Source: a virus | Lineage: Duplodnaviria > Heunggongvirae > Uroviricota > Caudoviricetes | Strand: one strand, 5' to 3' | DNA: 64,000 nt | Virus record (IMG/VR): IMGVR_UViG_2861079508_000001 | Shown here: piece by piece, positions 1 to 64,000 of the stretch | Layout of the letters: each line of letters opens with the position of its first letter | Position numbering within the stretch: position 1 is the first letter of the stretch | Made by a program: the position numbers and the translations under genes | Notes under the pieces: generated by a model | Told to the model about the DNA's origin: nothing | Seen by the model: only the letters and a program-made list of their open reading frames with translations | The model's database searches: none

Positions 1-367
1 TGTTACATAGGCTAATCCCAACGCCAGCTTTCGGATCTTTTAAGAGGAAACGACGGAAGACGTCCTGCCCATCGGCGCACATTGACGCCACGATAGACTC
101 AACAGCAACTATTGCTGCGTTCCCCGTCAGCTCGCGAGAGGCCAGCTTATTCAGTATATCAATGGCTTTTTCGTCACTTGGGACGGACTCACTAAGCGGC
201 TCTGCCACTTTGTATTTTTTTACCCCAAAACGGATGAAAGGGTTGAGCATCAATGAAACCATGCTTTGCTCGAAGTCATCCATGTTGGCCAATGCCTCTT
301 TTTTTGCATTGGTTCCCATAGCTTTCATTTCGTCCAGCTTATGCTTAAGTGCGATCAACTTTTTCAT
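1..367 (-). CDS. ATP-dependent DNA ligase, N-terminal ~122 codons only (gene runs off the window start)
   Basis: Minus-strand ORF from ATG at 365-367 (ATGA overlap with upstream stop) open to position 1; translation contains RELTGNAAI and DVFRRFLLKD...GVGIS, resembling the N-terminal region of T4-type ligases; KxDG adenylation motif would lie outside the window. Confidence 0.4.
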   Translation of the reverse strand, partial: MKKLIALKHKLDEMKAMGTNAKKEALANMDDFEQSMVSLMLNPFIRFGVKKYKVAEPLSESVPSDEKAIDILNKLASRELTGNAAIVAVESIVASMCADGQDVFRRFLLKDPKAGVGISLCN

Positions 368-834
368 TGTTGTTTTACCTCCATATGTTGATCGATTTGC
401 TCATGTGTTTCTTTTGTTGTTTCTTCAAGCAACGCCGCATACACGTCAGTGATCGCTGTTTGTGATGTGGTGCTCTTCTTAACCATGCTATTAATCGTTA
501 CACTGTCACGTTTTCGTTTTATAGTTCTGGCTTGTTTATTCCGTTCTTCAACCTCCTTAATGAGCGCGGTCATATCTTCGAAATACAGAGATTCTCCTTT
601 ACGAATCTCTTCAACCATCATTTTTAACGCCTTGCATTTGCCTGCTTTAATAGCGGTTGCGCACGACTGGAAAGAAGTTCGAGGAAGACGGTTTTCTTTG
701 AAGGCAAGAATGGTGTGCTGGCAAACGGAATAGCTGCAATATGTCGACTCACCGTTTATCTTTACTTCCTCACAACGAAGTGAATAACCGTTATTTCCTG
801 AAATAGAAGGGATTTTTGACAAATCAGCTTTCAC
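364..834 (-). CDS. hypothetical protein (Cys-rich N-terminus)
   Basis: 156-aa ORF in the same orientation as flanking replication genes; stop overlaps ligase start; no family recognised. Confidence 0.45.
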   Translation of the reverse strand: MKADLSKIPSISGNNGYSLRCEEVKINGESTYCSYSVCQHTILAFKENRLPRTSFQSCATAIKAGKCKALKMMVEEIRKGESLYFEDMTALIKEVEERNKQARTIKRKRDSVTINSMVKKSTTSQTAITDVYAALLEETTKETHEQIDQHMEVKQQ

Positions 835-900
835 AATTACCGCCAGAAATAATCTTGTGCTTACCTATCATTATTTGCGTAAAAACGACACACAGAGAGC

Positions 901-1677
901 TTACCAACTTCCCCAGCTAATCATCTTGCGCTGATCGCTTTCTAAGCGATAAGGGGCAAGAAGCTCTGTGACATGATTGGTGGCGTATGATTTAGCCTCT
1001 TGCTTAATCATCGGTAATTCGTTAGCAATCCTGACCATCTTCCCAGCAAATTCCGCCATTACGCCATCACAAGCCTTCCCCGCATCAACAACGATATGCA
1101 CAAGATCCAACTGGCTTTTGCACATATCCCAAAGAGACGCGTATTCACTCTCTCTGATTACATTTACGGCACTATTAGCCCCTTTATTAATCAAAACTTC
1201 CAACAGATTTTTCGGGGTAACGAAATCTGCTTTCAGAGATAATGTCTTTTCACCACTTATCGAACGCAAGTACTCTTCGTAGTTATTCTTCATCAAACCG
1301 CTGCTGCGCATTGCTAGAACTGCTTCTTGAATGGCCGCTTCAATAGTTTCGTCGTTTGAAAGACAAAAAACGGTATTTGTGTAGATCACTCTGCCATCAA
1401 GCCATGCTCCAACCTGCACTTTAAGACTGAGCGGGTTTTCTTTGCTAATAAAAACAACTAATGCAGAACGCCGTGCACAAGAAGGTTCGCCCCATACGTG
1501 TAACTCAACCTTCAGATAAGGCAACCCTGGTAGCGGGATCTCGTCCATACGAGCAGCGATATGATTCATTGCTGTATTGACGGCCTTTCCAATGATGTCT
1601 AGTCGACTGCCCTCGCTGATTTCTAAACCTGTTTTATCAATGATGTCACAGGCCAATTTCTGAATTTCGTCTTTCAT
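901..1677 (-). CDS. hypothetical protein
   Basis: 258-aa ORF; RBS-like AGGAG upstream of ATG; no recognisable motifs. Confidence 0.5.
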   Translation of the reverse strand: MKDEIQKLACDIIDKTGLEISEGSRLDIIGKAVNTAMNHIAARMDEIPLPGLPYLKVELHVWGEPSCARRSALVVFISKENPLSLKVQVGAWLDGRVIYTNTVFCLSNDETIEAAIQEAVLAMRSSGLMKNNYEEYLRSISGEKTLSLKADFVTPKNLLEVLINKGANSAVNVIRESEYASLWDMCKSQLDLVHIVVDAGKACDGVMAEFAGKMVRIANELPMIKQEAKSYATNHVTELLAPYRLESDQRKMISWGSW

Positions 1678-1718
1678 ACCAACTCCTAGCTAACAGATGA
1701 AAGTATTCTTACAAAAAA

Positions 1719-1744
1719 CTAAGTATGTATCTACTTATCATTTT
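1719..1744 (-). promoter_or_regulatory. motif 2 element (TACTTATCA family)
   Basis: CTAAGTATGTATCTACTTATCATTTT upstream of gene 901..1677. Confidence 0.45.
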
Positions 1745-1802
1745 AGGCGCAATAGTTCCCTATACGAAGATGCCGGGCTTATAGTCTGCCCGGCATTCAC
1801 CA

Positions 1803-2216
1803 TTAATGAGCTACAGCCTCACTGTTGCACATCTTTCTGTAGACCTGCTTATAACGCTGTAAGTCATGAGGATCATTAGGTGCCAACGACTTCGATAGGA
1901 TTTTGTATACCACCCCTTTCGAAAACATGCCCTTTGGCTTCATTTCGAGTTCAACAACATATGAGTGATAGCCCACGTATGCACCAAAGCCATTTTTGGC
2001 GTTCAATTCTCCGCACACAAAGCCTGTCACACTCCCATCGTCATGATCAGTCCTGACAAACTTATCTTTCCTAAACATCACCGACGTGGGATCTTTCATA
2101 TCATCCGCAATTGCTTGTTGGCCCAGAGCAATAGCCTTCTCGTCTGTAGGCTTACACCCCACTAAAGCAAACAAAGACAATAAAGCTCCTGTTAAAATCA
2201 GCTTATTTTTGCTCAT
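1803..2216 (-). CDS. putative lipoprotein
   Basis: N-terminal signal peptide with lipobox LVGC (MSKNKLILTGALLSLFALVGC). Confidence 0.55.
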   Translation of the reverse strand: MSKNKLILTGALLSLFALVGCKPTDEKAIALGQQAIADDMKDPTSVMFRKDKFVRTDHDDGSVTGFVCGELNAKNGFGAYVGYHSYVVELEMKPKGMFSKGVVYKILSKSLAPNDPHDLQRYKQVYRKMCNSEAVAH

Positions 2217-2449
2217 GTTGGCTTCCCTTTATTTATATTTATCGCAGGTATTAGTTAATCAAAACACGAGCAGTGCCACAATAATTAAATGGCGTACTAT
2301 TTCTTATGGTTATTAGTTTCCTAGTAACTTTACCGACCATAAACTAAATCAACAAAGCTGACATATTAACTAAATTTAAGTACCATTTTTCGCACACTTG
2401 ACACTTGCCGCGTCTAAACTGTTCATCCTATATCAACAGAACAAAAAAT

Positions 2450-3595
2450 ATGAAATACATAAAATCTTCATCGTTGCTGGCATTAACTTTGCTTTTTAGC
2501 TCTGGATTCGTTAACGCAGACAATAAACAAACGCTGATAGAAGCCGCTACCGCAGGGGATACCGCAGCACAAAGTGAGTTAGGGACAAATTATTTTGATG
2601 GTATCAATGGTTTTGATAAGGATGTAGTTGAGGCCAAGAAGTGGATTGATCTCGCTGCAGAAAAGGGAGACAAAGTAGCATATTATGCACTTGGGGTTAT
2701 GTACACATTTGGCGAGGGTGTAGATAAAGACTTAAATAAAGCAGTTGAGTACTACAAACTTGCGGGAGATGCTCGTGAAGGTAGAGCCTATAACAATCTT
2801 GGTGCTATTTATCAAAAGGGGATGCTTGGTAAAGTAGATCATGCGCTCGCCATTAAATACTTCAAACTAGCCTCTGATGCCGGGTATGTTAAAGCTAGCT
2901 ACCTTCTTGGTGCGTATTACCAATATGGTAAAGGTGTACAAAAGAGTTATAAAAAAGCTTTTACTTATTACAAAAAAGCGGCGGATCAAGGTAGTTCAGA
3001 TGGCATGTTCGCATTAGGCACCTTATACGATGACGGTTTAGGTGTTAAACGCAACGATGCCGAAGCAATTAAGTGGTATAAAAAAGCTGCTGAACTCGGA
3101 AACGCCGATGCCATGACAAATCTTGGCATTATGTATGAGTATGGTGAAGGGGTTAAAAAAGACTATAAAAAAGCAGCTGAGCTTTATCAGGCTGCTTGTG
3201 ATAAAGAAGATAAAAATGGCTGTGATTACATTGCAGAACTGAAAGAAAGCGGCAAATATCGAGCGCCGGCTTCCAAAGCCAAAACAAAATCCGCCACCCA
3301 GCGACTTATTGCTAAATCCATTGATAAGGGCGTTAACGCTACATTTACCTGGCAGGGTGATGATGCTACCTTCACCGCTAATGATGGCAAAGTTGACTGC
3401 ACCTTCCTGAAGGATTTTTCAGAGAAAGGAGGCAATCTGGCTACCTCGTTTGTTTGCACCGATAACGTTCAAATCATACTGAAGCAATTCAGAGATACCA
3501 AGAATGCCTACCTCGCGGTAATGACTGACAACTTCAACACAGAAGTTAAATCATTTTCGGTCAATGTGTACGTGACTAATACTGGTTCAAACTAA
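2450..3595 (+). CDS. secreted Sel1-like repeat (TPR-like) protein
   Basis: Start moved to internal ATG giving signal peptide MKYIKSSSLLALTLLFSSGFVNA; at least 6 tandem ~36-aa repeats with the Sel1 pattern (A..YY..A..QG...A...LG.MY..G.GV.KD...A..WYKKAA). Confidence 0.65.
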   Translation: MKYIKSSSLLALTLLFSSGFVNADNKQTLIEAATAGDTAAQSELGTNYFDGINGFDKDVVEAKKWIDLAAEKGDKVAYYALGVMYTFGEGVDKDLNKAVEYYKLAGDAREGRAYNNLGAIYQKGMLGKVDHALAIKYFKLASDAGYVKASYLLGAYYQYGKGVQKSYKKAFTYYKKAADQGSSDGMFALGTLYDDGLGVKRNDAEAIKWYKKAAELGNADAMTNLGIMYEYGEGVKKDYKKAAELYQAACDKEDKNGCDYIAELKESGKYRAPASKAKTKSATQRLIAKSIDKGVNATFTWQGDDATFTANDGKVDCTFLKDFSEKGGNLATSFVCTDNVQIILKQFRDTKNAYLAVMTDNFNTEVKSFSVNVYVTNTGSN

Positions 3596-4768
3596 TGCTG
3601 CTATGCCTTTTACCTTGCTTAAAAGTTCAAGCTGTCGTGAGTAAGGTTTTGCGCAATAGTAGGCTTTGATAATCTGCCCCGGGGTCGCATCGCCGGGGTC
3701 GAGTCCTTCCTCGCCCAAACATGCAATTTTCACATTAAGACCGATACTGGTCAGTCGCCTGGCTGCGGCCATAGTGTTTCGTATAGCTTGCTTTTCACTA
3801 TCCCACATCATGATCACATTACGTAATCCACGCGCCTTGAGCGTCAGGAACGCGCCCAACTGATCTTCTGCATCCTGAGTGGTGTTACCAGATAGATGCA
3901 TCCCGAACGTTCCTATTGGTTCCACGTAATCGCGTAATGTTTCTTCGTCAAAAATAGCTCGTTTGACCCCCATAACATCGAACGCCCCCTCACAGACAAC
4001 TACAGTCTGTTTGCCGACTGCATTGTGGCCGTTGTAGAGAAACTTACCTGAAGCTGGAAGCTGCATAGGAAAGAGGTAGCGGCGTTCTGCTGTACCGGTA
4101 ATGTCTCGTCCTTGAAATGTCTTCATTACCCCATCCAGATCGTAAACCGGTATCAGTATTCGCATATCGAAAATCTGTCCTTTAACCTGATCTGTATACG
4201 GATCTACATAAGCGTGCTTGCCTTCGACGCAGTATCGTAGGTCAAAATACTTTGCCATTTCAGGCGATATATTTCGTTCAACCAGATAGTCTGGAAGATG
4301 GCCATCTATAGGAAGATCGTAATGACGAGGGAGTGCAACTGGTCCCTCTAACTCGACTGTGCTTGCAAGCACTATCTCTTCTTTCTTTGGTGCCCACCCC
4401 TGGGAAAGAAGAGCGTTCTGCACATATTCCTCGAACTGTCGTCGTGATTTACCGCTGTAGTGCTTGAGGAAGACCAGCTTATTGAACTGAATCTCTTCGG
4501 GATGATCACCAGCGAAGCATTTACCGACGCCACTGGTCAGATTGAAATATACCTTCCAGTTGGAGCTGCCGCATACCGGACACTCCTTGATATTCACTTC
4601 ACGACCGCGAGTACTCACGCCTCCACGTCGATAAACGATACCTTCAGTATCCAACCATTGTTCAAAATCTAATTCGGTAATTAGCTCTTTCAGCTCGCTC
4701 ACGATAATTCCACTTTTAACAGGCAATATTGTGACCAACCTAAATGTTGATATAACATAAAGGCTCAT
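3587..4768 (-). CDS. DNA primase (zinc-ribbon + TOPRIM)
   Basis: CPVCGSS...C zinc-binding motif followed by TOPRIM-like VVVCEGAFD and MMWDSE acidic motifs; start uncertain (track start is GTG inside a hairpin; first ATG used here). Confidence 0.55.
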   Translation of the reverse strand: MSLYVISTFRLVTILPVKSGIIVSELKELITELDFEQWLDTEGIVYRRGGVSTRGREVNIKECPVCGSSNWKVYFNLTSGVGKCFAGDHPEEIQFNKLVFLKHYSGKSRRQFEEYVQNALLSQGWAPKKEEIVLASTVELEGPVALPRHYDLPIDGHLPDYLVERNISPEMAKYFDLRYCVEGKHAYVDPYTDQVKGQIFDMRILIPVYDLDGVMKTFQGRDITGTAERRYLFPMQLPASGKFLYNGHNAVGKQTVVVCEGAFDVMGVKRAIFDEETLRDYVEPIGTFGMHLSGNTTQDAEDQLGAFLTLKARGLRNVIMMWDSEKQAIRNTMAAARRLTSIGLNVKIACLGEEGLDPGDATPGQIIKAYYCAKPYSRQLELLSKVKGIAALV

Positions 4769-4849
4769 GTGTTTTTCTTTTGTGGTTTGGCAAAAGAAAA
4801 GTTGTTTCACCAATGAATCAAGCGTGGAGGTGTTCTCCACGCTTATTTT

Positions 4850-6190
4850 TTAGGTAACGTCTAAGATTCGCTCAATGAAGCGCATTTGTTCGAGGTTTTG
4901 TTTAACGCGAATGCTGATCCCTCCCTGCTGGTTACGCGAACCAGCAAAGTAGAGACGAGCCTCTCCTTTCGCTTCTTCTTCTTCGGTTTTGTTGATCGTT
5001 ATTACCAGGTCAGCAATACGTACTTTTTCGATGTTGTCGGCAGCGTGCATCATTGTGGCAACTTCTGACGCGCCACCTTCACGGTTTGTTTGCGACGCCG
5101 TGATACCAGCAACGTTATGCTTGTCATAAAGAGCACGTAAATCGGTGTAGATACTACGAATGTTGGCGCGATCATCACGAAGGTCATAACTGGCACGCAT
5201 CAAATCTGCGTAGTCGACAACAACCATGTCAGGCACCATGCCATTGGCTTTCATACTGTTAAGCATACGGTCCAGATCTGCCGGTGACATACTTCCTGAC
5301 GGACGCTCAACAACCCACAAACTACCAATCCCCTTCGTGGCTCCCAACTCTGCCAACTTGCGATGAACTTCATCGCGCCGTTCCACCAGCTTGGACATTT
5401 CCGTCTCCGACAATCTTGCATCAAAACGGTCGGACAAAATGGTGGTGTGAACCTCCAGCGAGAGATACAGAACATTGTAGCCAGCAAGCGTAGCGTTTAT
5501 GGAAAACTCACCCATTGCGGTCGATTTACCGGATTTAGCAAAACCCATGAAGAGCACCATTTCGCGCTTTGCCCAGCCTTTTTGGTACAGCAATCTATCA
5601 AGCAGAGGGAGTCCAGTTGTAATGCTGTTTGGCACATACTCCTCTGAAGCCTCATATTCACGCGCTTTCAATCGCTCACTTGCGGAGGTGTAGTAGTCAT
5701 AGATTCCGGTCGCTTCGTTCGAGCCTATCTGCTGAACCTTGGCCATGATTGCCATCGCCCCCTGAAAGTCGCCCTTCTCTTTCAGTTCAGCAGCTTTAAT
5801 CAGAGCATCATCAAACGCTACACTTTTTGCGAATGTGGATACCTGGTCAACCATGTACGAGGTATCAGACAATTTTTCTGCAAGGATGCGCTTAAACGCA
5901 GCAACAACATCCGGGAAGAGTTCCTCACGGATGGTCTTATCGCGTTTCGCACGCTTAAGCATATCCAGAATCGCAGATGAAGAAGGCGCGCTCTTGTACA
6001 TACGGTAATAGCCCGAAACCATATTAACCAATATGGCATTGGCCGCATTGGCAAATTGGCTAGGCACAACCAGATCTCCCGCACGAGTAAGAAACTCGTG
6101 ATCACGACAAAAATATGCCGTCAGTCTGTTCTGGAAATCTTCATCAAACTCTTCGGACAGCCCGCGTCCTGTATGGCAAAGTTCGGTCAT
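4850..6190 (-). CDS. DnaB-family replicative DNA helicase
   Basis: RecA-like core with Walker A GFAKSGKST and Walker B-like MVVVDYADLM; 446 aa; immediately upstream of primase. Confidence 0.75.
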   Translation of the reverse strand: MTELCHTGRGLSEEFDEDFQNRLTAYFCRDHEFLTRAGDLVVPSQFANAANAILVNMVSGYYRMYKSAPSSSAILDMLKRAKRDKTIREELFPDVVAAFKRILAEKLSDTSYMVDQVSTFAKSVAFDDALIKAAELKEKGDFQGAMAIMAKVQQIGSNEATGIYDYYTSASERLKAREYEASEEYVPNSITTGLPLLDRLLYQKGWAKREMVLFMGFAKSGKSTAMGEFSINATLAGYNVLYLSLEVHTTILSDRFDARLSETEMSKLVERRDEVHRKLAELGATKGIGSLWVVERPSGSMSPADLDRMLNSMKANGMVPDMVVVDYADLMRASYDLRDDRANIRSIYTDLRALYDKHNVAGITASQTNREGGASEVATMMHAADNIEKVRIADLVITINKTEEEEAKGEARLYFAGSRNQQGGISIRVKQNLEQMRFIERILDVT

Positions 6191-6209
6191 GTGCTTTCCT
6201 TTGTTTTTT

Positions 6210-6225
6210 AAACAAATTGTTTTCT
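6210..6225. promoter_or_regulatory. motif 1 operator-like palindrome (AAACAAATTGTTTTCT)
   Basis: In the 43-bp gap upstream of the helicase gene start. Confidence 0.5.
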
Positions 6226-6233
6226 AGTATTAG

Positions 6234-6983
6234 TTAATTAGATAGGGGATCAATAAACCGCCGTGCTTCTTCCAGTTCTTCTGGAAAGTGGGCGGAAATA
6301 AGGCGCTCTGGAACGATTTCCATTAGCCAGATAGCGGAGAAAATTGCGCGTATGCGCTTGCTGCGGGGGATGGTGCGTAAACGCTCCAGAATCCACTCAA
6401 AATAGCTTTCCTGGATCGGGTTGAACTGCATGTCTCCCATATGCTTAAAGCTAACTAGAGAGTCATCCAGACGGGTTGTTGCGCGTCTGGCTAATTTCTC
6501 TTCGAATATCTCAACCAGCTCTGGCTGCCATAAATGCTGTGGGCGCGGCAGCTTGTCCCACAGCCGTCGTGCAGCTGCGGAAAGAACGGTGGAGATAAAG
6601 TAGTCGTATGAGCAGCAATAGCGGTCAGCAAACTGGCGTGCTTTCCATAGAGACGTTTTATTGGCAGTCGACAACTCCTGATAAGGCAGGCGTTTTAACC
6701 CGGTGGTGAACGGAGCTGTTTCAAAGTGTTCGCGACCGTGCGTCAGCATGATATTTGAGTACTGACGTTTGTATGCCTCCGTAAAAAGACAGGTGGCCAT
6801 GAGAGGATGCATGTCGCGGTAATCAAACCACTTCGTCTCGAAGAGTTCAGCCTCGTCTTTACAGCGCGACAAACCAATGTTTTCAGCGACCCACTTGTCC
6901 ATAACAGCGGTATTCCACTCTGTCATGAAGTCGTACTGGTCGTTGTCGATGGTATCGAAAAAGATTTGGCTCATGTGGCTCAC
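6234..6983 (-). CDS. hypothetical protein
   Basis: 249-aa ORF; no family recognised; motif-2 element just upstream. Confidence 0.45.
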   Translation of the reverse strand: MSHMSQIFFDTIDNDQYDFMTEWNTAVMDKWVAENIGLSRCKDEAELFETKWFDYRDMHPLMATCLFTEAYKRQYSNIMLTHGREHFETAPFTTGLKRLPYQELSTANKTSLWKARQFADRYCCSYDYFISTVLSAAARRLWDKLPRPQHLWQPELVEIFEEKLARRATTRLDDSLVSFKHMGDMQFNPIQESYFEWILERLRTIPRSKRIRAIFSAIWLMEIVPERLISAHFPEELEEARRFIDPLSN

Positions 6984-6985
6984 CT

Positions 6986-7010
6986 GGTAGGTAGTTACTT
7001 ACTTATCACA
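6986..7010 (-). promoter_or_regulatory. motif 2 element
   Basis: GGTAGGTAGTTACTTACTTATCACA immediately upstream of gene 6234..6983. Confidence 0.45.
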
Positions 7011-7090
7011 ATGAGCGGATGATAGCGACTGGTGGCAGTTTTTGGAAGTGGAAACGGAAGGGAGTTGTTCTGGTGGTGTCTTTTAAAAGA

Positions 7091-7145
7091 CCTGCTTCCG
7101 TATATATTTAATAAGTTACTTATTATTTATATATACAGAAGCAGG
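7091..7145. repeat. 55-bp near-perfect palindrome, copy 1
   Basis: CCTGCTTCCGTATATATTTAATAAGTTACTTATTATTTATATATACAGAAGCAGG; identical copy at 41241-41295; centre AATAAGTTACTTATT is itself palindromic and motif-2-like. Confidence 0.6.
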
Positions 7146-7256
7146 CATAACTTGTCGTCTTAGACGCCCAGAAGCTCTACACTTTGAGCCTGTTAAATTG
7201 ATTAAAAACTTATGTGTAAAATAGAACGCATTAGTCAGTAGCAAAGAGATGCAATA

Positions 7257-8024
7257 ATGGACGATTTATCGGTATACGCGAGATCATTGGATAAGGCTAA
7301 ATACTATGTTTACTGTCTCTATGATACAGAAGACAAGATGAAAAGACCGTTTTACATAGGAAAAGGCAAATCGACTCGTTGTCTCGATCACATCAAGTAT
7401 CCCGATGACTCTCCCAAATCCATGCGGATCAAAGAACTTTTGGCTAATAAAAAATTAGGCATAGATATACTTCGTCATGGTATGGATGAAACCACAGCCA
7501 AACTTGTTGAGGCGACATGCATCGACCTTATGGGGGTCGGAGAGCTTACGAATAAGGTACGAGGAAGTGGTTCCATGATGGGCAGAATATCACTGGACGC
7601 CTACCATCACTTAGTGCTGCAAGAGGAAACTGAAATTGCTCCTGAGCACGCCGGTCTTGCCTTCCTGCTAAACAGCACCTACAAGTCAGGAATGTCCGCT
7701 CTGGCATTATATGAGGCTACGCGTGGCGTATGGGCAAAGGTTCCAAGAGACGAGAATCTCAAATATGCCTACGCTACATATGGTGGGCTGATAATGGAAG
7801 TTTATCAGATTGAATGCTGGGTCAAAGCCGGTTCTCAGCAGTACTTTACAAGGGATATAGCTCTTGGCCCCGACACAAAACGTTATGAATTTGTTGGCAG
7901 AATAGCCGATGAGCATATTAGAAAACTGTATGTAGGCAAATTAATCAAGAAGCCACCAAGCTACGGTAGCCCTTTTGTGAAGGTTGGGGTGGTTAGGACT
8001 GAACATAGTGTTAGCGCGGCATAA
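7257..8024 (+). CDS. GIY-YIG family nuclease (possible homing endonuclease)
   Basis: N-terminal VYCLYD-x9-YIGKG-x5-R...H matches the GIY-x(9-11)-YIG motif; gene is inverted relative to all neighbours and preceded by a large non-coding region. Confidence 0.5.
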   Translation: MDDLSVYARSLDKAKYYVYCLYDTEDKMKRPFYIGKGKSTRCLDHIKYPDDSPKSMRIKELLANKKLGIDILRHGMDETTAKLVEATCIDLMGVGELTNKVRGSGSMMGRISLDAYHHLVLQEETEIAPEHAGLAFLLNSTYKSGMSALALYEATRGVWAKVPRDENLKYAYATYGGLIMEVYQIECWVKAGSQQYFTRDIALGPDTKRYEFVGRIADEHIRKLYVGKLIKKPPSYGSPFVKVGVVRTEHSVSAA

Positions 8025-8076
8025 AGCTGACACTGTAGTTATGCATTGGCGCAATGTACGCGCCAATGCATGATTT

Positions 8077-8436
8077 TTAACCTTTCTTCATCAACTCTCG
8101 TTTGATTTCATCGGTACGCATCGTGACATCGGCAGCGGTGATCGCCTCATTCAATTTCACGATGTCCTCGATTTCCTGCGGTGACTTCTCTGCCAGATGG
8201 AAAATGGCTGCTCGAATCACGTCAGAACGAGTGAACTTCTCGAAGCGAGGGATGAACTTCATCATCTCCAGCAGTTCGAAGTATTCGTCCTCCAGTGACA
8301 TTGTGCGGCTTTTAATTTTCTCTTTGCCACGAGTCGGGCGTCCCTGTGGTCTGACTGGTTGGCGCAAAGGAGTTGTGTTCTTAGCCGGTGCATCAGGCTC
8401 TTTGCGCTTTGCTAGGTCACCCATTTTCATGGACAT
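8077..8436 (-). CDS. small partition partner protein (ParG/RHH-like), putative
   Basis: 119-aa protein with basic N-terminal tail and a C-terminal segment (FTRSDVIRAAIFHL) compatible with ribbon-helix-helix; directly downstream of ParA with start/stop overlap at 8436. Confidence 0.4.
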   Translation of the reverse strand: MSMKMGDLAKRKEPDAPAKNTTPLRQPVRPQGRPTRGKEKIKSRTMSLEDEYFELLEMMKFIPRFEKFTRSDVIRAAIFHLAEKSPQEIEDIVKLNEAITAADVTMRTDEIKRELMKKG

Positions 8437-9104
8437 TATTCTTCTTCCTCCAGACTCAACAGATAATCTACAAATTCTTCAAACTCGGCTTCCGCCTTTT
8501 TGTCGCGCTCGCTACCGGTCATTTCAAAGATAGAACGACCAGACTCTTCCGCATCATCATAGACGTTGCGGTTATATAGATTGACTGGCGCAGACTCGAT
8601 GCCAAACGTCTCAACAATCTCTTTAGCCGCCAGAATGCGAGACACTTGTGATGGCAAAGCCGGGCACTGGTTCATGACCGCGCGGACCTTCACTTTATCG
8701 TTTACATTACGAACATTGTCGATAATAGGATCGATGTCACGCAGAGATTTCAAATCACGACGCTTAGGACGAAGCGGGATAATGATAACGTCGGCCATCA
8801 GCATCGCTTGTCGCTGAATTTCGGAGTCAAAGCCACCAGCATCTACCACTACATACTCAGCTCTACCCTGAAGCGATTTTAGGTGCTTAATGATGTCATC
8901 CTGAACGTATGCAAAAGGAATCAGCTCAAGGTCTTCGTTCTGTCGACGGTCTTCACACCAGCTCGTTGTCGTGCGCTGAATATCTATATCGGTGATATAA
9001 ACCTTCTTCTTCTTTTTGACTTTCAGGCAAACGGCAATTTGCTGGGCAACGGTGGATTTGCCAGGCCCGCCCTTTGTGCCGCCAACCACAAAGATCTTGG
9101 TCAT
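8436..9104 (-). CDS. ParA/MinD-family partition ATPase
   Basis: Deviant Walker A GGTKGGPGKST at N-terminus; 222 aa. Confidence 0.7.
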   Translation of the reverse strand: MTKIFVVGGTKGGPGKSTVAQQIAVCLKVKKKKKVYITDIDIQRTTTSWCEDRRQNEDLELIPFAYVQDDIIKHLKSLQGRAEYVVVDAGGFDSEIQRQAMLMADVIIIPLRPKRRDLKSLRDIDPIIDNVRNVNDKVKVRAVMNQCPALPSQVSRILAAKEIVETFGIESAPVNLYNRNVYDDAEESGRSIFEMTGSERDKKAEAEFEEFVDYLLSLEEEE

Positions 9105-9138
9105 TGGAGAGTTCCCTTTGCGTATATAATTATCGTCT

Positions 9139-9155
9139 GAAACAACTTGTTTTCT
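9139..9155. promoter_or_regulatory. motif 1 operator-like palindrome (GAAACAACTTGTTTTCT)
   Basis: Upstream of parA, next to TATATAATTATCG. Confidence 0.5.
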
Positions 9156-9243
9156 TATATGTGATATAGCCTAAATGCCTACGGCTGTGGTGTAAAGGTT
9201 AAATGGTAGGTGCTGCCTTAGAATTTTTAGGCGAGAATCAATG

Positions 9244-9276
9244 GCTGTTAACAAAAAAGGCGACCAAAGTCGCCTG
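9244..9276 (-). terminator. rho-independent terminator after gene 9281..10033
   Basis: Minus-sense AGGCGAC-TTTG-GTCGCCT followed by TTTTTTGTT. Confidence 0.55.
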
Positions 9277-9280
9277 ATTT

Positions 9281-10033
9281 TTAATCTTTTAGGTATAAAC
9301 CTACTGGAGTTCTTGTTTTGCGGGAGATGATAAGTACGATAAATTTCTGAACGTTAACTTGCACTTTGTTTGGGAGCCAAGAGCTTAACTCTGCATCAAG
9401 CAACAATCCTCTGTTCCACGGCAAAAATCCGGTTTCTTTCCCCATCCCGTACTCGCCTAACACATCCTCGAACGTTTCTGTTTTGGCATTGTATATACGC
9501 ACATCGCCGGTTCGCATGAGAGGCCCTGCCCAGATCTTAGCACCAGGAATGGTTTGTGTATCGTCGCAGACTAAATGCTCATACCAATGAAGAAGAAAGA
9601 GATAGGTACGGTGACACAATCCTCGCTGACGACGCTCTCTGACAGTTTCGACACCGGCTACCTGGTAACATTCGATCTCATTACCGTCTTCAACAAAACT
9701 ATATTCACGCAGAGCTATCCTACCAGCGATCGTATTTTTGTTTTCGTCCAGAAGCCCGGACTGGAGCACCTCTTTGATAATCTCTTCTTCAGGGGCATCT
9801 TCATCCGCTCGATCTAAGATGAATTCGCTCAGGTCGCCTTGGTCGCGCGCACCTACAAGTTCCATAGAGACATACAGGCAAATGTCATCTTCTGGTTCAA
9901 TGATTTCAATTTCTGAGATTTTATAGAGGGAGGCTTCATTGATAAGAAAGCCAAAACGAACAACACGAGTCTCCCCTTTATGAGGAAACTCGCTTAGATC
10001 TTTTGAATATGCGCTATCTAGTGTAGGAGCCAT
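9281..10033 (-). CDS. hypothetical protein
   Basis: 250-aa ORF followed on the minus strand by a hairpin plus T-run. Confidence 0.45.
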   Translation of the reverse strand: MAPTLDSAYSKDLSEFPHKGETRVVRFGFLINEASLYKISEIEIIEPEDDICLYVSMELVGARDQGDLSEFILDRADEDAPEEEIIKEVLQSGLLDENKNTIAGRIALREYSFVEDGNEIECYQVAGVETVRERRQRGLCHRTYLFLLHWYEHLVCDDTQTIPGAKIWAGPLMRTGDVRIYNAKTETFEDVLGEYGMGKETGFLPWNRGLLLDAELSSWLPNKVQVNVQKFIVLIISRKTRTPVGLYLKD

Positions 10034-10401
10034 TTTGTAGCAGAATCATCAGCCTTAACCGTGCTGACAATGCTACCATGATTGCGTAAGAAGCGGCGAA
10101 TAGAATGTTCAATAACCTCCGAAAAAGCCTCGATAAAACGAGACAGCTCAGGGTACTGTTTAGCTGGCTTGACTACAAAACGAACACGACCATTCAGGTA
10201 AATTGCTTCAGCTAATGGCTTCACGCTTGCACCAGCGCGCTCAACATCGTCTTTGAAGGTAACGATGAAGCGTGAGTCTTCCGGTTCAATAGCGTCATTA
10301 TTGAGCTTACGTACTTCAAGCTTGTGCTGATTCAGCACATGAGTCTCGATAATACTCGTGCAATCGCGAATAGTTTGTATAGAACGTTTCTCGTTCAGCA
10401 T
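10018..10401 (-). CDS. hypothetical protein
   Basis: 127-aa ORF overlapping downstream gene start; no motifs recognised. Confidence 0.45.
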   Translation of the reverse strand: MLNEKRSIQTIRDCTSIIETHVLNQHKLEVRKLNNDAIEPEDSRFIVTFKDDVERAGASVKPLAEAIYLNGRVRFVVKPAKQYPELSRFIEAFSEVIEHSIRRFLRNHGSIVSTVKADDSATKWLLH

Positions 10402-10625
10402 GTGTCCACCTTAGCCGTTAACACAAGTGTCATTGCGGCACCCCTCTCGGGGTTGAAGGCTACGAGGATGCGTAGCCTGTATGTGCCCACTTACGTGGAT
10501 GCCTAATAAATCTACATCAAATTACTAAATGATTCAACATGAGCTTGAGTGAACAGGCGTGTATATGAGTGAAGATGCCATCTTTAGGATAAAAGGTAAA
10601 CTGAGACCACTCATCAATCATCGAC

Positions 10626-10862
10626 TCAGTTCAGGTGCCCCCACTCACACAGCCTTTCACCTATCGTATTGTGGATAAGCAACTGTCGCTCCGTTTCCTC
10701 AGTCATAAAATCCTCTCTACTCACATAAATAGGATTTGCAGCATCGCAGAATAGCACGCCTGGAGCCTGCGTCTTAATCACGCACCCATTTATCAAACAG
10801 CTCGCGATGAACACCAGAGGCATCTTTTTGCCGCACTTCATTAACCGTTTCATTTTTGACAT
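10626..10862 (-). CDS. candidate o-spanin (small outer-membrane lipoprotein), overlapped with i-spanin gene
   Basis: Internal start gives lipoprotein signal MSKMKRLMKCGKKMPLVFIAS|C (lipobox IASC); begins inside the upstream i-spanin ORF in another frame, as in Rz/Rz1-type pairs; start choice ambiguous. Confidence 0.3.
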   Translation of the reverse strand: MSKMKRLMKCGKKMPLVFIASCLINGCVIKTQAPGVLFCDAANPIYVSREDFMTEETERQLLIHNTIGERLCEWGHLN

Positions 10863-11025
10863 CCACTGTGCTTTGAAGTCGTTTTCTGTCTTCCTGTTTT
10901 GCCTTCTCTTCCATTGCTCGTCGCGCCGCATTTCCGCCCATCGTGTAAGCGCCGACAAGAACGAAAAGAACGGCAGCCAGCGTAATCAAAGCAACTTTTA
11001 GCTTTGTCATCAGGCTGCCTAGCAT
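10774..11025 (-). CDS. candidate i-spanin (N-terminal TM + periplasmic coiled coil)
   Basis: 83 aa with hydrophobic segment LKVALITLAAVLFVLVGAYT followed by charged helical region; located in lysis cluster. Confidence 0.45.
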   Translation of the reverse strand: MLGSLMTKLKVALITLAAVLFVLVGAYTMGGNAARRAMEEKAKQEDRKRLQSTVDVKNETVNEVRQKDASGVHRELFDKWVRD

Positions 11026-11026
11026 A

Positions 11027-11719
11027 TTAGACCATCCCTTTCTGGTGTTTTCTTACCTGCGACCAGGCAATGAATCCTGCCACAACAATAGTGGCAATAC
11101 CGAAGATGATGCGTACTGTATCCCCGCTAGAGATATGACCTTGTGCTTTATCCATAGCAGCGGAAACCTGCGGCATAACATCGGCAAGCTGCGCCAGACC
11201 AATACCTGCTGTGACAGTTGCGCCTGCGGTTTCTTTAGTTACAGGAACAGCCTTCACGGTTTTCACCGGCTTAACGACGCCGGCTCGACGCAGACCTTCC
11301 TCAATAACTTCTGCCGCATACCAGGTGTTCAGCGTTTTTAGTGGACCTCGACCATTCTCGTGGCGAATGATTGCCTCAACCAAAGGTCGAAGGATGTCGT
11401 AATCATGCAGATCGATGATCATGTCTGCGGTTACACCAACGGCTTTAGACACCTCATTAATGTAGGCGTCAGTGTTGTTTTCATTCGGCGGTGCCCAACG
11501 TTCAATAACTTCACGAATGGTATCGATACTTGAGCCGTCTTTTGCGCGACGTTTGTCGTGGTAGGTAATTAGAGTCACCGCCAGCGCACGAATCCCCCAA
11601 ACAGGGTCTTTAAACGTGCAAAAGCGCGGTTCGTCTGGATTCGCAACCAGACCTTGCCACGGTGATCCTTTATCAAGATTACCGGGGTTATTATTACGAA
11701 TGCCTCTCGGAGTCTTCAT
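11027..11719 (-). CDS. lysis-cluster protein with C-terminal membrane anchor (possible cell-wall hydrolase; family uncertain)
   Basis: Start set at second ATG preceded by AGGAGA; contains GIRNNNPGNL motif and C-terminal hydrophobic helix IIFGIATIVVAGFIAW; sits between holin-like and spanin-like genes. Confidence 0.4.
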   Translation of the reverse strand: MKTPRGIRNNNPGNLDKGSPWQGLVANPDEPRFCTFKDPVWGIRALAVTLITYHDKRRAKDGSSIDTIREVIERWAPPNENNTDAYINEVSKAVGVTADMIIDLHDYDILRPLVEAIIRHENGRGPLKTLNTWYAAEVIEEGLRRAGVVKPVKTVKAVPVTKETAGATVTAGIGLAQLADVMPQVSAAMDKAQGHISSGDTVRIIFGIATIVVAGFIAWSQVRKHQKGMV

Positions 11720-11732
11720 CCTTGATCTCCTG

Positions 11733-12068
11733 TTATTGCAGTCCATTTTTTACGCCATACGCGGCTAACCCCAAAAGCAGTGCAGTAATAATGAACGACG
11801 TTATTTTAGAAACAATGCCGCCAAAGAACCCACTGGAGATGGAATCTAACCGGTTAAGGAGTTTGTCCAGATTGGAGTGTTGAATACTATGTTGCGCCGG
11901 GGTCATATCACCAAAGTAGGTTTTCAGCTGATCATTGACCTCCTGGCCAATTTCTTCACGTAGCTCTTTACCTAATTTGCCAACAACCTCCCGAGCAACG
12001 ATCGCGGCAATACGCTCAACTTGCTCTGTTGTAACGCTCGCCATCTCGTTCGACATGTTTTCCTCCAT
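11733..12068 (-). CDS. holin-like small membrane protein
   Basis: 111 aa, C-terminal TM segment ITSFIITALLLGLAAYGV; first gene of lysis cluster. Confidence 0.4.
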   Translation of the reverse strand: MEENMSNEMASVTTEQVERIAAIVAREVVGKLGKELREEIGQEVNDQLKTYFGDMTPAQHSIQHSNLDKLLNRLDSISSGFFGGIVSKITSFIITALLLGLAAYGVKNGLQ

Positions 12069-12117
12069 GAAAAGTCAAATCGGGATGGCGGATTTATATC
12101 ACATTTCACCCTTTTAT

Positions 12118-12143
12118 TGTAGGTGTGTACCTACCTATCATTC
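12118..12143 (-). promoter_or_regulatory. motif 2 element
   Basis: GTGTACCTACCTATCATTC upstream of holin-like gene. Confidence 0.45.
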
Positions 12144-12371
12144 AGCATTGCAACGGACTGATGAGAAAGCACCTACTCCTACCCATCGCCAGTTATAGAT
12201 ACTACCCGCTTTGTATAAGGTATAGTCGTTCACTTTTTTAACAGCATATATGGGTATGACTGTCTCCTGTCCACCAATGATAGCCTCACCGTAACATATA
12301 GGTGTCGGCAATTTCTGGCAGCCAGTAAGAGAGAGAACAACAGCTATTATTAGAAATAATCTTTTCATCAT
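12138..12371 (-). CDS. small lipoprotein (candidate superinfection-exclusion/receptor-blocking lipoprotein)
   Basis: 77 aa with signal peptide and lipobox LTGC; located immediately downstream of tail-fibre-associated genes, the position occupied by Llp/Cor-type lipoproteins in other siphoviruses. Confidence 0.45.
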   Translation of the reverse strand: MMKRLFLIIAVVLSLTGCQKLPTPICYGEAIIGGQETVIPIYAVKKVNDYTLYKAGSIYNWRWVGVGAFSSVRCNAE

Positions 12372-12378
12372 TTACTCA

Positions 12379-12987
12379 TCAGTTATACAGATTTCTATTT
12401 ATTACCGGTACTCTGCCATTTACGCTAAAACTATGGCCGCCATTAAGTTGGTTTACGAATATCGAGCTAACAGTATTTCCATATGCCGCATATCCATAAA
12501 CCATTGTCATGGCTCCGCCCGGTACTGGAACAGCGAACACATTCGCATATGTTGGGATTATCGCTGGTGGGTAATCAAAAACATGCCCTCCAGAGCTGTT
12601 CCACTCCGTATTATTAAGAAAGGTAAATGAAAGTGGGATATTTGCCGTATTATAGATTTCCTCCCCTTGTGCATTGAAAAAACTCATGCCCCAAGTTTCT
12701 TTTTTGGCTATACCTTTCGAAAATACGTATATCGTGGCACTAGAGTCGCTACCCTGACCTCCGAAACTGTAAATCACCTGGTTGTTACGCACTATTCTGT
12801 TGGCTATTAATGAAACAGCTTTCGAATAGGCAACAAAAATCATCGGTGAACGATCTGGAGATATTTGGGTGTTAAACTCTGTCCCGCCGGACAAAGAAAC
12901 AACCTGCTTTCTCTGAAAAACGATAGGAGACAAAGAAGGAGACATCCAGACCTTCCCGTCAGATCGATATATCTTGCTTCCGTACAT
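12379..12987 (-). CDS. hypothetical tail-fibre-associated protein
   Basis: 202 aa; start overlaps stop of upstream gene (TAATG), suggesting co-translation with 12987..13241. Confidence 0.45.
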   Translation of the reverse strand: MYGSKIYRSDGKVWMSPSLSPIVFQRKQVVSLSGGTEFNTQISPDRSPMIFVAYSKAVSLIANRIVRNNQVIYSFGGQGSDSSATIYVFSKGIAKKETWGMSFFNAQGEEIYNTANIPLSFTFLNNTEWNSSGGHVFDYPPAIIPTYANVFAVPVPGGAMTMVYGYAAYGNTVSSIFVNQLNGGHSFSVNGRVPVINRNLYN

Positions 12988-13241
12988 TATTTTTGAAAAA
13001 CCAATATGTTTAAATTACCACTAGCTCCAGACCACGAAATGGTATTTCCAGAAACCGTAAGACTTGTGTATTTTCCATTGGTTACGTCCATTATGTAATA
13101 GTCGATTCCCAATCCCGCCTCAACCTCATATGTTCTACTTCCTGAACCAGAGGGAGTAAAATAATCGAGGTAATAAACAGGGGCCAACGCATCGACCATC
13201 TCCTGTCTTGATGGCGACCAAACCTGTGCACCATAGCTCAT
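12987..13241 (-). CDS. hypothetical tail-fibre-associated protein
   Basis: 84 aa; immediately downstream of long tail fibre gene. Confidence 0.4.
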   Translation of the reverse strand: MSYGAQVWSPSRQEMVDALAPVYYLDYFTPSGSGSRTYEVEAGLGIDYYIMDVTNGKYTSLTVSGNTISWSGASGNLNILVFQK

Positions 13242-13301
13242 AAATATATCCTTATACTTTTAAGCAGGGGCTGGTTTAGTTCCAGCCCCGATTGAAGTTG
13301 T

Positions 13302-16300
13302 TTATTCTTTAGGTGAATTTAACTTCGTTTCAAGCTCCTCAACCCTTTTGGTCAATTGCTGAATATGATGAATGAGTGGTACAACCAAACGCTCATACAT
13401 CACTCCTTCAGCGACCATACCATTTGAGGAAATATCTTCTGGAGAATCATTATTTGTTGGTTCACGCCAATGGACATATTGCGGGGCAATCTCACCAACC
13501 TCTTCAGCAATAAGGCCGTAATACCCCCAATCCTTTCGGTCACCTCGACAAATTGAACGATACCAAACAGGTCTTAATGACAAAAGTTCATCAGCATATC
13601 GATCTTGTAATGTTTCAATATCCTTTTTATAGCGCCTTGAAGAGGTTGAACGCCAAACTGTATTGATACCTGGGTTTGGATCAATGTACATATTGGCACC
13701 GCTAGTAGTTGTGCCAATATCCCATATAGCAAACCCTCCACTACCGCCTGATTTGACAACCAGTGTTTCAGCAATAATATCCAGGTTGCCACTATAGCCT
13801 GTCAGTGATGATCTGCTTGCATAGGAACTTAGAAGGTTTGTTACCTCTGTTTTCGTGTAAGCATTAAGGTTAGCCGCAGTCAAAGTTATATCGGCAGAGC
13901 CATCAAACGCCACACCAGCAATTTTCCTTGCTGTCTGCAATTTTGTGGCGGTTGCGGCATTACCAGTAGTGTTCTGATTACCAGTTGTATTCACACCAGG
14001 GATTGAATCCTTAGCGGTATATACCTGCGCCCACGCTGACCATGCCGCACCTGTGTTATCTCTTCGTGAGCGAATGAAAACTGGCGCATGTGCACCGCTC
14101 GTACCACTCCAGCCAATAAGCAACTCTCCCTCACCAGCAGCACTCGCACCTTTCATGTGCAATACGTTGCCATACATGGTCGGGTAGCTATTGTTGTACG
14201 CCTCGTACATTTGAATGCCAGCAGTGCCTTGAGTAGAGCCGCTTAACGCCGTAACTCGGCCACGAGATACCAATGTATTAATGTTGATATCGCCTGAGCC
14301 ATCAAACTTAACACCATTGATGTTTCTCGCTGTTTGCAACTTCGTAGCTGTTGAAGCATTACCGTTCAAACTACCATTTACGCCACCAGTCACATTTAGT
14401 CCATTACCAATTGATACAGCACCGCTGGTATTATTAATTGTAATAGGTCGCAAACCGTTCCATGAACCTAATGTGTCTCCTGATGCTGTTAGCATGAAAT
14501 ATGTGTTCGATCCATCATTACGGATAAAGAACCCAAAGCTACCGTAAGCAATGCGGAAACCATTTGCATATTTTGAAATGATCTCGCCAGAAGATGTCAA
14601 ACCTCCAGATAATGTACCACCGGTAAGAGGTAATGCACCGACATCAGAGGCTGTTGGTTTGTTTTTCGTGTTATATACTCTTCGCCATCCCGGAGAATAA
14701 TCTGTGCCATTAAATACATAGATAAACTCCGCATTAGTGAGAGCACCAGAGACACTCGTCGTTGTGGCCGTTGTTATACGGATCGTATAATTGTTTGAGC
14801 TACTACCGTTATTAAATACCTCTATAACAGCTCCTGCCAATGGAATAACGCCACAACCAGTTTCACTATTTGGTATGGTTGCACTATTGGCATAGGCCCA
14901 CGCACATCGAGCAATCCATGACTTTGTGTTAAATGCTCCATTATTTTGCAATAACGTCACTAACTGTGCTGTTGTTATTGCTCCGCCATTACTTCCTGTA
15001 GTTAACCAACCAGTAGGAGATGCCGGGCAACCTATATTTGCTGGCGACAAGGAAATATTTGCCGAGCCGTCAAACGACACCCCATTGATAGTACGCGCAG
15101 TCTGCAACTTCGTAGCAGTAGCCGCGTTGCCCGTTGTATTCTGATTACCAGTCGTATTAACACCTGGCAAATTAATATTCGCAGTACCATCAAAGCTCAC
15201 GCCGCCGATAGTTCTTGCCGTCTGAAGTTTTGTAGCAGTTGCAGCATTACCAGTGGTGTTCTGATTACCCGTAGTATTTACACCTGGAAGGTTGATATTT
15301 GCAGAACCGTCGAAACCAACTCCACCGATAGATCTTGCCGTCTGCAATTTCGTTGCTGTACTTGCATTACCATTTAATGTTCCGGTGATCCCACCAGTAA
15401 CAGACAACGGACCTGAAACTGTTCCTCCGGTTGTTGGCAGTGCTCCAATATCTAACGGCGTCGGTTTCTGATGTGTGCTATACATCGTATAAACAACACC
15501 ATCGGTAACGCTGGAAGGCTTACTAGCTGAATATGTTGGCGATGTATAAATAGAAACTGTCGCATTTGCAGTACAATCCCAATGGATATTTACACGAGTC
15601 GCATAATTGCCAATCTCAACGTAAATATCATATGTATCGCCGGATGTGTTGATCCAGGCGAAATTCGTTAATCCGACAGCTGTACGCTTCCACAAAGCAC
15701 CTGTAATCCCTTTGGGGTTTCCATTGCCTGCTCGTAGAACCAGTTCTGAAATGCCTGCCTGATGTGGGGAGCCGACGTTGTAACCAGCGCCACCAATCAA
15801 TGCGATGTAAACGATGGAACTCGCTTGTGGCATGGTAACCGTAGCCAGTTTGAACCACCCTGCCCCGCCAGAGAAAGACATCGTTACTGAATTTAAAGTA
15901 CCAATATCTTTCGGCGTTAATGTGATATCCGCAGTCAGTGCTTTACCGTTAACTTTTCGGTTAGATGGCACCCTGCTATTCGCATTGTCATTGGCTGCTT
16001 TAACTGCTTTTGGCGTTGCGGCCAGCGATTCACTGGTGCTGTCGACAGCACTGCTAAGTTTCACAACACCTTTAGTTGTAAGGCTTGCGTCTTCCATCGC
16101 AACTGCACCGGCAATCTCTTCAGCACGATCAGCAGCAGCTTCCGCACGGGTCGCAGCGGATTCAGCAGCAGTTTTGCTCTGAGATGCTGCCGTCGCACTG
16201 CCTGCCGCCTCTGTTGCTTTCGTGGATGCCGTCGTGGCGCTGCCCTTCGCTGCTGACGCCTGTCTGGTCGCCTCATCTTTTGAAGCAGACGCAGATGATG

Positions 16301-17459
16301 CCGATGACGCTGCCGAACTGGCGGACGATGCGGCTGCCGTTTTTGAGGATTCTGCACGGGTTTCCGACGCTTTCGCGTTCGTTTCGGATGTCTTCGCTGC
16401 GGAAGCAGACCTCGCTGCTGCGCTGGCCTGTTCAGTGGCTTCGCCAGCCTTCGTTGTGGCTGTTGAAGCAGACGATGCGGCACTTTCTGCCGATTTTCCG
16501 GCGGCTGTGGCACTGGCTGAGGCCTGCCCGGCACTTGTTGACGCGGCACTGGCAGACGACGCAGCCGCTGTTTTTGAGCCTGCTGCAGCCGAGGCGCTCT
16601 GTCCCGCTGCCGTTTCAGAAGACTTGGCGTTCGTCTCGGACGTTTTTGCCGCCTTCGCGGAATTTCCTGCCGCCGTTGCCGAGGAAGCTGCGCTACTGGC
16701 GCTCGAGGATGCGTTCGTTTCTGATGATTTCGCTGCCTCTTTTGAGGCCGCCGCATCCCGGGCTGAGGTGGCAGCTTCTGACGCTTTCGTGGTCGCGGTG
16801 GATGCAGAAGTGGCTGCTGATTGTTGTGACGCTGCGGCATTCGTTTCAGATTTTTTCGCAGCAGTTGCACTCGCACTTGCGGCACTTTGTGAGGATGCCG
16901 CAGCGGATGCACTTTGAGACGCTTGAGAGGCTTTTTCTCCAGCGGTATTGGCGCTTTCTGCTGCTGCGGCAGCACTGGCCGCCGCCTCACGAGCTTTGTC
17001 GCCAGCAGCATCAATCGCGTCAGTGTTATTTTTATACCACTCAACGTTTTCGTTGTGCTCGTTGACGATCTGCATTAGCGGCTTAACGGTTACTTCTGAA
17101 CCGTCTTCACGCTCGATTGTCACCTCATCCAGAGCAGTCAACCAACTGCGCATGGACTTGGAATCAGCCGACATACGCGACATTAGTGCTGTAAAGCGCG
17201 CGCTAAACTGTGTTAAGTCGCCTTCATAGGTCGTAATGATTCGGCACGGAACTTCAGACTGAGTTTCGCCGGTATAAGGTTCTGAGAGAACAATGTTCGT
17301 ATCACTGGTTACGCGCTTGATCTCATACAGCTTATTGTCGGGGCCAATGACGATCATCCCCGGCAACACACCATTAGCTGTTACGTTCCAGGCTGTCCCT
17401 GCCCCAACCAGAGTATTGCTGCCCTGTGTAAATGTGATAGTACCTTCCCTGTACCACAT
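13302..17459 (-). CDS. long tail fibre protein with C-terminal intramolecular chaperone (peptidase S74-type) domain
   Basis: 1385 aa; ~280-aa Ala/Ser/Thr-rich low-complexity region; tandem phage-fibre repeats (ASTATKLQTAR.IGGV.FDGSANINLPGVNTTGNQNTT x3-4); C-terminal YGLIAEEVGEIAPQYV-type chaperone motif. Confidence 0.75.
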   Translation of the reverse strand: MWYREGTITFTQGSNTLVGAGTAWNVTANGVLPGMIVIGPDNKLYEIKRVTSDTNIVLSEPYTGETQSEVPCRIITTYEGDLTQFSARFTALMSRMSADSKSMRSWLTALDEVTIEREDGSEVTVKPLMQIVNEHNENVEWYKNNTDAIDAAGDKAREAAASAAAAAESANTAGEKASQASQSASAAASSQSAASASATAAKKSETNAAASQQSAATSASTATTKASEAATSARDAAASKEAAKSSETNASSSASSAASSATAAGNSAKAAKTSETNAKSSETAAGQSASAAAGSKTAAASSASAASTSAGQASASATAAGKSAESAASSASTATTKAGEATEQASAAARSASAAKTSETNAKASETRAESSKTAAASSASSAASSASSASASKDEATRQASAAKGSATTASTKATEAAGSATAASQSKTAAESAATRAEAAADRAEEIAGAVAMEDASLTTKGVVKLSSAVDSTSESLAATPKAVKAANDNANSRVPSNRKVNGKALTADITLTPKDIGTLNSVTMSFSGGAGWFKLATVTMPQASSIVYIALIGGAGYNVGSPHQAGISELVLRAGNGNPKGITGALWKRTAVGLTNFAWINTSGDTYDIYVEIGNYATRVNIHWDCTANATVSIYTSPTYSASKPSSVTDGVVYTMYSTHQKPTPLDIGALPTTGGTVSGPLSVTGGITGTLNGNASTATKLQTARSIGGVGFDGSANINLPGVNTTGNQNTTGNAATATKLQTARTIGGVSFDGTANINLPGVNTTGNQNTTGNAATATKLQTARTINGVSFDGSANISLSPANIGCPASPTGWLTTGSNGGAITTAQLVTLLQNNGAFNTKSWIARCAWAYANSATIPNSETGCGVIPLAGAVIEVFNNGSSSNNYTIRITTATTTSVSGALTNAEFIYVFNGTDYSPGWRRVYNTKNKPTASDVGALPLTGGTLSGGLTSSGEIISKYANGFRIAYGSFGFFIRNDGSNTYFMLTASGDTLGSWNGLRPITINNTSGAVSIGNGLNVTGGVNGSLNGNASTATKLQTARNINGVKFDGSGDININTLVSRGRVTALSGSTQGTAGIQMYEAYNNSYPTMYGNVLHMKGASAAGEGELLIGWSGTSGAHAPVFIRSRRDNTGAAWSAWAQVYTAKDSIPGVNTTGNQNTTGNAATATKLQTARKIAGVAFDGSADITLTAANLNAYTKTEVTNLLSSYASRSSLTGYSGNLDIIAETLVVKSGGSGGFAIWDIGTTTSGANMYIDPNPGINTVWRSTSSRRYKKDIETLQDRYADELLSLRPVWYRSICRGDRKDWGYYGLIAEEVGEIAPQYVHWREPTNNDSPEDISSNGMVAEGVMYERLVVPLIHHIQQLTKRVEELETKLNSPKE
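15050..15420 (-). repeat. tandem ~110-bp coding repeats inside tail fibre gene
   Basis: Encode the repeated ATKLQTAR.IGGV.FDG fibre motif. Confidence 0.6.
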
Positions 17460-17501
17460 GTTGAATATGCTCCTTGATTTGGTGGGCTATCCTTGCCCAC
17501 C

Positions 17502-17529
17502 ATTAAGTATGTACCTACTTATTTTTACC
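17502..17529 (-). promoter_or_regulatory. motif 2 element
   Basis: ATTAAGTATGTACCTACTTATTTTTACC upstream of tail fibre gene. Confidence 0.45.
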
Positions 17530-17551
17530 GATATAAATATTTTTTTCTACA

Positions 17552-20500
17552 TTACAGAAGGCCAATTCTTACTCGTAGGACGTTGTTATCGTCATAAACG
17601 TCAATCCGCTGACCATTTATGACCAGTCGCCCATTACCCCCGCTATTACCGTTGATCTCAAGCGTTCCATTTTTGCCGAACCGCCATCCAGATCTACCGC
17701 TAACAAAATTGGTAGATTGCAGATCGCCTACTTTTGCATTGGTGATTGTGCCATCCTTGATATACGCACCATTCATATAGGCGATACTGTTTTCGATAAC
17801 AAATGGCGTGGTGATCTTCCCGTTAACAGAGTTGACCAAACCAAACCTGTCAGCCTGCACCAAAAACTGAGAAAGGCCAGTGGTGTCGATACCAAGCGCA
17901 ATACCAGCAACATACTTCTGCCCTCCGCTCGTTGAAGTTTCCATTTTCAACGTCCACGCGGTTGACACTTTTTTGTTGGTATCAGCAATAGCTGTTGCCT
18001 GCTGTTGAATTGTCGCGGTATTTCCATCCACCTCTGCTTTCAGAGTATCGATTCGCCCACTCAGAGCATTATCTGCCTGCGTTCTCGCTGTCGTTTCAGT
18101 TGTTACCGCCGCGGAAATGTTGGCTGCCGTTTGAGACTCTAAGTTTGTGATTTGAGTCGCCAATGCAGCATCTTGCTCTGTACGCGTTTTCGTTTCGGTT
18201 GCTACAGCCGCTTTAATATCCTCTTTGTATTGAGAGGTCAGCTTGGTGATCTGAGACGACAACGCCGAGTCAGCATCAGTTCGAGCCTGCGTTTCAACTG
18301 CAACGGCCGCACTAATATCTTTCGCTGTCTGTGCTTTTAAACTTGAAACCTCTTTTGTTAAAGCGGTATCACCATCAGCACGAGCCGTTGTTTCTCTGGC
18401 AAGAGATGCCTCGAGATCATTAGCTTTTGCTGTAAGAGACGAAATCTGAGTGGACAATGCACTATCGGCATCAGTCCTTGCCTTTGTCTCTACAGCAACC
18501 GCTGCGGCAATATCAGTTCCGGTTTGTGCTCGCAGGCTGTTAATTTCTCGTGAGAGCGCCTGGTCAGCACTTGCTCTGGCCTCCTGCTCCTGAGTGATGG
18601 CAGCGGATATATCACCGTCAACCTTTGACTGAAGCTGGTTTATTTGTTTGGCTAACGCAGAGTCCCCGCTTGCTCGGGCCTCCTGCTCACTACGTATTGC
18701 AGCAGAAATATCATCATCAACCTTTGCCTGAAGTTGGGTGATCTGGCTTGCCAGAGCCGAATCTTCCGTTGCTCGGGCTTCTTGCTCTTCCTTAATAGCT
18801 GCGACGATATCGTTGCTTACTTTCGACTCAAGCTGAGTGATCTGTGTCGTCAGAGCTTCATCGGCAGATGTGCGAGCCTCCTGCTCTGTACTAATCGCCG
18901 CGCTGATATCTCCTTCAAACTTAGATTGCAGCTGAGTGACACGCTTTGCCAACGCTTCATCGCCATCGGCACGAGCGGTGGACTCTTCCAGAATACTGGC
19001 CTTAATGTCTTCGCCAATTTCTACGCGAATTTCCTCAACCTTCGTGGCCATTGCAGACATATCATCAGCAAAGGTTTTCTGTGTTGTTGCGATCTTCGCG
19101 TTATTGACCATCTGCTTGTGCTGGTCTTCATCTTGACGAAGAGCTAGGTCAATATTTGTTTTGGCTAACGCCTCAATGTTCGTAGTCAGTTCTGCACTGG
19201 CACGATCGACCTCTGCAACCGTCTTTTTCATTTCTTCAACGGCAGCGGAGCTTTCCTCTACCGTTGACTGCAACACTTCCAGTTGTTTAGCGTTTGCAGC
19301 ATCGCCTTCAACACGAGCCTCGCTTTCCTTAGCAATAAGAGCCGCCGCTTCATCTCTTGCAGCCTTTATTGCCTCGACTGTATTAGCGAGAGCTTTATCG
19401 TGTTCAGATACGGTGTTTTCGATTTCAACAATTGCAGCATCAGTAGCATCAATTTTTTCAAACGCTTCATTGACCTTGTCGATCGTTGCCGAAACCTCAC
19501 CTTTAAGCTCGGTTTGTGCGTTCTCCAAAGCATCGCTACGCTCGTTGAATTTTATTTCAAAACCCGCGAGGTTATCGCTGAACTGCTTATCTAATTCAGC
19601 TATATCTTCCTTAACGTCGTTTACCGACCCCTCCAAAGATTCGACGCTCTGGTTGATATGCTCATTTAACTCGTCAACTGCTTCTTGAGAGGCTTTGCTG
19701 TTGATGTCCTCAAGCAGAGCCTGACCAAGCTCGGAAGATGTAATTTTGCCAGCCAGGAACGACAGTACATCGCGAGTTGTCGCCTCTGTACCCAAGTTTG
19801 AGTTCGGAGGGCTTAACATACCTCGCTTGTTCGATGCTCGAACCCAGTAATACCACGTTTCGCTATCCCCAAGACCAGCATGTGTAAAGGTGGTGCTTGC
19901 AGACTCTGCGATCAGTTTCGCCGTATCCAGATTGTTGGTCTGGGATGCGTAAACATTAATGTGATCAAGGTCTACCGAATCTGGATTAACCCAATTCAGT
20001 ATCACATTACGATAGTCTCCAACGGCCGTTAATGACGTTGGTGCATCCGGCGGTGTCATTGTGCCCAGCACCTGATAAACGGTACTGATAATTTCTGTTT
20101 TTTTACCGTTGAATGAAACCGCATACAGTTGGAAGTCGTAGCGTCCATTCTCCGCGACATTAACGATTTCGTATTGTTCTTCGGTTACACGCGCCGATTG
20201 CCAGTTCGATACATTGTTTTCATCAGAACGTCGCCAACTGATCCAATACTCTGGAGATTTCCCTTCCCATGTTGCAGTCAGTTTTACTGACAGGTTGCCC
20301 GGGCTTGAGAGGTAAGTCCCTTCAGTGATTTGCAAATTAGACGGCTTGGAGTAAGTCGGGTCCAATACCGTCGTATTCTGCGGGATAAGCGTTGCACCAT
20401 TGTCGATCGCCTCATATTTAGACGGATTGTTTTCAACAGCGGTGATGTCAAAGCTACCCGACGTTTCCCCCTGAGCGATGTTAACGATGCGAACGCGCAT

Positions 20501-22270
20501 AGGTTCGAGATCTGGTTCTGTAATTGTCCAGACACCGTTCAAAACAGGCGTTTCCGCTGACGACAGAGCTTTTGAAAACGTAACCTTTGTTATGTTTTCG
20601 CCAGTTTCAAGAACATCGCGCTCAACGATTTTGCCTTCCTGATTCAATATCCGAATAAAGCTGCCGCTTTTAGCTAACGACACAGGCGCATCGAGAGTGA
20701 TGCTGTTTTTGGTAAACTCCACAATTCGACCGGAGTTACGTTTACCTGCACGATATTTGTTCTGAATCAGAACGGTTTCACCGGGCATCAGAAATGAGGC
20801 GTCTAAGCCGGCAGTAAATGTAATTACATCCGACTCCATTCTGGCGGTATACAAAAGCCACAAACCAACTCGGTGAGCCTGGCCTCGGCTTGTACATCCA
20901 AATGCTACGACTTCTGTTTTACGCTCACCATAACGGCGCATTGCGTCCTGATCTTCAACGTACTCGATGTTTTGCTTATAACCGTCCTCCTTGTTGTTGT
21001 AGGTTACGAGCGCAACGGATGGGCGATCTTTACGCGCAGAACCTTTATAGGTAAACAGTCCATCTTTGACGTTGGAGTTGGTAAACATCATTACTGGATC
21101 TGATGGGCTATCCTGCATGATGTTAACCATGCCACCAGCCCAAAACACCATGCCGCGGAATGCACCGGCAATATCCTGAATTAATCGGTATGCGTCTTGT
21201 CGACTGGTGATCTGCGTATTGATTGCAAAGCGTTTCTCTTTACCCCCAAAGCCATCATCGACCTCTTCGTCACAATATCGACCAATCTGGTAGAGCTGGC
21301 CGAGGTCAATCATGGATTCCGACACAAATTGCCCAAGACCATACCGAGTATTGGTAAGCAAATCGTAGAGAATCCACGCAGGGTTTGAAGAAGACAACAG
21401 CTTAAAAGTACCGTCCCATACGCCGACATAAGTATTGGTGTATTCGTTGTCTCGGATTTTGATACCGCGCACCAAATACGAACGGGAAGGCATTGTGCTA
21501 CCAAACTGCTCTGAATTGACCTTCAAGCCAACAAGAGCAGAGTTAGGGTAGTTCATTGGCGTGTCGACAATCTCACCTATGGAATCAACCCATGTGTCGT
21601 TGTAGAGGTACTGGCTACTGTTATCATCTGTAAGACGAATCACCCTAACCTTGTATGCACGACCAGGCTTAGGTAGTTTCAGCTCATAGCTACGGTAATA
21701 CACGCCGGTTTTCTTTGCCGTTAGCGTGATATCAACGCTTTTCTCACCTTCTGCCACTACATCAGAAAATGTTGCGTCTCCGTTGGCGATCTGGAATTTG
21801 TACTTCACCGTAGTGCCATTTGTATCGCCAGAGCTTTTATCAACGCTACGTAAAGAGGGGAATTTCATGATGACACGAACGCGATCAGCTTCATCGTTAT
21901 CGATTGAAACCGTAACGTCGTGTGTTTTTTTAAGCTGAATATTTACGGACTTAGGCGTTTCGACAAAATCAAAACCAGCCATTGGCGTCTGGTCTTGTGA
22001 GCCGTCACGAAAATCCCATGTAATACCGCTGAAGTTGGAAGAGCCATCTTCATTCAAGATCGGTAAATCGTCGATGAAGATCGACTTTGCGCCATTTACC
22101 AGGCCACCGATAACCCCCTCGCCAAGAAGGTCGAGGATGGCTGCCATAGCACGAGAATTGACAGTATCATCAGCTTCAACCGGGGTACGGCTGGAGCTTT
22201 TACTTTTCTTGCCACCAGCACCGGCAATAAGAAGCGGTAATTTTTTCTTCTTGAACTGTTCCATGTCCAA
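17552..22270 (-). CDS. tail tip / host-specificity protein (lambda gpJ-like) with tandem coiled-coil repeat insertion
   Basis: 1572 aa; AFGCTSRGQAHRVGLWLL and KYVAGIALG...SQFLVQADRF match conserved gpJ blocks; ~12 tandem ~30-aa repeats (D.SAA...EQEARA..D.AL..QI..L..KV). Confidence 0.75.
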   Translation of the reverse strand: MDMEQFKKKKLPLLIAGAGGKKSKSSSRTPVEADDTVNSRAMAAILDLLGEGVIGGLVNGAKSIFIDDLPILNEDGSSNFSGITWDFRDGSQDQTPMAGFDFVETPKSVNIQLKKTHDVTVSIDNDEADRVRVIMKFPSLRSVDKSSGDTNGTTVKYKFQIANGDATFSDVVAEGEKSVDITLTAKKTGVYYRSYELKLPKPGRAYKVRVIRLTDDNSSQYLYNDTWVDSIGEIVDTPMNYPNSALVGLKVNSEQFGSTMPSRSYLVRGIKIRDNEYTNTYVGVWDGTFKLLSSSNPAWILYDLLTNTRYGLGQFVSESMIDLGQLYQIGRYCDEEVDDGFGGKEKRFAINTQITSRQDAYRLIQDIAGAFRGMVFWAGGMVNIMQDSPSDPVMMFTNSNVKDGLFTYKGSARKDRPSVALVTYNNKEDGYKQNIEYVEDQDAMRRYGERKTEVVAFGCTSRGQAHRVGLWLLYTARMESDVITFTAGLDASFLMPGETVLIQNKYRAGKRNSGRIVEFTKNSITLDAPVSLAKSGSFIRILNQEGKIVERDVLETGENITKVTFSKALSSAETPVLNGVWTITEPDLEPMRVRIVNIAQGETSGSFDITAVENNPSKYEAIDNGATLIPQNTTVLDPTYSKPSNLQITEGTYLSSPGNLSVKLTATWEGKSPEYWISWRRSDENNVSNWQSARVTEEQYEIVNVAENGRYDFQLYAVSFNGKKTEIISTVYQVLGTMTPPDAPTSLTAVGDYRNVILNWVNPDSVDLDHINVYASQTNNLDTAKLIAESASTTFTHAGLGDSETWYYWVRASNKRGMLSPPNSNLGTEATTRDVLSFLAGKITSSELGQALLEDINSKASQEAVDELNEHINQSVESLEGSVNDVKEDIAELDKQFSDNLAGFEIKFNERSDALENAQTELKGEVSATIDKVNEAFEKIDATDAAIVEIENTVSEHDKALANTVEAIKAARDEAAALIAKESEARVEGDAANAKQLEVLQSTVEESSAAVEEMKKTVAEVDRASAELTTNIEALAKTNIDLALRQDEDQHKQMVNNAKIATTQKTFADDMSAMATKVEEIRVEIGEDIKASILEESTARADGDEALAKRVTQLQSKFEGDISAAISTEQEARTSADEALTTQITQLESKVSNDIVAAIKEEQEARATEDSALASQITQLQAKVDDDISAAIRSEQEARASGDSALAKQINQLQSKVDGDISAAITQEQEARASADQALSREINSLRAQTGTDIAAAVAVETKARTDADSALSTQISSLTAKANDLEASLARETTARADGDTALTKEVSSLKAQTAKDISAAVAVETQARTDADSALSSQITKLTSQYKEDIKAAVATETKTRTEQDAALATQITNLESQTAANISAAVTTETTARTQADNALSGRIDTLKAEVDGNTATIQQQATAIADTNKKVSTAWTLKMETSTSGGQKYVAGIALGIDTTGLSQFLVQADRFGLVNSVNGKITTPFVIENSIAYMNGAYIKDGTITNAKVGDLQSTNFVSGRSGWRFGKNGTLEINGNSGGNGRLVINGQRIDVYDDNNVLRVRIGLL
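18000..18960 (-). repeat. tandem ~90-bp coding repeats inside gpJ-like gene
   Basis: Encode ~12 copies of a 30-aa coiled-coil unit. Confidence 0.6.
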
Positions 22271-22281
22271 AAAATCCTTGA

Positions 22282-22872
22282 TTACATAAGCTGGTCGATG
22301 GTGATAGAAGAACTCACGACCTGTGAGCCAACTAAAATTTCCTCGCCATAGATAAGCTGTACAGGGTTCCCCTGGTTTGTTGTGTTTTGAGGTCCATCAA
22401 AGTAATAAGAGTTCGAGTTATCCGCCTGCCTCACACTTTCGTTAGTGGCTTGCGGAGATATGATTTGCGCTATACCGCCCATCATCAGTGACAAACCGAG
22501 AGGCGCAAGAGCGGGCACCCATATCGAGGCAACCATTAATACTGCTCCAACAACCGTCTGAAACCATCCAAAAGCAGATCCACCACTTCCTCGCGGAACA
22601 GGGGTAATGCGGATTTTTGCAATATTGTCAGACTGCCCCATCATCTGATATTCACTCTCGTCCACAGACCACTTGTGGCCCTGTTTATTGGTGATCTGGA
22701 TGTGGTATCTGTCATAGGTTTTGATATTGCGCTTCATCCATGCTTTAAACCCAGGCTTGTTGGCCTCAATTAAATCCAGAGCCTGTTTTGTATTACGCAC
22801 CTTTAGATGCCAGTGGCGGCCAAAATGTTTGGCCATAGGGCCGCCAAGCTGCACATGAACTAACTCAGACAC
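22282..22872 (-). CDS. tail assembly protein (gpI-like)
   Basis: 196 aa with C-terminal hydrophobic region; position between K-like and J-like genes. Confidence 0.5.
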   Translation of the reverse strand: MSELVHVQLGGPMAKHFGRHWHLKVRNTKQALDLIEANKPGFKAWMKRNIKTYDRYHIQITNKQGHKWSVDESEYQMMGQSDNIAKIRITPVPRGSGGSAFGWFQTVVGAVLMVASIWVPALAPLGLSLMMGGIAQIISPQATNESVRQADNSNSYYFDGPQNTTNQGNPVQLIYGEEILVGSQVVSSSITIDQLM

Positions 22873-23684
22873 GTCTCATCTCCCTTGAGCAAGTCTCTGT
22901 GACGCAAGTGATGCGTCGTATGTTTCTGATACATTCCGCCGTAATAAGCACGACAACTTAGGCGGTCGATCTGGTGATGAAGAATCATTCCATCGCCGAT
23001 ATAAACCGCGCAGTGGTCAGGCATTTTCCCGTATTGGATAAAGAATACGTCCCCACGTTGAGGCTCTGTTCCGGGCGCAAGACGCACCAATCCCTCGTTA
23101 CGGTAGTTCTGATCGAGAATGTCGTTATCGCCGGTGTACCACGATGGAATATGCAGGTGTGCGTTCGGGTTTAGTTCGACGTTAAACTCACGCTTCAAAT
23201 AGTCCCGACACAACATCCAGCAATCAAATACGCCAAATACATACGGTCTGCCCAGGTATGGCATTTCGAAACCATCAGGTGTGATCACATTCATCTCGCT
23301 AAAATGGAAAGGGGCATCTCCCTCAACATTCTTGCGAATAGCCAGAATCATCCACGGAACTTCCGTCGCTTCGCAGCCTGCACGATCGGCATCAGATGCT
23401 TCTGCTGATTCATCAGTATGTGAATGCCAGATTGCGATAACATCACCCGCATCCTCTGCCGCCATAATGTCGTCAACGTGCATTACAAAAGTGTTCTGCG
23501 GGTTCTCCGAAACATTCCGCGCTTCCATAAAGCGATATTTGTCGCCATTAGTTCTAACCAGAAAGCCACACGCTTCATTAGGGTAGCGATTTATGGCGCA
23601 GAGATAGATTTGCTGCATAACGTCAGAGCCAAGCTCAGGGATTGCTTTATTACCCATACCGCGTAGCTCCAATAAATCCGCCAA
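22860..23684 (-). CDS. tail assembly protein (gpK-like; MPN/JAMM + NlpC/P60-like)
   Basis: JAMM motif HSHTDESAEASDAD (H-x-H-x7-S-x2-D) followed by Cys-containing C-terminal domain; gene order M-L-K-I-J. Confidence 0.65.
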   Translation of the reverse strand: MADLLELRGMGNKAIPELGSDVMQQIYLCAINRYPNEACGFLVRTNGDKYRFMEARNVSENPQNTFVMHVDDIMAAEDAGDVIAIWHSHTDESAEASDADRAGCEATEVPWMILAIRKNVEGDAPFHFSEMNVITPDGFEMPYLGRPYVFGVFDCWMLCRDYLKREFNVELNPNAHLHIPSWYTGDNDILDQNYRNEGLVRLAPGTEPQRGDVFFIQYGKMPDHCAVYIGDGMILHHQIDRLSCRAYYGGMYQKHTTHHLRHRDLLKGDETCLS

Positions 23685-24381
23685 AATGGATCACACCGTC
23701 GGCAAAATAATTCCGACGCGCATTACAGGCGTCATAACGTTTTGTGCAGTAATCCGCACCAGACATAGACGTCTGCTGGTTATTTTTGTCGAAATATGGA
23801 CCGGTATAGCCGCATTCTGGCCCTCGGTATTTCCACGGGCAGGTGTTTTTAATGATCTGACGATACGGCAGTTGCACCCCCATCAAATCGAACACACTGG
23901 ACAATTCAAACTCGACAACCTGATGAGTTTCGAGAGTTTTCTGTTCGATAAACCACATTTCATCCGGGAAATGTTGGTTTGGATCTGCTGTTGGGTTGCC
24001 GTCTTTAAAATTAACGGCATCGAGGAAGCGAGCCAGCGTCATCTTGCGAATAATGCGGCAGCCAACAAGATCGTCGTTCGCCTGAACTTCCGCAGAGACG
24101 GTTCCGGCAAAGTTCGATACCTGAATTTTTGGACGTGGCAACGTTCCCTGGCCCGTTTTGTCAAAGCCTGATGCTTTTATTGGCCACGGCTCGTATGTCA
24201 CTCCTTGCCAGACGACCGGTTGCATCAGTTCGTTTGTTCCGGCGTGGAAGAATAGCTTCCCCCCTGAAGTTGTGTTCGACATATCCAGTACGAACAACTC
24301 AATGAGTGCAGAGGGAGATAAGCTCTGAATATCAGCTTTAATTCCCATTGTTTCATCCTTGAAATAAGTAGGCGCTAACAT
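23650..24381 (-). CDS. minor tail protein (gpL-like)
   Basis: 243 aa; position and size in conserved tail-tip gene order; Cys cluster near C-terminus. Confidence 0.5.
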   Translation of the reverse strand: MLAPTYFKDETMGIKADIQSLSPSALIELFVLDMSNTTSGGKLFFHAGTNELMQPVVWQGVTYEPWPIKASGFDKTGQGTLPRPKIQVSNFAGTVSAEVQANDDLVGCRIIRKMTLARFLDAVNFKDGNPTADPNQHFPDEMWFIEQKTLETHQVVEFELSSVFDLMGVQLPYRQIIKNTCPWKYRGPECGYTGPYFDKNNQQTSMSGADYCTKRYDACNARRNYFADGVIHFGGFIGATRYG

Positions 24382-24398
24382 CCTGTCAGCGCCACAAT

Positions 24399-24424
24399 GA
24401 TAGTAAATCAGTACTTACTTATCC
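24399..24424 (-). promoter_or_regulatory. motif 2 element
   Basis: GATAGTAAATCAGTACTTACTTATCC upstream of gpL-like gene. Confidence 0.45.
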
Positions 24425-24430
24425 AGATGC

Positions 24431-24766
24431 TTAAGCCTCAAATACTTGTCTGAATGTAGCAGTTAAGACACAGTACCCCTGATATCGCTTGACCGTATGA
24501 CTGTCACATACAACTACAATCTGCTTGCCTCTTGGATTAACCCAATAGAACGATTCAACGCCTGATCGCTCAGTCAGGAAGTCATCGATTGCATTAATTT
24601 CGTTGTATGATCTGGTAAAGGTTAACGACCATTCTTCTTTAATACGATTAAGACCTTGAGCCTGTCGCTGCTCGTAGTCATCACCAAAATTAAGTACCGT
24701 TACATTCGGTTTTACGCTTTTTTCAGATTCGTAATCTGGATACCAATTAAACGTTTGTCTTTCCAT
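24431..24766 (-). CDS. minor tail protein (gpM-like)
   Basis: 111 aa; position directly downstream of tape measure gene. Confidence 0.45.
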   Translation of the reverse strand: MERQTFNWYPDYESEKSVKPNVTVLNFGDDYEQRQAQGLNRIKEEWSLTFTRSYNEINAIDDFLTERSGVESFYWVNPRGKQIVVVCDSHTVKRYQGYCVLTATFRQVFEA

Positions 24767-24808
24767 CTCACATCCTTGTGAGACTGCCCCGGTCGGGGCA
24801 GTCGATAG

Positions 24809-27800
24809 TTAGTTACGTTGAGTGTTTGGGTTGAGAGATCCGCCAGGGCGTTTCTCTTGAGCGATAGTCTCAAGCGCGATTGCTTTCATCCGTTGAGCGG
24901 CATTGTTCCATATGCTTTCTGTATCGCCGGATTCAGTTGTGCTACCGTCACTATGGACGTTGATCTCAATTGATACCGGAGAAAGAACATTTCCTCCTCC
25001 ACTCATACCATCGGTACTGAGCGTTACAGGGATTGTTCGACCATCAGGCAATGGAACATACGCCTCATTCATATCGCCTTCCCCAAACAACGCCAATTGA
25101 GGTGAGTTGGCGATACCGCCTTTCTGGTATGCCCGGAGCGGGATCACGCCGTCTTTTCCGAATATGCCACCATTTGCAAACTTCGGAATTGCAGGAATAC
25201 CATTCGTGCCATCGGCAGCAGAACTGGTCAGATTGTTGAACCCGGAAGTTGAGCCAGAAGAACCGGACATCAATCCATCGAATCCACCACCAGCCCATAC
25301 TGAAACCAAACCAGATGCAACTGTCGCGCCGAAATTCAACCACTTATTACCAGAGCCGGAAGCATTAGCTCCAAGCATTGCAAACGCGGCAGACAGAGCG
25401 CCGGTAACAGAGCTGAGGTTCTGCATCGAGAAGATGGAGTCCTTCACTGCTTTTGTCTCAGCATCTTTGGCTTCGGTGCTATCAAATAGCCCCGATACCC
25501 AGCTACCAATCGCATTTGTTGCTGTGCCAATTGCGCTGGTGGTCTGCTGTGTTGTTTGCCCCAATCCAGTTACCGAACTGGACGTCTCCTTCGTGGCTTC
25601 TCCTACCGACTTGTCGCCATTAACAGTGTTGCCCATTCGTACACCTTGATTGGCAACGGCAGAAGCAACTCCAGTGAGCAAATTGCCACTCTGTGAACTA
25701 CCAGCTGCGGTGGTTCCCATCCCCAACATGTTCATTAGAGGCAGCGTGATTTGCGACTTCACGACCATATTGGTGATATCTTTCAAAATGGACTGAGATA
25801 GGCTGGAGAAGCTCATCTTCCCGTTAATAACGAAATCAGTCAGGACATCAGTTAAGCCACTAAACAAATCAGTCCAGGTGCTTTCGATCTGCTCTGCCAA
25901 GTTTTCGTATTCCAGTGCCAACTTCTGCGTCGCAGTCCCCGTCTCTTTAATAAGCGCGGTATTGCCAGCAGCAATCAGTTGATTGATTTTCTTTGTATAA
26001 AGCGCCACAACTTTAGGATCAGACGCCTTATCACGAAGTTCTATCAACGCTTTGAGATTGCGGTTGTAGGTGTCTTCGAAATCGGCAACTTTCTCTTCGC
26101 GAGACGGCGTATAGCCAGCACTAATAATGGAATCCGCCTCCGGTGCCCAAGTGGAGATCATCTGCTCAACATTGCGGCGATTAAACATCTCACGATATTC
26201 AGGTGTCGCATTTTTGAGGTCTTCAAGACGTTTTTTCGCCTTGTCGATCATCTCTTGAGTGATGAACTCGTTAGGAACCGCATTAGCCAAATCTGTCAGC
26301 GATTTCGTTGTATCGCGAAGAGACTGATCAAACGATACCGTAGCCTTAGAGCTTTCACCCATTTGCCCCATAAGCTGATCGGCTTTGTCCAGAGCCTTCT
26401 GGTATCCGGCTGCCAGTTTCTGTTGCGCTGCCTGTTCCTTCTTGGCCGCACGCTGCGAGGCGTTAGCTGATCGTTGGGCTGCTTTCTCGGCAGCTGCTGC
26501 ATCCTGTTCACGAGCTTTAGTTAGTGCAGCAATGGCTGCGGCACGCTCTTCATCGCTCATTTTCTCCAGAGAGCTGGCGCTGGATGCTTTCTGCAAATTA
26601 AGCTGCGTCTTGAGTTGTTTAGGCCCAATAATCGGCTTACCTTCGAAGTCCATCATCGGAGTGCCGTCAGGCAAAGTACGCTGATAAGTCGCAGAATTCA
26701 TCTGGTTTCGCATATATTGCGCCAACGCCTTCTGAGCAGCTTTATCAGTTGTACCTAACCCAAGAACAGTCCCCTGGTTTGACATTACGCCCTTACCAGT
26801 TTTGGCCGCGTTATCTCTCTCGAACTCTGCCTGAGTAAGTTCCTGAGCAACGGCTTCCAAATGCTCCTGATAACCACGAATACTGCCTTGCAGTTTCTGG
26901 ATTTGCTCGGTATTGCCATCCTTTTTGGCTTTTTCAAGCTGATCATTAAGAGTCGCGATTTGCTTCTCGGTCGCATTCTTACGAGAAGAAAGTGAATCAA
27001 CCAGTTTTTGCGCAGGCTCCAGATAGCTTTTGTTTACCGTTTCACGTAACGGTGCCAATAGCTTGTTCTTTTCGTCATCTGAAAGTGAACCGTCATCATT
27101 GATTTTCTGGATCTTATCCAGAGCCTCCTGCCGGGCTTTCACGAATGTTGCCGCGAAAATCTGGTTTTCCGCTCGAATTTTCTCAATCTGAGATTCGGCA
27201 GCCTCTTTAGCCAAACGCTTTGCTACAGCGCCGTCACCAAGAGCTATCGTGCCGGTTATCTTTTGATACTCTTCCTGATTTTTTTTCAGGCGTGCTTCGA
27301 TGTCAGCCTTCGACTCTTTGTGAGTAATAACACCGGCAGAGTTAGATACGTAATTAACACCCTCACCAGTTTTTAATGCTCGTTGATCAGCAAGAATCTG
27401 CTTTTCGAGCTTTTCTGCGCGGTCGGCCATTTGTGCACGTTTGGCCGCCGTCATCGCCTCTGGTATTTTCCTAATCTCGTCAACGACCTTTGAAGTTTCG
27501 CTGCGGAGCATGGTCATGTACGTGATTAGGCCAGCAACAGCTACAGTGGCAACTGTAAATGCTGCCCCTATAGGGTTTGCTGCAATGAACGCCGTTAATC
27601 CAGCAAAAGCGCCTTTAAGCCCCGTAATCGCCCCACGGATGGCGAAAATAAGAGAGGGGATCGGAGCCAGCCCCATACGTGCCGCACGATTGAATCGGGT
27701 TACTGCTGTAGCGCCGAGGTTAAATGGAGTCTGTATGGCGGTCGCCATCGTGGCAAAGGTGCTAACCATCTGGCTGCCTGCGCCAACTACCCCCATGATC

Positions 27801-28547
27801 CCTGCTCGCATCAGTTTGAACGCAACCATCGCGGCCACGACCTTACCGAGATTAATTACCAGCTCTTGGTTCTTTGCTAACCATTGAGCAAGCTGACGCA
27901 ACCCATCAATTGCCGTCGTTAACCCCGAGCCTAAAGAATTGGCAAACGAAATCCCTTCGGCGCTATTCATGATTGAAGCCAGTTCTTTCATCCCCTTCGA
28001 TAGAGAATCCAGATATCCGGCCTGACCAACCCGATCAGCAAATAACGTGAATGACGTCTGAAGTTGCGCCAGCGCACCTGTGTAGGTTTGCATCATGTCT
28101 TTCGCTGCGTTCTCATTCTCCGCACGCAGACCAACAAACATCAGAGACAACGCCTGTTTTGCCTCAACCGTACCGCTGGCAACGGCTTTAGTCAGTTCCC
28201 CCATAGTGATGCCTGCGGCGTCTGCCATTGCCTGCATCGCGTTAGGAACGGCTTCACCTAATTGCTGACGTAGCTCTTCCATTGACACAACGCCCTTACC
28301 GGACATCTGCTGAACGGCCACAGCCGCACGTTTCAACAGCTCACTATCACCACCAAAACGAGCAACGGAGTCCACCAGCGCCTTCAGAGAACCATCGGTT
28401 GGATCTAAGCCAGCAGAACGAAACTTCACGAAGGAATCTGTTAACGCCTGCATCGCGAACGGCGCATTTTGCGCCATGTCTACGATGTACTTCATATCAT
28501 CAGCGGCAGCCTGGCCAGGGTTGGACTTCTCCTTATTCAACCCTCGA
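24809..28547 (-). pseudogene. tape measure protein, 3' portion (gene interrupted by IS insertion)
   Basis: Long mostly helical ORF (1243 aa from an internal TTG) downstream of chaperone genes; reading frame is continuous with the 29858..30714 fragment once the IS and one TSD copy are removed. Confidence 0.7.
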
Positions 28548-28601
28548 TGAACCGCCCCGGGAATCCTGGAGACTAAACTCCCTGAGAAAGAGGTAAACAG
28601 G

Positions 28602-28928
28602 ATGACTAAAAATACTCGTTTTTCCCCCGAAGTCCGTCAGAGGGCGATTCGTATGGTTCTGGAAAGTCAGGGCGAATATGACTCACAGTGGGCGGCAATT
28701 TGTTCCATTGCCCCAAAGATTGGCTGTACACCGGAGACTCTGCGTGTCTGGGTACGCCAGCATGAGCGGGATACCGGAGGCGGTGATGGCGGGCTCACCA
28801 CCGCTGAACGTCAGCGTCTGAAAGAGCTGGAACGTGAAAATCGTGAACTGCGCCGCAGTAACGATATCCTTCGCCAGGCTTCCGCTTATTTTGCGAAGGC
28901 GGAGTTCGACCGCCTCTGGAAAAAATGA
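28602..28928 (+). CDS. IS3-family transposase OrfA (HTH/leucine-zipper part)
   Basis: 108 aa [23 protein letters not shown]...; I recognise this as the IS629/IS3-group OrfA; ends at an A-run slippery site. Confidence 0.8.
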
Positions 28929-29815
28929 TGCCACTGCTGGATAAGCTGCGTGAGCAGTACGGGGTCGGACCGCTATGCAGCGAACTGCATATTGCCCCGT
29001 CAACGTATTACCACTGTCAGCAACAGCGACATCATCCGGATAAACGCAGTGCCCGTGCGCAGCGCGATGACTGGCTGAAGAAAGAGATACAGCGCGTATA
29101 CGATGAAAATCATCAGGTGTACGGTGTGCGTAAAGTCTGGCGTCAGTTGTTACGGGAAGGTATCAGAGTGGCCAGATGCACTGTGGCACGTCTCATGGCG
29201 GTTATGGGACTTGCCGGTGTTCTCCGGGGTAAAAAGGTCCGTACGACCATCAGCCGGAAAGCCGTTGCCGCAGGCGACCGCGTAAACCGTCAGTTCGTGG
29301 CAGAACGACCTGACCAGCTGTGGGTGGCTGATTTTACTTACGTCAGCACATGGCGGGGCTTCGTCTATGTGGCGTTCATCATTGATGTGTTTGCCGGATA
29401 CATCGTGGGGTGGCGGGTCTCATCGTCTATGGAAACGACATTCGTGCTGGATGCTCTGGAGCAGGCGTTATGGGCCCGTCAACCGTCCGGCACAGTCCAT
29501 CACAGTGATAAAGGTTCTCAGTATGTATCGCTGGCCTACACACAGCGGCTTAAGGAAGCCGGATTACTGGCATCAACAGGAAGTACTGGTGACTCGTATG
29601 ACAACGCGATGGCGGAGAGCATCAATGGCCTTTACAAAGCGGAGGTAATACACCGTAAGAGCTGGAAAAACCGGACAGAAGTGGAGCTGGCCACACTCAC
29701 GTGGGTGGACTGGTATAACAATCGACGATTGCTGGAAAGGCTGGGCCATATCCCACCGGCAGAAGCAGAAAAAGCTTATTATGCTTCCATCGGAAACGAT
29801 GATCTGGCAGCCTGA
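28925..29815 (+). CDS. IS3-family transposase OrfB (DDE catalytic part)
   Basis: 296 aa overlapping orfA in the -1 frame at AAAAAATGA; integrase-type DDE core (e.g. [16 protein letters not shown]). Confidence 0.8.
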
Positions 29816-29857
29816 GTTCACAGATAAAACACTCTCCAGGAAACCCGGGGCGGTTCA

Positions 29858-30714
29858 CGAAGCATCACCCGCATACGTTCCATTTCGGCCGCAGCTTCAA
29901 CAATAGGCTTCTGCCACCCAAACATGATGTCAGTAACCGTTCTGGCTGCATCTCCGATCTCGCCAAGCAGGAAAATGTTGCCACGAAGGCCAGAGAACAT
30001 ACCTCCTTCGTTACTTTTACCGCTATGGCCAGAAGCGCCGCTACGCCGCCCGCTACCACCATCGCCACTTCCAGATGTACGAACGCGTACCGGCTTGCTA
30101 ATCAGTTGCTGACGTCCGATAACTTCGTCCATCTGCTCACGAACCTTTTTCAGTCCCTCGGCAGCCTGACTCGTTGTGACACCCCAATTACTGAGTCGCT
30201 TCGTCGTGGTATTAAGGCGCGTATTCATGCCACTCACGGACGCAGAGGCTTCTTTGACCTCCGTACCAAAGCGGCTTGCGCTTTTGCTTGCATAGGTCGC
30301 CCAATCAGAGAAATCATTTAGCTCTGATTGCACTTTACGTAATGACGCGGTGAGTTTATCTACTGAAGAAGTTGTCGTATCGACGCGCTCAATCAGGGCT
30401 TTAAGACCAGAATTGAGGCTGGTGATGTTGCCACGCATTTTACGCGTAGCATCTGAAGCAAGCTCAAAACCGGCAGCTACATCCTGTAGTTTATCTGCTG
30501 TAGAATCGAGCTTGCTTTCCAGAACGCCAATGATACGGGCGACCGAACCCAAAGAGCGTTCAAAGGTTTGGATTTTTTGAGCAGGCTTTGTTACCTGCTC
30601 ACCAAATCGAGTAAGCAGTTTCCCCGCACGATCGATTGACGCTGTAAACTGTTTGTCTTCCAGCGACAGGATAAACTCTACGTTTTGTGACATTCCCTTG
30701 TCATCCTCTGCCAA
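29858..30714 (-). pseudogene. tape measure protein, 5' portion (truncated by IS; last 13 codons of ORF are IS-derived)
   Basis: ORF 29818..30714 reads from TMP start into the IS right end; codon 285 ends in the CGA target duplication. Confidence 0.7.
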
Positions 30715-30970
30715 ATATTTGCATCAGTTGCTCTTTGGCGTCAGGGTCTGCCTTATCCTGGCTTGGATCGTAGACTTTATCTGTTACGACTGGTCTTCCA
30801 ATCCTGAGTTGCAAACCCTCCATGAACGCCTTCACAGCCTCGCCATCCGCCTGGGACGCACGAGCGACTTGTAAGTTGCGGACATCCTCTTCCGCACGCA
30901 GACGGTCTATATTGCGACTGAGCATCCAGAACATCGTGAGAGGAACGTTCAGTAGCTCTAATGGCGACAC
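30701..30970 (-). CDS. possible tail assembly chaperone (gpT-like frame)
   Basis: 89-aa ORF between G-like gene and TMP; may be expressed by frameshift from upstream gene as in lambda G/GT; not verified. Confidence 0.3.
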   Translation of the reverse strand: MSPLELLNVPLTMFWMLSRNIDRLRAEEDVRNLQVARASQADGEAVKAFMEGLQLRIGRPVVTDKVYDPSQDKADPDAKEQLMQIFGRG

Positions 30971-31050
30971 GGCGTAGTGAGCAACTACACGACTGAAATA
31001 GAATCCGAGATCTATTGAGACGGTCCTTGTCCCGGATTCATCGCGGGAAA

Positions 31051-31368
31051 TTACTTTGCCCCTTCGCCAGCCGCTTTTTCGTTTTCTTCATCAATCACTT
31101 CCATAGCGAAGGTGAAGATCTGCTGGAGTTGCGGAACAGTCAGTTTTTCAAGAACTTCATCAGGCACTGAAGGGATAACCTTACGAACCAGATCTGCATA
31201 AGCTGTCACTTGCTCAACAGGAGACATGTTCATGAGATCTTTGCCTTCCATCTGCTTGATGGAAACGAACAAACCTACCGTCATTTCAACGATGGGATAT
31301 TCCTGACCGCCAAATTTGATGCTTTTCTTCGGAGGCAGAATGGAATCGAGATCGAGTAATTTGGTCAT
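31051..31368 (-). CDS. tail assembly chaperone (gpG-like)
   Basis: 105-aa acidic protein immediately downstream of major tail protein gene. Confidence 0.45.
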   Translation of the reverse strand: MTKLLDLDSILPPKKSIKFGGQEYPIVEMTVGLFVSIKQMEGKDLMNMSPVEQVTAYADLVRKVIPSVPDEVLEKLTVPQLQQIFTFAMEVIDEENEKAAGEGAK

Positions 31369-31423
31369 TGGTTTAAATCCTTTTAAAAGAGAGGCTCATC
31401 CTGAGCCTCTGCTTAGTTACTGA

Positions 31424-32170
31424 TTAATCTGCGGAGTTAATCGTTACTGACTTAGTAGCCTTCTTAGAACCGCTATTGCTGGTGAAGGAGATGTTTGCAG
31501 TACCCTGCGCCACACCGCGCACAAGACCCGTTTGATCTACCGTGGCCTTTTCCTGGTCTTCGGATTCCCAAACACCGGTTTTGTCTGCGGCATCAGCTGG
31601 AGTGATTTCGGCTGTCAGTTGCACAGTTTCTCCAGCTTTTACGGTTGGAGATTCCGGTTTGATCGACACGGTTTTTACCGGTTTAGGGCCGCTCATTCTT
31701 CCCAGAACGCCTTCGTCATCAGGGTACGCACTGAACTGAACAGAGAACACACGAACATCATCAGACTGGTAAGTCATGGTGAAGTTACCTGCGGTCGCAG
31801 CTTTCGGGATGGTCAGAACGTAGTCGGTAGTGTCCTGCGGAGTCAGAACCAGCTCTTTGGCTACGTCGATCAGGTTGACACCCTGTGCGGAAGTGATGGT
31901 CACAGCGTTGTCGTCTTCGTTCAGAGTAGACCCCGGCATCAGATCGACCATATTTTTCAACACAGACTCGGCCAGCGGCGCAGTAATGGTAATGTTACGA
32001 CCCTGCACCAGCTCGGACATAATTGTCTGCCCGTGCTGGTCGACAGTGACTTTCAGCGTTTCAGTGGCTACTTCAACCTGAACACCACCTTTGGTGTAAC
32101 CCAAATCCACACCACCAAACGACACCTTACAGGCACCAAGTTTGATGTTTTTTACATGGGTATTAGACAT
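31424..32170 (-). CDS. major tail protein with C-terminal Ig-like (Big_2) domain
   Basis: Start set at ATG preceded by AAGGAG; C-terminal segment VKAGETVQLTAEITPADAADKTGVWESEDQEKATVDQTGLVRGVAQGTANISFTS matches Big_2 pattern. Confidence 0.6.
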   Translation of the reverse strand: MSNTHVKNIKLGACKVSFGGVDLGYTKGGVQVEVATETLKVTVDQHGQTIMSELVQGRNITITAPLAESVLKNMVDLMPGSTLNEDDNAVTITSAQGVNLIDVAKELVLTPQDTTDYVLTIPKAATAGNFTMTYQSDDVRVFSVQFSAYPDDEGVLGRMSGPKPVKTVSIKPESPTVKAGETVQLTAEITPADAADKTGVWESEDQEKATVDQTGLVRGVAQGTANISFTSNSGSKKATKSVTINSAD

Positions 32171-32206
32171 TGATGGAAAACTCCTTTTTCCGTTAATTCT
32201 ACGCAT

Positions 32207-32234
32207 TCATTGCGCTAATAGTAAGTATATACTT
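32207..32234 (-). promoter_or_regulatory. motif 2 element (contains perfect palindrome GTAAGTATATACTTAC)
   Basis: Upstream of major tail protein gene. Confidence 0.45.
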
Positions 32235-32244
32235 ACCGATTAAC

Positions 32245-32601
32245 TTAATTCAATAAATAGCCAGCAAATTCAACAGGAATGCCTGCTTCTATTAATGCTC
32301 CATCATTTTTGGGATAAATGATTGGCATCGCAATCGGTCGTACCAGTCGAAAATAAACACCACCAGATTCCGTTTCCTCTACTGGAAACATCTCAATGAT
32401 TTTATTGGCTTTCTCAACCGTCGTAGTAATTGACGAACCACGCACAATGATTGTGAATGATTCGTGATAAAAGCCCTGTAGCTCATGATCGATGCTGATA
32501 CCGGTATTTGGGTTAATAAGCAGGACGCCAGATTTCACATTGGCAGGCAAGTAGTGACAGAAAATGTCAGTCCCGACCGTGCCAATCTTTGCCTTCTGCA
32601 T
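32245..32601 (-). CDS. hypothetical head-tail joining / tail completion protein
   Basis: Start trimmed to internal ATG to avoid 120-nt overlap with upstream gene; position between head and tail genes. Confidence 0.35.
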   Translation of the reverse strand: MQKAKIGTVGTDIFCHYLPANVKSGVLLINPNTGISIDHELQGFYHESFTIIVRGSSITTTVEKANKIIEMFPVEETESGGVYFRLVRPIAMPIIYPKNDGALIEAGIPVEFAGYLLN

Positions 32602-32629
32602 CAAACTTGCAAACGCTTCAATAAACACA

Positions 32630-33103
32630 TTAACCTCTCGTAAATCCGGCTTTTCTGGCAGCCTCAAGAATCGCTTCTGAGAACTGCTTCTCGCTAATTT
32701 CCACCGCTCTTTCCAGAAAGTGTGGCCCAACACGGGGTTTAACACCGGCAATTGGTGGGTTTGTCACGTTCTTCATTCGAGAAAGATAACCGAGTCGGTA
32801 TTTACCCAGCTCCATGTACTTAGCATAGTCACCTACTTCTACGCCCGGATGCCCCTGACGTGGTTTTGCTCCAGACACAGAAAGCTCAATACGCAGCCCT
32901 GAATAACCTTCTTTAATCACCCTGGCAAAGATGGCTGTCTCCAGAGATCCGGTTTCCAGCGGGGCCATTGCACGGCTGAGGCGCTCAACCAAACGCGCCA
33001 GCTTTTCCATGTCCCGAATAAGATATCGCTTAAATGCTTTCTGGCTGTTGTTGAGTCTATTCCCCGCACGTTTGAACTGATGCGCATCGTATTTCAGACC
33101 CAT
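32630..33103 (-). CDS. hypothetical head-tail joining protein
   Basis: 157 aa; position in morphogenesis operon. Confidence 0.4.
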   Translation of the reverse strand: MGLKYDAHQFKRAGNRLNNSQKAFKRYLIRDMEKLARLVERLSRAMAPLETGSLETAIFARVIKEGYSGLRIELSVSGAKPRQGHPGVEVGDYAKYMELGKYRLGYLSRMKNVTNPPIAGVKPRVGPHFLERAVEISEKQFSEAILEAARKAGFTRG

Positions 33104-33534
33104 ATATTCGCCCCTACTTCAAGATGCCCAGGTCTTCCTCGTAGCCCCCAGCGGCGATGAACACTGGACACCTTTAATTTTTGACCTTCAAGGATCAGTA
33201 CATCATCAAGTTGTACAGCCGCTTCTAAAGGGACAACTAACACAGCATCAAACAGCTCCAGACTCGCCTTACCACGACTACCAGAGCTATCAGCACGAAC
33301 TGACGATTTCTCATTACTCTGTTCGAACTTAACCACGCCGACATTCGTCTTCCTGACGAATTGTAATTGCGCCTCACCGTAAACGTTCTTTGCGCCAAAG
33401 CGGTAGATCGCAATTTCTGTTTGCCATGAAATATTCATGCTCTCTCCCTGTTGTTGTCGGTCGCTCTCATTACTGGCCAAAAAACCTTTCGACCAAAAGT
33501 AAATAATGCGACTGGCGTTACGCACGGCGAACAA
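33094..33534 (-). CDS. hypothetical head-tail joining protein
   Basis: 146 aa; overlapping start/stop with neighbours. Confidence 0.4.
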   Translation of the reverse strand: MFAVRNASRIIYFWSKGFLASNESDRQQQGESMNISWQTEIAIYRFGAKNVYGEAQLQFVRKTNVGVVKFEQSNEKSSVRADSSGSRGKASLELFDAVLVVPLEAAVQLDDVLILEGQKLKVSSVHRRWGLRGRPGHLEVGANIWV

Positions 33535-34351
33535 TCATACGGTTGTTGATGTAACTGACCAGCAAGCGCCAGGTACTACGAGCCACATGCACGTTTGCAG
33601 CTTTACCGGTACGGTACATGTTGGTTGTTTCACCGATGGACTCTGACAAAATGCCATCCTCTCGTGCTGCGGCTACATCATTGCCATTTGCGATCTCACA
33701 CGCTTCGTTGACAACGGCAAGCATCAACGCTTCTTTGAAGTAGTCAGGGAACTCTTCAAACTTCTCCTGCGTCATCTTTTCCCAATCGACTAAATCATGC
33801 CGGTACGCTCCATCTGCTTCCCACGGAATGTCATACACATTCAGCATATTTTGAGGGCGATCGTATCGGTCAAAGTCGATACGTAGAATTTTGCGGATTG
33901 AGAACGGTAAAGTTTTAATTCGTCTGGTAGCCTCAATGAGACGCTTGCGCATTAAGCCTTCACCATCCGACAGCAAAGTGTCCCCATTCAGCATATCGAT
34001 CGCCTGCATTTGAGCATCAGCGACAGTTGCAAACGACTGTTCTGGTATCGACAGTTCAAAACTATTCAGCAGAACATACATTTGCCGCTCTTCATGCGTC
34101 AGACCCGATGCAACAGCCTTCACAATGACGTACCGCAGATCTCGCTCTTTCTCAGAGAGCTGGTTATATTCAGCCGACACGACAACCGGAATCGACATTT
34201 GACCGCTGGTAATTTCTAGCGGCTCGCCATCAACGAGAATAGCCCCGGTGCTGTCCTTTACTGTGTAGGTGGCAGATTCGATATCCAGCACGTTGAAGGC
34301 AAATGAAAGAGAAACAGCTTCACCGCTACGATACGAGTCGATCTGCGCCAT
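33518..34351 (-). CDS. hypothetical morphogenesis protein
   Basis: 277 aa; within operon, ATGA-type overlap with upstream gene. Confidence 0.4.
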   Translation of the reverse strand: MAQIDSYRSGEAVSLSFAFNVLDIESATYTVKDSTGAILVDGEPLEITSGQMSIPVVVSAEYNQLSEKERDLRYVIVKAVASGLTHEERQMYVLLNSFELSIPEQSFATVADAQMQAIDMLNGDTLLSDGEGLMRKRLIEATRRIKTLPFSIRKILRIDFDRYDRPQNMLNVYDIPWEADGAYRHDLVDWEKMTQEKFEEFPDYFKEALMLAVVNEACEIANGNDVAAAREDGILSESIGETTNMYRTGKAANVHVARSTWRLLVSYINNRMIVRRA

Positions 34352-34785
34352 TACTCACCGCCTTGTGCTTTCAGGATGCCGTCAATCATTTCGACAATTC
34401 CTTTCGCTTTGACACCAACCTGATTACCAATAACTCGTAGACCGGCAATACCTTCGTTGTCTGCAATTGACTCCAGCTCTTCTCGTGTGAAAGTCTGGAT
34501 CTGTTTGGCCGGTTCATCTGGTGTCCCACGTTTCATTGGCACAATGTCAGGCGCTGCTGGCTCGGTAATCAGGTCTGCTGTCAATTCACCACGATCACTG
34601 TATGCGGCAGACGGAGAAACATTTTTGCCCTCTACTGTTGACGCTCGCATTGAAGCACAAATCCTCTGCTGATCGATAAAAGGCAACTCCGCTACGGATA
34701 CCCCGTTCTCGAACTGAACGCCACACAGCATTCCCGAATAACCGGAAAATTGCGGTTCTAATAAAACAATTTTTGCTGGTTTCAT
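34351..34785 (-). CDS. hypothetical morphogenesis protein
   Basis: 144 aa; downstream of decoration-like gene. Confidence 0.4.
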   Translation of the reverse strand: MKPAKIVLLEPQFSGYSGMLCGVQFENGVSVAELPFIDQQRICASMRASTVEGKNVSPSAAYSDRGELTADLITEPAAPDIVPMKRGTPDEPAKQIQTFTREELESIADNEGIAGLRVIGNQVGVKAKGIVEMIDGILKAQGGE

Positions 34786-34829
34786 AACGCTTTCTCTCCA
34801 CTTGGGCGGCGAAAGCCGCCCAATATCGG

Positions 34830-35750
34830 TTATTCCTGTGCGGCAGTAACTTCTACAGTTGCTGTCGCTTTGTGGCTACCATCTTGGGTAGTAACCTCGA
34901 TTGTGGCAGTACCAGCCGCAACACCAGTTACAACACCGGTTTCGCTGTCAACCGTTGCAAACTCGGTATTTTTGGATTCCCAAGTAACGGTTTTATTTGT
35001 GGCTCCTGCCGGCTCGACATTTGCTGTCAGCTGAACAGTTTTGTTTGCCTCAACGGTTGTGCTATTTGGGTCGATTTCGACGCCGGTAACAGCCACAACA
35101 GGCGCAGTTACTTCCACCGTTGCAGTTGCCTTTTTGCTGCCATCTTGGGAAACGATCTCAATCGTCGCAGTGCCAACTTCTACACCAGTAACGTTCCCGC
35201 TCTGGTCTACCGTTGCCTTATCTTCATTTTTGGAAGACCAGGTAACAGCCTTATTCGTCGCATTTGACGGCTGAACATTCGCTTTCAGACTGACTGATTT
35301 CCCTTTCTCAACAGACGTTGATTCTGGCGTTACCGTTACGGATTGAACGGCTACCGGATTTACGGTGACTTCCACTGAAGCGGAAAGCTGGGTTTCCTGA
35401 TCAGTTGCAGTAATTTTTACTTTGCCTGGTGCTACGCCAGTTACTAATCCAGTGCCGTTAACGGTTGCAATTTGGTCATTGGCTGACTTCCAGGTGAATG
35501 AACTGGCACTCTTACCCATACTAATACCTGCACTAAGTTGAACAGTTTTCCCAACCAAAACTGACGGTGAAGCCGGGGTTATGTTTACGGATTGGGAGAG
35601 GGGAACCGCCTGCAAACAAGCAGATAGCTGACTTTGTTGCCGCTCGGTTAAAGGTTCATCGGAGATAGAATTGGTAAATCCGGCACGGCACATATGCCCC
35701 GTAAAATCCGAAAATGCCTCTTCCGTAATCTTCATCTTTTGTTCTGGCAT
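34830..35750 (-). CDS. Ig-like (Big_2) repeat protein, probable head decoration protein
   Basis: Three tandem Big_2-like repeats (e.g. VTWSSKNEDKATVDQSGNVTGVEVGTATIEIVSQDGSKKATATVEV); immediately after capsid gene and its terminator. Confidence 0.5.
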   Translation of the reverse strand: MPEQKMKITEEAFSDFTGHMCRAGFTNSISDEPLTERQQSQLSACLQAVPLSQSVNITPASPSVLVGKTVQLSAGISMGKSASSFTWKSANDQIATVNGTGLVTGVAPGKVKITATDQETQLSASVEVTVNPVAVQSVTVTPESTSVEKGKSVSLKANVQPSNATNKAVTWSSKNEDKATVDQSGNVTGVEVGTATIEIVSQDGSKKATATVEVTAPVVAVTGVEIDPNSTTVEANKTVQLTANVEPAGATNKTVTWESKNTEFATVDSETGVVTGVAAGTATIEVTTQDGSHKATATVEVTAAQE

Positions 35751-35763
35751 TTCTCGCTCCTAC

Positions 35764-35794
35764 AAAAAGGGTGGGCGTATAGCCCACCCTTTAA
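35764..35794 (-). terminator. rho-independent terminator between capsid and decoration genes
   Basis: Minus-sense GGGTGGGC-TATAC-GCCCACCC followed by TTTTTGT, 13 nt before the next RBS. Confidence 0.65.
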
Positions 35795-35820
35795 CATAGA
35801 TAACTACTTATCTACTACAC
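35795..35820 (-). promoter_or_regulatory. motif 2 element
   Basis: CATAGATAACTACTTATCTACTACAC between capsid stop codon and terminator hairpin. Confidence 0.45.
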
Positions 35821-35823
35821 TGA

Positions 35824-36699
35824 TTAAATTTTTACATTGGTCAGTGCAGCGATAGCCTTATCGTGCTTATTCGCCAGAGAGCAGTACCACTTCACACGGG
35901 TACGTACTGCGTCTTTGTTCTGTACAGTACCAATGTTTTCAACAACGATACCTGCGTTATCGCCGCCATACAGACCAGTAACGCCGTTCTCTTCTGACAG
36001 ATGCAAGCAGTAGATGCTTGCTTTGCCAGAATCAGTCGGGATGAAGTCGTTGATGATGAACGGAACACCGTTATGACACAGCATCGGACGACCGAAGTTC
36101 TCCATCATGATTTCAGACGGACCTACGTTTACTGTACGCAGCAGCGCACGGTAAGCACGAAGGTGCTCTGAACGCATCATGATGCAGTCAGCACCAAGAT
36201 CTTTCACCGCATCGACCAGTTCGTCGAACATAGAGAAAGTCATAGATGCACCGGCGATATCGATCTTCTGATCTGCGTGCATCAGGCGTGGAATGCCGTC
36301 AAACGCTTTGTTGTTGGTGCTGGAGTCACCCAAAATCAGATTGCGACGGAACGCACGAGCCAGACCTTTAACTTTCTGACGAACCTGAATAGCCAACTGG
36401 TTATTGGTGTCGGCCATAGTGGTTGCCAGGAATTTATCAACGTCTACGTCACCAGCCAGAATACGCAGTTTCGCAACGCATTCTTCGAAGGTTGCTGCAC
36501 CTTCCGGGATGGTGTCGTTAACGTCGATGAAGGTAGCCTCACTCAGCGTTTTTTCACGGTTGTACAGATATGCCTTTGAAGTAATTTTCATAAAAGGCAG
36601 GATGGCAAACAGGTCATCGCGATCGATGATGGTTTCAATCACGCCCTGTTCAAGTTCGTTGTTAGACAGCTTTTCAGCTTCTTCACGCAGTAATGGCAT
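35824..36699 (-). CDS. major capsid protein (putative)
   Basis: 291 aa following scaffold-like gene and followed by a strong terminator; assignment by order, not by motif. Confidence 0.5.
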   Translation of the reverse strand: MPLLREEAEKLSNNELEQGVIETIIDRDDLFAILPFMKITSKAYLYNREKTLSEATFIDVNDTIPEGAATFEECVAKLRILAGDVDVDKFLATTMADTNNQLAIQVRQKVKGLARAFRRNLILGDSSTNNKAFDGIPRLMHADQKIDIAGASMTFSMFDELVDAVKDLGADCIMMRSEHLRAYRALLRTVNVGPSEIMMENFGRPMLCHNGVPFIINDFIPTDSGKASIYCLHLSEENGVTGLYGGDNAGIVVENIGTVQNKDAVRTRVKWYCSLANKHDKAIAALTNVKI

Positions 36700-36724
36700 C
36701 TATCAATTCCCTTTGATTTAGATG

Positions 36725-37612
36725 TTACTTAAGTCCAATTTTCCCCAGACCGGAGGCCAACTTATCCATAGTCGACTTGTTCTTCGGTTGGGATATTGTG
36801 TAGGTCGATTTGGAATGTGAGCCTACACCCTGCTTGGCTTCGCTACGCATCAATGCGTCAGCTTCCGGATCTGCCCGCACAATGCGTTCAATCGCGGATT
36901 CAAACGGCAACGGCTTACCTTCACCGTCAACCAGAACAGCTCGTTCTTTATGACCTGCCGGTTTGTCATAACCCACTACGCTACCGTCTTCACCCACTTC
37001 AAAATGAGAACCGTAGATCACGCGGGCTTTTGCCGGAGTCATCAGAACTTTGTCACGTAGGAAGAGAGAGTTACTGAAGGAAGCGCCCACGGTCATCTCG
37101 ACTAATTGAGATTTCAGTGATGCGTTTTCACTTTCCAGTGCTGCATAACGTTCGTCACGCTGTGCCAGCTCTGCCTGGTGTGCTTCGATCATCTGTTTTT
37201 TAACAGCATCGAACTCACCACGACGCTCCAGTTCAGCTTGCTCCGCCTCACGACGTGCGTTTTCTGCGGCCTGTTCAGCTTCTAAAAGCTGGCGAGCACG
37301 CGCCGGGTCGATTTCACCGTACTGAGCAAGCTGATCGGCCAATGTGCGCTCTTTCTCTTTGCGCTTCATGTTCTCTTTCAGCAGTTCAGCACCAGCTTTC
37401 TTGGTTTTGCGAAGTTCGGCCAGTAACTCTTCATGAGTCATGCCAGCGTATTCGTCATCACCCTTCGGCTGCTCTTTTTGTTCACCCTGCTTGTCAGGAT
37501 CTTGTGTACTCTGCTCATTATCAGCAGCTACACCGCCAGCGCCCCCACGCTCATGCGCTTCAGCAACATCCATCAGACCACGACGGGCCAAAAGCATTTG
37601 CCACAGTTTCAT
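36725..37612 (-). CDS. scaffolding protein (putative)
   Basis: 295 aa, highly charged Glu/Ala/Arg-rich helical sequence between portal and capsid genes. Confidence 0.45.
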   Translation of the reverse strand: MKLWQMLLARRGLMDVAEAHERGGAGGVAADNEQSTQDPDKQGEQKEQPKGDDEYAGMTHEELLAELRKTKKAGAELLKENMKRKEKERTLADQLAQYGEIDPARARQLLEAEQAAENARREAEQAELERRGEFDAVKKQMIEAHQAELAQRDERYAALESENASLKSQLVEMTVGASFSNSLFLRDKVLMTPAKARVIYGSHFEVGEDGSVVGYDKPAGHKERAVLVDGEGKPLPFESAIERIVRADPEADALMRSEAKQGVGSHSKSTYTISQPKNKSTMDKLASGLGKIGLK

Positions 37613-37633
37613 AAAAATTCCCTTTGTTACTTA

Positions 37634-39208
37634 TCACTCGTTCTCTTGAGTAGATGAGTCCCCATTCCCTCGGGGTTGATCTTGCCCGCTTTCTTGGGCT
37701 GCACCACGATCATAAGTAAGTACTGACTTATTTTCAAGGGTATTTAGATCATTTTTTGGCGGAAAATTCAAGAGATCTTTATCAAATTCCTTTTTCATCG
37801 CCTCAGTAATGTTCGGGAAAATCTTCTCAATAAGCATTTCCATCTGGTGACGACGTACAGAGTCCGGTGCCTGAAGTAATGACAGTTTCTCGGCAACAGA
37901 AAATTCATCTGTAAGGCCACGAATATCGAAACTTTCTGGATACGCAATTAAAGAGTGGTCTTCGTCCAGATCTACCCCCATCCATTTCGCAACCAGTAGC
38001 ATGATTTGGCGTTCAGCCCTTTCCAGACGCTCTGCTTTTGTGACAAGCAAGCTATTTACACGCTGGAAGTCATACATTTTTGCGGCACCAGATGAGTTAT
38101 CAATTCCCTGTGCGTTGTCCTGCTTCGTTCGCTCACCAGCGACACCAACTGAATGGTAGATTTCGTTAATCACCGTCTTAATCGTAGTGATGATCATCTG
38201 AGCTTGTTTCGGGTCTGGTGACAAATAAAACGGCTGGTTTCCACCTTCAGAATCGTAGGTGAAGACTCGCTTTGTGCCCATTTCAAGCACTTTAGTGTGG
38301 TTTTCATCACCAGGTAAAAGCGACTGTACTGGTATAGCCAACTGGCTAAATGTCTGATCCTGAATAATGGCATCAAGGTTTGACAGATAGTTTGCAACCG
38401 CACGATCAAGATAAGCGATATCATCGATCAACGATGGGCTGAAATACGGTGATTCACTTTCTCCAATACAATCAACAGGAAACACAGGAACTACGCTGAG
38501 ATTATGCTCACCGCTATCCTCTAAAATAACTTTTGCCTGACGGCGACCTGCTCCACCAGCGCCCTTCTTCACTTCCTCACGGAACAGATACCACTCGTTT
38601 TGTGTCCACAGACGATAACGTTGGTATTCCTGACCTGTAGAAGTAAAAGGATCTGCGTCATCACGAGCGACTTCCACAATTAACGCCCACAACATATTCC
38701 CGTCGTCGTCCCATGCCACATCCAGCATTTGCTGAGGTGAAATCCAGTAGGCGTAGGCGCGAGCATCTTTCTTTTTCTCGTCAGCTACTGACTCAACATC
38801 ACCACTCATCGTGCTATCGACAACAACCCATATGCGACCGTAAATAGACGACTGCAAATCAATAGCGGCCATAAATGAGTCAATAGAGGCATTCTGGCGA
38901 GTCGCACGTTTCCAGAAATTGCGGATCTGCTCTGGTGCCTCTTCGATATTTCTATGAATGTCTTCTTTAAAGAGATATTTGTTGATGAGGTTTACCACCT
39001 CACGAGTGTGGTTGAAGCGATAAGCACGCTCAACTCGCTCCTTAAACTCCTGATCTCCCTCTTTAAAGTAACGAAAGATATTGTCTGTAAACCAACCACG
39101 CCCGCCAGCGTAAGTGCTGGCGAGGAAGTCCCAATGTTCTTTTTTCTTTTCGTATTCCGGGTGGCGTCGCGCCACCAGATCCTTAATTTGTTTGTCGTTC
39201 AATTCCAT
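37634..39208 (-). CDS. portal protein
   Basis: 524 aa directly downstream of terminase large subunit; acidic C-terminus. Confidence 0.6.
   Translation of the reverse strand: MELNDKQIKDLVARRHPEYEKKKEHWDFLASTYAGGRGWFTDNIFRYFKEGDQEFKERVERAYRFNHTREVVNLINKYLFKEDIHRNIEEAPEQIRNFWKRATRQNASIDSFMAAIDLQSSIYGRIWVVVDSTMSGDVESVADEKKKDARAYAYWISPQQMLDVAWDDDGNMLWALIVEVARDDADPFTSTGQEYQRYRLWTQNEWYLFREEVKKGAGGAGRRQAKVILEDSGEHNLSVVPVFPVDCIGESESPYFSPSLIDDIAYLDRAVANYLSNLDAIIQDQTFSQLAIPVQSLLPGDENHTKVLEMGTKRVFTYDSEGGNQPFYLSPDPKQAQMIITTIKTVINEIYHSVGVAGERTKQDNAQGIDNSSGAAKMYDFQRVNSLLVTKAERLERAERQIMLLVAKWMGVDLDEDHSLIAYPESFDIRGLTDEFSVAEKLSLLQAPDSVRRHQMEMLIEKIFPNITEAMKKEFDKDLLNFPPKNDLNTLENKSVLTYDRGAAQESGQDQPRGNGDSSTQENE
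37711..37735 (-). promoter_or_regulatory. motif 2 element (inside 3' end of portal ORF)
   Basis: CATAAGTAAGTACTGACTTATTTTC upstream of scaffold gene. Confidence 0.4.
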
Positions 39209-39220
39209 TTGAATAACCTT

Positions 39221-39242
39221 AGATAATTACCTACCTATCGAG
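39221..39242 (-). promoter_or_regulatory. motif 2 element
   Basis: AGATAATTACCTACCTATCGAG between terminase and portal genes. Confidence 0.4.
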
Positions 39243-40491
39243 AACCACCAAGAATAACACGGTTTTTGACTGGATACCTACGATGTACTGGATAGCCCAA
39301 TGCGTCTGCACTATGCTCAATGCCACCTGTCTTATCCATATCTCGTGTTCCAGGCTTGTAGATGACTTTTTCCAGTGAATCAATCAAATGCTTGCACTTC
39401 GGATCGATATACAACCGGATATCTCCAGATGCGGTCATCAGCATTCGGTTAACAGCATTAACACGATCCGCAATTGGCGGGTGCTTTTTCGAATAATCGA
39501 CACGTAAGAATCCCTTCTCTTTGAATATGTCGACGTCAGACTCCCCGCGAGCATGTTGGCGATAAGCACCTGCCGGATCTGGAAATACCGTTATCTGTGA
39601 TTTCCAGCGCCAGAAGCGTCTCTCAAGCTCATCACAAACCTCTGCCGTGTTAGAGGAAAAGAGCACCAATTCATCAATTGCCCATAGCTCACCATTTGGC
39701 TGAGGTTGCAAAATTACTGAAGACATCGGGTCAATGTTGAAGTCCTGCCCTACCCATATAGGCAACCGAGGGTTGAACTGAAGCGGTTTTACATGCACGT
39801 TACGATCGAACGGGTAGTAAACGCGCCCGGACATGTTCTCAAAGCTCGCCAGGTACTCCTGAGCGAACGATTTCGGGTCCATATCGTTCTTAGCAGCTTC
39901 AATTTCCGCCGTAGGCACAAACGGAGAATCGGCAGTTACAAACTGCCAGCTCTTCCACTGTCCCTTTCTTTGCAGCTCTACGTTCTGGCCTATAGTCCAC
40001 AGTTTGTGAAATTCCGAGAAACCTTTTGGCGTACCAATGATAAGTGCACCGCCGCGTGTCGATGAAAGAGTAGGTCGTAACACCTTGTACCAGGTGTCAG
40101 CCTTCATATCCTGAAATTCATCAAGCACTACAAAATGCAACGCTACGCCGCGCAGAGTGTCAGGCTTATCAGCACCTTTGAGGGCGATCTCCGAACCGTT
40201 CTTCAACACGATTGTCATCGTGGTGTCGTTCTTTTTCCTAACCCACTTACGAGGCAGAACTTCCTGTAGATCGTCCCACAAAATCTGGCGAGCCATCTGG
40301 TAAGTAGGAGCGACATACCAGACCCTTTGCTTTTTTTCCTTTGCCGCCGCACGAATAATAGTGGAGATCGACAACCGGGATTTTCCCCAGCGTCGACCAG
40401 CACAAACAACTTTAAATCGATGCGGAGACTGGAAGACTTTCATCTGTCCAGAATGCAGTTGCACAAGACTGAGCGAGGACGGGATTGCCAT
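39235..40491 (-). CDS. terminase large subunit
   Basis: Walker A VVCAGRRWGKS and Walker B FVVLDEFQD in N-terminal ATPase domain; C-terminal nuclease-like half. Confidence 0.8.
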   Translation of the reverse strand: MAIPSSLSLVQLHSGQMKVFQSPHRFKVVCAGRRWGKSRLSISTIIRAAAKEKKQRVWYVAPTYQMARQILWDDLQEVLPRKWVRKKNDTTMTIVLKNGSEIALKGADKPDTLRGVALHFVVLDEFQDMKADTWYKVLRPTLSSTRGGALIIGTPKGFSEFHKLWTIGQNVELQRKGQWKSWQFVTADSPFVPTAEIEAAKNDMDPKSFAQEYLASFENMSGRVYYPFDRNVHVKPLQFNPRLPIWVGQDFNIDPMSSVILQPQPNGELWAIDELVLFSSNTAEVCDELERRFWRWKSQITVFPDPAGAYRQHARGESDVDIFKEKGFLRVDYSKKHPPIADRVNAVNRMLMTASGDIRLYIDPKCKHLIDSLEKVIYKPGTRDMDKTGGIEHSADALGYPVHRRYPVKNRVILGGSR

Positions 40492-41123
40492 TATTCGTCC
40501 TCCCCTTCACTTCCATCATCTGTCGCATCAAATTCGCTTAGAGCTTCTTCTTCCAACGTCTCAAGCAATTCGTCATCGATGATTTCAGGCTCGTCGTCTT
40601 CCTGACGTAATTTCGCCACCTGGGAAGGCGTAAGCTCACCAAATACCAGGTTCGGAATTTCTTCCTCGTCATTTTCCGCATGATCCATGCCCAATGCTTT
40701 GGACGAAACTTCAAAGCATTTTGCAAGGGTATTACTGGCTCTCTGTAAGCTCTTGAGAGAATCCTCAATCGCCCCTAAAGGCTTACCCTCACGTTTGGCC
40801 GTAGTGACTTCGACCATCACCATCTGCCCCAACGCATACGCCCAGCCGTCATAACGTGTACGACGTTCTTCTATCTTTTCCGCACGGGCTTTAGCGCGAA
40901 GCTCTGCGTCAGATTTAAGAGACTCACGAACCATCTTCCCAACAGAGTCCGCGCCTTTCTCTAATCCTCGCTTTTTGAAATGTCTGGAGAGTGTTTCACG
41001 ACGAATGCCGTACTCTTCCTCCAGCTTTGAGAGTGTATATTCGCCTGACGTCCATTTGGCTTCAGCTTCGGCCCACTCCGCTGGTGTCAGGCGAGTTTTT
41101 ACCTCGTCTTTTTCGACCGTCAT
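40491..41123 (-). CDS. terminase small subunit (putative)
   Basis: 210 aa with N-terminal HTH-like YTLSKLEEEYGIRRETLSRHFKKRG and acidic C-terminal tail; stop overlaps TerL start. Confidence 0.5.
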   Translation of the reverse strand: MTVEKDEVKTRLTPAEWAEAEAKWTSGEYTLSKLEEEYGIRRETLSRHFKKRGLEKGADSVGKMVRESLKSDAELRAKARAEKIEERRTRYDGWAYALGQMVMVEVTTAKREGKPLGAIEDSLKSLQRASNTLAKCFEVSSKALGMDHAENDEEEIPNLVFGELTPSQVAKLRQEDDEPEIIDDELLETLEEEALSEFDATDDGSEGEDE

Positions 41124-41163
41124 AGATCCCTCTAAAACACACAGAGCGCGTCCATGCGCTCTA

Positions 41164-41204
41164 AAACAACTTGTTTACTGCATTTTCTAACCAACTTGTT
41201 TTCT
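41164..41204. promoter_or_regulatory. two motif 1 copies (AAACAACTTGTTTA; CCAACTTGTTTTCT)
   Basis: In the intergenic region upstream of the small terminase gene and downstream of the wHTH gene. Confidence 0.45.
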
Positions 41205-41240
41205 GGGTTGTTTAATTAGGTCTGGGCATGTCTTATTAAG

Positions 41241-41295
41241 CCTGCTTCCGTATATATTTAATAAGTTACTTATTATTTATATATACAGAAGCAGG
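41241..41295. repeat. 55-bp near-perfect palindrome, copy 2
   Basis: Identical to 7091-7145; lies in the non-coding region just upstream of the small terminase gene. Confidence 0.6.
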
Positions 41296-41319
41296 TCTTT
41301 AAATAAGCTCCCAGACCGA

Positions 41320-41586
41320 TTACATCACCAGTAACTTCGCTTTGGCTCGACCTAAAGTGGTTAACCCAAGAGTTCGGCGGTGATAGCGATTGTCACTGCG
41401 TTGGCGCGTATGCCCTTTCTCCACAAGCCCCTTTTTTATCAGAGCGCGAATTGAGAACTGGATACTTTGCTTGGTTGTCTTGTACGGCAAAACTTCAAGC
41501 AATTCGTCCAGATCAAGTAGATAACCTCGCTCATAACCGAGATTGAGCGTTTTGATGATGTCCTTTTGTTTATCGGTTAACGTCAT
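41320..41586 (-). CDS. small winged-helix DNA-binding protein
   Basis: 88 aa; wHTH-like segment (QSIQFSIRALIKKGLVEK); adjacent to two operator-like motif-1 copies. Confidence 0.4.
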   Translation of the reverse strand: MTLTDKQKDIIKTLNLGYERGYLLDLDELLEVLPYKTTKQSIQFSIRALIKKGLVEKGHTRQRSDNRYHRRTLGLTTLGRAKAKLLVM

Positions 41587-41595
41587 GGCAAATCC

Positions 41596-42486
41596 TTATG
41601 CCGGTAAAGCAATTTCTAACGGTTTATCCAAAGGTTGTTTGTCGAATGCCAGCAGTGGCAGCGTGTCAGGCAGTCGACGACCAAAGTCAGGGTTTCGATA
41701 CACCCCATACAACGGAGACGTAAAGCTCAGGTTGTGAATGTCCTTGAGCAACTTCACAATGCAGGCCTCGTCCACCAGACTGTCGGCAATGTCCTGAATC
41801 GTCGTGCCACGATTCCGCCCAGCTTTTGCCAGGGAACTGTTCTTGTGGTAGTCCGCCACCAGATCACGCAGTGCACGGCGACGACGAGACTCGCTCATTG
41901 CGAACAACTCTTTGACGATCGCCTCGTTATCACCCGGGTCGGAACGGAAATGGCGCTGGAATACACGCAGTGCACTTTCATAGCTCTTCGGTCGCTCAGG
42001 GCGGATGAACTTAAACCCTGCTTTCATGGCGAAGGGATTGTATTTGCTCATCGAGGACTGGATCTCAATGATTGGCCGGTCATGCATCCTGCTAACCAGG
42101 TTAATCATTCGATAAGAGACGCCTACGCCACGATACTGAGTATCCACAACTGAGCGACTGATCACCGCAAAGTTGTTATTCACGTACCGACCCCAGTACT
42201 GGTTAGCCACGGTGGTATTAGTGGTTGGTTTCAACTTAGGAAACATGCGGTGGCGAGGTGCCAACAGTAGTTTCGGGTAAGCCATAACCACGACGCCCAC
42301 CAGACGGTCATCAAGTTCGCAGCGATAGTAAGTTGGCGCGAAAGGTTTGCCGTCTGTTTTGTAGTGAAGCGACTTAAGAGCGTGCCAGTCCTCTACAGTT
42401 CCCTTTGTAACAGTCATTCGCTCCAGAAAGTCCAGATGACGCGGAAACTCTTCAGGGCGGTAGCGTTTAATGATGATGTCCGTCAT
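41596..42486 (-). CDS. GNAT-like acyltransferase-fold protein (function unknown)
   Basis: Segment VVDTQYRGVGVSYRMINLV...NPFAMKAGFKF resembles GNAT acetyl-CoA binding motifs A/B; 296 aa with long extensions; 4-bp overlap with upstream gene. Confidence 0.4.
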   Translation of the reverse strand: MTDIIIKRYRPEEFPRHLDFLERMTVTKGTVEDWHALKSLHYKTDGKPFAPTYYRCELDDRLVGVVVMAYPKLLLAPRHRMFPKLKPTTNTTVANQYWGRYVNNNFAVISRSVVDTQYRGVGVSYRMINLVSRMHDRPIIEIQSSMSKYNPFAMKAGFKFIRPERPKSYESALRVFQRHFRSDPGDNEAIVKELFAMSESRRRRALRDLVADYHKNSSLAKAGRNRGTTIQDIADSLVDEACIVKLLKDIHNLSFTSPLYGVYRNPDFGRRLPDTLPLLAFDKQPLDKPLEIALPA

Positions 42487-43148
42487 GAATGGACCTCATC
42501 GTGACTACCATTGTGATATTCCACCTTCACGCGTTCTTTGTAGTGCTTGGTGATCTGCATATCCGGGCGCAGCGCGTTCTTCAGGTCTTCGTGAGTCGTC
42601 GCCACCATTACCGTCGCACCAACCTTTCGAGCGGCACGCTGGAGGTTAGACGCCACAACCTGAGCGGTTACACGGTCGAGAACAGCGCCGAACTCGTCAG
42701 CAGCCCACACTTTAGCGCCTGACTCAATCAGTTTGGCAATCTTGAGACGATATTTCTGGCCGTCTGACATTTCAGAAGGCTTGCGAACAAACAGATATGC
42801 ATCGTTCAGACCAGCCATAGATAACAACCCAAGCGCATCACTGGTCGTTTTGCCCAACTGATCGATGACGTTAACCTCATTATCGAAGGTAAAATCATCG
42901 ATGGAGGCTACAGACAGCCCTTCATCCTTCATCTGTCGTTGCAACTCGCGCAGCACAACGGATTTGCCGGAACCGGATTGGCCGGTGATGTACACCACAT
43001 CGCCCTGCTTCACTTCCAGCTCCAGATTGTCGTAAAGCGTCCACTCTTTTTCGTCCAGGCCAAGCCCGAACGACTCAGCGATTTCCAACGTGCGCGTGGT
43101 TTTATTTACGCGTGTCTGAAACGATACGTTGATGATGTATTTGCTCAT
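42483..43148 (-). CDS. soluble ABC-type ATPase
   Basis: Walker A GQSGSGKS, ABC signature MSDGQKYRL, Walker B VWAADEF, H-loop TTHED; no transmembrane domain. Confidence 0.6.
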   Translation of the reverse strand: MSKYIINVSFQTRVNKTTRTLEIAESFGLGLDEKEWTLYDNLELEVKQGDVVYITGQSGSGKSVVLRELQRQMKDEGLSVASIDDFTFDNEVNVIDQLGKTTSDALGLLSMAGLNDAYLFVRKPSEMSDGQKYRLKIAKLIESGAKVWAADEFGAVLDRVTAQVVASNLQRAARKVGATVMVATTHEDLKNALRPDMQITKHYKERVKVEYHNGSHDEVHS

Positions 43149-43813
43149 GCAGCCATCTCCCCGGAAGAGATCTTCTCCGCATATGCCACAAATGCGTCTA
43201 CCCCGCTTTCTCCCGTCATTTCTTCCATGTGGGCAAGCAAATCACCAACAACAATGGCAGAGCCAGCAGGGAGCGTTTTAAAGCCCAATACGTCGACAAC
43301 ACGTACTTCTTCCGCTGCAACTTCACGACTGATCTCGGTGTGTTCATCCTTCTGTCGTTTAGTTTCTTCGCCAAGATCGATAACTAGCGAGTCGGTGTCC
43401 ATTTCTTCTGTCATACTGCCAACGAGAACATTCAACTCACGCTCTTCAAAGCCGAAAACCTCGATATCGTCCAGAACAAGCGACTCAAGCTCTTTCTGTA
43501 GCTTAATTGCATCGTAATCAATGCTGGCAAGTCGGTTATCTTCAAGGCGCTTCGCACGAACCTCGTCATCACTGAGATCATCGCGAACAATAACCGGTAC
43601 GCGCTCAAGTCCAGCAAAAATTGCAGCCTCACGGCGGCCGTGGCCAGTAATAATTACGTCGTTCTTATCGACCGTAATTGGCTGGTCAAATCCGCGCTTT
43701 TTAATGGCTGCGGCTAGATCTCGGATCTGCTGTTCATCATGCTTTTTGGCATTCATCTCATAGGGAATAAGATCTGCCGGGTCGCGATATACGATTTCAA
43801 ACTTTTTGGTCAT
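43145..43813 (-). CDS. ParB-like nuclease-domain protein
   Basis: ITGHGRREAA motif (ParB/Srx box); start set at ATG overlapping upstream stop (TAATG). Confidence 0.55.
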   Translation of the reverse strand: MTKKFEIVYRDPADLIPYEMNAKKHDEQQIRDLAAAIKKRGFDQPITVDKNDVIITGHGRREAAIFAGLERVPVIVRDDLSDDEVRAKRLEDNRLASIDYDAIKLQKELESLVLDDIEVFGFEERELNVLVGSMTEEMDTDSLVIDLGEETKRQKDEHTEISREVAAEEVRVVDVLGFKTLPAGSAIVVGDLLAHMEEMTGESGVDAFVAYAEKISSGEMAA

Positions 43814-44493
43814 TACATACGCTCCTTGTAGTAGTCGACCAGCCACACCAGAGCCTCACCAGCGTTCTCCATTTCATTACCGGTGTTAATAGCCTGCTCT
43901 TTGATGATGTTTTTTATGGTTTCTGCAACACGATCTGACGCATCGAAAGTTACTTTGAAGCGCATGGTCTGATGTTCCGCACCCACACGTTCGGTTTTCT
44001 CTCGTTTGTCGGTATCGACAGGCTCATCACTACCACGAGACAACGCCTCCAGTGCTTCAAGGTCGATTGCCGCCTCTTTTGCTAAAACCATCGAGATTTC
44101 GTCGTCATACGGGGCGATTTCAGACAGTTGATAGTCAAGTTCTGACTGAATTTCTTCAATGAAGCGTTGCAATGCGATTTGGTCGTCTTCACCGTATCGC
44201 TCGTTGTCCACCAGTGACATCTGTTTAGCTACGACATCGCTAATTTTGCCCACAGAAAGCACCGGAACCGTTGAAATTCCTTGCTCAATAGCAGCACGCC
44301 AGCGATGTTCGCCGCCGAGGATTTCAAAAAATCCATCTTCAAGTTCACGAGCCAAAATTGGCTTAAAAAAGCCCAATTTTTCGATAGAACCTTTCAGTTT
44401 TTCAAAATTCTGCGCACCAACCGAATTGGTGTTCCAGGTATTCGGGCGAAGGTTGGCAACATCAACCTGCAAAATCGTGATTTTTACATCCAT
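43813..44493 (-). CDS. ParB-like nuclease-domain protein
   Basis: LRPNTWNTN and ILGGEHRWRAA motifs (ParB N-terminal domain boxes); start set at first ATG. Confidence 0.6.
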   Translation of the reverse strand: MDVKITILQVDVANLRPNTWNTNSVGAQNFEKLKGSIEKLGFFKPILARELEDGFFEILGGEHRWRAAIEQGISTVPVLSVGKISDVVAKQMSLVDNERYGEDDQIALQRFIEEIQSELDYQLSEIAPYDDEISMVLAKEAAIDLEALEALSRGSDEPVDTDKREKTERVGAEHQTMRFKVTFDASDRVAETIKNIIKEQAINTGNEMENAGEALVWLVDYYKERM

Positions 44494-44507
44494 TTTATTG
44501 CTACAAT

Positions 44508-44536
44508 ACACTAAGTAACCACTTACTTATTATAAT
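44508..44536. promoter_or_regulatory. motif 2 element in divergent intergenic region
   Basis: ACACTAAGTAACCACTTACTTATTATAAT between ParB-like gene start and helicase gene. Confidence 0.45.
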
Positions 44537-44575
44537 AGCCAAATAACATACAAAAGGCACTAAGGAAAGAGGTTT

Positions 44576-46135
44576 ATGACTGTTCGGATTGTATCTAACG
44601 CAGTAAATGCGCTTATTTCTGGCGCAGATGACAAGGTAAAGCAACTGGTGCAGCAAATGTTGAGCTACGAAGTCGAGACTGGCGACTGGAAGGGCACAAG
44701 CACGATGTTCAACTGGAGTAAAAACTCGTTCCCTGCTGGCTTTGCCAAGCCTGTAGCGGCGAACTTGAACAAGGCGGGCATCAAATGTGTTCATATCCGC
44801 AAAGACAAAGCCCCGGCGCTTGGTAAACCAAATCCGGCGGTTAACCCATTCCCATACAATCCTGATTATGCGTATCAGGATCAGACTGTGGAAACACTGG
44901 TTCGAGAGGGAATGATGATTGCGCAGATCGCTACTGGTGGCGGGAAATCTAACGTTGCCTGCAAAGCAGCTGCACGTATCGGTCGAATGACATTATTTTT
45001 AACAACCCGCTCTGTTCTGATGTTTCAAATGGCCGAAAACTTCCAGAGATCCATCGACTACCGCGCCGAAAATGGCGAACCGTGGTTAAAAGACCAAAAG
45101 GTTGGAGTCATTGGCTCGGGTGAGTTCCAGGTATCACGACATATCAACGTCGCTACAGTTCAAACTCTTGCAAGTTTCCTCGAAGAACCACCACGCGATG
45201 CAACACCAGATAAGAAAAGCTACCACCTCAAACGTCGGGAGTTGGTGAAACGCTTCCTTTCAAGTGTCTCTCTTCTTATTCTGGAAGAGGCGCATGAGTC
45301 TTCAGGCTCAAATTTCTATGACATCGCCAGATTATGTGTGAACGCAGACTATCGTCTGGCGCTTACAGCCACGCCGTTCATGAAGGATTCGACGGAAGCC
45401 AACATGCGCCTGATGGCGGTGGCCGGGCGAATTGAAATTAAAGTCACAGAAAAGTACCTGATTGATCGAGGCATTCTGGCAAAGCCGTACTTCCTTTATC
45501 ATAAAGTTGCCTACAAGCCAGACGAGGCCAGAATCAAGGCCGAACTTGCCAACAAACACCTCAATTTTAGAGTTGGTATGAGCACCGCCTACCAAAAGGC
45601 TTATCAGTTGGGGATCGTGTATAATTTGGGACGTAACGAGGCCATTGTTCGCGAAGCATTGCTCTATAAGCAACATTCTCTCAATTGTATGACTCTGGTT
45701 CGTCTTAAACGCCACGGGCAAATCCTGATGGAAATGATGAAAGAGTCCGGCCTTAGAGTTGACTTCATCTATGGGGAATCTAACCAGGCGACAAGGCAAG
45801 CAAAGCTGAACAGTTTAGCGTCTGGAGAAATAGATGTTTTAATAGGCTCGACTATTCTGGATGTCGGTGTTGATGTGCCAAGCGTTGGTGCGGTCATTCT
45901 TGCTGGTGGTGGGAAAGCAGAAGTTGAAATGAGGCAGCGTGTCGGTCGTGGCTTACGAGCCAAAAAAAATCAGGCAAACGTGTGTTTTATCACTGATTTC
46001 ATTGACATTAGCAACAAATACCTGTTGTCTCACTCTTATGAGCGAAAACACATCATCGACACCACACCTGGCTTTGCAGAAGGTGTATTGCCTATTGATG
46101 GAGCATTCGATTTTGGAGTTCTGAAACGAGATTAG
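44576..46135 (+). CDS. superfamily-2 DNA/RNA helicase
   Basis: Motif I ATGGGKS, motif II LEEAHE, motif III LTATP, motif VI QRVGRGLR; 519 aa; RBS AAGGAAAGAGG upstream. Confidence 0.7.
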   Translation: MTVRIVSNAVNALISGADDKVKQLVQQMLSYEVETGDWKGTSTMFNWSKNSFPAGFAKPVAANLNKAGIKCVHIRKDKAPALGKPNPAVNPFPYNPDYAYQDQTVETLVREGMMIAQIATGGGKSNVACKAAARIGRMTLFLTTRSVLMFQMAENFQRSIDYRAENGEPWLKDQKVGVIGSGEFQVSRHINVATVQTLASFLEEPPRDATPDKKSYHLKRRELVKRFLSSVSLLILEEAHESSGSNFYDIARLCVNADYRLALTATPFMKDSTEANMRLMAVAGRIEIKVTEKYLIDRGILAKPYFLYHKVAYKPDEARIKAELANKHLNFRVGMSTAYQKAYQLGIVYNLGRNEAIVREALLYKQHSLNCMTLVRLKRHGQILMEMMKESGLRVDFIYGESNQATRQAKLNSLASGEIDVLIGSTILDVGVDVPSVGAVILAGGGKAEVEMRQRVGRGLRAKKNQANVCFITDFIDISNKYLLSHSYERKHIIDTTPGFAEGVLPIDGAFDFGVLKRD

Positions 46136-46137
46136 TT

Positions 46138-46416
46138 ATGAGCGAAAAGAAAACAACTTATTGTCAGGTAGCATTGTCTGATAAGGCCAATGACAAACTT
46201 GGAAAGTTTCAAGTGAAACTAAAAGAAAAAAATATCAAAATGTCTAAGGCTGAAGTCATAAATACCATTCTGGAACAATTGACAATGGCCGACTTTGACA
46301 AGGTTATATCTTCTGTCGGGGCTTCCGCTAAGACTCGTGAGAAAATCATGCGTATCTATGAGAACTCTAATATGACAAAGGAAGATCTCGAAACGCTATT
46401 AAGCAGATTAAAATAA
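46138..46416 (+). CDS. hypothetical small protein
   Basis: 92 aa starting 3 nt after helicase stop; charged helical; possible DNA-binding. Confidence 0.4.
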   Translation: MSEKKTTYCQVALSDKANDKLGKFQVKLKEKNIKMSKAEVINTILEQLTMADFDKVISSVGASAKTREKIMRIYENSNMTKEDLETLLSRLK

Positions 46417-46484
46417 TCACGCTATCAATTAGGGAGACAAAGATGAAGTCTCCCATACTGTTCACTTTCTGTTCTAAAACTATC

Positions 46485-46907
46485 ATGAAATACTCGCTTC
46501 TCCCTCTACTAACGTTACCAGTGTTGATGCTTACCGCGTGCCAATCACGCCCAATATCAATCCATGACGCCAAACCAGCACCGCAGGCCAAAGTGTTCAA
46601 GTATCAAAGCGCAGCGCCAGCTACGTTGGTGGTAATGAGAGACACAGGTTTTGTAGGAGCTGGATGTGATGCTTCCATTTTCATCAACGGCGAAACTGTC
46701 GCAAAACTGGCTACAGGCGAAAAAGCGACTTTCCATTTAAATGCCGGAGAATTAATTGTGGGTGCATCTCTTGAAGGTGCAGGTTTATGTGCTCTAAACC
46801 CCGCTCGTCAAGAGCGAGAAACGACTCTGAAGAATGGAGACACAAAAGCGTTCAGGGTGTTCACCAGCAATTCTGGTGACATCGACATTCTGCCAACAAC
46901 TCTGTGA
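46485..46907 (+). CDS. putative lipoprotein
   Basis: Internal start gives signal peptide MKYSLLPLLTLPVLMLTAC with lipobox LTAC. Confidence 0.5.
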   Translation: MKYSLLPLLTLPVLMLTACQSRPISIHDAKPAPQAKVFKYQSAAPATLVVMRDTGFVGAGCDASIFINGETVAKLATGEKATFHLNAGELIVGASLEGAGLCALNPARQERETTLKNGDTKAFRVFTSNSGDIDILPTTL

Positions 46908-46911
46908 TGAC

Positions 46912-47436
46912 ATGACAACCAAAGATATTACCTACGGTATCCAAGCTGAACTCTGGCCGCGAGATTACACTAACGTTGAAAAACTACTGATGTTCTGGCG
47001 CAGAGAACAAATTCCTGTAAGGGTCACTCTCGAAGATGGCCAGGCGTTTTGCATGTACGTTTATGGCCTCATGCCATCTCGTAACAAAGTTGACCTTTGC
47101 CCAGCCCCTTTTGACAAAGAAAATCGTATAAGGCTCCCACTTGAACGCATTAGTACAATTGAATCAGGTGTGGTTGACAGTATCGCTCACGATTTCAAAG
47201 GTCGACTAACAGTTCACCCTGATTATGTCGATAATCGGCCATCACGCCGCGATTTTTTTGCAATTTGCAACCAAGCCTACAAAGCAAACAAATCTATAAG
47301 GGTGTACATGGCGGATGGCCGTGAAATTGAGGGGGTGTCAGCAGGCGCAGATGCTTGTCAGGTTACACTACGTGTCGAGAACGGTAGAAAAATAGTTGTT
47401 TTGTTCGATTGGGTTGAACGAATTTTGCCTTTTTGA
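46912..47436 (+). CDS. hypothetical protein
   Basis: Start trimmed to first ATG after upstream stop; ~175 aa. Confidence 0.4.
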   Translation: MTTKDITYGIQAELWPRDYTNVEKLLMFWRREQIPVRVTLEDGQAFCMYVYGLMPSRNKVDLCPAPFDKENRIRLPLERISTIESGVVDSIAHDFKGRLTVHPDYVDNRPSRRDFFAICNQAYKANKSIRVYMADGREIEGVSAGADACQVTLRVENGRKIVVLFDWVERILPF

Positions 47437-47439
47437 GTT

Positions 47440-47748
47440 ATGAAATCGATATTGTTACCACCATTATTTTTACTTTGCTCAGTTACGGCAAATGCAATGG
47501 ACTATAAGCCTGTCATTCAGTCGCTGATGAATGACGTGTGCTCAACGTCTCAGAATGTATCAGTTTGCATGTATCAATTTTCGGCAGCCGTAAAAGCAGG
47601 AAAAGCGATAGGTGAGAATGTGGAACTGTGTAAGAAAGTGGCAAATGAAGAAAGGGCAATGTTGGATTGCGAATCTAGCGAGTCATCGGCACAGTTCGTT
47701 GATGCGCTATTTGACACCAATCGTAAGGCTGTAGAGTCTGTTCAATAA
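47440..47748 (+). CDS. small secreted Cys-containing protein
   Basis: Signal peptide MKSILLPPLFLLCSVTANA; 4 further Cys; followed by hairpin terminator. Confidence 0.5.
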   Translation: MKSILLPPLFLLCSVTANAMDYKPVIQSLMNDVCSTSQNVSVCMYQFSAAVKAGKAIGENVELCKKVANEERAMLDCESSESSAQFVDALFDTNRKAVESVQ

Positions 47749-47760
47749 ATCTATAAGGTT

Positions 47761-47790
47761 AATAACCGGCTAAGTCCGGTTATTATTTTT
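47761..47790 (+). terminator. rho-independent terminator after gene 47440..47748
   Basis: AATAACCGG-CTAAGT-CCGGTTATT followed by ATTTTT. Confidence 0.55.
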
Positions 47791-48030
47791 CACATCACTT
47801 CTTTATATCTACAAATCAAATAACCTAAATATATATAAGGTCTAAAGCCGCAATCGATTATTTATTTAGGGAACACCTTCGACGATCTCGCTTTTATTTC
47901 TAGGACTTTCATCCCTGCAAAAAATTTTAAAAAACACTTGCAATCTATTTTCGCGTATCGATAATTGAGCTCGTCGAAAGCGAAGACGCTAACGACAATA
48001 AATTTTAAATTTACATAAGGAAAAATTATC

Positions 48031-48681
48031 ATGGCTAACATTATCATTTCTAAAAAATCCATCATTGAAGCTGCTTCCATTGTATCCGATGAACTGCGCG
48101 AAAAAGCAGATCTGGCAACTCAAACATATAACGAACATTATAAAAATGGTACGCACACTAAAGCAGACAAAGCAAATATGCAAGCTGCGACCACTAAACT
48201 TGCTTACTTCATCAACAACGTCGTAAACGCAGTAGAAGACGAAAAATTATGCTCTGTTTTCTACTATGCGATTAAAGCAAGCAAACAAGCGCCAGAAGTA
48301 TTTTTCCGTGATGCAATGACTAATAGTTATTCTCTGGAAAAACTGGTTTATCTGGTTAAATCAATTAAATCTGGTAAATGCGTTTATTCCATCGCTGATA
48401 TGTCAGGATCTCGTGTATTCGCTTTAATCGATATGATTAACGACGAGATCGACACGTTCACCAATGGCGCTGTTTTCGATTTAATGAATGAAGCTAAAAA
48501 AGCGTGCGAAATTAAATTGGACGCTGGCTATACTCAAGCCAACCAGTTGATCAATCTTTGCGAACGTCTTGGACTTGTTGAGAAAGTCAAAGGAATGGGA
48601 AGCGCAAAAGCTGGTACACAGCAATATCGCTTTATCAAGAATGATTTCTACAATTATTTAGCTGATGCTTTTAAAGCGTAA
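48031..48681 (+). CDS. hypothetical protein
   Basis: 216 aa; preceded by TTGCAA-N16-GATAAT promoter-like sequence and followed by GCGCCCACTATGGGCGC hairpin. Confidence 0.5.
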   Translation: MANIIISKKSIIEAASIVSDELREKADLATQTYNEHYKNGTHTKADKANMQAATTKLAYFINNVVNAVEDEKLCSVFYYAIKASKQAPEVFFRDAMTNSYSLEKLVYLVKSIKSGKCVYSIADMSGSRVFALIDMINDEIDTFTNGAVFDLMNEAKKACEIKLDAGYTQANQLINLCERLGLVEKVKGMGSAKAGTQQYRFIKNDFYNYLADAFKA

Positions 48682-48692
48682 TTAATGGAATC

Positions 48693-48713
48693 AAGCGCCC
48701 ACTATGGGCGCTT
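48693..48713 (+). terminator. hairpin terminator (GCGCCCACTATGGGCGC) after gene 48031..48681
   Basis: Same hairpin reused at 49192-49217; short T-run. Confidence 0.45.
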
Positions 48714-48731
48714 TAAAGGAGCTTTAAAAAA

Positions 48732-48935
48732 ATGGTCAGCTATGACAAGATCCGCGCAAAGTATCGCGCAAAGTATCGCGCTTATAAACTGGAATTAATC
48801 GATGATTTGATCGCGCAACGCGACCAATTAAATTTTACGTTTTCTGATTTGCTTAACAGCAAGCGAGATTGCAAGCGCAAACGTGAATACTTACGTTTAA
48901 GCGCATTAATCGGAAAACTTCAAAATTCTATTTAA
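48732..48935 (+). CDS. hypothetical small basic protein
   Basis: 67 aa; contains direct DNA repeat CGCGCAAAGTAT x2 near its 5' end. Confidence 0.35.
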   Translation: MVSYDKIRAKYRAKYRAYKLELIDDLIAQRDQLNFTFSDLLNSKRDCKRKREYLRLSALIGKLQNSI

Positions 48936-48956
48936 TTTTTTTTAAGGAGCTTAATC

Positions 48957-49187
48957 ATGTTTGTTCTTATCGCTGGCGTTAACGTCCATAATGAATATTA
49001 TGTTAATCGCATCGCTGGGATCGCTGGTTACGCTGGGCGCGCAGTCGAGCTTATAGATGAAACGACGCGCAAAATTGACTTATTGAGCGACCAGGAGCGA
49101 AAAAAAGCAGACGTGAACGACGCTGATATATTTTTAATGTTAAAAGCGTTTGTAGAAATGGGATTTAAAATCAGTTTACACAAATAA
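48957..49187 (+). CDS. hypothetical small protein
   Basis: 76 aa; RBS AAGGAG upstream; strong terminator downstream. Confidence 0.4.
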   Translation: MFVLIAGVNVHNEYYVNRIAGIAGYAGRAVELIDETTRKIDLLSDQERKKADVNDADIFLMLKAFVEMGFKISLHK

Positions 49188-49191
49188 AATC

Positions 49192-49217
49192 GAGCGCCCA
49201 CTATGGGCGCTTTTTTT
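49192..49217 (+). terminator. rho-independent terminator after gene 48957..49187
   Basis: GCGCCCACTATGGGCGC followed by TTTTTTT. Confidence 0.65.
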
Positions 49218-49238
49218 CGTTTCCAATACACCTACCAT

Positions 49239-49266
49239 AACGCGCCATCATTGGCGCGTTTTTATT
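49239..49266 (+). terminator. second tandem terminator
   Basis: ACGCGCCA-TCAT-TGGCGCGT followed by TTTTTATT. Confidence 0.55.
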
Positions 49267-49659
49267 GTCTTTAACTCACTCCAACAACATAAAAATAAGC
49301 GCCAAAATAACGCCATAGACGCGCTTTTATATCCTTACCAGTACATGCCCATTACTTAACACATTAACGCGCTTAAAACGCATTATATTGCGCTATAGAG
49401 TATGGTTAATCATTGGCTTTTAGTCTTGCTATGTGATCCGCGTTTATTTGTCGGTGCGGATCGGCATTTTGTTTTGTTCTGTATCCGCTCGCGTATTATG
49501 TGCGCGTAATTTTTCACATAATCACACCACTTAATCACGTATGTGATTATGCTACGAAAGAAATCTGGATGTCTCAGGCGACGAAAGTCATCATAATTTC
49601 CCCCGCTCACCTGTCCGACAACCGCTGGTTGGATTCCACCAGCTTCCCGATGTTTTTTC

Positions 49660-49800
49660 TACACAAAGGCGAATGCAGCCGTTTCCCGAAAAAATCCTGG
49701 CCGTTCCCCGTCGGCTCATGAATACGTTCCTCGCCGTTTCTGAAAATTTCCCTGCGGCAGCTGGTGGCTATAGAGAAAGGGCCGTTTCTGGCCCTCTTCT
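49660..49800 (+). repeat. iteron-like direct repeat array A (unit ~CCGTTTCCCGAAAA)
   Basis: At least 4 degenerate copies (AGCCGTTTCCCGAAAAAA, GCCGTTCCCCG, CGCCGTTTCTGAAAATTTCCC, GCCGTTTCTGG) in a region without convincing ORFs. Confidence 0.5.
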
Positions 49801-49803
49801 CAG

Positions 49804-50286
49804 TTACACGCCATCAAGGATGTGGATGCGGTTGCTTGCGTATACATTCAGCATAAAGTTAGCGCAAAACAGTTTCCATGTATCAACGCCAGCGGTATAC
49901 GTAATGTTTTTGCATTTAATTGCATTGTTGGCGATCCGCATCCCCTGCGATACTGCTTCATCGTCGGAAAATTTGAACGACGATTGAGTTTTAATCCAGA
50001 CAGAAATCTGCGTAGCGAACTCAATCAGCTTGGACTGGCAGAATCGCCCGGAGCGCACCGGAAGGACGAACGTTCCGAATCCAGAATTTACCACATATGC
50101 TTTCTCAAATACCCGCGAGTAACGACGATTGCCAATGATGTCGCGTGCAATAATGCATTTTTCTTGTGCTGACAGTTCTACCGTCTCATTGTCGCGCCAT
50201 GCACCAAGTACTCGTTTTTCAATGTCAGAGAACGTTACAGCGATATTGCCATGTGCGGGTGCGTTTACAGTAGCGATAAAATTCAT
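49804..50286 (-). CDS. hypothetical protein
   Basis: 160 aa; own promoter with motif-1 operator between GATAAT and RBS. Confidence 0.45.
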   Translation of the reverse strand: MNFIATVNAPAHGNIAVTFSDIEKRVLGAWRDNETVELSAQEKCIIARDIIGNRRYSRVFEKAYVVNSGFGTFVLPVRSGRFCQSKLIEFATQISVWIKTQSSFKFSDDEAVSQGMRIANNAIKCKNITYTAGVDTWKLFCANFMLNVYASNRIHILDGV

Positions 50287-50307
50287 GATTAATTCCTTAT
50301 CGTAAAT

Positions 50308-50322
50308 AACAAATTGTTTTCT
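50308..50322. promoter_or_regulatory. motif 1 operator-like palindrome
   Basis: Minus-sense layout GATAAT - 8 nt - AGAAAACAATTTGTT - RBS - ATG of gene 49804..50286. Confidence 0.55.
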
Positions 50323-50636
50323 TGTTGGTGTTAATTATCGTTGTACGAATAAGGCGTCAAAGTGGAAAGTTGCGGTAGCCGGACGGGAACAGGTGGGTTT
50401 GTCGGTTGCCTGGAGGTAAGAGGTTGGTGTTATTAGCCTGAGGGAAACAGGATGGTCATTTAAGACCACCAATGCTGGTGGCCTTAATAATTATCGCCCG
50501 ATTACGCTAAGGATCTTTTCCTCAACTGATTTGTTGTTGCGACTAAACTGCCTTGCGTATCTGATGACAGAAGAGGCGTTTTGCTTTCTGACCATCTCGG
50601 CTCTTTCCTTCAGGCGTTTCTTGAAATCGCCCATAT

Positions 50637-51011
50637 TTACCACCAGGCGCAGAAGGTCAGTCTGTTATTGTGAAAGTCGTGGTTCTTAATCAGATCTTCC
50701 ACAAGCTCTTTCAACTGCCCCACATCATGCCAGTAACCTTCGTCGTACTCCTGACTGCCGAAGAAAAAACCTTCCCGAGTAGGCAAGTACTCTTCGCAAT
50801 TGCTTTCGTTTATGTGCATCAAATGAGCTTTCAGAAGACAAATGTCATTCATCGTTAATTCTAAAAGCTCACAATTTTCGACTTCACCTACGTTGCGCTC
50901 CATCCACCCAACGAGCGCATTGAACTTACGGAAGTAAGCAACCTGCTTTCTGGATGCCTCGTTATTCAGATCGTTTTTAGGCTGTGTCTCGATATAGATA
51001 TCAAGTCCCAT
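50637..51011 (-). CDS. hypothetical acidic protein
   Basis: Start set at ATG preceded by GGAA; highly acidic; motif-1 variant upstream. Confidence 0.45.
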   Translation of the reverse strand: MGLDIYIETQPKNDLNNEASRKQVAYFRKFNALVGWMERNVGEVENCELLELTMNDICLLKAHLMHINESNCEEYLPTREGFFFGSQEYDEGYWHDVGQLKELVEDLIKNHDFHNNRLTFCAWW

Positions 51012-51067
51012 GATGGTTTCCTTATTAACTTGCTTCAGTAAAATCATTTTCACAAATCAGATAAGGC

Positions 51068-51083
51068 AGAAAACAAATTGTTA
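51068..51083. promoter_or_regulatory. motif 1 variant (AGAAAACAAATTGTTA)
   Basis: Upstream of gene 50637..51011. Confidence 0.45.
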
Positions 51084-51095
51084 TCTGGCTTAATA

Positions 51096-51120
51096 AAATG
51101 GCGCGGTTTACGCGCCATTT
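51096..51120 (-). terminator. rho-independent terminator after amber-interrupted gene
   Basis: Minus-sense AAATGGCGCG-TAAA-CCGCGCCATTT followed by TATT. Confidence 0.6.
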
Positions 51121-51128
51121 AAAGAGGA

Positions 51129-51524
51129 TTAAGCGAATACGCTTTCAGGGATTAAGGTGTCGGCAGGAATGCCAGAGGTAATGCGCAGGCCGTACTGACC
51201 AATCCAGGTAGTGTTGGTATTCAGGCTGGAGGCGAATACGGTGTTAACCATATTCATCATGGTTTCAAACACCTCTTCATCAACCTAGCGGAAGTAGTTC
51301 TCGATTTTCAGCAGCAGCGGGTCAGTTGCATCGAGAATGGACTGGTATTGAGTCGCGTACTCGCCGCCGGAGGCATCACCTTTACGCACGATCGTACTGG
51401 CCTGGACTTCGGCACCAGTTTCGGTGTTGTACGTAACAACGGTAATTTTTGCCACATTCTTACCTTCGGCGGTTTCAGAGGCATAGTAAACATCAACTGT
51501 CAGTTTTTCGCGTTTAACGGTCAT
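51129..51524 (-). pseudogene. hypothetical gene interrupted by in-frame amber (TAG) codon at 51285-51287
   Basis: 79-codon ORF ends at TAG but the same frame continues for 52 protein-like codons to TAA at 51129-51131, which is immediately followed by a hairpin+T-run terminator. Confidence 0.5.
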
Positions 51525-51562
51525 TTCACTCTCCGTAGTGTATTGGTTATTTTTATATTCTA

Positions 51563-51587
51563 TAATCGTAAGTATTTACTTACAATA
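51563..51587 (-). promoter_or_regulatory. motif 2 element
   Basis: AATCGTAAGTATTTACTTACAATAC upstream of amber-interrupted gene. Confidence 0.4.
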
Positions 51588-51649
51588 CAAAAAGCCCCGT
51601 AAGGATGGCGGGGCTGTCGTACTGTCGACTAATTGCCACTTGCACATTA

Positions 51650-51961
51650 TCAGGCTATTGCCATCACTGATGCTCTCTGAATTTCTTGCTGGGCCACGCG
51701 GTTAACTTCCATCAAGGCCAGTTCGAGCTGATGTTCCGGCCACATTCTTTGAAACGCCATCCAGCCTTTTCCACGCTGGCGACGAACATTCATTACATAA
51801 CGAGTAAAGGTGTTTTTATCGAAAGACACCGCTGTTTCACGGAACAGACGAATAGAGGTTCCATTGGCAACGATGTCCAGCAAAGTTAATTGAGCAACCA
51901 GCGCAGGCTTCTCTTTTCTCTTCTGGTCTTTGTCCAGACCAAGAACCAATGATTTTTTCAT
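51650..51961 (-). CDS. hypothetical basic protein
   Basis: Start set at internal ATG (MKKSLVLGLD...) because the motif-1 operator overlaps the longer ORF. Confidence 0.45.
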   Translation of the reverse strand: MKKSLVLGLDKDQKRKEKPALVAQLTLLDIVANGTSIRLFRETAVSFDKNTFTRYVMNVRRQRGKGWMAFQRMWPEHQLELALMEVNRVAQQEIQRASVMAIA

Positions 51962-51972
51962 CACAACTCCGT

Positions 51973-51988
51973 AAACAACTTGTTTTCT
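51973..51988. promoter_or_regulatory. motif 1 operator-like palindrome
   Basis: Between TATTATTTA (-10-like) and ATG of gene 51650..51961. Confidence 0.55.
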
Positions 51989-52115
51989 CAATGGCGTAAA
52001 TAATACCAATAAGAAAACGGCTACAAAGCATAATGATCAGGTGCATGAGCGATATGCAGGTTCTTCCCTGCGGCTACAGATTAAGTTAAGCCAGCAATGC
52101 TGGCTTTGGTTGGGA

Positions 52116-52445
52116 TTACGCGAATACCTCAAGAAACTCCTGAACGTCCCAATGCTGGACGAGGTGAAGATAGACCTTAGAAATCACGTCATTTTCGCTA
52201 TCGCATGTGAAGTAGTACTTCTGGCTGCGGTTGTATGTGTCCACACAAAATTCGCTCATATCCATAAAGTCAGCATCATCACCCAGGTCGCTAATCATCA
52301 AAGCAGGTGCATCATCACGAGTCATCAGCTCCAGCACCCATCTTGAATTAATCAGAGTGGAAGACCAACCTTCCAGCTCATAAAACTGGTCAAACTCTTT
52401 TTGAGTCAATTTCTTAATTTGGTTGATGTCGATATTTGCAAACAT
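52116..52445 (-). CDS. hypothetical small acidic protein (candidate DNA-mimic/anti-restriction-like)
   Basis: Start at ATG preceded by AAGGA; ~110 aa with many Asp/Glu; GATAAT + motif-1 operator upstream. Confidence 0.45.
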   Translation of the reverse strand: MFANIDINQIKKLTQKEFDQFYELEGWSSTLINSRWVLELMTRDDAPALMISDLGDDADFMDMSEFCVDTYNRSQKYYFTCDSENDVISKVYLHLVQHWDVQEFLEVFA

Positions 52446-52458
52446 AAAGCAATCCTTA

Positions 52459-52474
52459 AACAAGATGTTTTCTT
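52459..52474. promoter_or_regulatory. motif 1 variant (AGAAAACATCTTGTTT)
   Basis: Between GATAAT and RBS AAGGA of gene 52116..52445. Confidence 0.5.
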
Positions 52475-52789
52475 AATGGTGTTATTATCGCAATAACGCA
52501 CAGGCGAAAAAGGATTTTATTCCGGTGAATGTGGTTTTGGCAGTGAGTTTTCAGGTTCAGTACAGAGTACACTTTTTACATTATTCTGATTTAGTGGCCG
52601 AAGATGGCTGGTGGGCAGAATAATCATCTCCCCGAAAACCTACTGAAATCGATTGTGACCCGTTGGCTGTCTGGCACAATTACGCTGTAACTGGGCATTC
52701 AGAGGGAATCCAGCGGTAAGTAGGTTCGCCTTCACGTGAGCGCCTCTCTTCTTCCCGCACATTACAGGTGGGTAGCCGCAACTCTCCCT

Positions 52790-52950
52790 CTCGCTATGCC
52801 GGTACGCCGCCGTTCCTGAACCGGCATCGAGCCTTTTCCCGAAATCCACACAGGCAACTCGACCGTTTCCCTGAAAACCTCCAGCCGTTCCCCGAAGGCA
52901 ACCCAGCCGTTTCTGTAGCGGGATGCAACCTTTTCCCTGTATGGACCGAA
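52790..52950 (+). repeat. iteron-like direct repeat array B (same unit family)
   Basis: ~6 tandem ~22-bp units (CCGTTCCTGAACC, CCTTTTCCCGAAATCC, CCGTTTCCCTGAAAACC, CCGTTCCCCGAAGGC, CCGTTTCTGTAGC, CCTTTTCCCTGTATGG). Confidence 0.5.
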
Positions 52951-53049
52951 GGCTGACCGTAGGGGTGTTACGGGGGATAAAATCAGGAGTTGAATAAATA
53001 CGAAAAAGGAGGCGACACCCCTCCTTCCCTCCCCACTTATACATACCTG

Positions 53050-53900
53050 GCTTCTTCGCTATACATGTTGTGTTTTATCTGTCTCAACCTCTCTATAGGC
53101 GTTAATGCTCACTCCTTCCAGAATGTTCTATACGGCAACTATTTCTGTTGGTGAATTGGGTGTGTTGTTCTCTCTGTCGGTGTATGTGGTTTCGTTCGTT
53201 TTGCGGTGGTTCTTCTATGGGGTGTTCTCGTCGTTTTGGTGATTGTTCTTCTCCGTGTATGGAGTAATGGCAGGTGGGCGATTCCTTTCGTTGTTGTGTT
53301 TGAGTTGTTTGTCTGGAGTGTGTGAAAGGCTTTTGCAGTTATTCGTGTATTGGGTAATGGCATTTCCCGTGATTGTTGTGTTTCGTGTCTTTTGGGATTG
53401 AGAGAAACCTTGCGGTTACAGGCTTCGTTGGGGTTTCAGTGATTCTGGTGTTCTTCGCTGTTTGGGGAATGGCGTGTCGTGGGTATCGCGCGTATGAATG
53501 TTTTCGGATTGCCTGTGAAAGTTAGGTTGGTTGTCCGGTAGCCTGGGGAGAAGAGGTGGGTCTTTTCGGTAGCCTGCCATAAAGAGGTTGGTTGTTTTTG
53601 GAAATGGCATTTGTGTTATTTAGTTGTTTTGTTATGCCTGAAAATAAGTTGTTTATATGGTTGTGTAACGCAACGGGAGCGATTTTGAGCGTGTGTTTTT
53701 GTTGGTAGTGTGTTGGGTCGTCTGTGGTGAAAATTGGACGCTGTGGCGCTGTCTGCTGCGTAGAGTTACGGGTATAAGCAGTGATGTGTGAAAACGTCAA
53801 TTTTTTAGACCAAATCGGGTGAAAGCGTTGATGTTTCGTTGATCTGTTATTCAGTTGTTTTCTTGATTGTATAAACAACTATAACTTATTGATATTTAAG
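53050..53900 (+). repeat. GT-skewed non-coding region with periodic GGnTAATGGCA-type repeats
   Basis: Plus strand almost exclusively G/T-rich; recurring TGGAGTAATGGCAGG, TTGGGTAATGGCATTT, GGGGAATGGCGTG, TGGAAATGGCATTTG at ~85-130-bp spacing; also CGGTAGCCTGGGGAGAAGAGGTGGGT duplicated and related to 50400-50430. Confidence 0.5.
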
Positions 53901-54009
53901 GATGTGATTGCGGGTATGGAAGAAGAGTAGTGGCGATCAACGGATTCTTATAGAAAAGAATCAAATTGTGACCGCCATTATCAACTGATTGATTTGTTTA
54001 CTTGTGTAG

Positions 54010-54408
54010 TCAGTTCTCGAAATGAATAGGGTCAACGTAATGCCGCTCACCGCTTTTACCATTACACAGCACTGTAACTTTCGCCTTTTCACTCCAGGCT
54101 GAGTATAGAAAGTTCCCATCAGGTTGAACATGGTAACGAGAGAAGTAAACATCGCCGACTGAGGCGTCGAACATGTTCCTATCTTTTTCACTTTGGGCAA
54201 GCGAGATGGATATCACCGAATTCCCATTTGGGGAAACGATTTTAAATTTATTCCCTATATCCATAACAATATTGTAACCAGGTAATTGCTTGTGTGTTTC
54301 CGGATCTATTTTCATGCATCGTGGGTACACGATAGTGTTAGGCTCTTCAACTGGCGTGGCATTAGCAGAAAGCACAAAAAATATTAGTGCCAATGGTGCA
54401 TATTTCAT
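54010..54408 (-). CDS. secreted protein of unknown function
   Basis: Signal peptide MKYAPLALIFFVLSANA; 132 aa. Confidence 0.5.
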   Translation of the reverse strand: MKYAPLALIFFVLSANATPVEEPNTIVYPRCMKIDPETHKQLPGYNIVMDIGNKFKIVSPNGNSVISISLAQSEKDRNMFDASVGDVYFSRYHVQPDGNFLYSAWSEKAKVTVLCNGKSGERHYVDPIHFEN

Positions 54409-54702
54409 TTATCCCTCACAATTTCCAATTTTCCAGACCATCGTCTATTTCAGCGTCAGGGTGGAATTGTACCGCATCAAATCCTACATCGAGCACCTTT
54501 CGAATGTTCTTGATGGTTTGCTATGTGACACCGTAATCACGCAGCTTTTCTTCCCTCCCCTGACTCCCCCATACTCCGTTTCTGTACCCAATTGAGTCCG
54601 AGATTGTATGGTGCTCGAAACAGATATTTGGTAGACACTCAGAGTCATGCTGTGTAACGAGGGTAGGGCTACTAACTGTCGTCTTATACAATTTGGTGAG
54701 TT

Positions 54703-54951
54703 TCAGCATTTTACCACCCCGTTCGGAAACAACTCATTCGCCGTAGTTGATATAACCTCCCAATTAACGCCGACATCAGCGTTATGGCATTGTCTGATTT
54801 TTTGCATCACCTGTACGCATTGTTCATCAGTGAGATCTGTCCTTACTTCAGCAATATCTTCTTTGTGCCACATAACCATGAGTAAGGGTTCGTCTTCTGG
54901 ATAGTTTTTCAGTTTCTCGATGATTTCTTTTGCTGTTCCAAACATCTTCAT
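54703..54951 (-). CDS. hypothetical small protein
   Basis: 82 aa; RBS GGAG; two motif-1 copies bracketing a GATAAT upstream, abutting the metG terminator. Confidence 0.5.
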   Translation of the reverse strand: MKMFGTAKEIIEKLKNYPEDEPLLMVMWHKEDIAEVRTDLTDEQCVQVMQKIRQCHNADVGVNWEVISTTANELFPNGVVKC

Positions 54952-54956
54952 CTCCT

Positions 54957-55021
54957 AAACAATTTGTTTTCTTATATGACTTATTATCTCAATCAACAAA
55001 AGGTAGAAAACAAATTGTTTT
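54957..55021. promoter_or_regulatory. promoter region with two motif 1 copies bracketing GATAAT
   Basis: AAACAATTTGTTTTCT (54957-54972) and AGAAAACAAATTGTTTT (55005-55021) upstream of gene 54703..54951; ~35 bp from metG terminator. Confidence 0.55.
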
Positions 55022-55058
55022 AGAGTTTGTTAAAGTCAGAAGGGGTTGTGTCTATATG

Positions 55059-55085
55059 AAAATGCCCGGCGTGTTGCCGGGCATT
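55059..55085 (-). terminator. metG rho-independent terminator
   Basis: Minus-sense AATGCCCGGC-AACAC-GCCGGGCATTTT directly after metG stop. Confidence 0.7.
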
Positions 55086-55104
55086 GCGAAGAGAGGTTGT
55101 TTAA

Positions 55105-57138
55105 TTACTTAACCTGGTGGCCAGGTTTAGCACCAGCATCCGGGCTTAACAGGAAGATATCTTTCCCGCCGGGGCCAGCAGCCATCACCATGCCTTCAGA
55201 GATACCGAAGCGCATTTTACGTGGTGCCAGGTTAGCCACCATAATGGTGTGACGACCAATCAGTGCCTGTGGATCTGGATAAGCGGAACGGATGCCTGAG
55301 AAGACATTACGCTTTTCACCACCGAGATCCAGCGTCAGGCGAAGCAGTTTGTCAGAACCTTCTACAAACTCTGCGTTTTCAATCAGCGCCACGCGCAGGT
55401 CAACTTTGGCGAAGTCGTCAAAGGTGATAGTTTCCTGAATCGGGTCGTCAGCCAGTGGGCCAGTTACCGGTGCGGCTGTGGCTTTCACTTCTTCTTTGGA
55501 TGCTTCCACCAGTGCTTCAACCTGCTTCATATCGATGCGGTTATACAGTGCCTTGAACGGATTCACTTTATGGCCCAGCAGCGGTTGCTGGATACCATCC
55601 CAGGTCAGTTCTGTATTCAGGAATGCTTCTGCACGTTCAGTCAGTTTCGGCAGTACCGGTTTCAGGTACGTCATCAGCACGCGGAACAGGTTAATGCCCA
55701 TAGAGCAAATCGCCTGCAGATCGGCATCGCGTCCTTCCTGCTTTGCCACCACCCACGGAGCCTGTTCATCAACATAGCGGTTAGCCAGGTCAGCCAGTGC
55801 CATGATTTCACGGATAGCTTTGCCAAATTCGCGGCTTTCCCATGCTTCGCCAATCACTTCAGCGGCATCAGTAAAGGTTTTGTACAGTTGCGGGTCAGCC
55901 AGTTCGCTTGCCAGCACGCCGTCAAAACGCTTGTTGATAAAGCCTGCATTACGGGAGGCCAGGTTAACCACTTTGTTAACGATATCGGCATTCACACGCT
56001 GAACGAAATCTTCCAGGTTGAGATCGATATCATCAATGCGCGAAGAGAGTTTCGCAGTGTAGTAGTAACGCAGGCTGTCGGCGTCAAAATGATTCAGCCA
56101 GGTGCTGGCTTTAATAAAGGTGCCGCGAGACTTGGACATCTTCGCGCCGTTCACCGTCACATAGCCGTGAACAAACAGGTTGGTCGGCTTGCGGAAGTTG
56201 CTGCCTTCCAGCATGGCAGGCCAGAACAGGCTGTGGAAGTAAACGATATCTTTGCCGATGAAGTGGTACAGCTCGGCGGTGGAGTCTTTCTTCCAGTATT
56301 CGTCGAAGCTGGTAGTGTCGCCGCGTTTGTCGCACAGATTCTTGAAGGAACCCATGTAGCCAATCGGCGCGTCCAGCCAGACGTAGAAGTATTTGCCCGG
56401 TGCGTTCGGAATTTCAAAACCGAAGTAAGGTGCGTCACGGGAGATATCCCACTGTTGCAGGCCAGATTCAAACCACTCCTGCATTTTGTTTGCCACCTGC
56501 TCCTGCAACGCACCGCTGCGGGTCCATGCCTGCAACATTTCGCTGAAAGAAGGCAGATCAAAGAAGAAGTGTTCGGAATCACGCATTACCGGTGTAGCGC
56601 CAGAAACCACTGATTTCGGCTCGATCAGTTCCGTCGGGCTGTATGTCGCGCCGCAGACTTCACAGTTATCGCCGTATTGATCCGGCGCTTTACATTTCGG
56701 GCATGTGCCTTTTACAAAACGGTCCGGCAGGAACATGCCTTTTTCCGGGTCGTACAGCTGAGAGATGGTGCGGTTTTTAATAAAACCGTTCTCTTTCAGG
56801 CGAGTATAGATAAGCTCGGACAACTGACGGTTCTCTTCGCTGTGCGTCGAGTGATAGTTGTCATAGCTGATGTTAAAGCCTGCGAAATCAGTCTGATGTT
56901 CCTGACTCATTTCGCCAATCATCTGTTCCGGTGTGATACCAAGCTGCTGTGCTTTCAGCATGATTGGCGTACCGTGGGCATCGTCGGCACAGATGAAATT
57001 AACCTCGTGGCCGCGCATTCGCTGGTAACGAACCCAGACATCAGCCTGGATGTGCTCCAGCATATGGCCGAGGTGGATTGAGCCGTTAGCGTACGGCAGC
57101 GCGCACGTCACCAGAATTTTCTTCGCGACTTGGGTCAT
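55105..57138 (-). CDS. metG: methionine--tRNA ligase
   Basis: 677-aa product from the ATG at 57136-57138 (track ORF is 43 codons longer from an upstream alternative start); HLGH and KMSKS class-I motifs; sequence I recognise as Escherichia-type MetG. Confidence 0.95.
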
Positions 57139-57295
57139 AGTAGGCATTACTTCTTTGTAGTGAAAAGGGGCTTGATAGTAACAAAATGGCCTTATGTCTG
57201 CCATGTGATAACAGCATTTCTCATAAATGATTAAATGTCGTAGCTGGAGTACACTACAAGGCGACAATTGCGCAAATTAAAATAAAGGAGACGGG

Positions 57296-58396
57296 ATGAG
57301 CGAGTCCAAATCGCCGGATGCCCTGAGAGCAATGGTAGCCGGTACGCTGGCTAATTTTCAGCACCCAACCCTGAAACACAACCTGACTACGCTTAAAGCG
57401 TTACACCATGTTGCGTTGATGGATGACACACTGCATGTCGAACTAATCATGCCTTTCGTGTGGAATAAGCCTTTTGAAGACCTGAAAGAGCAATGTAGTG
57501 GTGATCTGCTCCGTATCACTGGCGCAAAGGCTATTGACTGGAAGCTGTCGTACAACATTGCCACGCTTAAGCGCGTCAAAAACCAACCAGGCATTAATGG
57601 CGTTAAGAACATTATCGCCGTCAGCTCAGGCAAGGGCGGCGTGGGTAAATCCTCCACGGCGGTAAACCTGGCACTGGCGTTGGCTGCTGAAGGTGCGAAA
57701 GTTGGTATTTTGGATGCCGATATCTATGGTCCATCAATTCCAACCATGCTGGGCGCGGAAAACCAACGTCCAACCTCACCGGACGGTACTCACATGGCAC
57801 CTATCATGTCTCATGGCCTGGCAACCAACTCTATTGGTTATCTGGTCACCGACGACAATGCAATGGTGTGGCGTGGACCGATGGCCAGCAAGGCGCTGAT
57901 GCAGATGTTGCAGGAAACACTGTGGCCTGATCTGGACTATCTCGTTCTCGATATGCCACCGGGCACTGGTGATATTCAATTGACGCTGGCGCAGAACATT
58001 CCTGTAACTGGTGCGGTTGTGGTAACTACGCCGCAAGACATCGCGCTGATCGATGCGAAGAAAGGCATTGTGATGTTCGAAAAAGTCGAAGTGCCGGTAC
58101 TGGGTATCGTTGAAAACATGAGTGTGCATATTTGCAGTAACTGCGGTCATCACGAGCCAATTTTTGGCACCGGTGGCGCACAGAAACTGGCCGAGAAATA
58201 CAACACGCAGTTGTTAGGCCAAATGCCACTTCATATCTCTCTTCGTGAAGATCTGGATAACGGAACACCAACCGTTATTAGTCGTCCAGATAGTGAATTT
58301 ACGGCTATTTATCGTGACCTCGCAGATCGCGTTGCTGCCCAAATGTATTGGCAAGGTGAAGTAATACCTGGCGAAATCGCATTCCGCGCAGTGTGA
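57296..58396 (+). CDS. apbC: iron-sulfur cluster carrier ATPase ApbC/Mrp
   Basis: P-loop [10 protein letters not shown], CxxC (CSNCGH); divergent from metG as in the Escherichia chromosome. Confidence 0.95.
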
Positions 58397-58583
58397 TAAA
58401 AAGGTGGTGCTTTTGCCGTTACGCACCACCCCGTCAGTAGCTGAACAGGAGGGACAGCTGATAGAAACAGAAGCCACTGGAGCACCTCAAAAACACCATC
58501 ATACACTAAATCAGTAAGTTGGCAGCATCACCGAGCGCCAGCGGCGAACATATGAGCTTCGGAAATACTAGACATTCTTAACT

Positions 58584-58642
58584 CCGTTGTTTTCTAGTTG
58601 TGGTTATTTTCACAAATAAGAAAAGATAGAAAACAATTTATT
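58584..58642. promoter_or_regulatory. motif 1 half-sites (TTGTTTTCT ... AGAAAACAA) separated by ~32 bp
   Basis: Downstream of apbC; no obvious gene served; possibly degenerate. Confidence 0.3.
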
Positions 58643-58694
58643 TAAGGCCACAACTTATGGCCTTTATTTATTCATGCCGAAGGATTTGTAGCGT

Positions 58695-59075
58695 CTAATT
58701 GCCGGATAAAATGGGGTGAGGTGCTTGCCAGTAGGCTCCACCGTTCCATGTGAACCCCATGCGAATAAGAGTGTTTATTGCGGCTTTGGTAGACTCCGAT
58801 TCGACACTGGCTTTACGAAACTCTTGAACCTCTTTCGCCAACTTGTATGTAATTGTGCAGGGGACGATTGCAGCCCAGCCTTTCTCATGACTGTTAATGA
58901 CCATCTGGATGTGACCATCCAGAATAGGTTGATTAGGCATGTTATTGAAAATGTCTGCCTGTTTTTGAATGTGAAGAAAAAGCCTTGCCAGCGCCATTTG
59001 CTCACTACGAGACAAGGGATTATCAAGAGGGCTTTTTGCAAAAGCTGCTATACGCTGTGCATCAATGCCAAACAT
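58695..59075 (-). CDS. hypothetical protein
   Basis: 126 aa; start overlaps stop of upstream 234-aa gene. Confidence 0.45.
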   Translation of the reverse strand: MFGIDAQRIAAFAKSPLDNPLSRSEQMALARLFLHIQKQADIFNNMPNQPILDGHIQMVINSHEKGWAAIVPCTITYKLAKEVQEFRKASVESESTKAAINTLIRMGFTWNGGAYWQAPHPILSGN

Positions 59076-59779
59076 CAGCGCACCTCACCATCTTTATGGC
59101 TGGAGTTAACTTCCGTCATTAAATGTCTGACGTAATCGACAAGAGAGCCGCCTGGTGGAATCTGGCATTCCTCAACTAACTGGAAGTAGATATCCGCTGC
59201 ATTACGTGTATTGCTACCCGCGCATATTCTTTCTTCCCGAAGTGCATGAAGCTCGTTGATCAAACGGTCACACTCTCCGTTACGCTGATCCACAACGGCC
59301 TCAAGCTCTGCGACGCGTTCACCTGGCGTCTTACCTTCTTTGCGTTGGATGGTAACGACGAAATCGCCAATTGCAGGGACGTTGTAATCCAGCTCAAGGT
59401 AGTTTTTGGCACCGCTGCGGACGAACTCACCCGCGAACATGGTGGCGAACATCGCAGAGGCCACTTCTCCGTTGAAAAGTGACTCCAGATCTAACGGAGT
59501 CCCGGCAGCAAGAGCCTCTTTTGCTGTATCCATTGCATCCATGAACCGATCAAACTCACTAGCGCGCTTTTCCAGGTCTTTCCATTGCTCGCTCCAACGT
59601 TTGGCAACGAAGTCTATGAATGTTTTCGCGGATTCATCAAAATTCCCCTCAAACTTAACGATGCCTTTATCAATAATGATCTGGCCTACCGCATCCTCTG
59701 CATAACCTTTCAATGTAAACTTGAAAGGAAAATCGGAATGGCCTGTGACGTTAAAATGCTCTAACTGGAGGTTGCTCAT
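59075..59779 (-). CDS. hypothetical protein
   Basis: 234 aa; motif-2 element upstream. Confidence 0.45.
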   Translation of the reverse strand: MSNLQLEHFNVTGHSDFPFKFTLKGYAEDAVGQIIIDKGIVKFEGNFDESAKTFIDFVAKRWSEQWKDLEKRASEFDRFMDAMDTAKEALAAGTPLDLESLFNGEVASAMFATMFAGEFVRSGAKNYLELDYNVPAIGDFVVTIQRKEGKTPGERVAELEAVVDQRNGECDRLINELHALREERICAGSNTRNAADIYFQLVEECQIPPGGSLVDYVRHLMTEVNSSHKDGEVR

Positions 59780-59820
59780 GTGTTTTTCTCTTATCGTTTA
59801 GTAACTACATTCTTACATAA

Positions 59821-59849
59821 ATTAAGTAAGCATTTACCTATCATTTAAC
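59821..59849 (-). promoter_or_regulatory. motif 2 element
   Basis: ATTAAGTAAGCATTTACCTATCATTTAAC upstream of gene 59075..59779. Confidence 0.4.
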
Positions 59850-61526
59850 GCGTTTGAAAACGTATACGCTGACTGTGATCCCTGTGTCTTCAAACTCGTT
59901 GGTAAACGACTTCCCTCTGGCATAAACGTAATTATCCATCGTCATCCAGTCCAGTATTGGCGCAGTGCCCGGCAATACTGCTACAAGACGCCCGCCGACT
60001 TTCAGATGCCCCAGCGCAGCCAGCGTGTGCTCTCTATGACGACCAAGCGAGTACGGCGGGTTCATAACGATTTTGTCGAACTGATAACCTGCGTTGTCCT
60101 CAGACCACTTTATGAAGTCGCAGCAAATCGTGTTCGTATACCCTTTTCCACGCAGGATATCAGCGAAGAGAGGTGCGATTTCTATGCAGGTAACATCTTC
60201 CAGATCGGCGTCAATATAGGCCAGAAGATCCCCACGTCCGGCTTGAGGCTCCAACAGCTTCTCACCAGGCTTCAATTCAGTGGCTCTTGCAACGTACTCA
60301 GCAATCAAGCGTGGGGTAGGGTAGAACTGGTGTGATTTTGTATCCGGTATTAAACCGGTAGCCACAATCGTATTTAGCGTATGGCCGATGTCATACGGGA
60401 ACTGCCAGTGCTTTTTCTCCTGCACGCCGCCAATGAAGCTCAGTGTGCGCTCAAGCTCTTCCACCTGCGACTTCTGGAGAGCTGAATCAGAGAAGTACCA
60501 TACACCTTTGTCTTTGCTCAATCGCCCGTCACGAAGCGCAGTGCGAACCGGCACGGAGATCGTCTTCTGGATTAAACCGAACTGCTTTGGTGCCCGTGTT
60601 TTTGGCGCAGTTCGGCATGGCGCGGGGATTGCAGCAGGCATACTGTAAGCCAGCACCTCATTCAACTTCCAGGCCACGTCAGGATGTATTTCAAAGTGAA
60701 CGTTGCCGTTCTTGAACATCTTCACGCGCATCAGATTTCCATCGACGTTCATCCAGTCACCGGTCTGGCAGTCGTTTGCCCGATACGCAGCTGATAGCAC
60801 CTCAGCAGTGCGGTTGATGGTAATAAATTCTTTGTGCGCGAAGAAATGAAGCAAGACACGCAGATCGTCGATGTAGTCCTCTTTGCGATAGTTCACGCTA
60901 ACGCTGTCCCGCCAGAAATCAGAAATGCAGTCAGCGATTATCAGCCGCTCGCTGAAACCATTTGTCTTATTTGTCTTGTGCACAGGACTCAGCGCCTTAA
61001 ACAAGCCATACACGCGCTCAGAGAGATATTTGTGCCTGTCATTCAGCAAATTAAGCATCGTGGGTATGACCGTTTCTGCTTTGAACTCCGGTACACCAAC
61101 GAACTCTTTAACCTTCATCTGGTAGCCGGTTCTGTCAGTTTTGATGACTTCCTGTTTGCCCTCTATAAACTGCTCGCGCCACTCATCTCGACGGGAAGCT
61201 GGCATGATCAGCAAAACGTTAGTCATGTCCGTGACCTTCCTCCAGTACTCGGCCCAAATATTCTGTTTCACCCATTCCAGATCGACTTTATCCAACCAAC
61301 CTCGATTTAAACGCGAGCGATCTTCATCTGGTCGATGGTTTAGTTTCAGCAGGCGATTAATCATGTTGTGGCGTTCGTCGCCATAAACGAAGTTGTGAAC
61401 CTGATACATGAAGGCGATCTCTTTCTCGCACTCGGCCACAATTTCGTGGATAACGTTCATTTCCTGACGATAATCGATAGCAGTGTTTGAGCTGGCATCG
61501 TCGATGATGGAAAGGGCTGTATTCAT
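59841..61526 (-). CDS. N6-adenine DNA methyltransferase with large N-terminal domain of unknown function (no adjacent restriction gene seen)
   Basis: C-terminal region has FYPTP...LEPQAGRGDLL (SAM-binding motif I region) and IVMNPPY (motif IV NPPY); 561 aa. Confidence 0.65.
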   Translation of the reverse strand: MNTALSIIDDASSNTAIDYRQEMNVIHEIVAECEKEIAFMYQVHNFVYGDERHNMINRLLKLNHRPDEDRSRLNRGWLDKVDLEWVKQNIWAEYWRKVTDMTNVLLIMPASRRDEWREQFIEGKQEVIKTDRTGYQMKVKEFVGVPEFKAETVIPTMLNLLNDRHKYLSERVYGLFKALSPVHKTNKTNGFSERLIIADCISDFWRDSVSVNYRKEDYIDDLRVLLHFFAHKEFITINRTAEVLSAAYRANDCQTGDWMNVDGNLMRVKMFKNGNVHFEIHPDVAWKLNEVLAYSMPAAIPAPCRTAPKTRAPKQFGLIQKTISVPVRTALRDGRLSKDKGVWYFSDSALQKSQVEELERTLSFIGGVQEKKHWQFPYDIGHTLNTIVATGLIPDTKSHQFYPTPRLIAEYVARATELKPGEKLLEPQAGRGDLLAYIDADLEDVTCIEIAPLFADILRGKGYTNTICCDFIKWSEDNAGYQFDKIVMNPPYSLGRHREHTLAALGHLKVGGRLVAVLPGTAPILDWMTMDNYVYARGKSFTNEFEDTGITVSVYVFKRVK

Positions 61527-61538
61527 AATTACACCATT

Positions 61539-61554
61539 AAATAATTTGTTTTCT
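61539..61554. promoter_or_regulatory. motif 1 operator-like palindrome
   Basis: Upstream of methyltransferase gene, followed by GGTGTAATTATCG as at 50323-50340. Confidence 0.55.
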
Positions 61555-61667
61555 GATTGGTGTAATTATCGCAAACTTGAAAAGGCATAAAAGCTGCATT
61601 CATAGGCGTTACAGCAGATTTAAGGCGTAAAAATGGGGGCTGTCGCCCCCTGTCGACTGGTGCTGTA

Positions 61668-62234
61668 TTAGAGTGCGTATTGCGTTTTGTGCGGCTGCTT
61701 ATTCAAGTCATGGCGATGCGTGAGCTCCCGCATCATGTCTTCAAGGCGACTCTTTGTGTCGTCGAGCTGGTCGGCCATTGCACCTAAAAGCTGGCGAACG
61801 GCCATCGGATCGTCGCTGTTTAGTGATGGCATTTTAGAACCTGCTTTAGAAGACATAAGGTTGATTGCAGACATCAACATCGTTAGAGAGGATTTAAGCC
61901 CGGCAATTTCACGATCTTTGCTGGCAATAATCGTCTCACTTTTGTTACCGTCATCAGTTTCTTGAGTCTCGCTCACCATATCCAAAGTCGCTTGCAACTT
62001 ATCAGCTCTCTCTTTTTCAGCAAGGTAATGAACACCGAAATGGTGTGCCAAAGCTACAATCTGAGTTGGCTCTTCAAAGGTGGAATTAAAATTAAGTATT
62101 GTAAACAGTCTCTCAAATATGGAAACGTCTTCTATTCCTCGAAGAATGGCTAACATTTTGACCAGTTCATTAGCATCCATTTCTTCGAATAAGGCGTTTT
62201 GTTCATCAGCTATCGCTTTGCATTTCTTGCACAT
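61668..62234 (-). CDS. hypothetical protein
   Basis: 188 aa; N-terminal CxxC; motif-1 operator upstream. Confidence 0.45.
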   Translation of the reverse strand: MCKKCKAIADEQNALFEEMDANELVKMLAILRGIEDVSIFERLFTILNFNSTFEEPTQIVALAHHFGVHYLAEKERADKLQATLDMVSETQETDDGNKSETIIASKDREIAGLKSSLTMLMSAINLMSSKAGSKMPSLNSDDPMAVRQLLGAMADQLDDTKSRLEDMMRELTHRHDLNKQPHKTQYAL

Positions 62235-62252
62235 GTGTTTTTCCTAATGCTT

Positions 62253-62268
62253 AAACAAGTTGTTTTCT
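62253..62268. promoter_or_regulatory. motif 1 operator-like palindrome (AAACAAGTTGTTTTCT)
   Basis: Upstream of gene 61668..62234. Confidence 0.55.
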
Positions 62269-62531
62269 TATTGTCTTTATTGTGATGTGGCATAAAAGGG
62301 GAGCAAGCTAAACGTAAAGGTGCAAACTCTCTATTTCGGTCAACGAAACACAAGGGCCATTTGGCCCTTGTCATTAACACTTTGCTTTACGAACTAACGG
62401 ATAAGCGAAGTAGATCGCCAAACCAATGAGGACGCCATCAGAAATGACAGACATCATCTTTCCCGTAAAATCCACCAACACCGCCATCACCAGAAGAGCA
62501 ATGACGATCACAAGCCGGAATCTCTCAAGCA

Positions 62532-62957
62532 TTAGAGATAAGCATCCAGTGACAACTGAAGCGCCTGGGCGATCTTTTTCAGTGCCTGCTCTTCTTGTTC
62601 ACCAATGCCGTCCTGATCGGCAATATCAAGGCACAGACACAGAACATCGACCGCCTCTGGAGTACCCGCAATATCAGACAGCTCACGAATAGCCTGTGCA
62701 TTAGCAGAACGAGGGGACGCTTCGTAACGAGCACGGATATTGGCGCTCATTTGGGCAATTTCACCAGCAAACGGAGAAAACGCAGGCAGAGCTGCAATTG
62801 TCTTCTCAAGAATGGCAATTTCTTTTGCGTCACATGTGCCGTCGGCATAGGAGATCATGTACGCGCCCCACACGGTGGCCTCAACCGCATCACGGTTCTC
62901 CATTTTTTTGACTTCGATAACAGCTTTACGAGTTTTCTTTTTGAAGAAACCTAACAT
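62532..62957 (-). CDS. TerB-like domain protein (tentative)
   Basis: 141 aa helical protein with pattern reminiscent of TerB/DjlA-N domains (ISYADG...EIAILEK...DIADQDG...EEQALKKIA); family call from pattern only. Confidence 0.35.
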   Translation of the reverse strand: MLGFFKKKTRKAVIEVKKMENRDAVEATVWGAYMISYADGTCDAKEIAILEKTIAALPAFSPFAGEIAQMSANIRARYEASPRSANAQAIRELSDIAGTPEAVDVLCLCLDIADQDGIGEQEEQALKKIAQALQLSLDAYL

Positions 62958-62980
62958 GTGCTTTCCTTTTATTATTTGTC

Positions 62981-62997
62981 AAAACAAGTTGTTTTCT
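62981..62997. promoter_or_regulatory. motif 1 operator-like palindrome (AAAACAAGTTGTTTTCT)
   Basis: Upstream of TerB-like gene. Confidence 0.55.
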
Positions 62998-63050
62998 AAT
63001 TACATAAATTGCTTACGCAGAGATGGTCAATGCATATGCACTAACAGCCG

Positions 63051-63239
63051 TCAGAAATAACCAAGTACCGAACCAACTGGAAAAACAAAAATCCCAACTA
63101 CACGAGCCAAGGTCATGCCAGCCTGAAACTGGAGATCGCCAGAGCAAACAAGTTTTATAATGTTCGATACCCAACCGGCGGCCATAAGGGCAAGAATTGC
63201 CAGCCAAATTTTTCCAAAGTGATTTGAAAACCAGTTCAT
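63051..63239 (-). CDS. small membrane protein
   Basis: 62 aa with two hydrophobic helices. Confidence 0.4.
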   Translation of the reverse strand: MNWFSNHFGKIWLAILALMAAGWVSNIIKLVCSGDLQFQAGMTLARVVGIFVFPVGSVLGYF

Positions 63240-63248
63240 ACAACCGCC

Positions 63249-63743
63249 TTAGTCACAGCATGATCCTGAGTAACTGGATGAACTTGAGGTATCGCATCCA
63301 CCGCCATCCCATCCAGAGTGACAGGACGCTCCACTGGAGTGGTGGTAATTGTCGTCGACGAAGGTGTGGTGATGGATGAATCCGGCATCAAAAGGCTCTG
63401 ACCGGCTGGAACGGCTACCGTCGCCAGTGAAACTATAATGAGAACGTAGGCCATTGGTTTCAGCCTCTTTCTTTGAAAATTTTCCATTCGAACTGTCCTT
63501 GTTGTTTTTCTCCTTCACTAAAGGCCGTGCATTTTTCGCTTCGCGTGAAGAACCAGAGGCAACAATCGCCCCCACGTTCGCAACAACTGACGCTTGATTA
63601 TCTAAACGTTCATTCAGCAACCGAACGGTAGTCTCTAGTTCATCAAGGCGTGACATAACACGACCGCTAAATAATTCGGCCAAAATTTGACGTAAAGAAC
63701 GAGGACGTTTAGTTACAGAAGTGAAATAGGTTTGACGTGCCAT
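63249..63743 (-). CDS. hypothetical protein (Ser/Gly/Cys-rich C-terminus)
   Basis: 164 aa; stop overlaps next gene start. Confidence 0.4.
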   Translation of the reverse strand: MARQTYFTSVTKRPRSLRQILAELFSGRVMSRLDELETTVRLLNERLDNQASVVANVGAIVASGSSREAKNARPLVKEKNNKDSSNGKFSKKEAETNGLRSHYSFTGDGSRSSRSEPFDAGFIHHHTFVDDNYHHSSGASCHSGWDGGGCDTSSSSSYSGSCCD

Positions 63744-63871
63744 GTGGACTCCATCCAGTGTCAGAAAGAGTTGCGGCTGGCGATTGCCAGCCGCCTTTCT
63801 CGTTCCATCCTGGAACTGTGTCTTACCGACACATTGTCATCCTGACGCCGATAAGATACATGATTTAAAAT

Positions 63872-63900
63872 GATAGGTAAAAACTTACTTACTATTTATT
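63872..63900 (-). promoter_or_regulatory. motif 2 element
   Basis: GATAGGTAAAAACTTACTTACTATTTATT upstream of gene 63249..63743. Confidence 0.4.
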
Positions 63901-64000
63901 ATAAACAAAACCAATATCTTTCTTGTGAGGCATATCTGCTGCTGAAAAAGCTGCGATCTTCGCGAGTCGATCACATATTTCATTTTCACGATGCCCGGCG

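Follow-up and report, generated by a model that had tools for sequence, protein, structure and literature searches.

A probable lysis cassette with an Enc34/M4Lys-type, membrane-anchored endolysin in an SSU5-like phage-plasmid of Escherichia coli

In the window (the whole 64,000-nucleotide stretch of DNA that was analysed), four tightly packed genes on the minus strand encode a small membrane protein (the holin candidate), an endolysin, an i-spanin and an o-spanin (Table 1). Their order and limits agree with an earlier, sequence-only reading of the same DNA, which had placed a lysis cassette after the tail genes. The cassette is there, but not in direct adjacency to the tail genes: three small genes, encoding an 84-aa ORF, a phrog_425 protein and a Cor lipoprotein, intervene before the tail fibre gene. 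Homologues at E-values of 1e-25 or below exist for all four cassette ORFs, which excludes chance ORFs. The cassette DNA is 100% identical in the E. coli plasmid CP057685.1 and is matched by 397 plasmid records. It shows 94.6% identity to Escherichia phage Cyrano and 83% to Salmonella phage SSU5, in both of which the genes are annotated Holin/Endolysin/Rz/Rz1. We can only infer the transcription unit, because a scan of 10300-13400 detected neither a sigma-70-like promoter nor a terminator in the immediate surroundings of the cassette; promoter-like sites in this interval are fewer than in shuffled sequence, with none just upstream of the cassette.

Table 1. Positions of the lysis genes and their parts in the window
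Feature	Coordinates	Strand	Details
Lysis cassette	12068..10626	-	Four genes
Holin candidate	11733..12056	-	107 aa; start M5 at 12056, GGAGGA ribosome-binding site and PHROG profile
Endolysin ORF	11746..11027	-	239 aa; AGGAG-supported start at 11719 gives 230 aa
Endolysin catalytic domain, PHA02564 / Enc34 type	11270..11719	-	aa 1-150; PDB 7Q47 and phrog_873 matches
Endolysin Glu121 codon	11359..11357	-	
Endolysin linker and C-terminal membrane module	11027..11269	-	aa 151-230 and stop codon; hydropathy
Endolysin strong transmembrane segment	11054..11119	-	aa ~201-222
i-spanin	11025..10774	-	83 aa; phrog_1026 Rz-like spanin, E=5.7e-25
o-spanin	10626..10853	-	~75 aa from ATG 10853; phrog_1275 Rz-like spanin, E=2.7e-25

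The second gene carries the best-defined function. The AGGAG-supported start bears out the length of 230 aa given previously; the protein begins MKTPRGIRNNNPGNL and has the GIRNNNPGNL motif at aa 6-15. By eye, it had been judged not assignable to a known lysozyme, amidase or peptidase family. That judgement does not hold, since the protein matches the Enc34 endolysin's catalytic domain (7Q47_A; E=1.5e-54, aa 10-160 of the 239-aa ORF) as well as phrog_873, "endolysin" (6.4e-89). The crystal structure of this enzyme, ORF39 of Hafnia phage Enc34, and its catalytic residues Glu131/Trp79/Tyr95 have been reported (Cernooka et al. 2022, PMC8943055). In the alignment with 7Q47, the stretches RHENG, ERWAPP and AY are identical, and the catalytic signature is conserved as W75, Y86 and E121 (W79, Y95 and E131 in Enc34). 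The similarity to the crystal structure suggests an all-helical fold resembling the lysozyme alpha-lobe, and by homology the enzyme is a GH73/GH23-like glycosidase, probably an N-acetylglucosaminidase. The single-sequence AlphaFold2 model is all-helical (mean pLDDT 36.4, too poor for a fold search). An experimentally characterised relative is M4Lys of Salmonella phage BSPM4, which is named as homologous in the Enc34 paper (PMC8943055). M4Lys degrades purified peptidoglycan, releases GlcNAc and lyses E. coli alone (Bai et al. 2020, PMC7143992). An endopeptidase-like product was also reported for M4Lys, and hence the bond specificity is not fully settled.

The endolysin ends in a membrane module, as the sequence-only reading had proposed. 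A strong hydrophobic segment (Kyte-Doolittle maximum 2.07; Table 1) is directly followed by the basic tail RKHQKGMV, and a second, weakly hydrophobic helix at aa ~165-185 consists of Gly/Ala/Ser/Thr to 54%. Identity to Chi gp38 is 56% over residues 4-228, the transmembrane tail and basic C-terminus included, and in alignments the C-terminal tail is kept even in relatives at 40% identity. The N-terminus (MKTPRGIRNNNPGN...) is hydrophilic and the hydrophobic segments are exclusively C-terminal; hydropathy reveals no N-terminal weakly hydrophobic signal-anchor-release (SAR) domain. SAR-like, Sec-dependent export is therefore not expected, and lysis by M4Lys is azide-insensitive. M4Lys lysis is lost on truncation of the transmembrane domain. 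Its membrane module is indispensable for lysis from within and, on overexpression, suffices for holin- and Sec-independent lysis (PMC7143992). Both peptidoglycan degradation and transmembrane-domain-dependent lysis from within have been described for M4Lys and Enc34 ORF39 (PMC7143992, PMC8943055). The suggestion of an atypical membrane-tethered cell-wall hydrolase thus stands, given the strong homology, the conserved catalytic residues and the C-terminal anchor.

The same catalytic domain is also found in tail tape measure, T7-like internal virion and "virion/structural" proteins (phrog_7182, phrog_2276 and phrog_992; PDB 9vvp, Gp29), and the 230-aa protein might accordingly be a virion-associated peptidoglycan hydrolase that serves DNA injection and not an endolysin. 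We regard this as very improbable. The protein is small, stand-alone and membrane-anchored, its gene lies between those of the holin candidate and the spanins, and the 182 phage records with full-length homologues represent endolysins of Chi-like phages. Moreover, M4Lys causes lysis from within (PMC7143992). A scan for lysozyme, amidase, peptidase and transglycosylase classes covered the tape measure, tail tip and tail fibre proteins and 30 other window ORFs, whereas the structural genes of the 30.7-41.1 kb region and the majority of ORFs <100 aa lay outside its individual scans; neither the ORFs covered nor the SSU5 annotation (bases 1-100,000 of 103,299) yielded a second endolysin. The middle protein likewise has no homology to a non-lytic function, and the endolysin assignment is the reading followed below.

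The two genes that follow encode a spanin pair. The start codon of the i-spanin lies 1 nt past the endolysin stop. This protein has an N-terminal transmembrane segment (aa ~8-28) followed by a charged helical periplasmic part with zero cysteines, and is 82% identical to SSU5_028 and 26% identical to Chi gp39 (E=1e-4). A lipoprotein gene starting inside the i-spanin gene in another frame had been noticed before, and this is confirmed. The o-spanin lies within an ORF (10958..10626) with realistic ATGs at 10862, 10853 and 10841, is read in the +1 frame relative to the i-spanin, overlaps it by ~68-89 nt (10774..10853 from ATG 10853) and extends 148 nt beyond its stop, i.e., the architecture is "overlapped". 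As to the lipobox, its presence holds, but IASC does not contain the conserved cysteine. The region reads MKRLMKCGKKMPLVFIAS-C-LING-C-V, with two candidate cysteines and no Asp at +2. When SSU5, Cyrano, Chi and a metagenomic relative are aligned with it, the cysteine that is conserved belongs to L-I-N-G-C, five residues after that of IASC, where relatives have VSGC (SSU5), ISGC (Cyrano) or LSGC; the homology-supported lipobox thus has an unusual Asn at -2. Lipidation at either cysteine, IAS-C or ING-C, is possible. Two cysteines of the mature o-spanin are shared with Chi, SSU5 and the relative L006, and the protein is 47% identical to Chi gp40 (E=1e-17). SSU5 has been grouped with Chi and Enc34 in one spanin family (PMC6139136).

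The first gene, which ends 13 nt upstream of the endolysin start, is more difficult to interpret. Its ORF is open from an upstream ATG (12068..11733, 111 aa). A dual-start motif, MSNEM, was considered and rejected, the second Met being lost in relatives that are 65-70% identical. The holin-like topology with a C-terminal transmembrane segment is as previously read: there is a single hydrophobic segment (aa ~77-102) after which only KNGLQ (5 residues) remains, and the N-terminal domain of ~80 aa is acidic, predicted to be helical and carries the family motif YFGDMTPAQHSIQH. A small size, at least one transmembrane segment and a place beside the endolysin gene, which are among the features expected of a holin, are all present in the 107-aa protein. 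Pfam, NCBIfam, PDB profile and PHROG searches gave no similarity to a named holin family, and the best profile matches, IpaB_EvcA (E~0.06-0.18) and IpgB2 (E=0.046), were treated as noise. Chi gp37 gave no BLAST match. The charged C-terminal tail typical of holins is absent; in the family, the residues beyond the best 19-residue hydrophobic window, counted as the tail, number ~10 on average, of which 1.2 are Lys/Arg. A structure prediction from an 11-sequence alignment reached pLDDT 46.5, too poor for a fold search.

The protein belongs to phrog_5093, which carries the PHROG label "unknown function" and to which 62 remote representatives and every one of the 40 aligned members are assigned. Among phages, homologues are confined to SSU5-like phages, and tblastn with two remote members against cultured phages returned only the same 12 SSU5-like records. 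In nine of ten sampled family contexts lysis genes adjoin the phrog_5093 member, which comes first in the lysis cassette, and members occur in this position beside four or five endolysin classes. Remote genes lie directly upstream of a Peptidase_M15_3, an Amidase_2 or a GH24-like lysozyme gene, or of a Holin_2-3 gene and then an SLT-like gene. In L006, the first gene adjoins the endolysin, with 65% (holin-like) and 67% (endolysin) identity to the proteins of the window. About half of the distant cassettes also carry a small two-transmembrane or Pfam Holin_2-3 protein. The label "holin" is taken from gene position only and may be wrong, because similarity to holin families and a charged tail are lacking and a second holin-like protein co-occurs in about half of the distant cassettes. 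The first protein may be a holin or a lysis regulator.

These features raise the possibility that the first protein is not a holin but a tail-anchored protein that serves as an antiholin or lysis regulator (or as a release factor), and that the two-helix C-terminal module of the endolysin makes the membrane lesion, as a fused endolysin-holin. We hold this to be possible but doubtful. No holin is needed for lysis by M4Lys, whose transmembrane domain is bacteriostatic by itself (PMC7143992). This is consistent with such a role for the module, but the holin-independent lysis may be an artefact of overexpression (PMC8943055). Distant phrog_5093 cassettes encode a separate 73-90-aa protein right after a soluble M15/Amidase_2 endolysin gene, the same position that the endolysin tail has in the SSU5 type. 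Two of the four such proteins pass a two-segment hydropathy threshold, a third has one clear segment, and a Pfam Holin_2-3 protein follows one phrog_5093 relative. The endolysin tails and the small two-transmembrane proteins share neither sequence similarity nor a PHROG, however: a four-tail profile scored 0.5-2.2 bits, homology was rejected at the sequence level, and the analogy is positional only. The endolysin homologue of the relative L016 keeps its C-terminal module although the catalytic Trp, Tyr and Glu are all replaced. In the phrog_5093 alignment, G49, H56 and H60 are invariant, and these residues of the soluble domain resemble an interaction or regulatory domain more than a pore-former. 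Chi-type phages, on the other hand, pair the same anchored endolysin with a different upstream protein, gp37/ORF37, for which holin-like behaviour is reported in BSPM4 (PMC11657625).

With equally tentative support, the 107-aa protein might be the founding cultured member of an unrecognised lysis-cassette family, phrog_5093, whose members have in common an acidic helical N-terminal domain, an invariant G...H...H motif and a C-terminal transmembrane anchor. It would then be no classical holin, acting instead as a tail-anchored regulator or partner that gates the endolysin membrane module, the latter being the hole-former of a natural endolysin-holin fusion. If true, a tractable model for such a regulator or partner would be available solely in the SSU5-like phage-plasmids of E. 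coli K-12.

Another question is whether the cassette functions at all in its present setting. The tape measure gene is interrupted by a 1310-bp element of the IS3 family with a 3-bp target duplication, and because of this the resident phage copy is probably unable to make infectious particles; the cassette may never be used productively in the resident host. In the extreme, it would be an inactive remnant in a defective prophage-plasmid with no present function in the host, which we find unlikely. Each of the four lysis ORFs is intact and has a good ribosome-binding site, other plasmids carry copies at 100% identity, and the proteins are 95-99% identical to those of infectious phages. The insertion looks recent, as the inverted repeats are 92% complementary, and a 1533-aa ORF reappears when the element is deleted along with one duplication copy. 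Even with the phage in decay, the identities of the encoded genes would be unchanged.

Collectively, the endolysin and spanin homologies support the lysis-cassette reading (a holin-like protein, an atypical tethered hydrolase and overlapped spanins), and we consider it highly likely that the locus serves an SSU5-like E. coli phage-plasmid as its late-expressed lysis cassette, with an Enc34/M4Lys-type endolysin and spanins. In the mechanism that we envisage, the 107-aa protein would insert into the inner membrane via its C-terminal transmembrane segment and control when lysis occurs; it would be the holin itself, or else a partner in hole formation or a regulator of it. The endolysin, tethered to the inner membrane by its C-terminal hydrophobic module, would then cut the glycan strand of peptidoglycan via Glu121 with Trp75 and Tyr86, as its close homology with enzymes already characterised indicates. 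After cleavage of the peptidoglycan meshwork, the inner-membrane i-spanin and outer-membrane o-spanin, judging from their family membership, would bridge the periplasm and disrupt the outer membrane.

As it stands, the finding changes little. By similarity, the lysis system is one already known and the middle protein is of a described endolysin type (Enc34/M4Lys), a class for which a crystal structure and biochemical data exist, and annotations of the cassette exist for SSU5 and Cyrano. The listed plasmid records label its genes "hypothetical protein" almost throughout. Endolysin, holin candidate and spanins all lack models in NCBIfam and Pfam, and routine annotation consequently misses the lysis cassette of a widespread phage-plasmid group. 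The route by which an endolysin with a C-terminal anchor gets to the cell wall is an acknowledged question; the conserved first gene (phrog_5093) is a concrete candidate player in this step and is testable in E. coli K-12.

Among known systems, Enc34-type enzymes were characterised in 2020-2022 (PMC7143992, PMC8943055), and the Enc34 cassette resembles the present one in its PHA02564-type catalytic domain with the Trp/Tyr/Glu signature, in the C-terminal membrane module and in gene order, i.e., small membrane protein, endolysin and overlapped i/o-spanin pair. The catalytic domains are well short of identical and differ by small indels. The 107-aa protein is also unrelated to the upstream holin candidate of Enc34, in which the transmembrane helix is N-terminal and a dual-start motif is present. 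Through gp38 and M4Lys, the Chi-like phages provide the homologue whose experimentally determined properties are transferable to the endolysin. They are, however, virulent flagellotropic siphoviruses of ~59 kb, whereas the window comes from a phage-plasmid of ~110 kb, and their upstream gp37/ORF37 has an N-terminal transmembrane segment and is non-homologous to the 107-aa protein.

SSU5 (SSU5_026-030) and Cyrano (CYRAN_22-25) carry the same cassette. Compared with SSU5, the holin candidate is 95% identical, the endolysin 94%, the i-spanin 82% and the o-spanin 75% at the protein level. Cyrano differs in that its annotated Rz1 start lies after the lipobox, giving a truncated protein, and in its downstream accessory genes, which include a KacT toxin-antitoxin pair.

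With SAR endolysins, for example P1 Lyz or phage 21 R, and with LysAP of Acidovorax phage AP1, whose anchor is C-terminal (PMC8879335), the endolysin shares an inner-membrane tether before lysis, a weakly hydrophobic Gly/Ala/Ser/Thr-rich helix and the possibility of lysis without a canonical large-hole holin. Unlike in SAR endolysins, the anchor is C-terminal and not N-terminal, and there is no N-terminal signal. The proteins bear no sequence relationship to lambda S or R, and the i-spanin, at 83 aa and cysteine-free, is very short relative to those of lambda and P2. The overall layout is nevertheless that of lambda S-R-Rz/Rz1, with a timing protein, a wall hydrolase and a two-component spanin, and the +1-frame o-spanin reaching beyond the i-spanin corresponds to the "overlapped" arrangement of P2 lysB/lysC (PMC6139136).

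Four open reading frames lie within 10626-12068, all on the minus strand and running from 12068 to 10626, as a sequence-only reading had proposed for a four-gene lysis cassette, here with the strand corrected to minus. The endolysin, holin candidate, and spanins have no NCBIfam or Pfam models, and the second product, which begins MKTPRGIRNNNPGNL, was therefore not placeable by eye. A PHROG profile search matches it to phrog_873 "endolysin" (6.4e-89), and it aligns with PDB 7Q47, the crystallised catalytic domain of the endolysin from Hafnia phage Enc34 (E=1.5e-54). In this alignment, Enc34 Glu131 (RHENG), Trp79 (ERWAPP), and Tyr95 (AY), catalytically important according to the Enc34 authors (PMC8943055), correspond to E121, W75, and Y86, and all three are identical. 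Moreover, identity to Chi gp38 is 56% across residues 4-228, a stretch of homology that takes in the C-terminal membrane module. One strong hydrophobic segment (aa ~201-222) is followed by RKHQKGMV, and a second, weaker helix (aa ~165-185) is 54% Gly/Ala/Ser/Thr. The homologue M4Lys, from Salmonella phage BSPM4, degrades purified peptidoglycan with release of GlcNAc and alone lyses E. coli, a Sec inhibitor being without effect, while its transmembrane domain by itself is bacteriostatic (Bai et al. 2020, PMC7143992). The predicted endolysin identity and chemistry are very likely, given the close homology with enzymes already characterised. The earlier suspicion of an atypical membrane-tethered cell-wall hydrolase was thus correct, and the type is already known.

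Positions of the features discussed (window numbering unless a locus is named)
Feature	Position	Strand	Remarks
Gene 1, holin candidate	ORF open from ATG 12068; preferred ATG 12056	-	107 aa
Gene 2, endolysin	ORF open from 11746; ATG 11719	-	230 aa; ATG after AGGAG site
Gene 3, i-spanin	11025..10774	-	83 aa; N-terminal transmembrane segment
Gene 4, o-spanin	ATG at 10862, 10853 or 10841; end 10626	-	+1 frame; begins within gene 3
o-Spanin signal peptide	10781-10853	-	candidate lipidation cysteines IASC, INGC
Cor superinfection-exclusion lipoprotein	12138-12371	-	NCBIfam NF047972, E=4e-23
"Membrane associated protein"	12379-12987	-	202 aa; phrog_425
84-aa ORF	12987-13241	-	SSU5 counterpart annotated "outer membrane protein"
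Tail fibre	13302-17459	-	1385 aa
Tape measure gene	24809-30714	-	split by IS element
IS3-family element	28548-29857	+	1310 bp
IS orfA	28602-28928	+	HTH_Tnp_1
IS orfB	28925-29815	+	rve
Two unknown-function genes	9281-10401	-	phrog_3307, phrog_2594
Partition-like locus	8436-9104	-	
Partition-like locus	41596-44511	-	
Partition-like locus	57296-58396	+	
SSU5_101	L004 (Salmonella phage SSU5) 36898-37596		
KacT toxin and antitoxin	L001 (Escherichia phage Cyrano) 3126-3960		
Cyrano "Rz1 spanin"	L001 (OV696614) 3993-4112		39 aa
Enc34-type homologue	L016:3368-4063		Logan SRR30563942 contig

By tblastn, the catalytic domain occurs in 793 phage records, 182 of which, from Chi-like and SSU5-like phages, match at full length; elsewhere only this domain is present, within tape measure proteins, "virion proteins", T7-like internal virion proteins, and further endolysins. 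Cernooka et al. 2022 (PMC8943055), who solved the structure of the Enc34 catalytic domain, describe the mechanism by which an N-terminal domain with a C-terminal anchor crosses the membrane as unknown. How C-terminally anchored endolysins reach the periplasm is a modest lead here. Structure predictions for the endolysin and the holin candidate were both of low confidence.

No second endolysin was found in the scanned window ORFs or among the genes annotated in bases 1-100,000 of SSU5. Pfam recognises nothing but structural domains in the tail tip, tail fibre, and tape measure proteins, and no lytic family was found among 30 other window ORFs. In the SSU5 RefSeq annotation (PHROG-style; bases 1-100,000 of 103,299), SSU5_027 is the only named endolysin. 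SSU5_101 is annotated as "lysozyme inhibitor LprI family".

A metagenomic contig (L016) encodes an Enc34-type homologue, 40% identical, in which the catalytic Trp, Tyr, and Glu are all replaced (RHENG to VMYNG, ERWAPP to CEYRNL, Tyr not conserved). Conservation nevertheless remains good across the linker and the C-terminal membrane module, and this single sequence therefore hints that the module may have a function of its own; either the homologue is a pseudo-enzyme or its tail acts independently.

For the first gene, the PHROG profile favours the start at 12056, as does a GGAGGA ribosome-binding site, and the sole hydrophobic segment of the product is C-terminal (aa ~77-102), followed by KNGLQ. 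By BLAST, the gene is confined to the 12 SSU5-like phage records, and at tblastn sensitivity the family is restricted to SSU5-like phage-plasmids in a set of 50,697 deposited phage genomes; all database copies are labelled "hypothetical". An exhaustive profile search with a cut-off of E<=1e-3 gave 62 representatives, usually 94-143 aa long, and 40/40 aligned relatives belong to phrog_5093 ("unknown function"). No Pfam or PDB relative was found for the aligned members, nor any similarity to Chi gp37, the Chi-like counterpart, which has an N-terminal transmembrane segment. Members share an Ala-rich N-terminal helix, a C-terminal transmembrane segment, a short tail, and the motif YFGDMxPxxHxxQHxR, with Gly49, His56, and His60 invariant. 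Lys/Arg counts of 2.1 in the N-flank vs 1.2 in the C-tail weakly favour a cytoplasmic N-domain.

Ten gene contexts were sampled, one of them (L009) a short contig that is uninformative. The family member is immediately followed by an Enc34-type anchored endolysin in the window, L006, and L016; by a soluble Peptidase_M15_3 enzyme in L010/L011, L012, L015, and L017; by an Amidase_2 enzyme in L013/L014; and, judged by eye, by a GH24-like lysozyme N-terminus in L019. In L018, the next gene encodes a Pfam Holin_2-3 protein, and after it comes an enzyme that looks SLT-like by eye and has a hydrophobic segment at its N-terminus. Phrog_5093 members thus hold the first position of lysis cassettes beside four or five endolysin classes and so form a genuine cassette component, and this conserved position makes it very probable that the first gene takes part in lysis. 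Whether it is the holin is a separate matter. In the M15 and Amidase_2 cassettes with downstream sequence, a 73-90 aa protein follows the endolysin, then an i-spanin-like protein, and 2/4 of the small proteins pass a two-segment hydropathy threshold. The phrog_5093 protein is therefore not necessarily the holin, and could instead be a regulator or partner (e.g., an antiholin), a reading we consider possible but rather unlikely. In SSU5-type cassettes, the two-helix tail of the endolysin takes the place of the separate small protein; no sequence similarity was found between them, so a "fused holin" origin is a positional analogy only. We lean slightly towards the first gene being the holin proper. 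The earlier description as holin-like agrees with the cassette position. This uncharacterised family is a further modest lead.

The cassette was also said to follow the tail genes; it does lie downstream of the tail fibre gene, but three small genes (12138-13241, minus strand) intervene. A promoter and terminator scan around the cassette gave nothing useful. The fibre contains a long low-complexity stretch rich in Ala/Ser/Thr and, in addition, repeats of NQNTTGNAATATKLQTAR; it also has a trimerisation domain like that of T4 gp34 and ends in a Peptidase_S74 intramolecular chaperone. Its length differs from that of the SSU5 fibre, which suggests possible host-range variation. Downstream of the cassette and adjoining parA is a variable accessory site: SSU5 has two hypothetical genes (SSU5_031/032) at the position of the two genes seen here, and Cyrano instead has the KacT acetyltransferase toxin with its antitoxin.

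An IS3-family element has 25-bp terminal inverted repeats beginning TGAACCGCCCCGGG and a 3-bp target duplication, CGA. Its end sequence and length resemble those of IS629/IS1203. Excising it with one CGA restores a 1533-aa tape measure ORF (intact SSU5 gene, 1526 aa); because the element splits this gene, particle production by this copy of the phage-plasmid is probably defective. The window also encodes ParA- and ParB-like partition proteins, a DnaB-like helicase, and a primase, and is an SSU5-like phage-plasmid. Two different ParA-like genes are present, and two adjacent ParB-like genes (phrog_930 and phrog_723) follow two ABC-transporter-ATPase-like genes, a partition-like set unusually rich for a single replicon.

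The overlapped spanin pair stands. Gene 3 starts 1 nt from the gene 2 stop, gene 4 ends 148 nt beyond the gene 3 stop, and the two match phrog_1026 and phrog_1275, respectively, both "Rz-like spanin" (about 1e-25); family membership and architecture make a spanin function highly likely. The proposed lipobox IASC is plausible and canonical, but lies 5 residues upstream of the homology-supported position, which reads VSGC, ISGC, or LSGC in relatives and INGC here, where the Asn at -2 is unusual. The annotated Cyrano Rz1 lacks a signal peptide because its start, an internal GTG, lies past the lipobox.

A literature search found no paper on the SSU5 lysis cassette or on a tail-anchored holin. Plasmid records matching the 2-kb cassette region number 397; identity to one of them, E. 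coli plasmid CP057685.1, is 100%, and among the matches listed almost all of the genes are called "hypothetical protein". The region is 94.6% identical to Cyrano and 83% to SSU5, where the corresponding genes are annotated as holin, endolysin, Rz, and Rz1; the cassette is hence of a known kind, with close relatives already annotated. As in P2, the spanin genes have the "overlapped" geometry. The o-spanin resembles Chi gp40 strongly (47% identity, E=1e-17) and the i-spanin Chi gp39 weakly (26%, E=1e-4), in agreement with Kongari et al. 2018 (PMC6139136), in whose listing SSU5 shares one spanin-component family with Chi and Enc34 and is a singleton in another.

Follow-up and report, generated by a model that had tools for sequence, protein, structure and literature searches.

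Three small genes at 12138–13241 of the window, the whole 64,000-nt stretch of tailed-phage DNA that was analysed (IMG/VR record IMGVR_UViG_2861079508_000001), are likely to constitute the host-recognition and exclusion unit, or 'Cor cassette', of an SSU5-like siphovirus phage-plasmid, in which the exclusion lipoprotein Cor is probably directed against FhuA. The window is 100% identical to the E. coli plasmid pSJC33-2, a 113-kb member of the SSU5 group of phage-plasmids from a chicken isolate, over both the cassette (12100–13300) and the lysis region (10700–12100).

The first-pass annotation had described a 77-aa lipoprotein with an LTGC lipobox that follows two co-translated small genes downstream of a long tail fibre gene, and all three minus-strand open reading frames (ORFs) were confirmed at the positions it gave, together with the lipobox, the overlap of the two small genes and the fibre gene ahead of them (Table 1). 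The cassette lies between the lateral fibre gene and the lysis genes, in the order J-like tip, 1385-aa lateral fibre, 84-aa gene, 202-aa gene, cor and holin-like gene. The tail genes upstream encode the tape measure protein and M/L/K/I homologues in addition to the J-like tip and the lateral fibre, and the holin-like gene downstream is followed by the endolysin gene, an Rz/Rz1 spanin pair and then a ParA partition gene. The stop codon of the 84-aa gene (TAA) and the ATG of the 202-aa gene overlap by one base (TAATG), a junction that fits translational coupling and recurs in SSU5 and a third variant (L026). A gap of 7 nt separates the 202-aa gene from cor. The strong matches of the three products to protein families (Table 1) and the conservation of the block at 95–100% nucleotide identity in 67 complete E. 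coli genomes indicate that these ORFs are real genes rather than chance ones. Both PGAP and the SSU5 record place the start of the 202-aa gene 14 codons later, at an internal Met (188 aa); the long form is backed by N-terminal conservation across all homologues and by its overlap with the upstream stop codon.

Table 1 Features of the Cor cassette and of the tail genes upstream of it.
Feature	Coordinates	Strand	Description
J-like tail tip gene	17552..22270	minus	1572 aa; Pfam PF09327 (residues 1420-1554) and NCBIfam lambda_TipJ
Lateral tail fibre gene	13302..17459	minus	1385 aa; Pfam Gp34_trimer and Peptidase_S74 chaperone domains
GC-rich hairpin	13267..13289	minus	8-bp stem GGGGCUGG/CCAGCCCC, 7-nt loop, without a U-tract after it; read from the sequence
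84-aa gene	13241..12987	minus	soluble protein, partner of the 202-aa protein; PHROG 557 (E = 1.3e-24)
202-aa gene	12987..12379	minus	soluble all-beta protein, probable tail-tip receptor-binding protein; PHROG 425 (E = 4.5e-49)
cor	12371..12138	minus	77-aa outer-membrane lipoprotein precursor, mature form 60 aa; Cor superinfection-exclusion family, PHROG 1119 (E = 9.2e-31)

Family matches and a predicted structure support the identification of the 77-aa lipoprotein as a Cor-family exclusion protein, most likely Llp-like in its action. Its N-terminus, MMKRLFLIIAVVLSLTGC, has a basic start, then a hydrophobic core and an L-T-G-C lipobox whose cysteine is Cys18, so that cleavage is expected between MMKRLFLIIAVVLSLTG and this cysteine. 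The residue at +2 is Gln, from which sorting to the outer membrane is predicted. The mature protein contains two further cysteines, and the match to Pfam LPAM_1 is weak (E = 0.009, below the cut-off of that model). The protein scores 81.2 bits against the NCBIfam equivalog NF047972, 'phage exclusion lipoprotein Cor' (cut-off 31 bits), with residues 2–75 aligned to profile positions 1–77 of 78, and PHROG 1119 carries the name 'Cor superinfection exclusion protein'. A tblastn search returned 220 phage records, many of them annotated Cor, with best identities of 61% to the Cor-like protein of SSU5, 57% to those of Stx phage 86 and its relatives, and 47% to Cor of HK022 and many lambdoid phages, in the case of HK022 over the full length. 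In an alignment of 83 Cor members, Cys18, Cys26, Gly56 and Cys74 are invariant and Gly34, Ala55, Val64 and Phe69 nearly so, and all eight are kept here; the conserved core of the family thus comprises two further cysteines, an Ala-Gly pair and an aromatic-rich strand at the C-terminus. Searches of a large protein collection gave 4 matches with the single sequence as query and 225 with a profile of eight Cor proteins. The Cor proteins of HK022, N15, phi80, mEp167 and T1 resemble this one in size (75–78 aa), in the lipobox and in two further conserved cysteines, and it shares the AGxxxNWRWV motif with the HK022/N15 branch.

Kinship with both the Cor and the Llp families had been raised in the first-pass annotation; it held for Cor in sequence and for Llp in predicted fold, not in sequence. 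An AlphaFold2 model built from the family alignment (pLDDT 89) had T5 Llp (PDB 8A60, 7QJF), in complex with FhuA, as its best PDB match and adopts the Llp fold, with 15% identity in the structural alignment, whereas a phmmer search of Cor against all PDB sequences gave no Llp match at E ≤ 10. PDB sequence searches with all three cassette proteins returned nothing meaningful. According to the literature, including the KanT1 paper, Cor and Llp share a fold and Cor functionally inactivates FhuA; Llp is described as acting from the periplasmic face of FhuA. An identical protein is already present in RefSeq as 'phage exclusion lipoprotein Cor' (WP_048948313.1), with the gene named cor by PGAP. The core claim is therefore not new, contrary to what the first-pass annotation implied, and the identification given here mainly confirms an existing annotation.

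The two neighbours of Cor are probable receptor-binding tail proteins, as judged from their homologues and gene context. Both align over their full length with homologues in T1, N15, HK022 and BASEL phages; the 84-aa protein is 69% identical to SSU5_023, 35–37% identical to its Bas04/Bas06 homologues and about 26% identical to FhuA-type homologues. The pair occurs in the same order as in the window, also overlapping, after the J gene of HK022, N15, T1, Bas05 and Bas07, and follows a protein with a Phage_Tail_Tip domain in T1, N15, HK022 and Stx prophages. In BASEL phages the alleles of the pair track the receptor. The locus has been called 'Cor cassette' (KanT1 paper) and 'bona fide RBP locus' (Maffei 2021), in agreement with the earlier suggestion that the lipoprotein stands beside receptor-binding genes.

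The layout in the window differs from that of these better-known loci in several respects. While the lambdoid and T1-like cassettes directly follow J, the window cassette follows the lateral fibre gene and directly precedes the holin gene; the 'bona fide RBP locus' was defined as lying immediately downstream of the gpJ homologue, and here, as in SSU5, the fibre gene intervenes. The gap upstream of cor is 7 nt, compared with roughly 110 nt in HK022 and N15. In T5, the llp gene adjoins a single large RBP gene, pb5, unlike the two small partners of the window. The closest counterpart is the orthologous unit SSU5_023–025 of the Salmonella phage-plasmid SSU5, which is annotated Cor-like, occupies the same place between fibre module and holin gene and is 68.5% identical to the window cassette at the nucleotide level. 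Unlike the window, SSU5 has an extra gp38-like adhesin gene between fibre and cassette, and its fibre tip is different.

Trees of the three proteins and their counterparts from phages of known terminal receptor, with receptor assignments taken from the S5 table of Maffei 2021 and from receptor statements in the literature, indicate by descent a link to FhuA for Cor but not for its partners. Cor nests in a clade of FhuA-dependent phages, where HK022/N15 form its sister group and T1, Bas05 and Bas07 lie further out, and identity falls from HK022 (47%) to N15 (42%) and T1 (30%). From this tree position and the literature, FhuA is most probably the target of Cor. The pair lies outside the tight FhuA cluster (20–27% identity, E = 1e-3 to 1e-5) and groups instead with BtuB-type (Bas04/Bas06) and Stx-phage pairs (24–37% identity, E down to 2e-19), which makes the two neighbours a different allele group from those of FhuA-dependent phages. 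The combination of a cognate FhuA-binding RBP with a FhuA-blocking Cor is therefore not what these clusters predict. A more far-reaching reading, which we judge less likely than not, is that SSU5-like elements hard-wire a FhuA-type Cor, through translational coupling, to a pair of BtuB/Stx lineage, either as a second solution to FhuA binding or with Cor as a non-cognate host-defence protein, and that PHROG 425 is structurally akin to the Oekolampad RBP. If the former were true, the pair would be a previously unrecognised second way of binding FhuA. If the latter were true, a plasmid-borne cor would guard the host against unrelated FhuA-dependent phages and colicins, with the element itself entering via another receptor.

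Rather unlikely in our estimate, though the strongest of the competing explanations, is this non-cognate arrangement, in which Cor blocks FhuA while the phage-plasmid uses a different terminal receptor through the pair or the fibres. Cor would then serve mainly as a defence against T1, T5, phi80, many lambdoid phages, colicin M or microcin J25, rather than against self-superinfection. The incongruent phylogeny argues for it, with Cor in the FhuA-type clade and the pair among BtuB- and Stx-type alleles. The closest Cor outside the SSU5 group (57%; Stx phage 86 and many prophages) stands apart from the pair, after a gp38-like adhesin, and SSU5 has the same fibre-tip and adhesin module as Stx phage 86 (58% and 50% identity, respectively). 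In addition, the LPS core is the only receptor reported for SSU5, and according to a secondary citation it is bound by the gp38-like adhesin gp22. Against this arrangement, each of the three SSU5-like variants has the three genes contiguous, tightly packed and co-diverging, a pattern that usually marks a cognate RBP and exclusion locus and favours a functional unit. Identities for the small, mid-sized and Cor proteins are 69, 75 and 58% between the window and SSU5, 80, 92 and 79% between SSU5 and L026, and 65, 75 and 60% for the third pairing of variants. The small and mid-sized genes overlap, and the spacing between the mid-sized gene and cor ranges from an overlap in L026 to an 11-nt gap in SSU5. 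The clade to which the window pair belongs is, moreover, mixed in receptor, which leaves room for a distinct FhuA-binding allele.

A Cor fold turned against another TonB-dependent transporter, for instance BtuB, that is recognised by the adjacent pair is a further explanation, and we consider it improbable. Cor/Llp-like lipoproteins do accompany the BtuB- and YncD-specific loci of other siphoviruses, and the nearest relatives of the window pair are BtuB-type pairs (E = 2e-19 and 1e-8). However, beyond the signal peptide the mature Cor has no similarity to the BtuB-type (Bas04/Bas06) or YncD-type (Bas10) lipoproteins, and it is nearer to Cor of HK022 and N15 than to that of T1, all three of these phages being FhuA-dependent.

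The PHROG labels of the partners, 'outer membrane protein' for PHROG 557 (84 aa) and 'membrane associated protein' for PHROG 425 (202 aa), would suggest an envelope location, and in the KanT1 paper these names, together with the linkage to cor, led to the proposal that the proteins of the T1/KanT1 locus are non-virion helpers of exclusion. The dispensability of the cassette in relatives with the same J protein is compatible with that proposal, which we nevertheless hold to be very improbable for the window pair. Neither protein was found to have a signal peptide, lipobox, cysteine or membrane-spanning segment (maximum 19-residue hydropathy of 0.54 and 1.24), and the membrane-related names are for this reason misleading. 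In T1, Bas05 and Bas07 the pair is co-oriented, and transcribed, with J and the tail genes, and cor is encoded on the other strand. The pair of Stx phage 86 and many E. coli prophages follows a 422-aa protein with the same C-terminal Phage_Tail_Tip domain as J and occurs without an adjacent cor. These two arrangements favour a receptor-binding role in the virion over a helper role in exclusion. The probability that the lipoprotein is instead an o-spanin or similar member of the lysis module is close to negligible: although a gap of 69 nt separates cor from the holin-like gene downstream and its product, like Rz1, is an outer-membrane lipoprotein, a spanin identity was rejected since a complete and separate Rz/Rz1 pair is present at 10626–11025 (PHROG 1026 and PHROG 1275), the match to Cor is strong and none to spanins was found, and the same lysis genes occur without cor in Cyrano and other relatives.

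For the preferred reading, a cassette that couples host recognition with Cor-mediated exclusion, we infer the following course of events, timing of expression included. The soluble 84-aa and 202-aa virion proteins would most likely fit onto the C-terminal tip of J, which is conserved, and once in place would bind the terminal outer-membrane protein receptor. In the manner of T5 Llp, Cor would bind a TonB-dependent transporter, most probably FhuA, from the periplasmic side and keep it in a form unusable for phage receptor-binding proteins. Cells that carry or replicate the element would then cease to adsorb phages of that receptor, and progeny would not be wasted on cell debris.

A third pointer to a receptor-binding role in the virion, to be taken with caution, comes from the predicted structure of the 202-aa protein, a model of medium confidence (pLDDT 68, pTM 0.73) for which a single method indicates fold-level similarity to the solved Oekolampad RBP. 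Foldseek gave no match to this model at E < 0.1, and comparison of the 202-aa family with the Oekolampad RBP by hhalign gave a probability of 3%, which is not significant. The small-siphovirus loci that combine an RBP with an exclusion lipoprotein (Maffei 2021) include Rtp44/Rtp45 as well as the Oekolampad RBP and its SE protein. The Oekolampad locus has a single 321-aa RBP, an unrelated lipoprotein and LptD as its target, and its likeness to the window is confined to this fold level. Kinship between PHROG 425 and the Oekolampad RBP would, if true, settle the role of the two Cor-adjacent genes. The mismatch between Cor type and partner type and this link to a solved receptor-binding protein are both small leads on the pairing and reshuffling of genes for receptor binding and receptor blocking. 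At 12945–12987 and 13199–13241, both small proteins start with M-x-Y/F-G followed by a short strand and a Gly, and they do so in every allele type; this shared N-terminal motif suggests paralogous docking strands.

The last 140 aa of J are 95–99% identical in all four SSU5-like elements compared, whether or not the cassette is present. Among T1-like phages, the J tips of Bas07 (FhuA) and Bas06 (BtuB) are likewise nearly identical despite their different pair types. Near-invariant J tips under differing pairs fit a conserved socket for interchangeable receptor-binding proteins, and the two small proteins presumably dock on the C-terminal Phage_Tail_Tip domain of J. Co-variation of the J tip with the presence or allele of the pair was considered and rejected, as J tips follow phage lineage.

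The SSU5-like lysis module was found in 237 of 5426 complete E. coli genomes (about 4%), always on plasmids, and 67 of these 237 plasmids (about 28%) carry the cassette, which is an accessory element. A distant blastn search for diverged cassette alleles in E. coli recovered no genomes beyond these 67, and all the matches were at least 95% identical. In one plasmid (NZ_CP145681.1, H171, from E. coli S1-NGR-02-A) the cassette match is in two pieces, the first of which covers 56% of the query, which may reflect an interruption of the cassette such as an insertion. Elsewhere the slot between fibre and holin is empty or is occupied by a gp38-like 'receptor-recognizing protein', a tail fibre assembly gene or unrelated small ORFs, and in a metagenomic variant two gp38-like adhesin genes flank the cassette.

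Comparison with Cyrano located the boundaries of the exchanged segment. Nucleotide homology runs from 22398 to 14278, covering J and the first ~1060 fibre codons, then breaks off and is restored at 12139, one base past the cor stop, so that window positions 12139–14278 stand in the place of 8692–9657 of the Cyrano locus (L005). The fibre tip (the C-terminal ~325 codons) and the cassette have therefore been exchanged together relative to Cyrano. The J protein of Cyrano is 97.5% identical to that of the window, yet the corresponding locus of Cyrano has no cassette; the lineage can therefore do without it. No cassette homologues were found in the cassette-less relatives searched (Cyrano 17–35 kb, PhiR41_1 50–100 kb and four E. 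coli plasmid loci). SSU5 (L006 4995–10464) and the short-tailed Stx2 phage 86 (L008 3334–6216) have in common a module made up of Cor and of the fibre tip and gp38-like adhesin mentioned above, and in SSU5 the two small proteins lie between adhesin and Cor; given this common module, the present branch of Cor may have travelled with the gp38-like adhesin. The cassette represents a ready-made, exchangeable module of host range and exclusion. On SSU5-like phage-plasmids, which are roughly 110 kb in size, Cor may render its carriers resistant to FhuA-dependent therapeutic phages, and also to antimicrobials that depend on FhuA, among them colicin M and albomycin.

For lambdoid cor genes a moron promoter of their own has been proposed; the 7 nt ahead of cor in the window are too few to hold one, and cor is therefore probably co-transcribed with its partners. 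A consensus scan found 2 promoter-like sites compared with 5.1 expected by shuffling, none of them above chance, and 1 terminator-like site compared with 1.8 expected. The 60-nt gap between fibre gene and cassette has a predicted folding energy of −18.4 kcal/mol (RNAfold), and the hairpin within it was not called a terminator by the consensus scan. On the minus strand of the gap between cor and the holin-like gene (12069–12137), an extended −10-like element, TGATATAAA, was seen by eye and not called by the scan; it is a possible lysis-gene promoter, since Cyrano has the same sequence upstream of its holin gene.

Some further features of the window were recorded. The lateral fibre contains long Ala/Ser-rich SETNA-like repeats at roughly residues 150–470, a region in which long ORFs also arise spuriously in the other frames of either strand (16061–17065). 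Its plasmid counterpart, identical in the stretches compared, is an incomplete pseudogene according to PGAP; the frame is intact in the window. The endolysin (11027–11746, minus strand; PHROG 873, transglycosylase-like) has a hydrophobic segment at its end, IIFGIATIVVAGFIAWSQV, a C-terminal membrane anchor that is unusual for an endolysin. Between the replication and partition genes lies a gene for a LEM-3-like GIY-YIG nuclease (7257–8024), one of the few plus-strand genes in an otherwise minus-strand stretch.

Follow-up and report, generated by a model that had tools for sequence, protein, structure and literature searches.

The tandem repeats in the two large fibre genes of an SSU5-like phage-plasmid of E. 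coli are, we are highly confident, structural units of fibre shafts. Taken as a whole, our best explanation, which we regard as probable, is that both fibres contain the periods of trimeric shafts, that the array in the gpJ-like central fibre (J) would act as a fold switch, and that copy number would change by whole units. Shaft-building tandem units are normal for phage fibres, and there is nothing unusual about the two genes, which are mosaic fibre genes from a common phage-plasmid of E. coli. The stretch of DNA that we analyzed (the window, 64,000 nt) belongs to an SSU5-like element, and phage Cyrano, in which J and the tail fibre are both annotated, is 95% identical to it at the nucleotide level. 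The "tail host specificity protein J" of Cyrano shares 97% of its amino acids with J of the window, and its "tail fiber protein" shares 91% with the fibre over aa 1-1219. The gene order M-L-K-I-J-fibre is common to this element and its SSU5-like relatives; the tape measure-M-L-K-I-J block around the J orthologue is annotated in Cyrano, SSU5, PhiR41_1, and pSJC33-2, and the ORFs upstream of J in the window match this tail-tip block. We found the allele in 166 of 5426 complete E. coli genomes, in every case on a plasmid (76-218 kb, mostly ~100-116 kb). No tRNA genes were found within the window, and literature searches on phage Cyrano, or on tandem repeats in protein J, turned up nothing. The positions of all features are collected in Table 1.

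Table 1. Features of the two fibre genes and their coordinates in the window
Feature	Coordinates	Strand	Basis
gpJ-like central fibre / tail tip protein, 1572 aa	17552-22270	minus	single long ORF
J hub part, aa 1-741	20048-22270	minus	collinear with lambda gpJ residues 3-~740; Pfam domains
Fibronectin type III domain, aa 742-821	19808-20047	minus	Pfam fn3, 25.1 bits (cut-off 25)
Helical region without the 33-aa period, aa 859-1087	19010-19696	minus	begins the insertion that lambda J lacks
Array of 10 tandem 33-aa units, aa 1088-1416	18023-19009	minus	autocorrelation, unit HMM
Predicted C-terminal beta-prism / tail-tip fibre domain with KYVAGIALG, aa 1417-1572	17555-18022	minus	Pfam Phage_Tail_Tip; AF2; Foldseek
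Side tail fibre, 1385 aa	13302-17459	minus	single long ORF; PHROG tail fibre families
Fibre N-terminal domain, aa 1-145	17025-17459	minus	conserved in SSU5-like elements
Ala/Ser/Thr-rich heptad tract, aa ~146-455, ~44 heptads	16095-17024	minus	7-aa/21-nt periodicity
Three tandem 40-aa (120-nt) fibre repeats, aa ~696-815	15015-15374	minus	TRF period 120, 76% matches; direct-repeat family
Gp34_trimer-type domain, aa 907-1008	14436-14741	minus	Pfam PF21446, E 6e-29; PDB matches
Fourth, dispersed fibre-repeat core, aa ~1033-1058	14287-14363	minus	motif position, direct repeats
Fifth, dispersed fibre-repeat core, aa ~1166-1191	13888-13964	minus	motif position, direct repeats
C-terminal intramolecular chaperone, aa 1273-1385	13305-13643	minus	Pfam Peptidase_S74
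Overlapping ORFs, judged spurious (span 16061-17065)	16061-17044; 16085-17065; 16222-16917	minus; plus; plus	

The gpJ-like gene and its 33-residue array

J starts at a TTG codon, with an ATG two codons further in, and matches the Pfam families FNIII-A_GpJ, Phage-tail_3, fn3, and Phage_Tail_Tip. The E-values are 1e-29 and 7e-34 for the first two, which belong to the N-terminal hub, and 1e-41 for Phage_Tail_Tip (DUF1983, aa 1420-1554). Its sequence matches in the PDB are lambda gpJ and the F2-pyocin tail fibre. In a phmmer comparison with 8iyk_J, aa 22-858 align with lambda residues 3-837 (E 1e-121), and further on aa 1415-1544 align with residues 839-971, so that the hub and the tail-tip fibre domain are collinear with those of lambda gpJ (8iyk, 8xcj, 8xci), whereas the 556-aa helical segment of J has no lambda counterpart and falls between lambda residues 837 and 839. 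A Foldseek search of the J model against the PDB gave matches limited to the C-terminal domain, which were to the lambda gpJ central fibre (8xcj, 8xci) with a probability of 1.00. The NCBIfam lambda_TipJ "exception" model scored 507 bits against a cut-off of 1950, and no NCBIfam model named either J or the fibre protein above its cut-off. J is a member of the TipJ/lambda gpJ-like family, but no near-copy of lambda J.

The last 330 aa of the insertion form the array. Autocorrelation of the protein peaks at 33, 66, and 99 aa, and a unit HMM finds 10 clear tandem units, one of them 32 aa long, with the consensus DIsAAIxxExxARxxaDxALxxQIxxLxakvxx and i-E-values of 1e-16 to 1e-21; one further, degenerate unit stands isolated at aa 977-1005, inside the preceding helical region. 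Ten is not an exceptional number, as other proteins carry up to 18 units in tandem and 25 in total. SSU5 gp20 (J) and the J proteins of SSU5-like elements are orthologues that have the 33-aa unit and the same flanks. Tandem Repeats Finder reported only 2.2 copies for each array, an undercount, because the units are too diverged for it, and protein autocorrelation together with the unit HMM was needed. None of the three repeat types (the 33-aa unit, and the 40-aa repeat and Ala/Ser tract of the fibre) matched a Pfam family at E up to 10. The initial annotation had assigned the two genes to a side tail fibre with an S74 end and to a gpJ-like central fibre, which Pfam, PHROG, and Cyrano support. 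It had also described ~12 tandem 30-aa coiled-coil units inserted in J ahead of KYVAGIALG: the tandem units are there, as 10 of 33 aa; they are an insertion, being absent from the lambda J alignment, and the array ends 35 aa ahead of KYVAGIALG (aa 1452).

Could the arrays be assembly artefacts, collapsed or expanded? We consider this practically excluded, because identical arrays occur in independent assemblies. Of the 166 complete E. coli genomes carrying the 1301-nt array region, 164 have it at 96-100% identity; the array is found again in Cyrano and CMS-2020a, and 10 units were counted in at least 27 IMG/VR contigs. Moreover, the J units are only 40-66% identical to each other in nucleotides, and their longest identical run of 12 bases gives assemblers no cause for collapse. 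Collapse or change of the arrays on re-assembly had been named as the sign of an artefact; more than 160 independent assemblies contain the same arrays. The recurrence of the same arrays in these assemblies and the i-E-values of the unit HMM together exclude chance.

Structure prediction of the repeat region, proposed earlier as a check, gave a continuous helix followed by beta structure. We ran AF2 on single chains of aa 1055-1572 (110 sequences) and aa 1253-1572 (83 sequences) and obtained one continuous helix over aa 1056-1404, with a pLDDT of 70-89 in the array and strands from aa 1406-1408. The helical region ahead of the array was modeled over aa 1056-1087 only, where it was predicted to be helical. 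The hydrophobicity spectrum of the array has peaks at 2.06 and 3.65 residues, whereas that helical region (3.55 residues) and the fibre tract (3.50) have a single peak each. Nine core positions per 33 residues correspond to 3.67 residues per turn; the 2.06-residue peak is a harmonic of the 33-aa period, and we take it as suggestive only.

A candidate fold switch in the central fibre

For the F7 pyocin, a fold switch has been described in which a 163-residue coiled coil turns into a beta-prism (He et al., 2026 preprint, PMC12874032); this coiled coil carries the motif SxSxxMxxLxS, with an acidic residue at M and an Arg +/-4 away from it. The corresponding residues of the F2 pyocin form a three-stranded alpha-helical shaft (PMC13455828). 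The alpha-to-beta switch is known from this one pyocin preprint, in which lambda and T5 are noted as not using it (PMC12874032). The central fibres of F-type pyocins (F7, PMC12874032; F2, PDB 25vf/25vj/26ci, PMC13455828) have the same architecture as J, that is, a lambda-like hub with FNIII, a long helical shaft, and a beta-prism C-terminus, and they carry the motif in alternating orientation with the acidic M and the Arg at +/-4, as J does. J matches the F2-pyocin tail fibre (25vf_A) with an E of 4e-25, a value obtained against the F2 and not the F7 sequence, the homology criterion of PMC12874032 being a BLAST e < 1e-6 with F7 residues 816-end; most of the significant similarity to the pyocin shaft falls within the last unit and the C-terminal domain. 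Searched against the PDB, the unit profile found three entries, 9l9p, 25vf (F2 pyocin, residues 1033-1062), and 9ze4, and no others.

Every one of the 10 units contains the motif in forward ("ALxxQIxxLxA") and in reverse orientation ("AAIxxEQEARA", E9-R13), which places SxSxxMxxLxS at 20 of the 20 expected strand positions. The array has 26 matches; 2000 shuffles, which control for composition (the motif classes being permissive in Ala/Ser/Thr-rich sequence), gave 2.4 +/- 1.5 per direction. Across 2076 units of 258 proteins, the six S positions hold small residues in 94-100% of cases, figures that are inflated because the HMM used to gather the units was built from those of the window. On the helix, these positions face away from the hydrophobic core. 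A long helical segment (AF2; hydrophobic period 3.65) stands directly N-terminal to the predicted beta-prism "seed". Both monomer AF2 runs yielded the helical state and neither the beta-prism alternative; being single-chain, they do not test a trimeric beta-prism. Because each unit carries both orientations of the motif, the array is most likely, judging from its sequence, part of the metastable coiled coil of F-pyocin and siphophage central fibres.

We put the chance that the J array really fold-switches at about even. If it does, contact with the receptor would cause the array to refold from the C-terminal seed into a beta-prism with one hairpin per 33-aa unit, which would reduce the length of the array from about 49 to about 10 nm; the tail tip would thereby open and release the tape measure protein. 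The refolding itself, the lengths in nm, and the trimeric state of the array we infer. Relative to the F pyocins, the shaft of J consists of a well-preserved tandem array (10 units of 33 aa, 330 aa in all, where the switching segment of F7 has 163 residues) that follows an extra helical region of 229 aa, and it belongs to a DNA-containing phage-plasmid virion of E. coli, whereas the switch is known from a pyocin only.

A different reading would make the array a passive, rigid coiled-coil spacer that never refolds, in which the number of units sets the reach of the tip, e.g., through O-antigen or capsule. The confident continuous AF2 helix through the array is what such a spacer would look like, the family tolerates anything from 2 to 18 tandem units, and lambda functions without any such segment, which makes this reading a real, if less than even, possibility. 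Nevertheless, a plain coiled coil needs neither near-invariant small residues on its solvent-exposed face nor the E9-R13 and D17 pattern in both orientations per unit, and the homologous pyocin shafts do refold (PMC12874032). The units might also be repeated or adjustable docking sites for the side fibre. The side fibres of F-type pyocins attach to the shaft of the central fibre (PMC13455828; PMC12874032), J is immediately followed by the fibre gene, and the first 145 aa of the fibre are kept while the remainder is swapped. On the other hand, the site in the F2 pyocin is a single kink at one glycine, with no repeated unit (PMC13455828), and lambda Stf, whose coiled coil is shared with the fibre of the window, binds the tail tube via a collar (PMC12617516). 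Docking on the repeats thus appears unlikely to us, whereas a docking site within J aa 859-1087 would be compatible with the fold-switch explanation.

The side tail fibre and its heptad tract

The N-terminal domain of the fibre, presumably its attachment to the virion, is 77-100% identical in most IMG/VR loci, even in those with a differing remainder, and ~51% identical in six more distant loci and 24% in one; it has no Pfam or PDB match. It is followed by a tract in which A, S, and T make up 37, 23, and 11% of the residues (71% together) and the GC content is 0.60. The period is strictly 7 aa (21 nt), as autocorrelation peaks at multiples of 7 and the spacings in the DNA are multiples of 21, and the heptads have Ala at one position in 43 of 44 and Ser at another in 33. 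We presume that the tract is the trimeric coiled-coil proximal shaft. Compared with relatives, pairwise alignments place indels of 7, 14, 21, 35, 105, 175, and 210 aa in it, although gap placement is ambiguous in such sequence, and regular-expression anchors define only three distinct lengths (112, 217, and 322 aa, in steps of 105 aa).

The same composition and the lack of a Pfam family could also suit a disordered, mucin-like low-complexity linker. This is very improbable, given a heptad register unbroken over ~44 heptads and, in comparisons with relatives that have a homologous tract and not a replaced one, length differences mostly in multiples of 7 aa. In addition, the homologous segment of lambda Stf has been modeled as a coiled coil, gpStf residues 102-393, in agreement with cryo-ET density (PMC12617516). 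This proximal coiled coil of Stf (orf-401) corresponds to our tract, which is 80% identical to it in nucleotides (J02459, 20180-20692) and 87-95% identical to the tracts of lambdoid stf genes other than that of lambda (phi458, 95%). Matches to lambdoid DNA end ~30 aa into the tract, short of the N-terminal domain, to which the StfN collar is probably unrelated. Lambda Stf needs a separate Tfa, whereas the fibre of the window ends in an S74 chaperone instead. At the level of sequence, the two proteins have the coiled-coil module alone in common.

Distal to the coiled coil, the motif GNA(A/S)TATKLQTAR..GV.FDGS occurs five times. PDB entries of Mu/P1 S fibres and T4 gp34 (8ju3, 5yvq, 4uxe, 5nxh) match aa 790-1033, and the Gp34_trimer family matches inside that stretch, at aa 907-1008; this middle module is all that these fibres have in common with ours, one cassette of a mosaic protein. 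Peptidase_S74 (PF13884) matches aa 1273-1329 of 1385, scoring 27.2 bits (cut-off 22). Profile position 1 falls on S1273-S-R-R-Y-K1278, with the Lys five residues downstream of the Ser, the same Ser-x4-Lys spacing as in the S74 domains of the K1F endosialidase and the T5 pb1 L-shaped fibre. "TS/SRRYKKDI" of the fibre lines up with "TS/DARLKNDV" of T5 pb1, but the S74 call rests on Pfam, because the pairwise similarity in a BLASTP alignment of the C-terminus with T5 pb1 is not significant. By analogy with endoNF and T5 pb1, we take Ser1273 and Lys1278, the latter as base, to have the catalytic roles at the predicted cleavage site. From N- to C-terminus, the fibre would thus comprise the attachment domain, a thin coiled coil of ~44 heptads with an Ala/Ser core, a beta-structured shaft of 40-aa fibre repeats with the gp34-type domain, and the S74 chaperone, which would fold the trimer and then be removed by a predicted cut before Ser1273.

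Three ORFs overlap the Ala tract, one of 327 aa in another frame of the minus strand and two on the plus strand (326 and 231 aa), with low-complexity translations rich in R/P/Q/L or A/D/V/F. The tract has a GC2 of 0.79, with GCN codons dominant, and we judge these ORFs to be spurious. Such artefacts do reach public records: the lambda record annotates orf206b over the homologous tract. The spurious ORFs on both strands had been called in the initial annotation, as had a C-terminal chaperone of the self-cleaving type, which now scores above the Pfam cut-off and for which cleavage is predicted. Other details have changed: the Ala/Ser/Thr-rich tract, given as ~280 aa, is present with a length of roughly 310 aa, and what had been read as 3-4 tandem fibre repeats are three tandem copies and two dispersed ones.

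Variation in unit number and its possible meaning

The comparison of copy number among relatives, suggested earlier, shows 2-10 J units in SSU5-like loci: 5 in SSU5, 9 in PhiR41_1, and 2-9 in other IMG/VR loci, while the Klebsiella relatives have a 3543-aa frame with no array. In the near-identical E. coli plasmids, 9, 10, or 11 units occur; a search for two variant junctions found 9 units in three of the 166 genomes and 11 in one. The variants are clean, in-register 99-nt events at microhomologies of 10-12 nt, and PhiR41_1 and CMS-2020a SCU-175 likewise differ by a clean one-unit indel. The 40-aa fibre repeats number 1-4 among relatives. The proposal that repeat number varies by recombination is therefore right as to natural variation and not as to frequent variation (4/166). 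Changes are rare because the J units are so diverged, and any "tuning" must be slow, given how rare variants are within the lineage. As for the mechanism, we infer that J would gain or lose whole 99-nt units by slippage or unequal exchange between the most similar neighboring units, and that the tract of the side fibre would shift in whole heptads. At loci with a 100% identical J C-terminus (256 aa), the distal end of the fibre gene is what has been swapped; this end, rather than the repeat number, is the more likely host-range determinant.

The source of the energy with which non-contractile tails breach the envelope has only recently received a candidate answer, the conversion of a coiled coil into a beta-prism, and the window holds a candidate fold-switch module composed of a countable 33-aa unit. 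Neither PMC12874032 nor PMC13455828 describes a quantised repeat organization or polymorphism, and the word "repeat" occurs 0 times in the F7 paper (PMC12874032). If the fold switch holds, the J array would store energy and set the stroke rather than act as a passive length spacer. We tentatively suggest, below even odds, a fold-switching machine whose quantum is the 33-aa unit and which has a natural allelic series, the number of units setting reach, stroke, and energy. If this is true, each unit would convert one helical segment of ~4.9 nm into one beta-hairpin, the allelic series would span 2-10 units among SSU5-like phage-plasmids, with tandem runs of up to 18 outside them, and the reach of the central fibre, the refolding stroke, and the energy would be adjustable in single 99-nt steps. 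The lineage is culturable (Cyrano, SSU5, PhiR41_1) and offers natural versions with 5, 9, 10, and 11 units, so the dependence of the mechanism on length is directly testable. Finally, the pattern of the 33-aa unit would provide a simple sequence rule to find such modules in other phages.

Genetic context of the two fibre genes

The 8.97-kb region shares 95% DNA identity with Escherichia phage Cyrano and phage CMS-2020a, Salmonella phage SSU5 being a more distant relative in the same DNA comparison. Its two genes, each a single long ORF, are annotated in Cyrano as 'tail host specificity protein J' and 'tail fiber protein'; there they follow the tape measure, M, L, K and I genes and precede holin and endolysin, an order common to SSU5, PhiR41_1 and the E. 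coli plasmid pSJC33-2. The region encoding the J repeat array was present in 166 of 5426 complete E. coli genomes and was plasmid-borne in every case (mostly ~100-116 kb, range 76-218 kb). Considering this location and these relatives, the window is part of an SSU5-like phage-plasmid.

Features of the central (J) and side fibre genes and of their surroundings
Feature	Window position	Strand	Protein position	Size or evidence
gpJ-like central fibre gene (J)	17552-22270	-		1572 aa
FNIII-A_GpJ (J)				Pfam
Phage-tail_3 (J)				Pfam
fn3 (J)			742-821	Pfam
Repeat array (J)			1088-1416	ten units
Phage_Tail_Tip (J)			1420-1554	Pfam
Side fibre gene	13302-17459	-		1385 aa
N-terminal segment (fibre)			1-145	
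Ala/Ser/Thr tract (fibre)			146-455	Ala+Ser+Thr 71%
Gp34_trimer (fibre)			907-1008	Pfam
Peptidase_S74 (fibre)			last 113 aa	27.2 bits, cut-off 22
Two small genes	12379-13241	-		84 and 202 aa
Antisense ORF over J coiled coil	18734-19147	+		137 aa
Antisense ORF over J coiled coil	19161-19688	+		175 aa
G/T-rich stretch	53050-53950	+		~0.9 kb

Between the fibre gene and the holin and endolysin genes lie two small genes, the shorter matching phrog_557 ('outer membrane protein') and the longer phrog_425 (membrane-associated moron). The equivalent slot in SSU5 and pSJC33-2 is occupied by the exclusion lipoprotein gene cor, so it looks like a superinfection-exclusion or moron slot. Elsewhere in the window, a strongly G/T-rich stretch (GC skew +0.31, AT skew -0.34) holds no convincing ORF and contains degenerate direct repeats, including units with 'GTAATGGCA' at 82-90 nt spacing; it could be an origin/iteron region of the phage-plasmid, or a non-coding RNA region.

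A 33-residue repeat array in J and its copy number

A search of solved structures aligned J residues 22-858 with residues 3-837 of lambda gpJ and residues 1415-1544 with residues 839-971, so that the 556 extra residues of J (859-1414) all fall at one site in the lambda sequence. The initial annotation was thus correct in describing the tandem units as inserted, but not in giving about 12 units of 30 aa: autocorrelation of the protein sets the period at 33 aa (harmonics 66 and 99), and ten units, one of them of 32 aa, are plain when the array is written in 33-residue rows. An HMM of the unit recovers the same ten (i-E-values 1e-16 to 1e-21) together with an isolated degenerate unit at aa 977-1005. 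Seven positions are invariant (A4, E9, R13, D17, A19, L20 and L27) and mean pairwise protein identity is 48%. In DNA the units are only 40-66% identical, with no exact match longer than 12 nt, and because of this divergence Tandem Repeats Finder reports only 2.2 copies.

Ten tandem units were found in the window, Cyrano and both CMS-2020a records, nine in PhiR41_1, five in SSU5 and none in the Klebsiella relatives; 64 IMG/VR loci have 2-10 (ten in 27 loci, five in 15). The J proteins of SSU5 and the window differ in length by exactly 165 aa, or five units, and a clean 99-nt deletion of exactly one unit, with 11-nt microhomology and otherwise identical flanks, separates PhiR41_1 from CMS-2020a SCU-175. 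Within the near-identical E. coli allele, pCUPF07B has 11 units, its duplication junction lying inside a 12-nt match of units 4 and 5, and three E. coli plasmids have nine, with the deletion junction in 'CAAAGGTTGA', common to units 3 and 4. All recent gains and losses fall within units 3-5, the most similar neighbours. Junction-specific searches of 166 genomes returned three carriers of the 9-unit junction and one of the 11-unit junction. Copy number therefore changes in whole units, yet rarely; the variability anticipated in the initial annotation does occur in nature, at this low frequency. An assembly artefact, in which arrays would collapse or change between assemblies, is excluded by the identical arrays in many independent assemblies.

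The module is common among proteins at large, with 1829 cluster representatives at E <= 1e-3, and some proteins whose N-terminus is of the T7 tail-fibre type (Pfam) contain the 33-aa unit as well. Since the longest arrays elsewhere run to 18 units in tandem, and a single protein can hold up to 25, ten units are not extreme. Klebsiella phages GArcari-2022b and vB_Kpn_1825-KPC53 encode their J homologue in an open frame of 3543 aa; this homologue has the hub in common with the window (70% identity over aa 1-1114), but is without the 33-aa array and has a very long, different C-terminal part.

Structure of the J array and a possible fold switch

Two single-chain AF2 runs predicted an unbroken helix across the whole array (pLDDT 70-89), with beta strands beginning at aa 1406-1408. 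Confidence falls to ~42 at the helix-to-strand transition in unit 10 (J aa 1381-1406, window 18053-18130), whose forward motif 'ALSGRIDTLKA' is predicted partly as strand, whereas the same motif is predicted helical in the other units modelled in that run (6-9). The beta domain in this prediction matches the central fibre of lambda. Across the array, hydrophobicity recurs every 3.65 residues, equal to nine core positions per 33 residues, and in the helix upstream (aa 850-1087) every 3.55. By sequence, the array region aligns with four solved fibres, the F2 pyocin tail fibre (E 4e-25) and three further J-like ones, and the unit profile, searched against the whole PDB, matched only these chains.

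The corresponding part of F2 is described, in a portion of its report, as a three-stranded alpha-helical shaft where side fibres attach, and no repeat unit is described in that portion (PMC13455828). In the F7 pyocin, a 163-residue coiled coil at this position converts upon cell contact into a triangular beta-prism, so that the tip is opened and the tape measure protein expelled; mutating small residues buried only in the prism abolishes killing and preserves assembly (PMC12874032). The F7 strands carry a motif, SxSxxMxxLxS, oriented with each strand, in which an acidic M position often has an Arg at a distance of four residues, and the word 'repeat' is absent from that paper (PMC12874032). 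Using its residue classes, we found the motif twice in every J unit, once reversed (positions 4-14, 'AAIxxEQEARA', R13 lying four residues after E9) and once forward (positions 19-29, 'ALxxQIxxLxA'), and five units have one further forward match. The array holds 26 matches in total, where 2000 shuffles that kept the composition gave 2.4 +/- 1.5 per direction. Small residues occupy the six S positions in 94-100% of 2076 units from 258 homologues, a conservation somewhat overstated because the units were gathered with an HMM from the window, and on the helix these positions face away from the hydrophobic core. Such a pattern is not expected of a plain coiled coil, but it is of the dual-fold module. 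Each unit would then become one beta-hairpin, and the array (330 aa), twice as long as the F7 switching segment, would shorten from ~49 nm as helix to ~10 nm as sheet, at ~0.15 nm per helical residue and ~0.48 nm per strand. We give roughly even chances that the J array undergoes this fold switch.

Modular architecture of the side fibre

The N-terminal segment of the side fibre is 77-100% identical in most SSU5-like loci, even where all downstream sequence differs, ~51% in six more distant loci and 24% in one. It has no match in Pfam or the PDB and is presumably the attachment domain. In the tract that follows, autocorrelation peaks only at multiples of 7, DNA repeats are spaced by multiples of 21 and the only peak in the hydrophobicity spectrum is at 3.50. 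Of the 44 heptads, 43 have Ala at one position and 33 have Ser at another. Among relatives with a homologous tract, lengths differ mostly by multiples of 7 aa (7, 14, 21, 35, 105, 175, 210). The DNA of the tract is 80% identical to lambda stf (orf-401), and stf genes of other lambdoid phages reach 87-95%; in Ur-lambda the homologous segment, gpStf residues 102-393, forms the proximal coiled coil of a trimeric side fibre (PMC12617516).

The tract is GC-rich (GC 0.60, GC2 0.79) and dominated by GCN codons, and it is crossed in other frames, on both strands, by three ORFs (231-327 aa) whose translations are rich in R/P/Q/L or in A/D/V/F, bearing out the spurious ORFs predicted initially. Such frames have entered public records, as orf206b over the homologous stretch of lambda and as 'hypothetical protein (x2)' in several phages. 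The antisense ORFs over the J coiled coil, also of low complexity, are likely just as spurious. In pSJC33-2 (NZ_CP080257.1), whose J array is 100% identical to that of the window, PGAP calls the orthologous fibre gene (L089 7403-11122) a pseudogene ('missing N-terminus'); the gene may truly be frameshifted, or the Ala/Ser tract may have been wrongly sequenced or annotated.

Downstream of the tract, the fibre is a beta-structured shaft with five copies of the motif GNA(A/S)TATKLQTAR..GV.FDGS. Three of these are in tandem with a 40-aa period, where 3-4 had been proposed, and relatives have 1-4 tandem copies. Residues 790-1033 match the solved Mu and P1 S fibres and T4 gp34. The S74 region begins at S1273, and K1278 follows after five residues, just as Lys follows Ser in the dyad of T5 pb1 ('TS|DARLK'); together with the above-threshold Pfam match, this spacing agrees with the proposed C-terminal self-cleaving chaperone, and the domain is probably cleaved off. 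At least six different fibre C-termini, including ...EELETKLNSPKE, ...LKFAGTVGATSN, ...KNIAFNYIVRLA and ...YINGTWYNVAQV, occur among IMG/VR loci (L008-L049) in which the C-terminal 256 aa of J match the window at 100% identity. As these loci agree in J allele and in fibre N-terminus, the differing ends indicate that the distal cassette is frequently exchanged with fibre genes of lambdoid, P1/Mu-like and T4-like type, and the distal half of the fibre is the more likely exchangeable host-range cassette.

The repeats are thus real and their initial interpretation largely right. They are standard fibre architecture in a well-sampled element, and therefore ordinary by themselves. Their interest is raised slightly by the link to a fold-switch module and by the quantised 33-aa units, of which natural 5-, 9-, 10- and 11-unit J alleles occur in culturable phages.

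Follow-up and report, generated by a model that had tools for sequence, protein, structure and literature searches.

We analyzed the tail region of a 64,000-nucleotide stretch of DNA (the window), which covers 64 kb of an element of about 115 kb. The tail module was found on the minus strand in the lambda-like gene order V-G-T-H-M-L-K-I-J, and its tape measure protein (TMP) gene is split by a complete insertion sequence (IS). The features of the region are as follows.

28548..29857, plus strand: full insertion sequence, an IS629 isoform of the IS3 family, 1310 bp long
28548..28561, plus strand: left terminal repeat (IRL), TGAACCGCCCCGGG, a perfect 14-bp inverted repeat
29844..29857, minus strand: right terminal repeat (IRR), matching IRL at 14/14 positions, or at 23/25 bases when extended
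28602..28928, plus strand: orfA, 108 aa, encoding the HTH portion of the transposase that binds DNA (Pfam HTH_Tnp_1, E=1.8e-12)
28925..29815, plus strand: orfB, 296 aa, DDE catalytic part (Pfam HTH_21 and rve, E=1.8e-27)
28883..28999, plus strand: ALIL pseudoknot (Rfam RF01497), full-length match, 120.2 bits, E=1.1e-30
28545..28547, no strand: left copy of the target-site duplication, CGA (single CGA at the empty site in pSJC33-2)
29858..29860, no strand: right copy of the target-site duplication, CGA (the same single CGA in pSJC33-2)
29818..30693, minus strand: 5' fragment of the TMP gene, with the start codon annotated in pSJC33-2
24809..28547, minus strand: 3' fragment of the TMP gene, about 1245 codons (Pfam: most of TMP_3, and Tape_meas_lam_C)
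30701..30970, minus strand: T-like tail assembly chaperone ORF, paired with the G-like gene and lying in the -1 frame with respect to it
31051..31368, minus strand: G-like tail assembly chaperone gene, assigned by position and synteny alone, with no Pfam match
31424..32206, minus strand: major tail protein gene (Ig-like domain), from the annotation of the 99.9% identical pSJC33-2
17552..24766, minus strand: tail-tip genes M, L, K (C40 peptidase), I and J-like, all open (pSJC33-2 annotation)
24431..24766, minus strand: M, within the tail-tip genes (Pfam Phage_min_tail, E=2.6e-35)
17552..22270, minus strand: J-like gene, within the tail-tip genes (pSJC33-2 annotation)

The original prediction of an IS629-like element with intact transposase ORFs and conserved termini was correct to the base. 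The IS ends in TGAACCGCCCCGGG on one side and CCCGGGGCGGTTCA on the other. Allowing up to two mismatches, the TGAACCGCCCCGGG motif occurs at just two places in the window, where 0.2 would be expected by chance, and two matches were reached in 0 of 100 shuffles; the window thus carries a single IS629 copy. Both ORFs are open, with orfB shifted by -1 from the frame of orfA. A run of six A residues (28920-28925) is located at the orfA/orfB overlap within the span of the ALIL pseudoknot, which scored well above the RF01497 gathering score of 50 and is predicted to signal the programmed -1 frameshift that yields the OrfAB transposase.

To place the IS, we compared it with the annotated IS629 copy of pO157 Sakai, used as the reference instead of the original Shigella sonnei sequence. 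The two share 96.0% nucleotide identity, with 52 substitutions and no indels; OrfA differs by 2 aa and OrfB by 10 aa, and the ORF lengths are equal. By the ISfinder convention, isoforms have at least 95% nucleotide identity to the reference. The window IS also shares with IS629 (isoforms IS1203 and IS3411) its 1310-bp length, terminal repeats, ALIL pseudoknot and 3-bp target duplication. It therefore combines the hallmarks of IS629 and the IS3 family: a size of about 1.3 kb, TG...CA ends, orfA and orfB with a frameshift signal, a 3-bp duplication and at least 95% identity. Similar copies are labeled 'IS1203 family' by PGAP. Copies with at least 99% identity were found in 135 of 7023 IS-matching E. 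coli records, so the window IS belongs to a minority isoform, and no fewer than 10 further E. coli replicons contain 100% identical copies. From its intact ORFs and the identical copies at many loci, the IS is predicted to be transposition-competent. Members of the IS3 family move by a copy-out-paste-in route via a circular intermediate.

The window was found to be 99.9% identical to, and collinear over 62.7 kb with, the circular E. coli plasmid pSJC33-2 (NZ_CP080257.1). This plasmid is 113 kb long; its ParB-like genes lie within the part collinear with the window, and its RepB gene lies outside it. Compared with it, the window carries the IS in the TMP gene and lacks 12 bp, in frame, in the J-like gene; the other differences are a small number of SNPs and indels in homopolymers. 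pSJC33-2 and pSLy3-type relatives share with the window the lambda-like order of the tail genes as well as the TMP. At the nucleotide level, the 3' part of the TMP gene is related to that of CMS-2020a (99.2%), Cyrano (pLF82; 96.8%), PhiR41_1 (95.7%) and SSU5 (79.4%). We took a pSLy3-type phage-plasmid to be a single circular replicon of about 85-134 kb that combines a phage structural module with genes for partition and replication, the type name following a published scheme (PMC12977533). On the basis of its sequence, we assign the element to the SSU5-related (pSLy3-type) phage-plasmids of E. coli, and we infer that this particular copy is in the plasmid state.

We then examined the insertion site. 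The IS is antisense to the minus-strand TMP gene and tail operon. When the flanks were aligned to the IS-free site of pSJC33-2, both fell on one CGA (32843-32845 of that plasmid), which shows that the CGA repeats are a true target duplication, as originally proposed. Of 229 E. coli records, every one a plasmid, 228 matched the empty-site query as one contiguous stretch. Many E. coli genomes hold several IS629-type repeats (median 4 places per genome) and such repeats are a classic source of misassembly, so a mis-joined repeat in the plasmid contig could be suspected, the more so as no other public record searched contained the exact IS junction. However, not a base is missing from either end of the IS, its flanks follow pSJC33-2 in perfect collinearity, and a misjoin would not produce a duplication of three bases that are single in the empty site. 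Equivalent genuine insertions also occur in closed plasmids. We therefore regard an assembly artefact as highly improbable.

The genuine insertion also appears to be recent, in agreement with the earlier reading. The flanks are 100% identical to pSJC33-2 across the gene region, identical copies of the IS exist elsewhere, and within the structural module the IS is the sole disruptive difference from pSJC33-2, the rest being SNPs and the one in-frame 12-bp indel. The exact junction had no match in PLSDB, GTDB representative genomes or JGI metagenomes, and exact-protein look-ups for both truncated TMP products returned no match, suggesting that this insertion allele is absent from those collections.

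Removal of the IS and one CGA was found to restore a single open frame of 1530 codons from TTG 30714, so the predicted in-frame rejoining and length both hold from that start. The choice of start does not: ATG 30693 is likelier, giving a protein of 1523 aa that matches the single 4572-nt CDS annotated at the same site in pSJC33-2. From this ATG the 5' fragment contains 278 native codons (285 from TTG 30714), and the break falls after codon 278. The fragment had been described as gaining 13 IS-encoded codons and a stop. The stop and the 13 codons touching the IS were found, but only 12 of them add new residues: the first is a hybrid CGT codon that still encodes Arg, followed by 12 IS-encoded codons (EPPRVSWRVFYL) and TGA. 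The predicted product is an N-terminal stub of 291 aa.

Given only the two ORFs in the window, the fragments might be read as naturally separate genes. This was refuted, and we assign it practically no probability. One CDS encodes the TMP in pSJC33-2 and in virtually all of the 232 homologous records, and it was uninterrupted in 60 of 60 sampled E. coli records. In the intact homologue, TMP_3 (E=4e-27) and Tape_meas_lam_C (E=6e-13) were detected and both were also found in the window fragments. In the intact protein, TMP_3 extends from residue 264 to residue 451 and bridges the IS break, whereas the 3' fragment retains only profile positions 24-190. The TMP of Cyrano is likewise one protein of 1525 aa (PMC9928086). 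The signature domains and the position between the G/T chaperones and M-L-K-I-J identify a lambda gpH-like TMP; the continuous ORF typical of siphovirus TMPs, with a length that corresponds to that of the tail, is split by the IS in the window and continuous in homologues, making the window gene a pseudogene. In line with this, PGAP annotates the IS-split TMP of two other plasmids, CP117972 and OZ501614, as a pseudogene. In total, the gene was located at 238 places in 232 complete E. coli genome records, all of them on plasmids and none chromosomal. Just upstream, the T-like frame stays open past the end of the G-like gene; in pSJC33-2 this ORF is annotated as a 74-aa hypothetical protein.

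These observations suggest how the insertion would act. The IS629 isoform would have entered codon 279 of the 1523-codon TMP gene, duplicating its CGA target, and TMP translation would end 12 codons into the IS, yielding the 291-aa stub. The remaining codons would lack a good start, the break lying within the conserved TMP_3 domain. To our knowledge, a siphovirus tail tube cannot be assembled without a complete tape measure protein. The tail-tip genes M-L-K-I-J are downstream of the IS and transcribed in the same direction as the TMP gene, and polarity may lower their expression, given roughly 1.3 kb of IS RNA that is antisense and untranslated. A scan around the IS detected no outward promoter and no intrinsic terminator above the shuffled background, so this polarity would be purely Rho-based. 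After induction, the most to be expected would be heads that are filled with DNA but tailless, and no infectious particles would form. The known biology of siphovirus tape measure proteins gives sound reason to expect that the tail module is probably non-functional, and virion production is predicted to be lost through the TMP disruption.

We considered whether the split gene could still support tails, either through a restart in the 3' fragment, yielding a tape measure and tails of reduced length, or with the help of a related phage in the same cell that complements the defect. In-frame internal TMP deletions give shorter but assembled tails in lambda and TP901-1, the downstream tail genes of the window are intact, and the 3' fragment contains weak restart candidates (AAGG 5 nt before the GTGs at 28375 and 28288). 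However, a restart would leave out the whole N-terminal 278 residues and a part of the TMP_3 domain, it would follow about 1.3 kb of untranslated antisense IS, and the first ~55 codons of the fragment were found to contain no in-frame start codon preceded by a Shine-Dalgarno sequence at suitable spacing. The pseudogene calls of PGAP for equivalent alleles also argue against a working gene. A functional split gene is thus very unlikely.

The loss of tails would not threaten the persistence of the element, since it is probably a plasmid-borne phage-plasmid whose replication and partition functions would be untouched, allowing vertical persistence as a plasmid. Phage-plasmids are known to turn into plasmids via loss-of-function mutations (PMC12977533). 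In the related Cyrano, virion genomes were detected by qPCR, and siphovirus particles with ~259 nm tails, which fit a 1525-aa TMP, were attributed to it by elimination (PMC9928086). On the other hand, one E. coli SSU5-like (pSLy3-type) phage-plasmid was not packaged despite having no known lesion (PMC9600943). This suggests that the element in the window may already have been inactive before the IS insertion.

Taken as a whole, the insertion of an IS629 isoform into a phage-plasmid TMP gene, with loss of tails and persistence of the plasmid, is with high probability the best explanation. A tool based on gene content would score the element as a complete phage-plasmid; its infectious spread is very likely impossible, and it is best counted as a vertically inherited, non-mobilizable plasmid. 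The window is thus one more case of IS elements making phage-plasmids defective. The event is real but ordinary, both of its components being already known, and it is of little surprise because a public plasmid matches the backbone at 99.9% identity and equivalent lesions are already annotated publicly. IS629 has been reported in general terms to inactivate genes in phage-derived elements of E. coli O157, as small-scale structural polymorphisms (PMC9943667), although integrated lambdoid prophages are concerned there and an extrachromosomal phage-plasmid here. We found no paper addressing IS-disrupted tape measure genes in phage-plasmids.

To look for comparable events, we searched related plasmids for IS629-group insertions, with detection centred on the structural region. 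Including the window, at least 8 independent insertions in tail genes were identified (at least 7 in other plasmids). They affect the TMP gene (window, OZ501614 and CP117972), the T chaperone gene (CP053233), the major tail gene V (CP056801) and the J gene (CP053233, CP025894 and CP028430). Their sites and target duplications differ, and the IS variants are 26-55 nt apart. NZ_CP117972.1 (E. coli B-1109) and NZ_OZ501614.1 (NRZ96606) resemble the window in the gene hit, the IS group, the orientation and the 3-bp duplications, and all three TMP insertions lie inside the first 860 bp of the gene. The window-equivalent sites are 30276-78 (TTG) and 30105-07 (GTT), respectively, compared with 28545-47 (CGA) in the window, and the IS variants have 28 and 55 mismatches to the window IS. 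These differences in site and IS variant indicate that the three insertions were independent.

This recurrence raises the possibility that the tail genes of pSLy3-type elements (J, TMP, T and V) are a preferred or selected target of the IS629 group, with recurrent domestication from phage-plasmid to plasmid instead of a neutral, isolated event. Only about 14 of the 232 TMP-bearing E. coli records were estimated to hold any IS629-like sequence (by inclusion-exclusion, 7023+232-7241), yet in two of them the IS lies within 600 bp of the window's site. The IS-excision enhancer (IEE), reported in >30% of E. coli assemblies, promotes IS629 excision (PMC9943667), which could make such domestication reversible in hosts that carry IEE. 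If the preference were true, it would mean a recurrent lock-in to the plasmid lifestyle in IS629-rich E. coli lineages; if the reversal were true, virion production would be an on/off trait. We consider this reading unlikely. The search was centred on the structural region and partly biased to same-strand copies, and CP028430 carries the IS at 7 places, most of them outside tail genes. Simple tolerance would suffice to explain the pattern, because no genes are larger than those of the tail, and a plasmid can do without them. Furthermore, a TMP knockout does not prevent host lysis, so no host-level selection is apparent. The clustering near the window's site is suggestive, and we make no hotspot claim because the count of independent insertions lacks a known denominator and its ascertainment is biased.

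Neither a common target motif nor a common orientation speaks for a preference. No shared motif was apparent at the three TMP insertion sites. The three TMP insertions and the major tail gene insertion have the same orientation, but the coverage-based IS searches join same-strand pieces only and are therefore biased to same-strand copies. A uniform orientation was rejected as a real pattern on this ground and because the copies in the T gene of CP053233 and the J gene of CP028430 were found in the opposite orientation.

The minus-strand tape measure gene (TMP) of this element is interrupted by an insertion sequence (IS) of 1310 bp. The components of the interrupted gene are as follows.

24809-28547 (-), TMP 3' fragment
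28548-29857, IS
28602-28928 (+), orfA, 108 aa, with Pfam domain HTH_Tnp_1
28883-28999, ALIL frameshift-stimulating pseudoknot, full-length Rfam match (120 bits vs a gathering score of 50)
28925-29815 (+), orfB, 296 aa, with HTH_21 plus rve, overlapping orfA in the -1 frame
29818-30693 (-), TMP 5' fragment

The left end of the IS is TGAACCGCCCCGGG, and the right end is its reverse complement at 14/14 bases, or 23/25 if extended. Allowing up to two mismatches, this terminal motif occurs just twice in the 64-kb window, at the two IS ends; 0.2 matches are expected by chance, and none of 100 shuffles contained two. The orfA/orfB overlap carries an A6 run, and CGA lies directly outside each IS end (28545-28547 and 29858-29860). 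The sequence matches exactly the intact IS629-like element with a CGA duplication described in the original prediction. The element is an intact IS629 isoform, since it is 96.0% identical to the annotated IS629 copy of pO157 (O157:H7 Sakai), with 52 substitutions, 0 indels and equal ORF lengths; the products differ by 2 aa in OrfA and 10 in OrfB. It has 100% identical copies on at least 10 further E. coli replicons, both chromosomes and plasmids; 4262 out of 5426 complete E. coli genomes contain IS629-type sequence. PGAP labels similar copies 'IS1203 family'.

When the IS and one CGA were deleted in silico, two minus-strand ORFs fused into 1530 codons in frame from a TTG at 30714, reproducing the predicted rejoining. 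We compared the flanks with an uninterrupted homologue, as had been proposed, using the circular E. coli plasmid pSJC33-2 (NZ_CP080257.1; 113,446 bp). Its positions 4287-67010 are collinear with the window at 99.9% identity, and the IS is the sole large difference. Both IS flanks align on the same three bases, a single CGA at 32843-32845; the CGA repeat therefore represents true duplication of the target at an empty site. This makes it unlikely that the IS is an assembly artefact, as a misjoin makes no target duplication with perfectly collinear flanks.

The possibility that the two fragments are naturally separate genes was also considered, and was refuted by the homologues, which carry one gene. 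In pSJC33-2, PGAP annotates a single 4572-nt 'tape measure protein' gene (1523 aa) with an ATG start equivalent to window position 30693. A 1200-bp empty-site query was contiguous in 228 out of 229 complete E. coli genomes having it. The whole TMP gene was found in 232 records and was uninterrupted in all 60 spans sampled. The intact TMP has Pfam matches to TMP_3 (residues 264-451) and the lambda-type Tape_meas_lam_C (1150-1215). The IS breaks the gene after codon 278, within TMP_3, of which the 3' fragment keeps just profile positions 24-190.

Nucleation and sizing of the siphovirus tail tube require a complete tape measure protein (lambda gpH and relatives). The split gene would instead yield a 291-aa stub ending ...MLR-EPPRVSWRVFYL-stop. 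The stop had been foreseen, but of the 13 codons ascribed to the IS only 12 are IS-encoded, the other being a hybrid Arg codon. Residual tail function through translational restart of the 3' fragment is improbable: within its first ~55 codons no in-frame start codon has a Shine-Dalgarno sequence at the proper spacing, and TMP_3 is cut by the IS. The tail operon transcript would also cross ~1.3 kb of untranslated antisense IS ahead of the tail genes M-L-K-I-J, which makes Rho-dependent polarity on these genes plausible; in a terminator scan, no intrinsic terminator exceeded background.

The insertion is the sole visible lesion, because all structural ORFs other than TMP are open, as expected from the claim that the rest of the element is intact, and the structural module otherwise departs from pSJC33-2 only in SNPs and, within the J-like gene, a single 12-bp indel that keeps the frame. 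It is also judged to be recent, as originally proposed, given the perfect target duplication, the intact IS and flanks 100% identical to pSJC33-2 over the gene. We infer that on induction the element would very probably fail to produce infectious particles with tails, and that it would persist as a plasmid, which fits the published view that loss-of-function mutations can decay phage-plasmids into plasmids (PMC12977533).

The original prediction did not place the element, which is most probably a phage-plasmid. Homologous places in complete E. coli genomes were on plasmids in 238 out of 238 cases and on chromosomes in 0, the plasmids being mostly ~100-115 kb. pSJC33-2 encodes a RepB initiator, ParB-like partition genes, DNA polymerase III alpha, nrdAB and tRNAs together with head genes, terminase and a lambda-like V-G-T-H-M-L-K-I-J tail module (G/T, chaperones; H, TMP; J, tail tip). 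Among phage records, the 3' part of TMP matched Escherichia phages CMS-2020a (99.2% identity), Cyrano (96.8%) and PhiR41_1 (95.7%) and Salmonella phage SSU5 (79.4%). In E. coli, the SSU5-related phage-plasmids of this group are called 'pSLy3-type' (PMC12977533). Virion production has been reported for Cyrano (pLF82), and siphovirus particles with a ~259 nm tail, which its single 1525-aa TMP fits, were attributed to it (PMC9928086). Mitomycin C treatment led to no packaging of another SSU5-like (pSLy3-type) element of E. coli (PMC9600943).

Searches focused on the structural region, which could miss some of the copies on the opposite strand, uncovered seven or more additional independent insertions of IS629-group elements in tail genes of related public phage-plasmids (CP117972, OZ501614, CP056801, CP025894, two in CP053233, and CP028430), each at its own site with its own 3-4 bp duplication. 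They include the following (window-equivalent positions).

20623-21421, J gene, CP053233, CP025894 and CP028430
30105-30107, TMP, OZ501614, duplication GTT; split TMP annotated by PGAP as pseudogene
30276-30278, TMP, CP117972, duplication TTG; split TMP annotated by PGAP as pseudogene
30783-30786, T-like chaperone gene, CP053233, opposite orientation
31990-31992, major tail gene, CP056801, duplication TAA

Direct comparison of four copies (window, CP117972, OZ501614 and CP056801) showed them to be 26-55 nt apart from one another. CP025894 also carries IS100 in the J gene and IS2 in a tail fibre gene. By inclusion-exclusion, IS629-like sequence of any kind is present in just ~14 of the 232 E. 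coli records with TMP, which hints at a regional preference. A hotspot or selection for such insertions nevertheless seems improbable, and tolerance is the default explanation, because of the search bias, the large size of the tail genes and their dispensability for plasmid life, and the lack of an obvious host benefit from TMP knockout. Since IEE promotes IS629 excision (PMC9943667), reversal of the TMP insertion is conceivable. Neither part of the finding is new: the phage-plasmid is known, and the lesion class is present and annotated in public plasmids.

Several other features of the window were observed. A ~55-bp core, CCTGCTTCTGTATATATAAATAATAAGTAACTTATTAAATATATACGGAAGCAGG, which is a near-perfect palindrome, is identical at 7077-7145 and 41229-41295, 34 kb apart. 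Both copies are intergenic and lie upstream of minus-strand genes, namely replication genes (helicase/primase) in one case and terminase/structural genes in the other; they may serve as a common operator or as a regulatory hairpin. At 30701-31368 (-), the -1 frame stays open over the final ~12 codons of the G-like gene (105 aa) and on into the T-like ORF, which would fit the conserved G/GT tail-chaperone frameshift, but no canonical slippery heptamer was identified at this junction. The J-like tail-tip gene has a 12-bp in-frame deletion at 21451 relative to pSJC33-2, with AGTTTGACGGTA absent and the ORF open (1572 aa). At 55105-58396, chromosome-type metG (methionine--tRNA ligase) and apbC adjoin an IS1 remnant, also in pSJC33-2, and are unusual housekeeping cargo for a phage-plasmid. 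Indels of 1-2 bp relative to pSJC33-2, mostly in homopolymer runs, occur at 47929, 50764, 51774, 52013, 54093, 54376 and 54557 and may be sequencing errors in either record; at 51774, the extra CG in the window would repair a gene labelled 'frameshifted' by PGAP in pSJC33-2. The tail fibre ORF at 13302-17459 is open (1385 aa), and its pSJC33-2 counterpart, one SNP apart, is flagged by PGAP as partial, 'missing N-terminus', a flag that probably stems from an artefact of annotation and not from a lesion.
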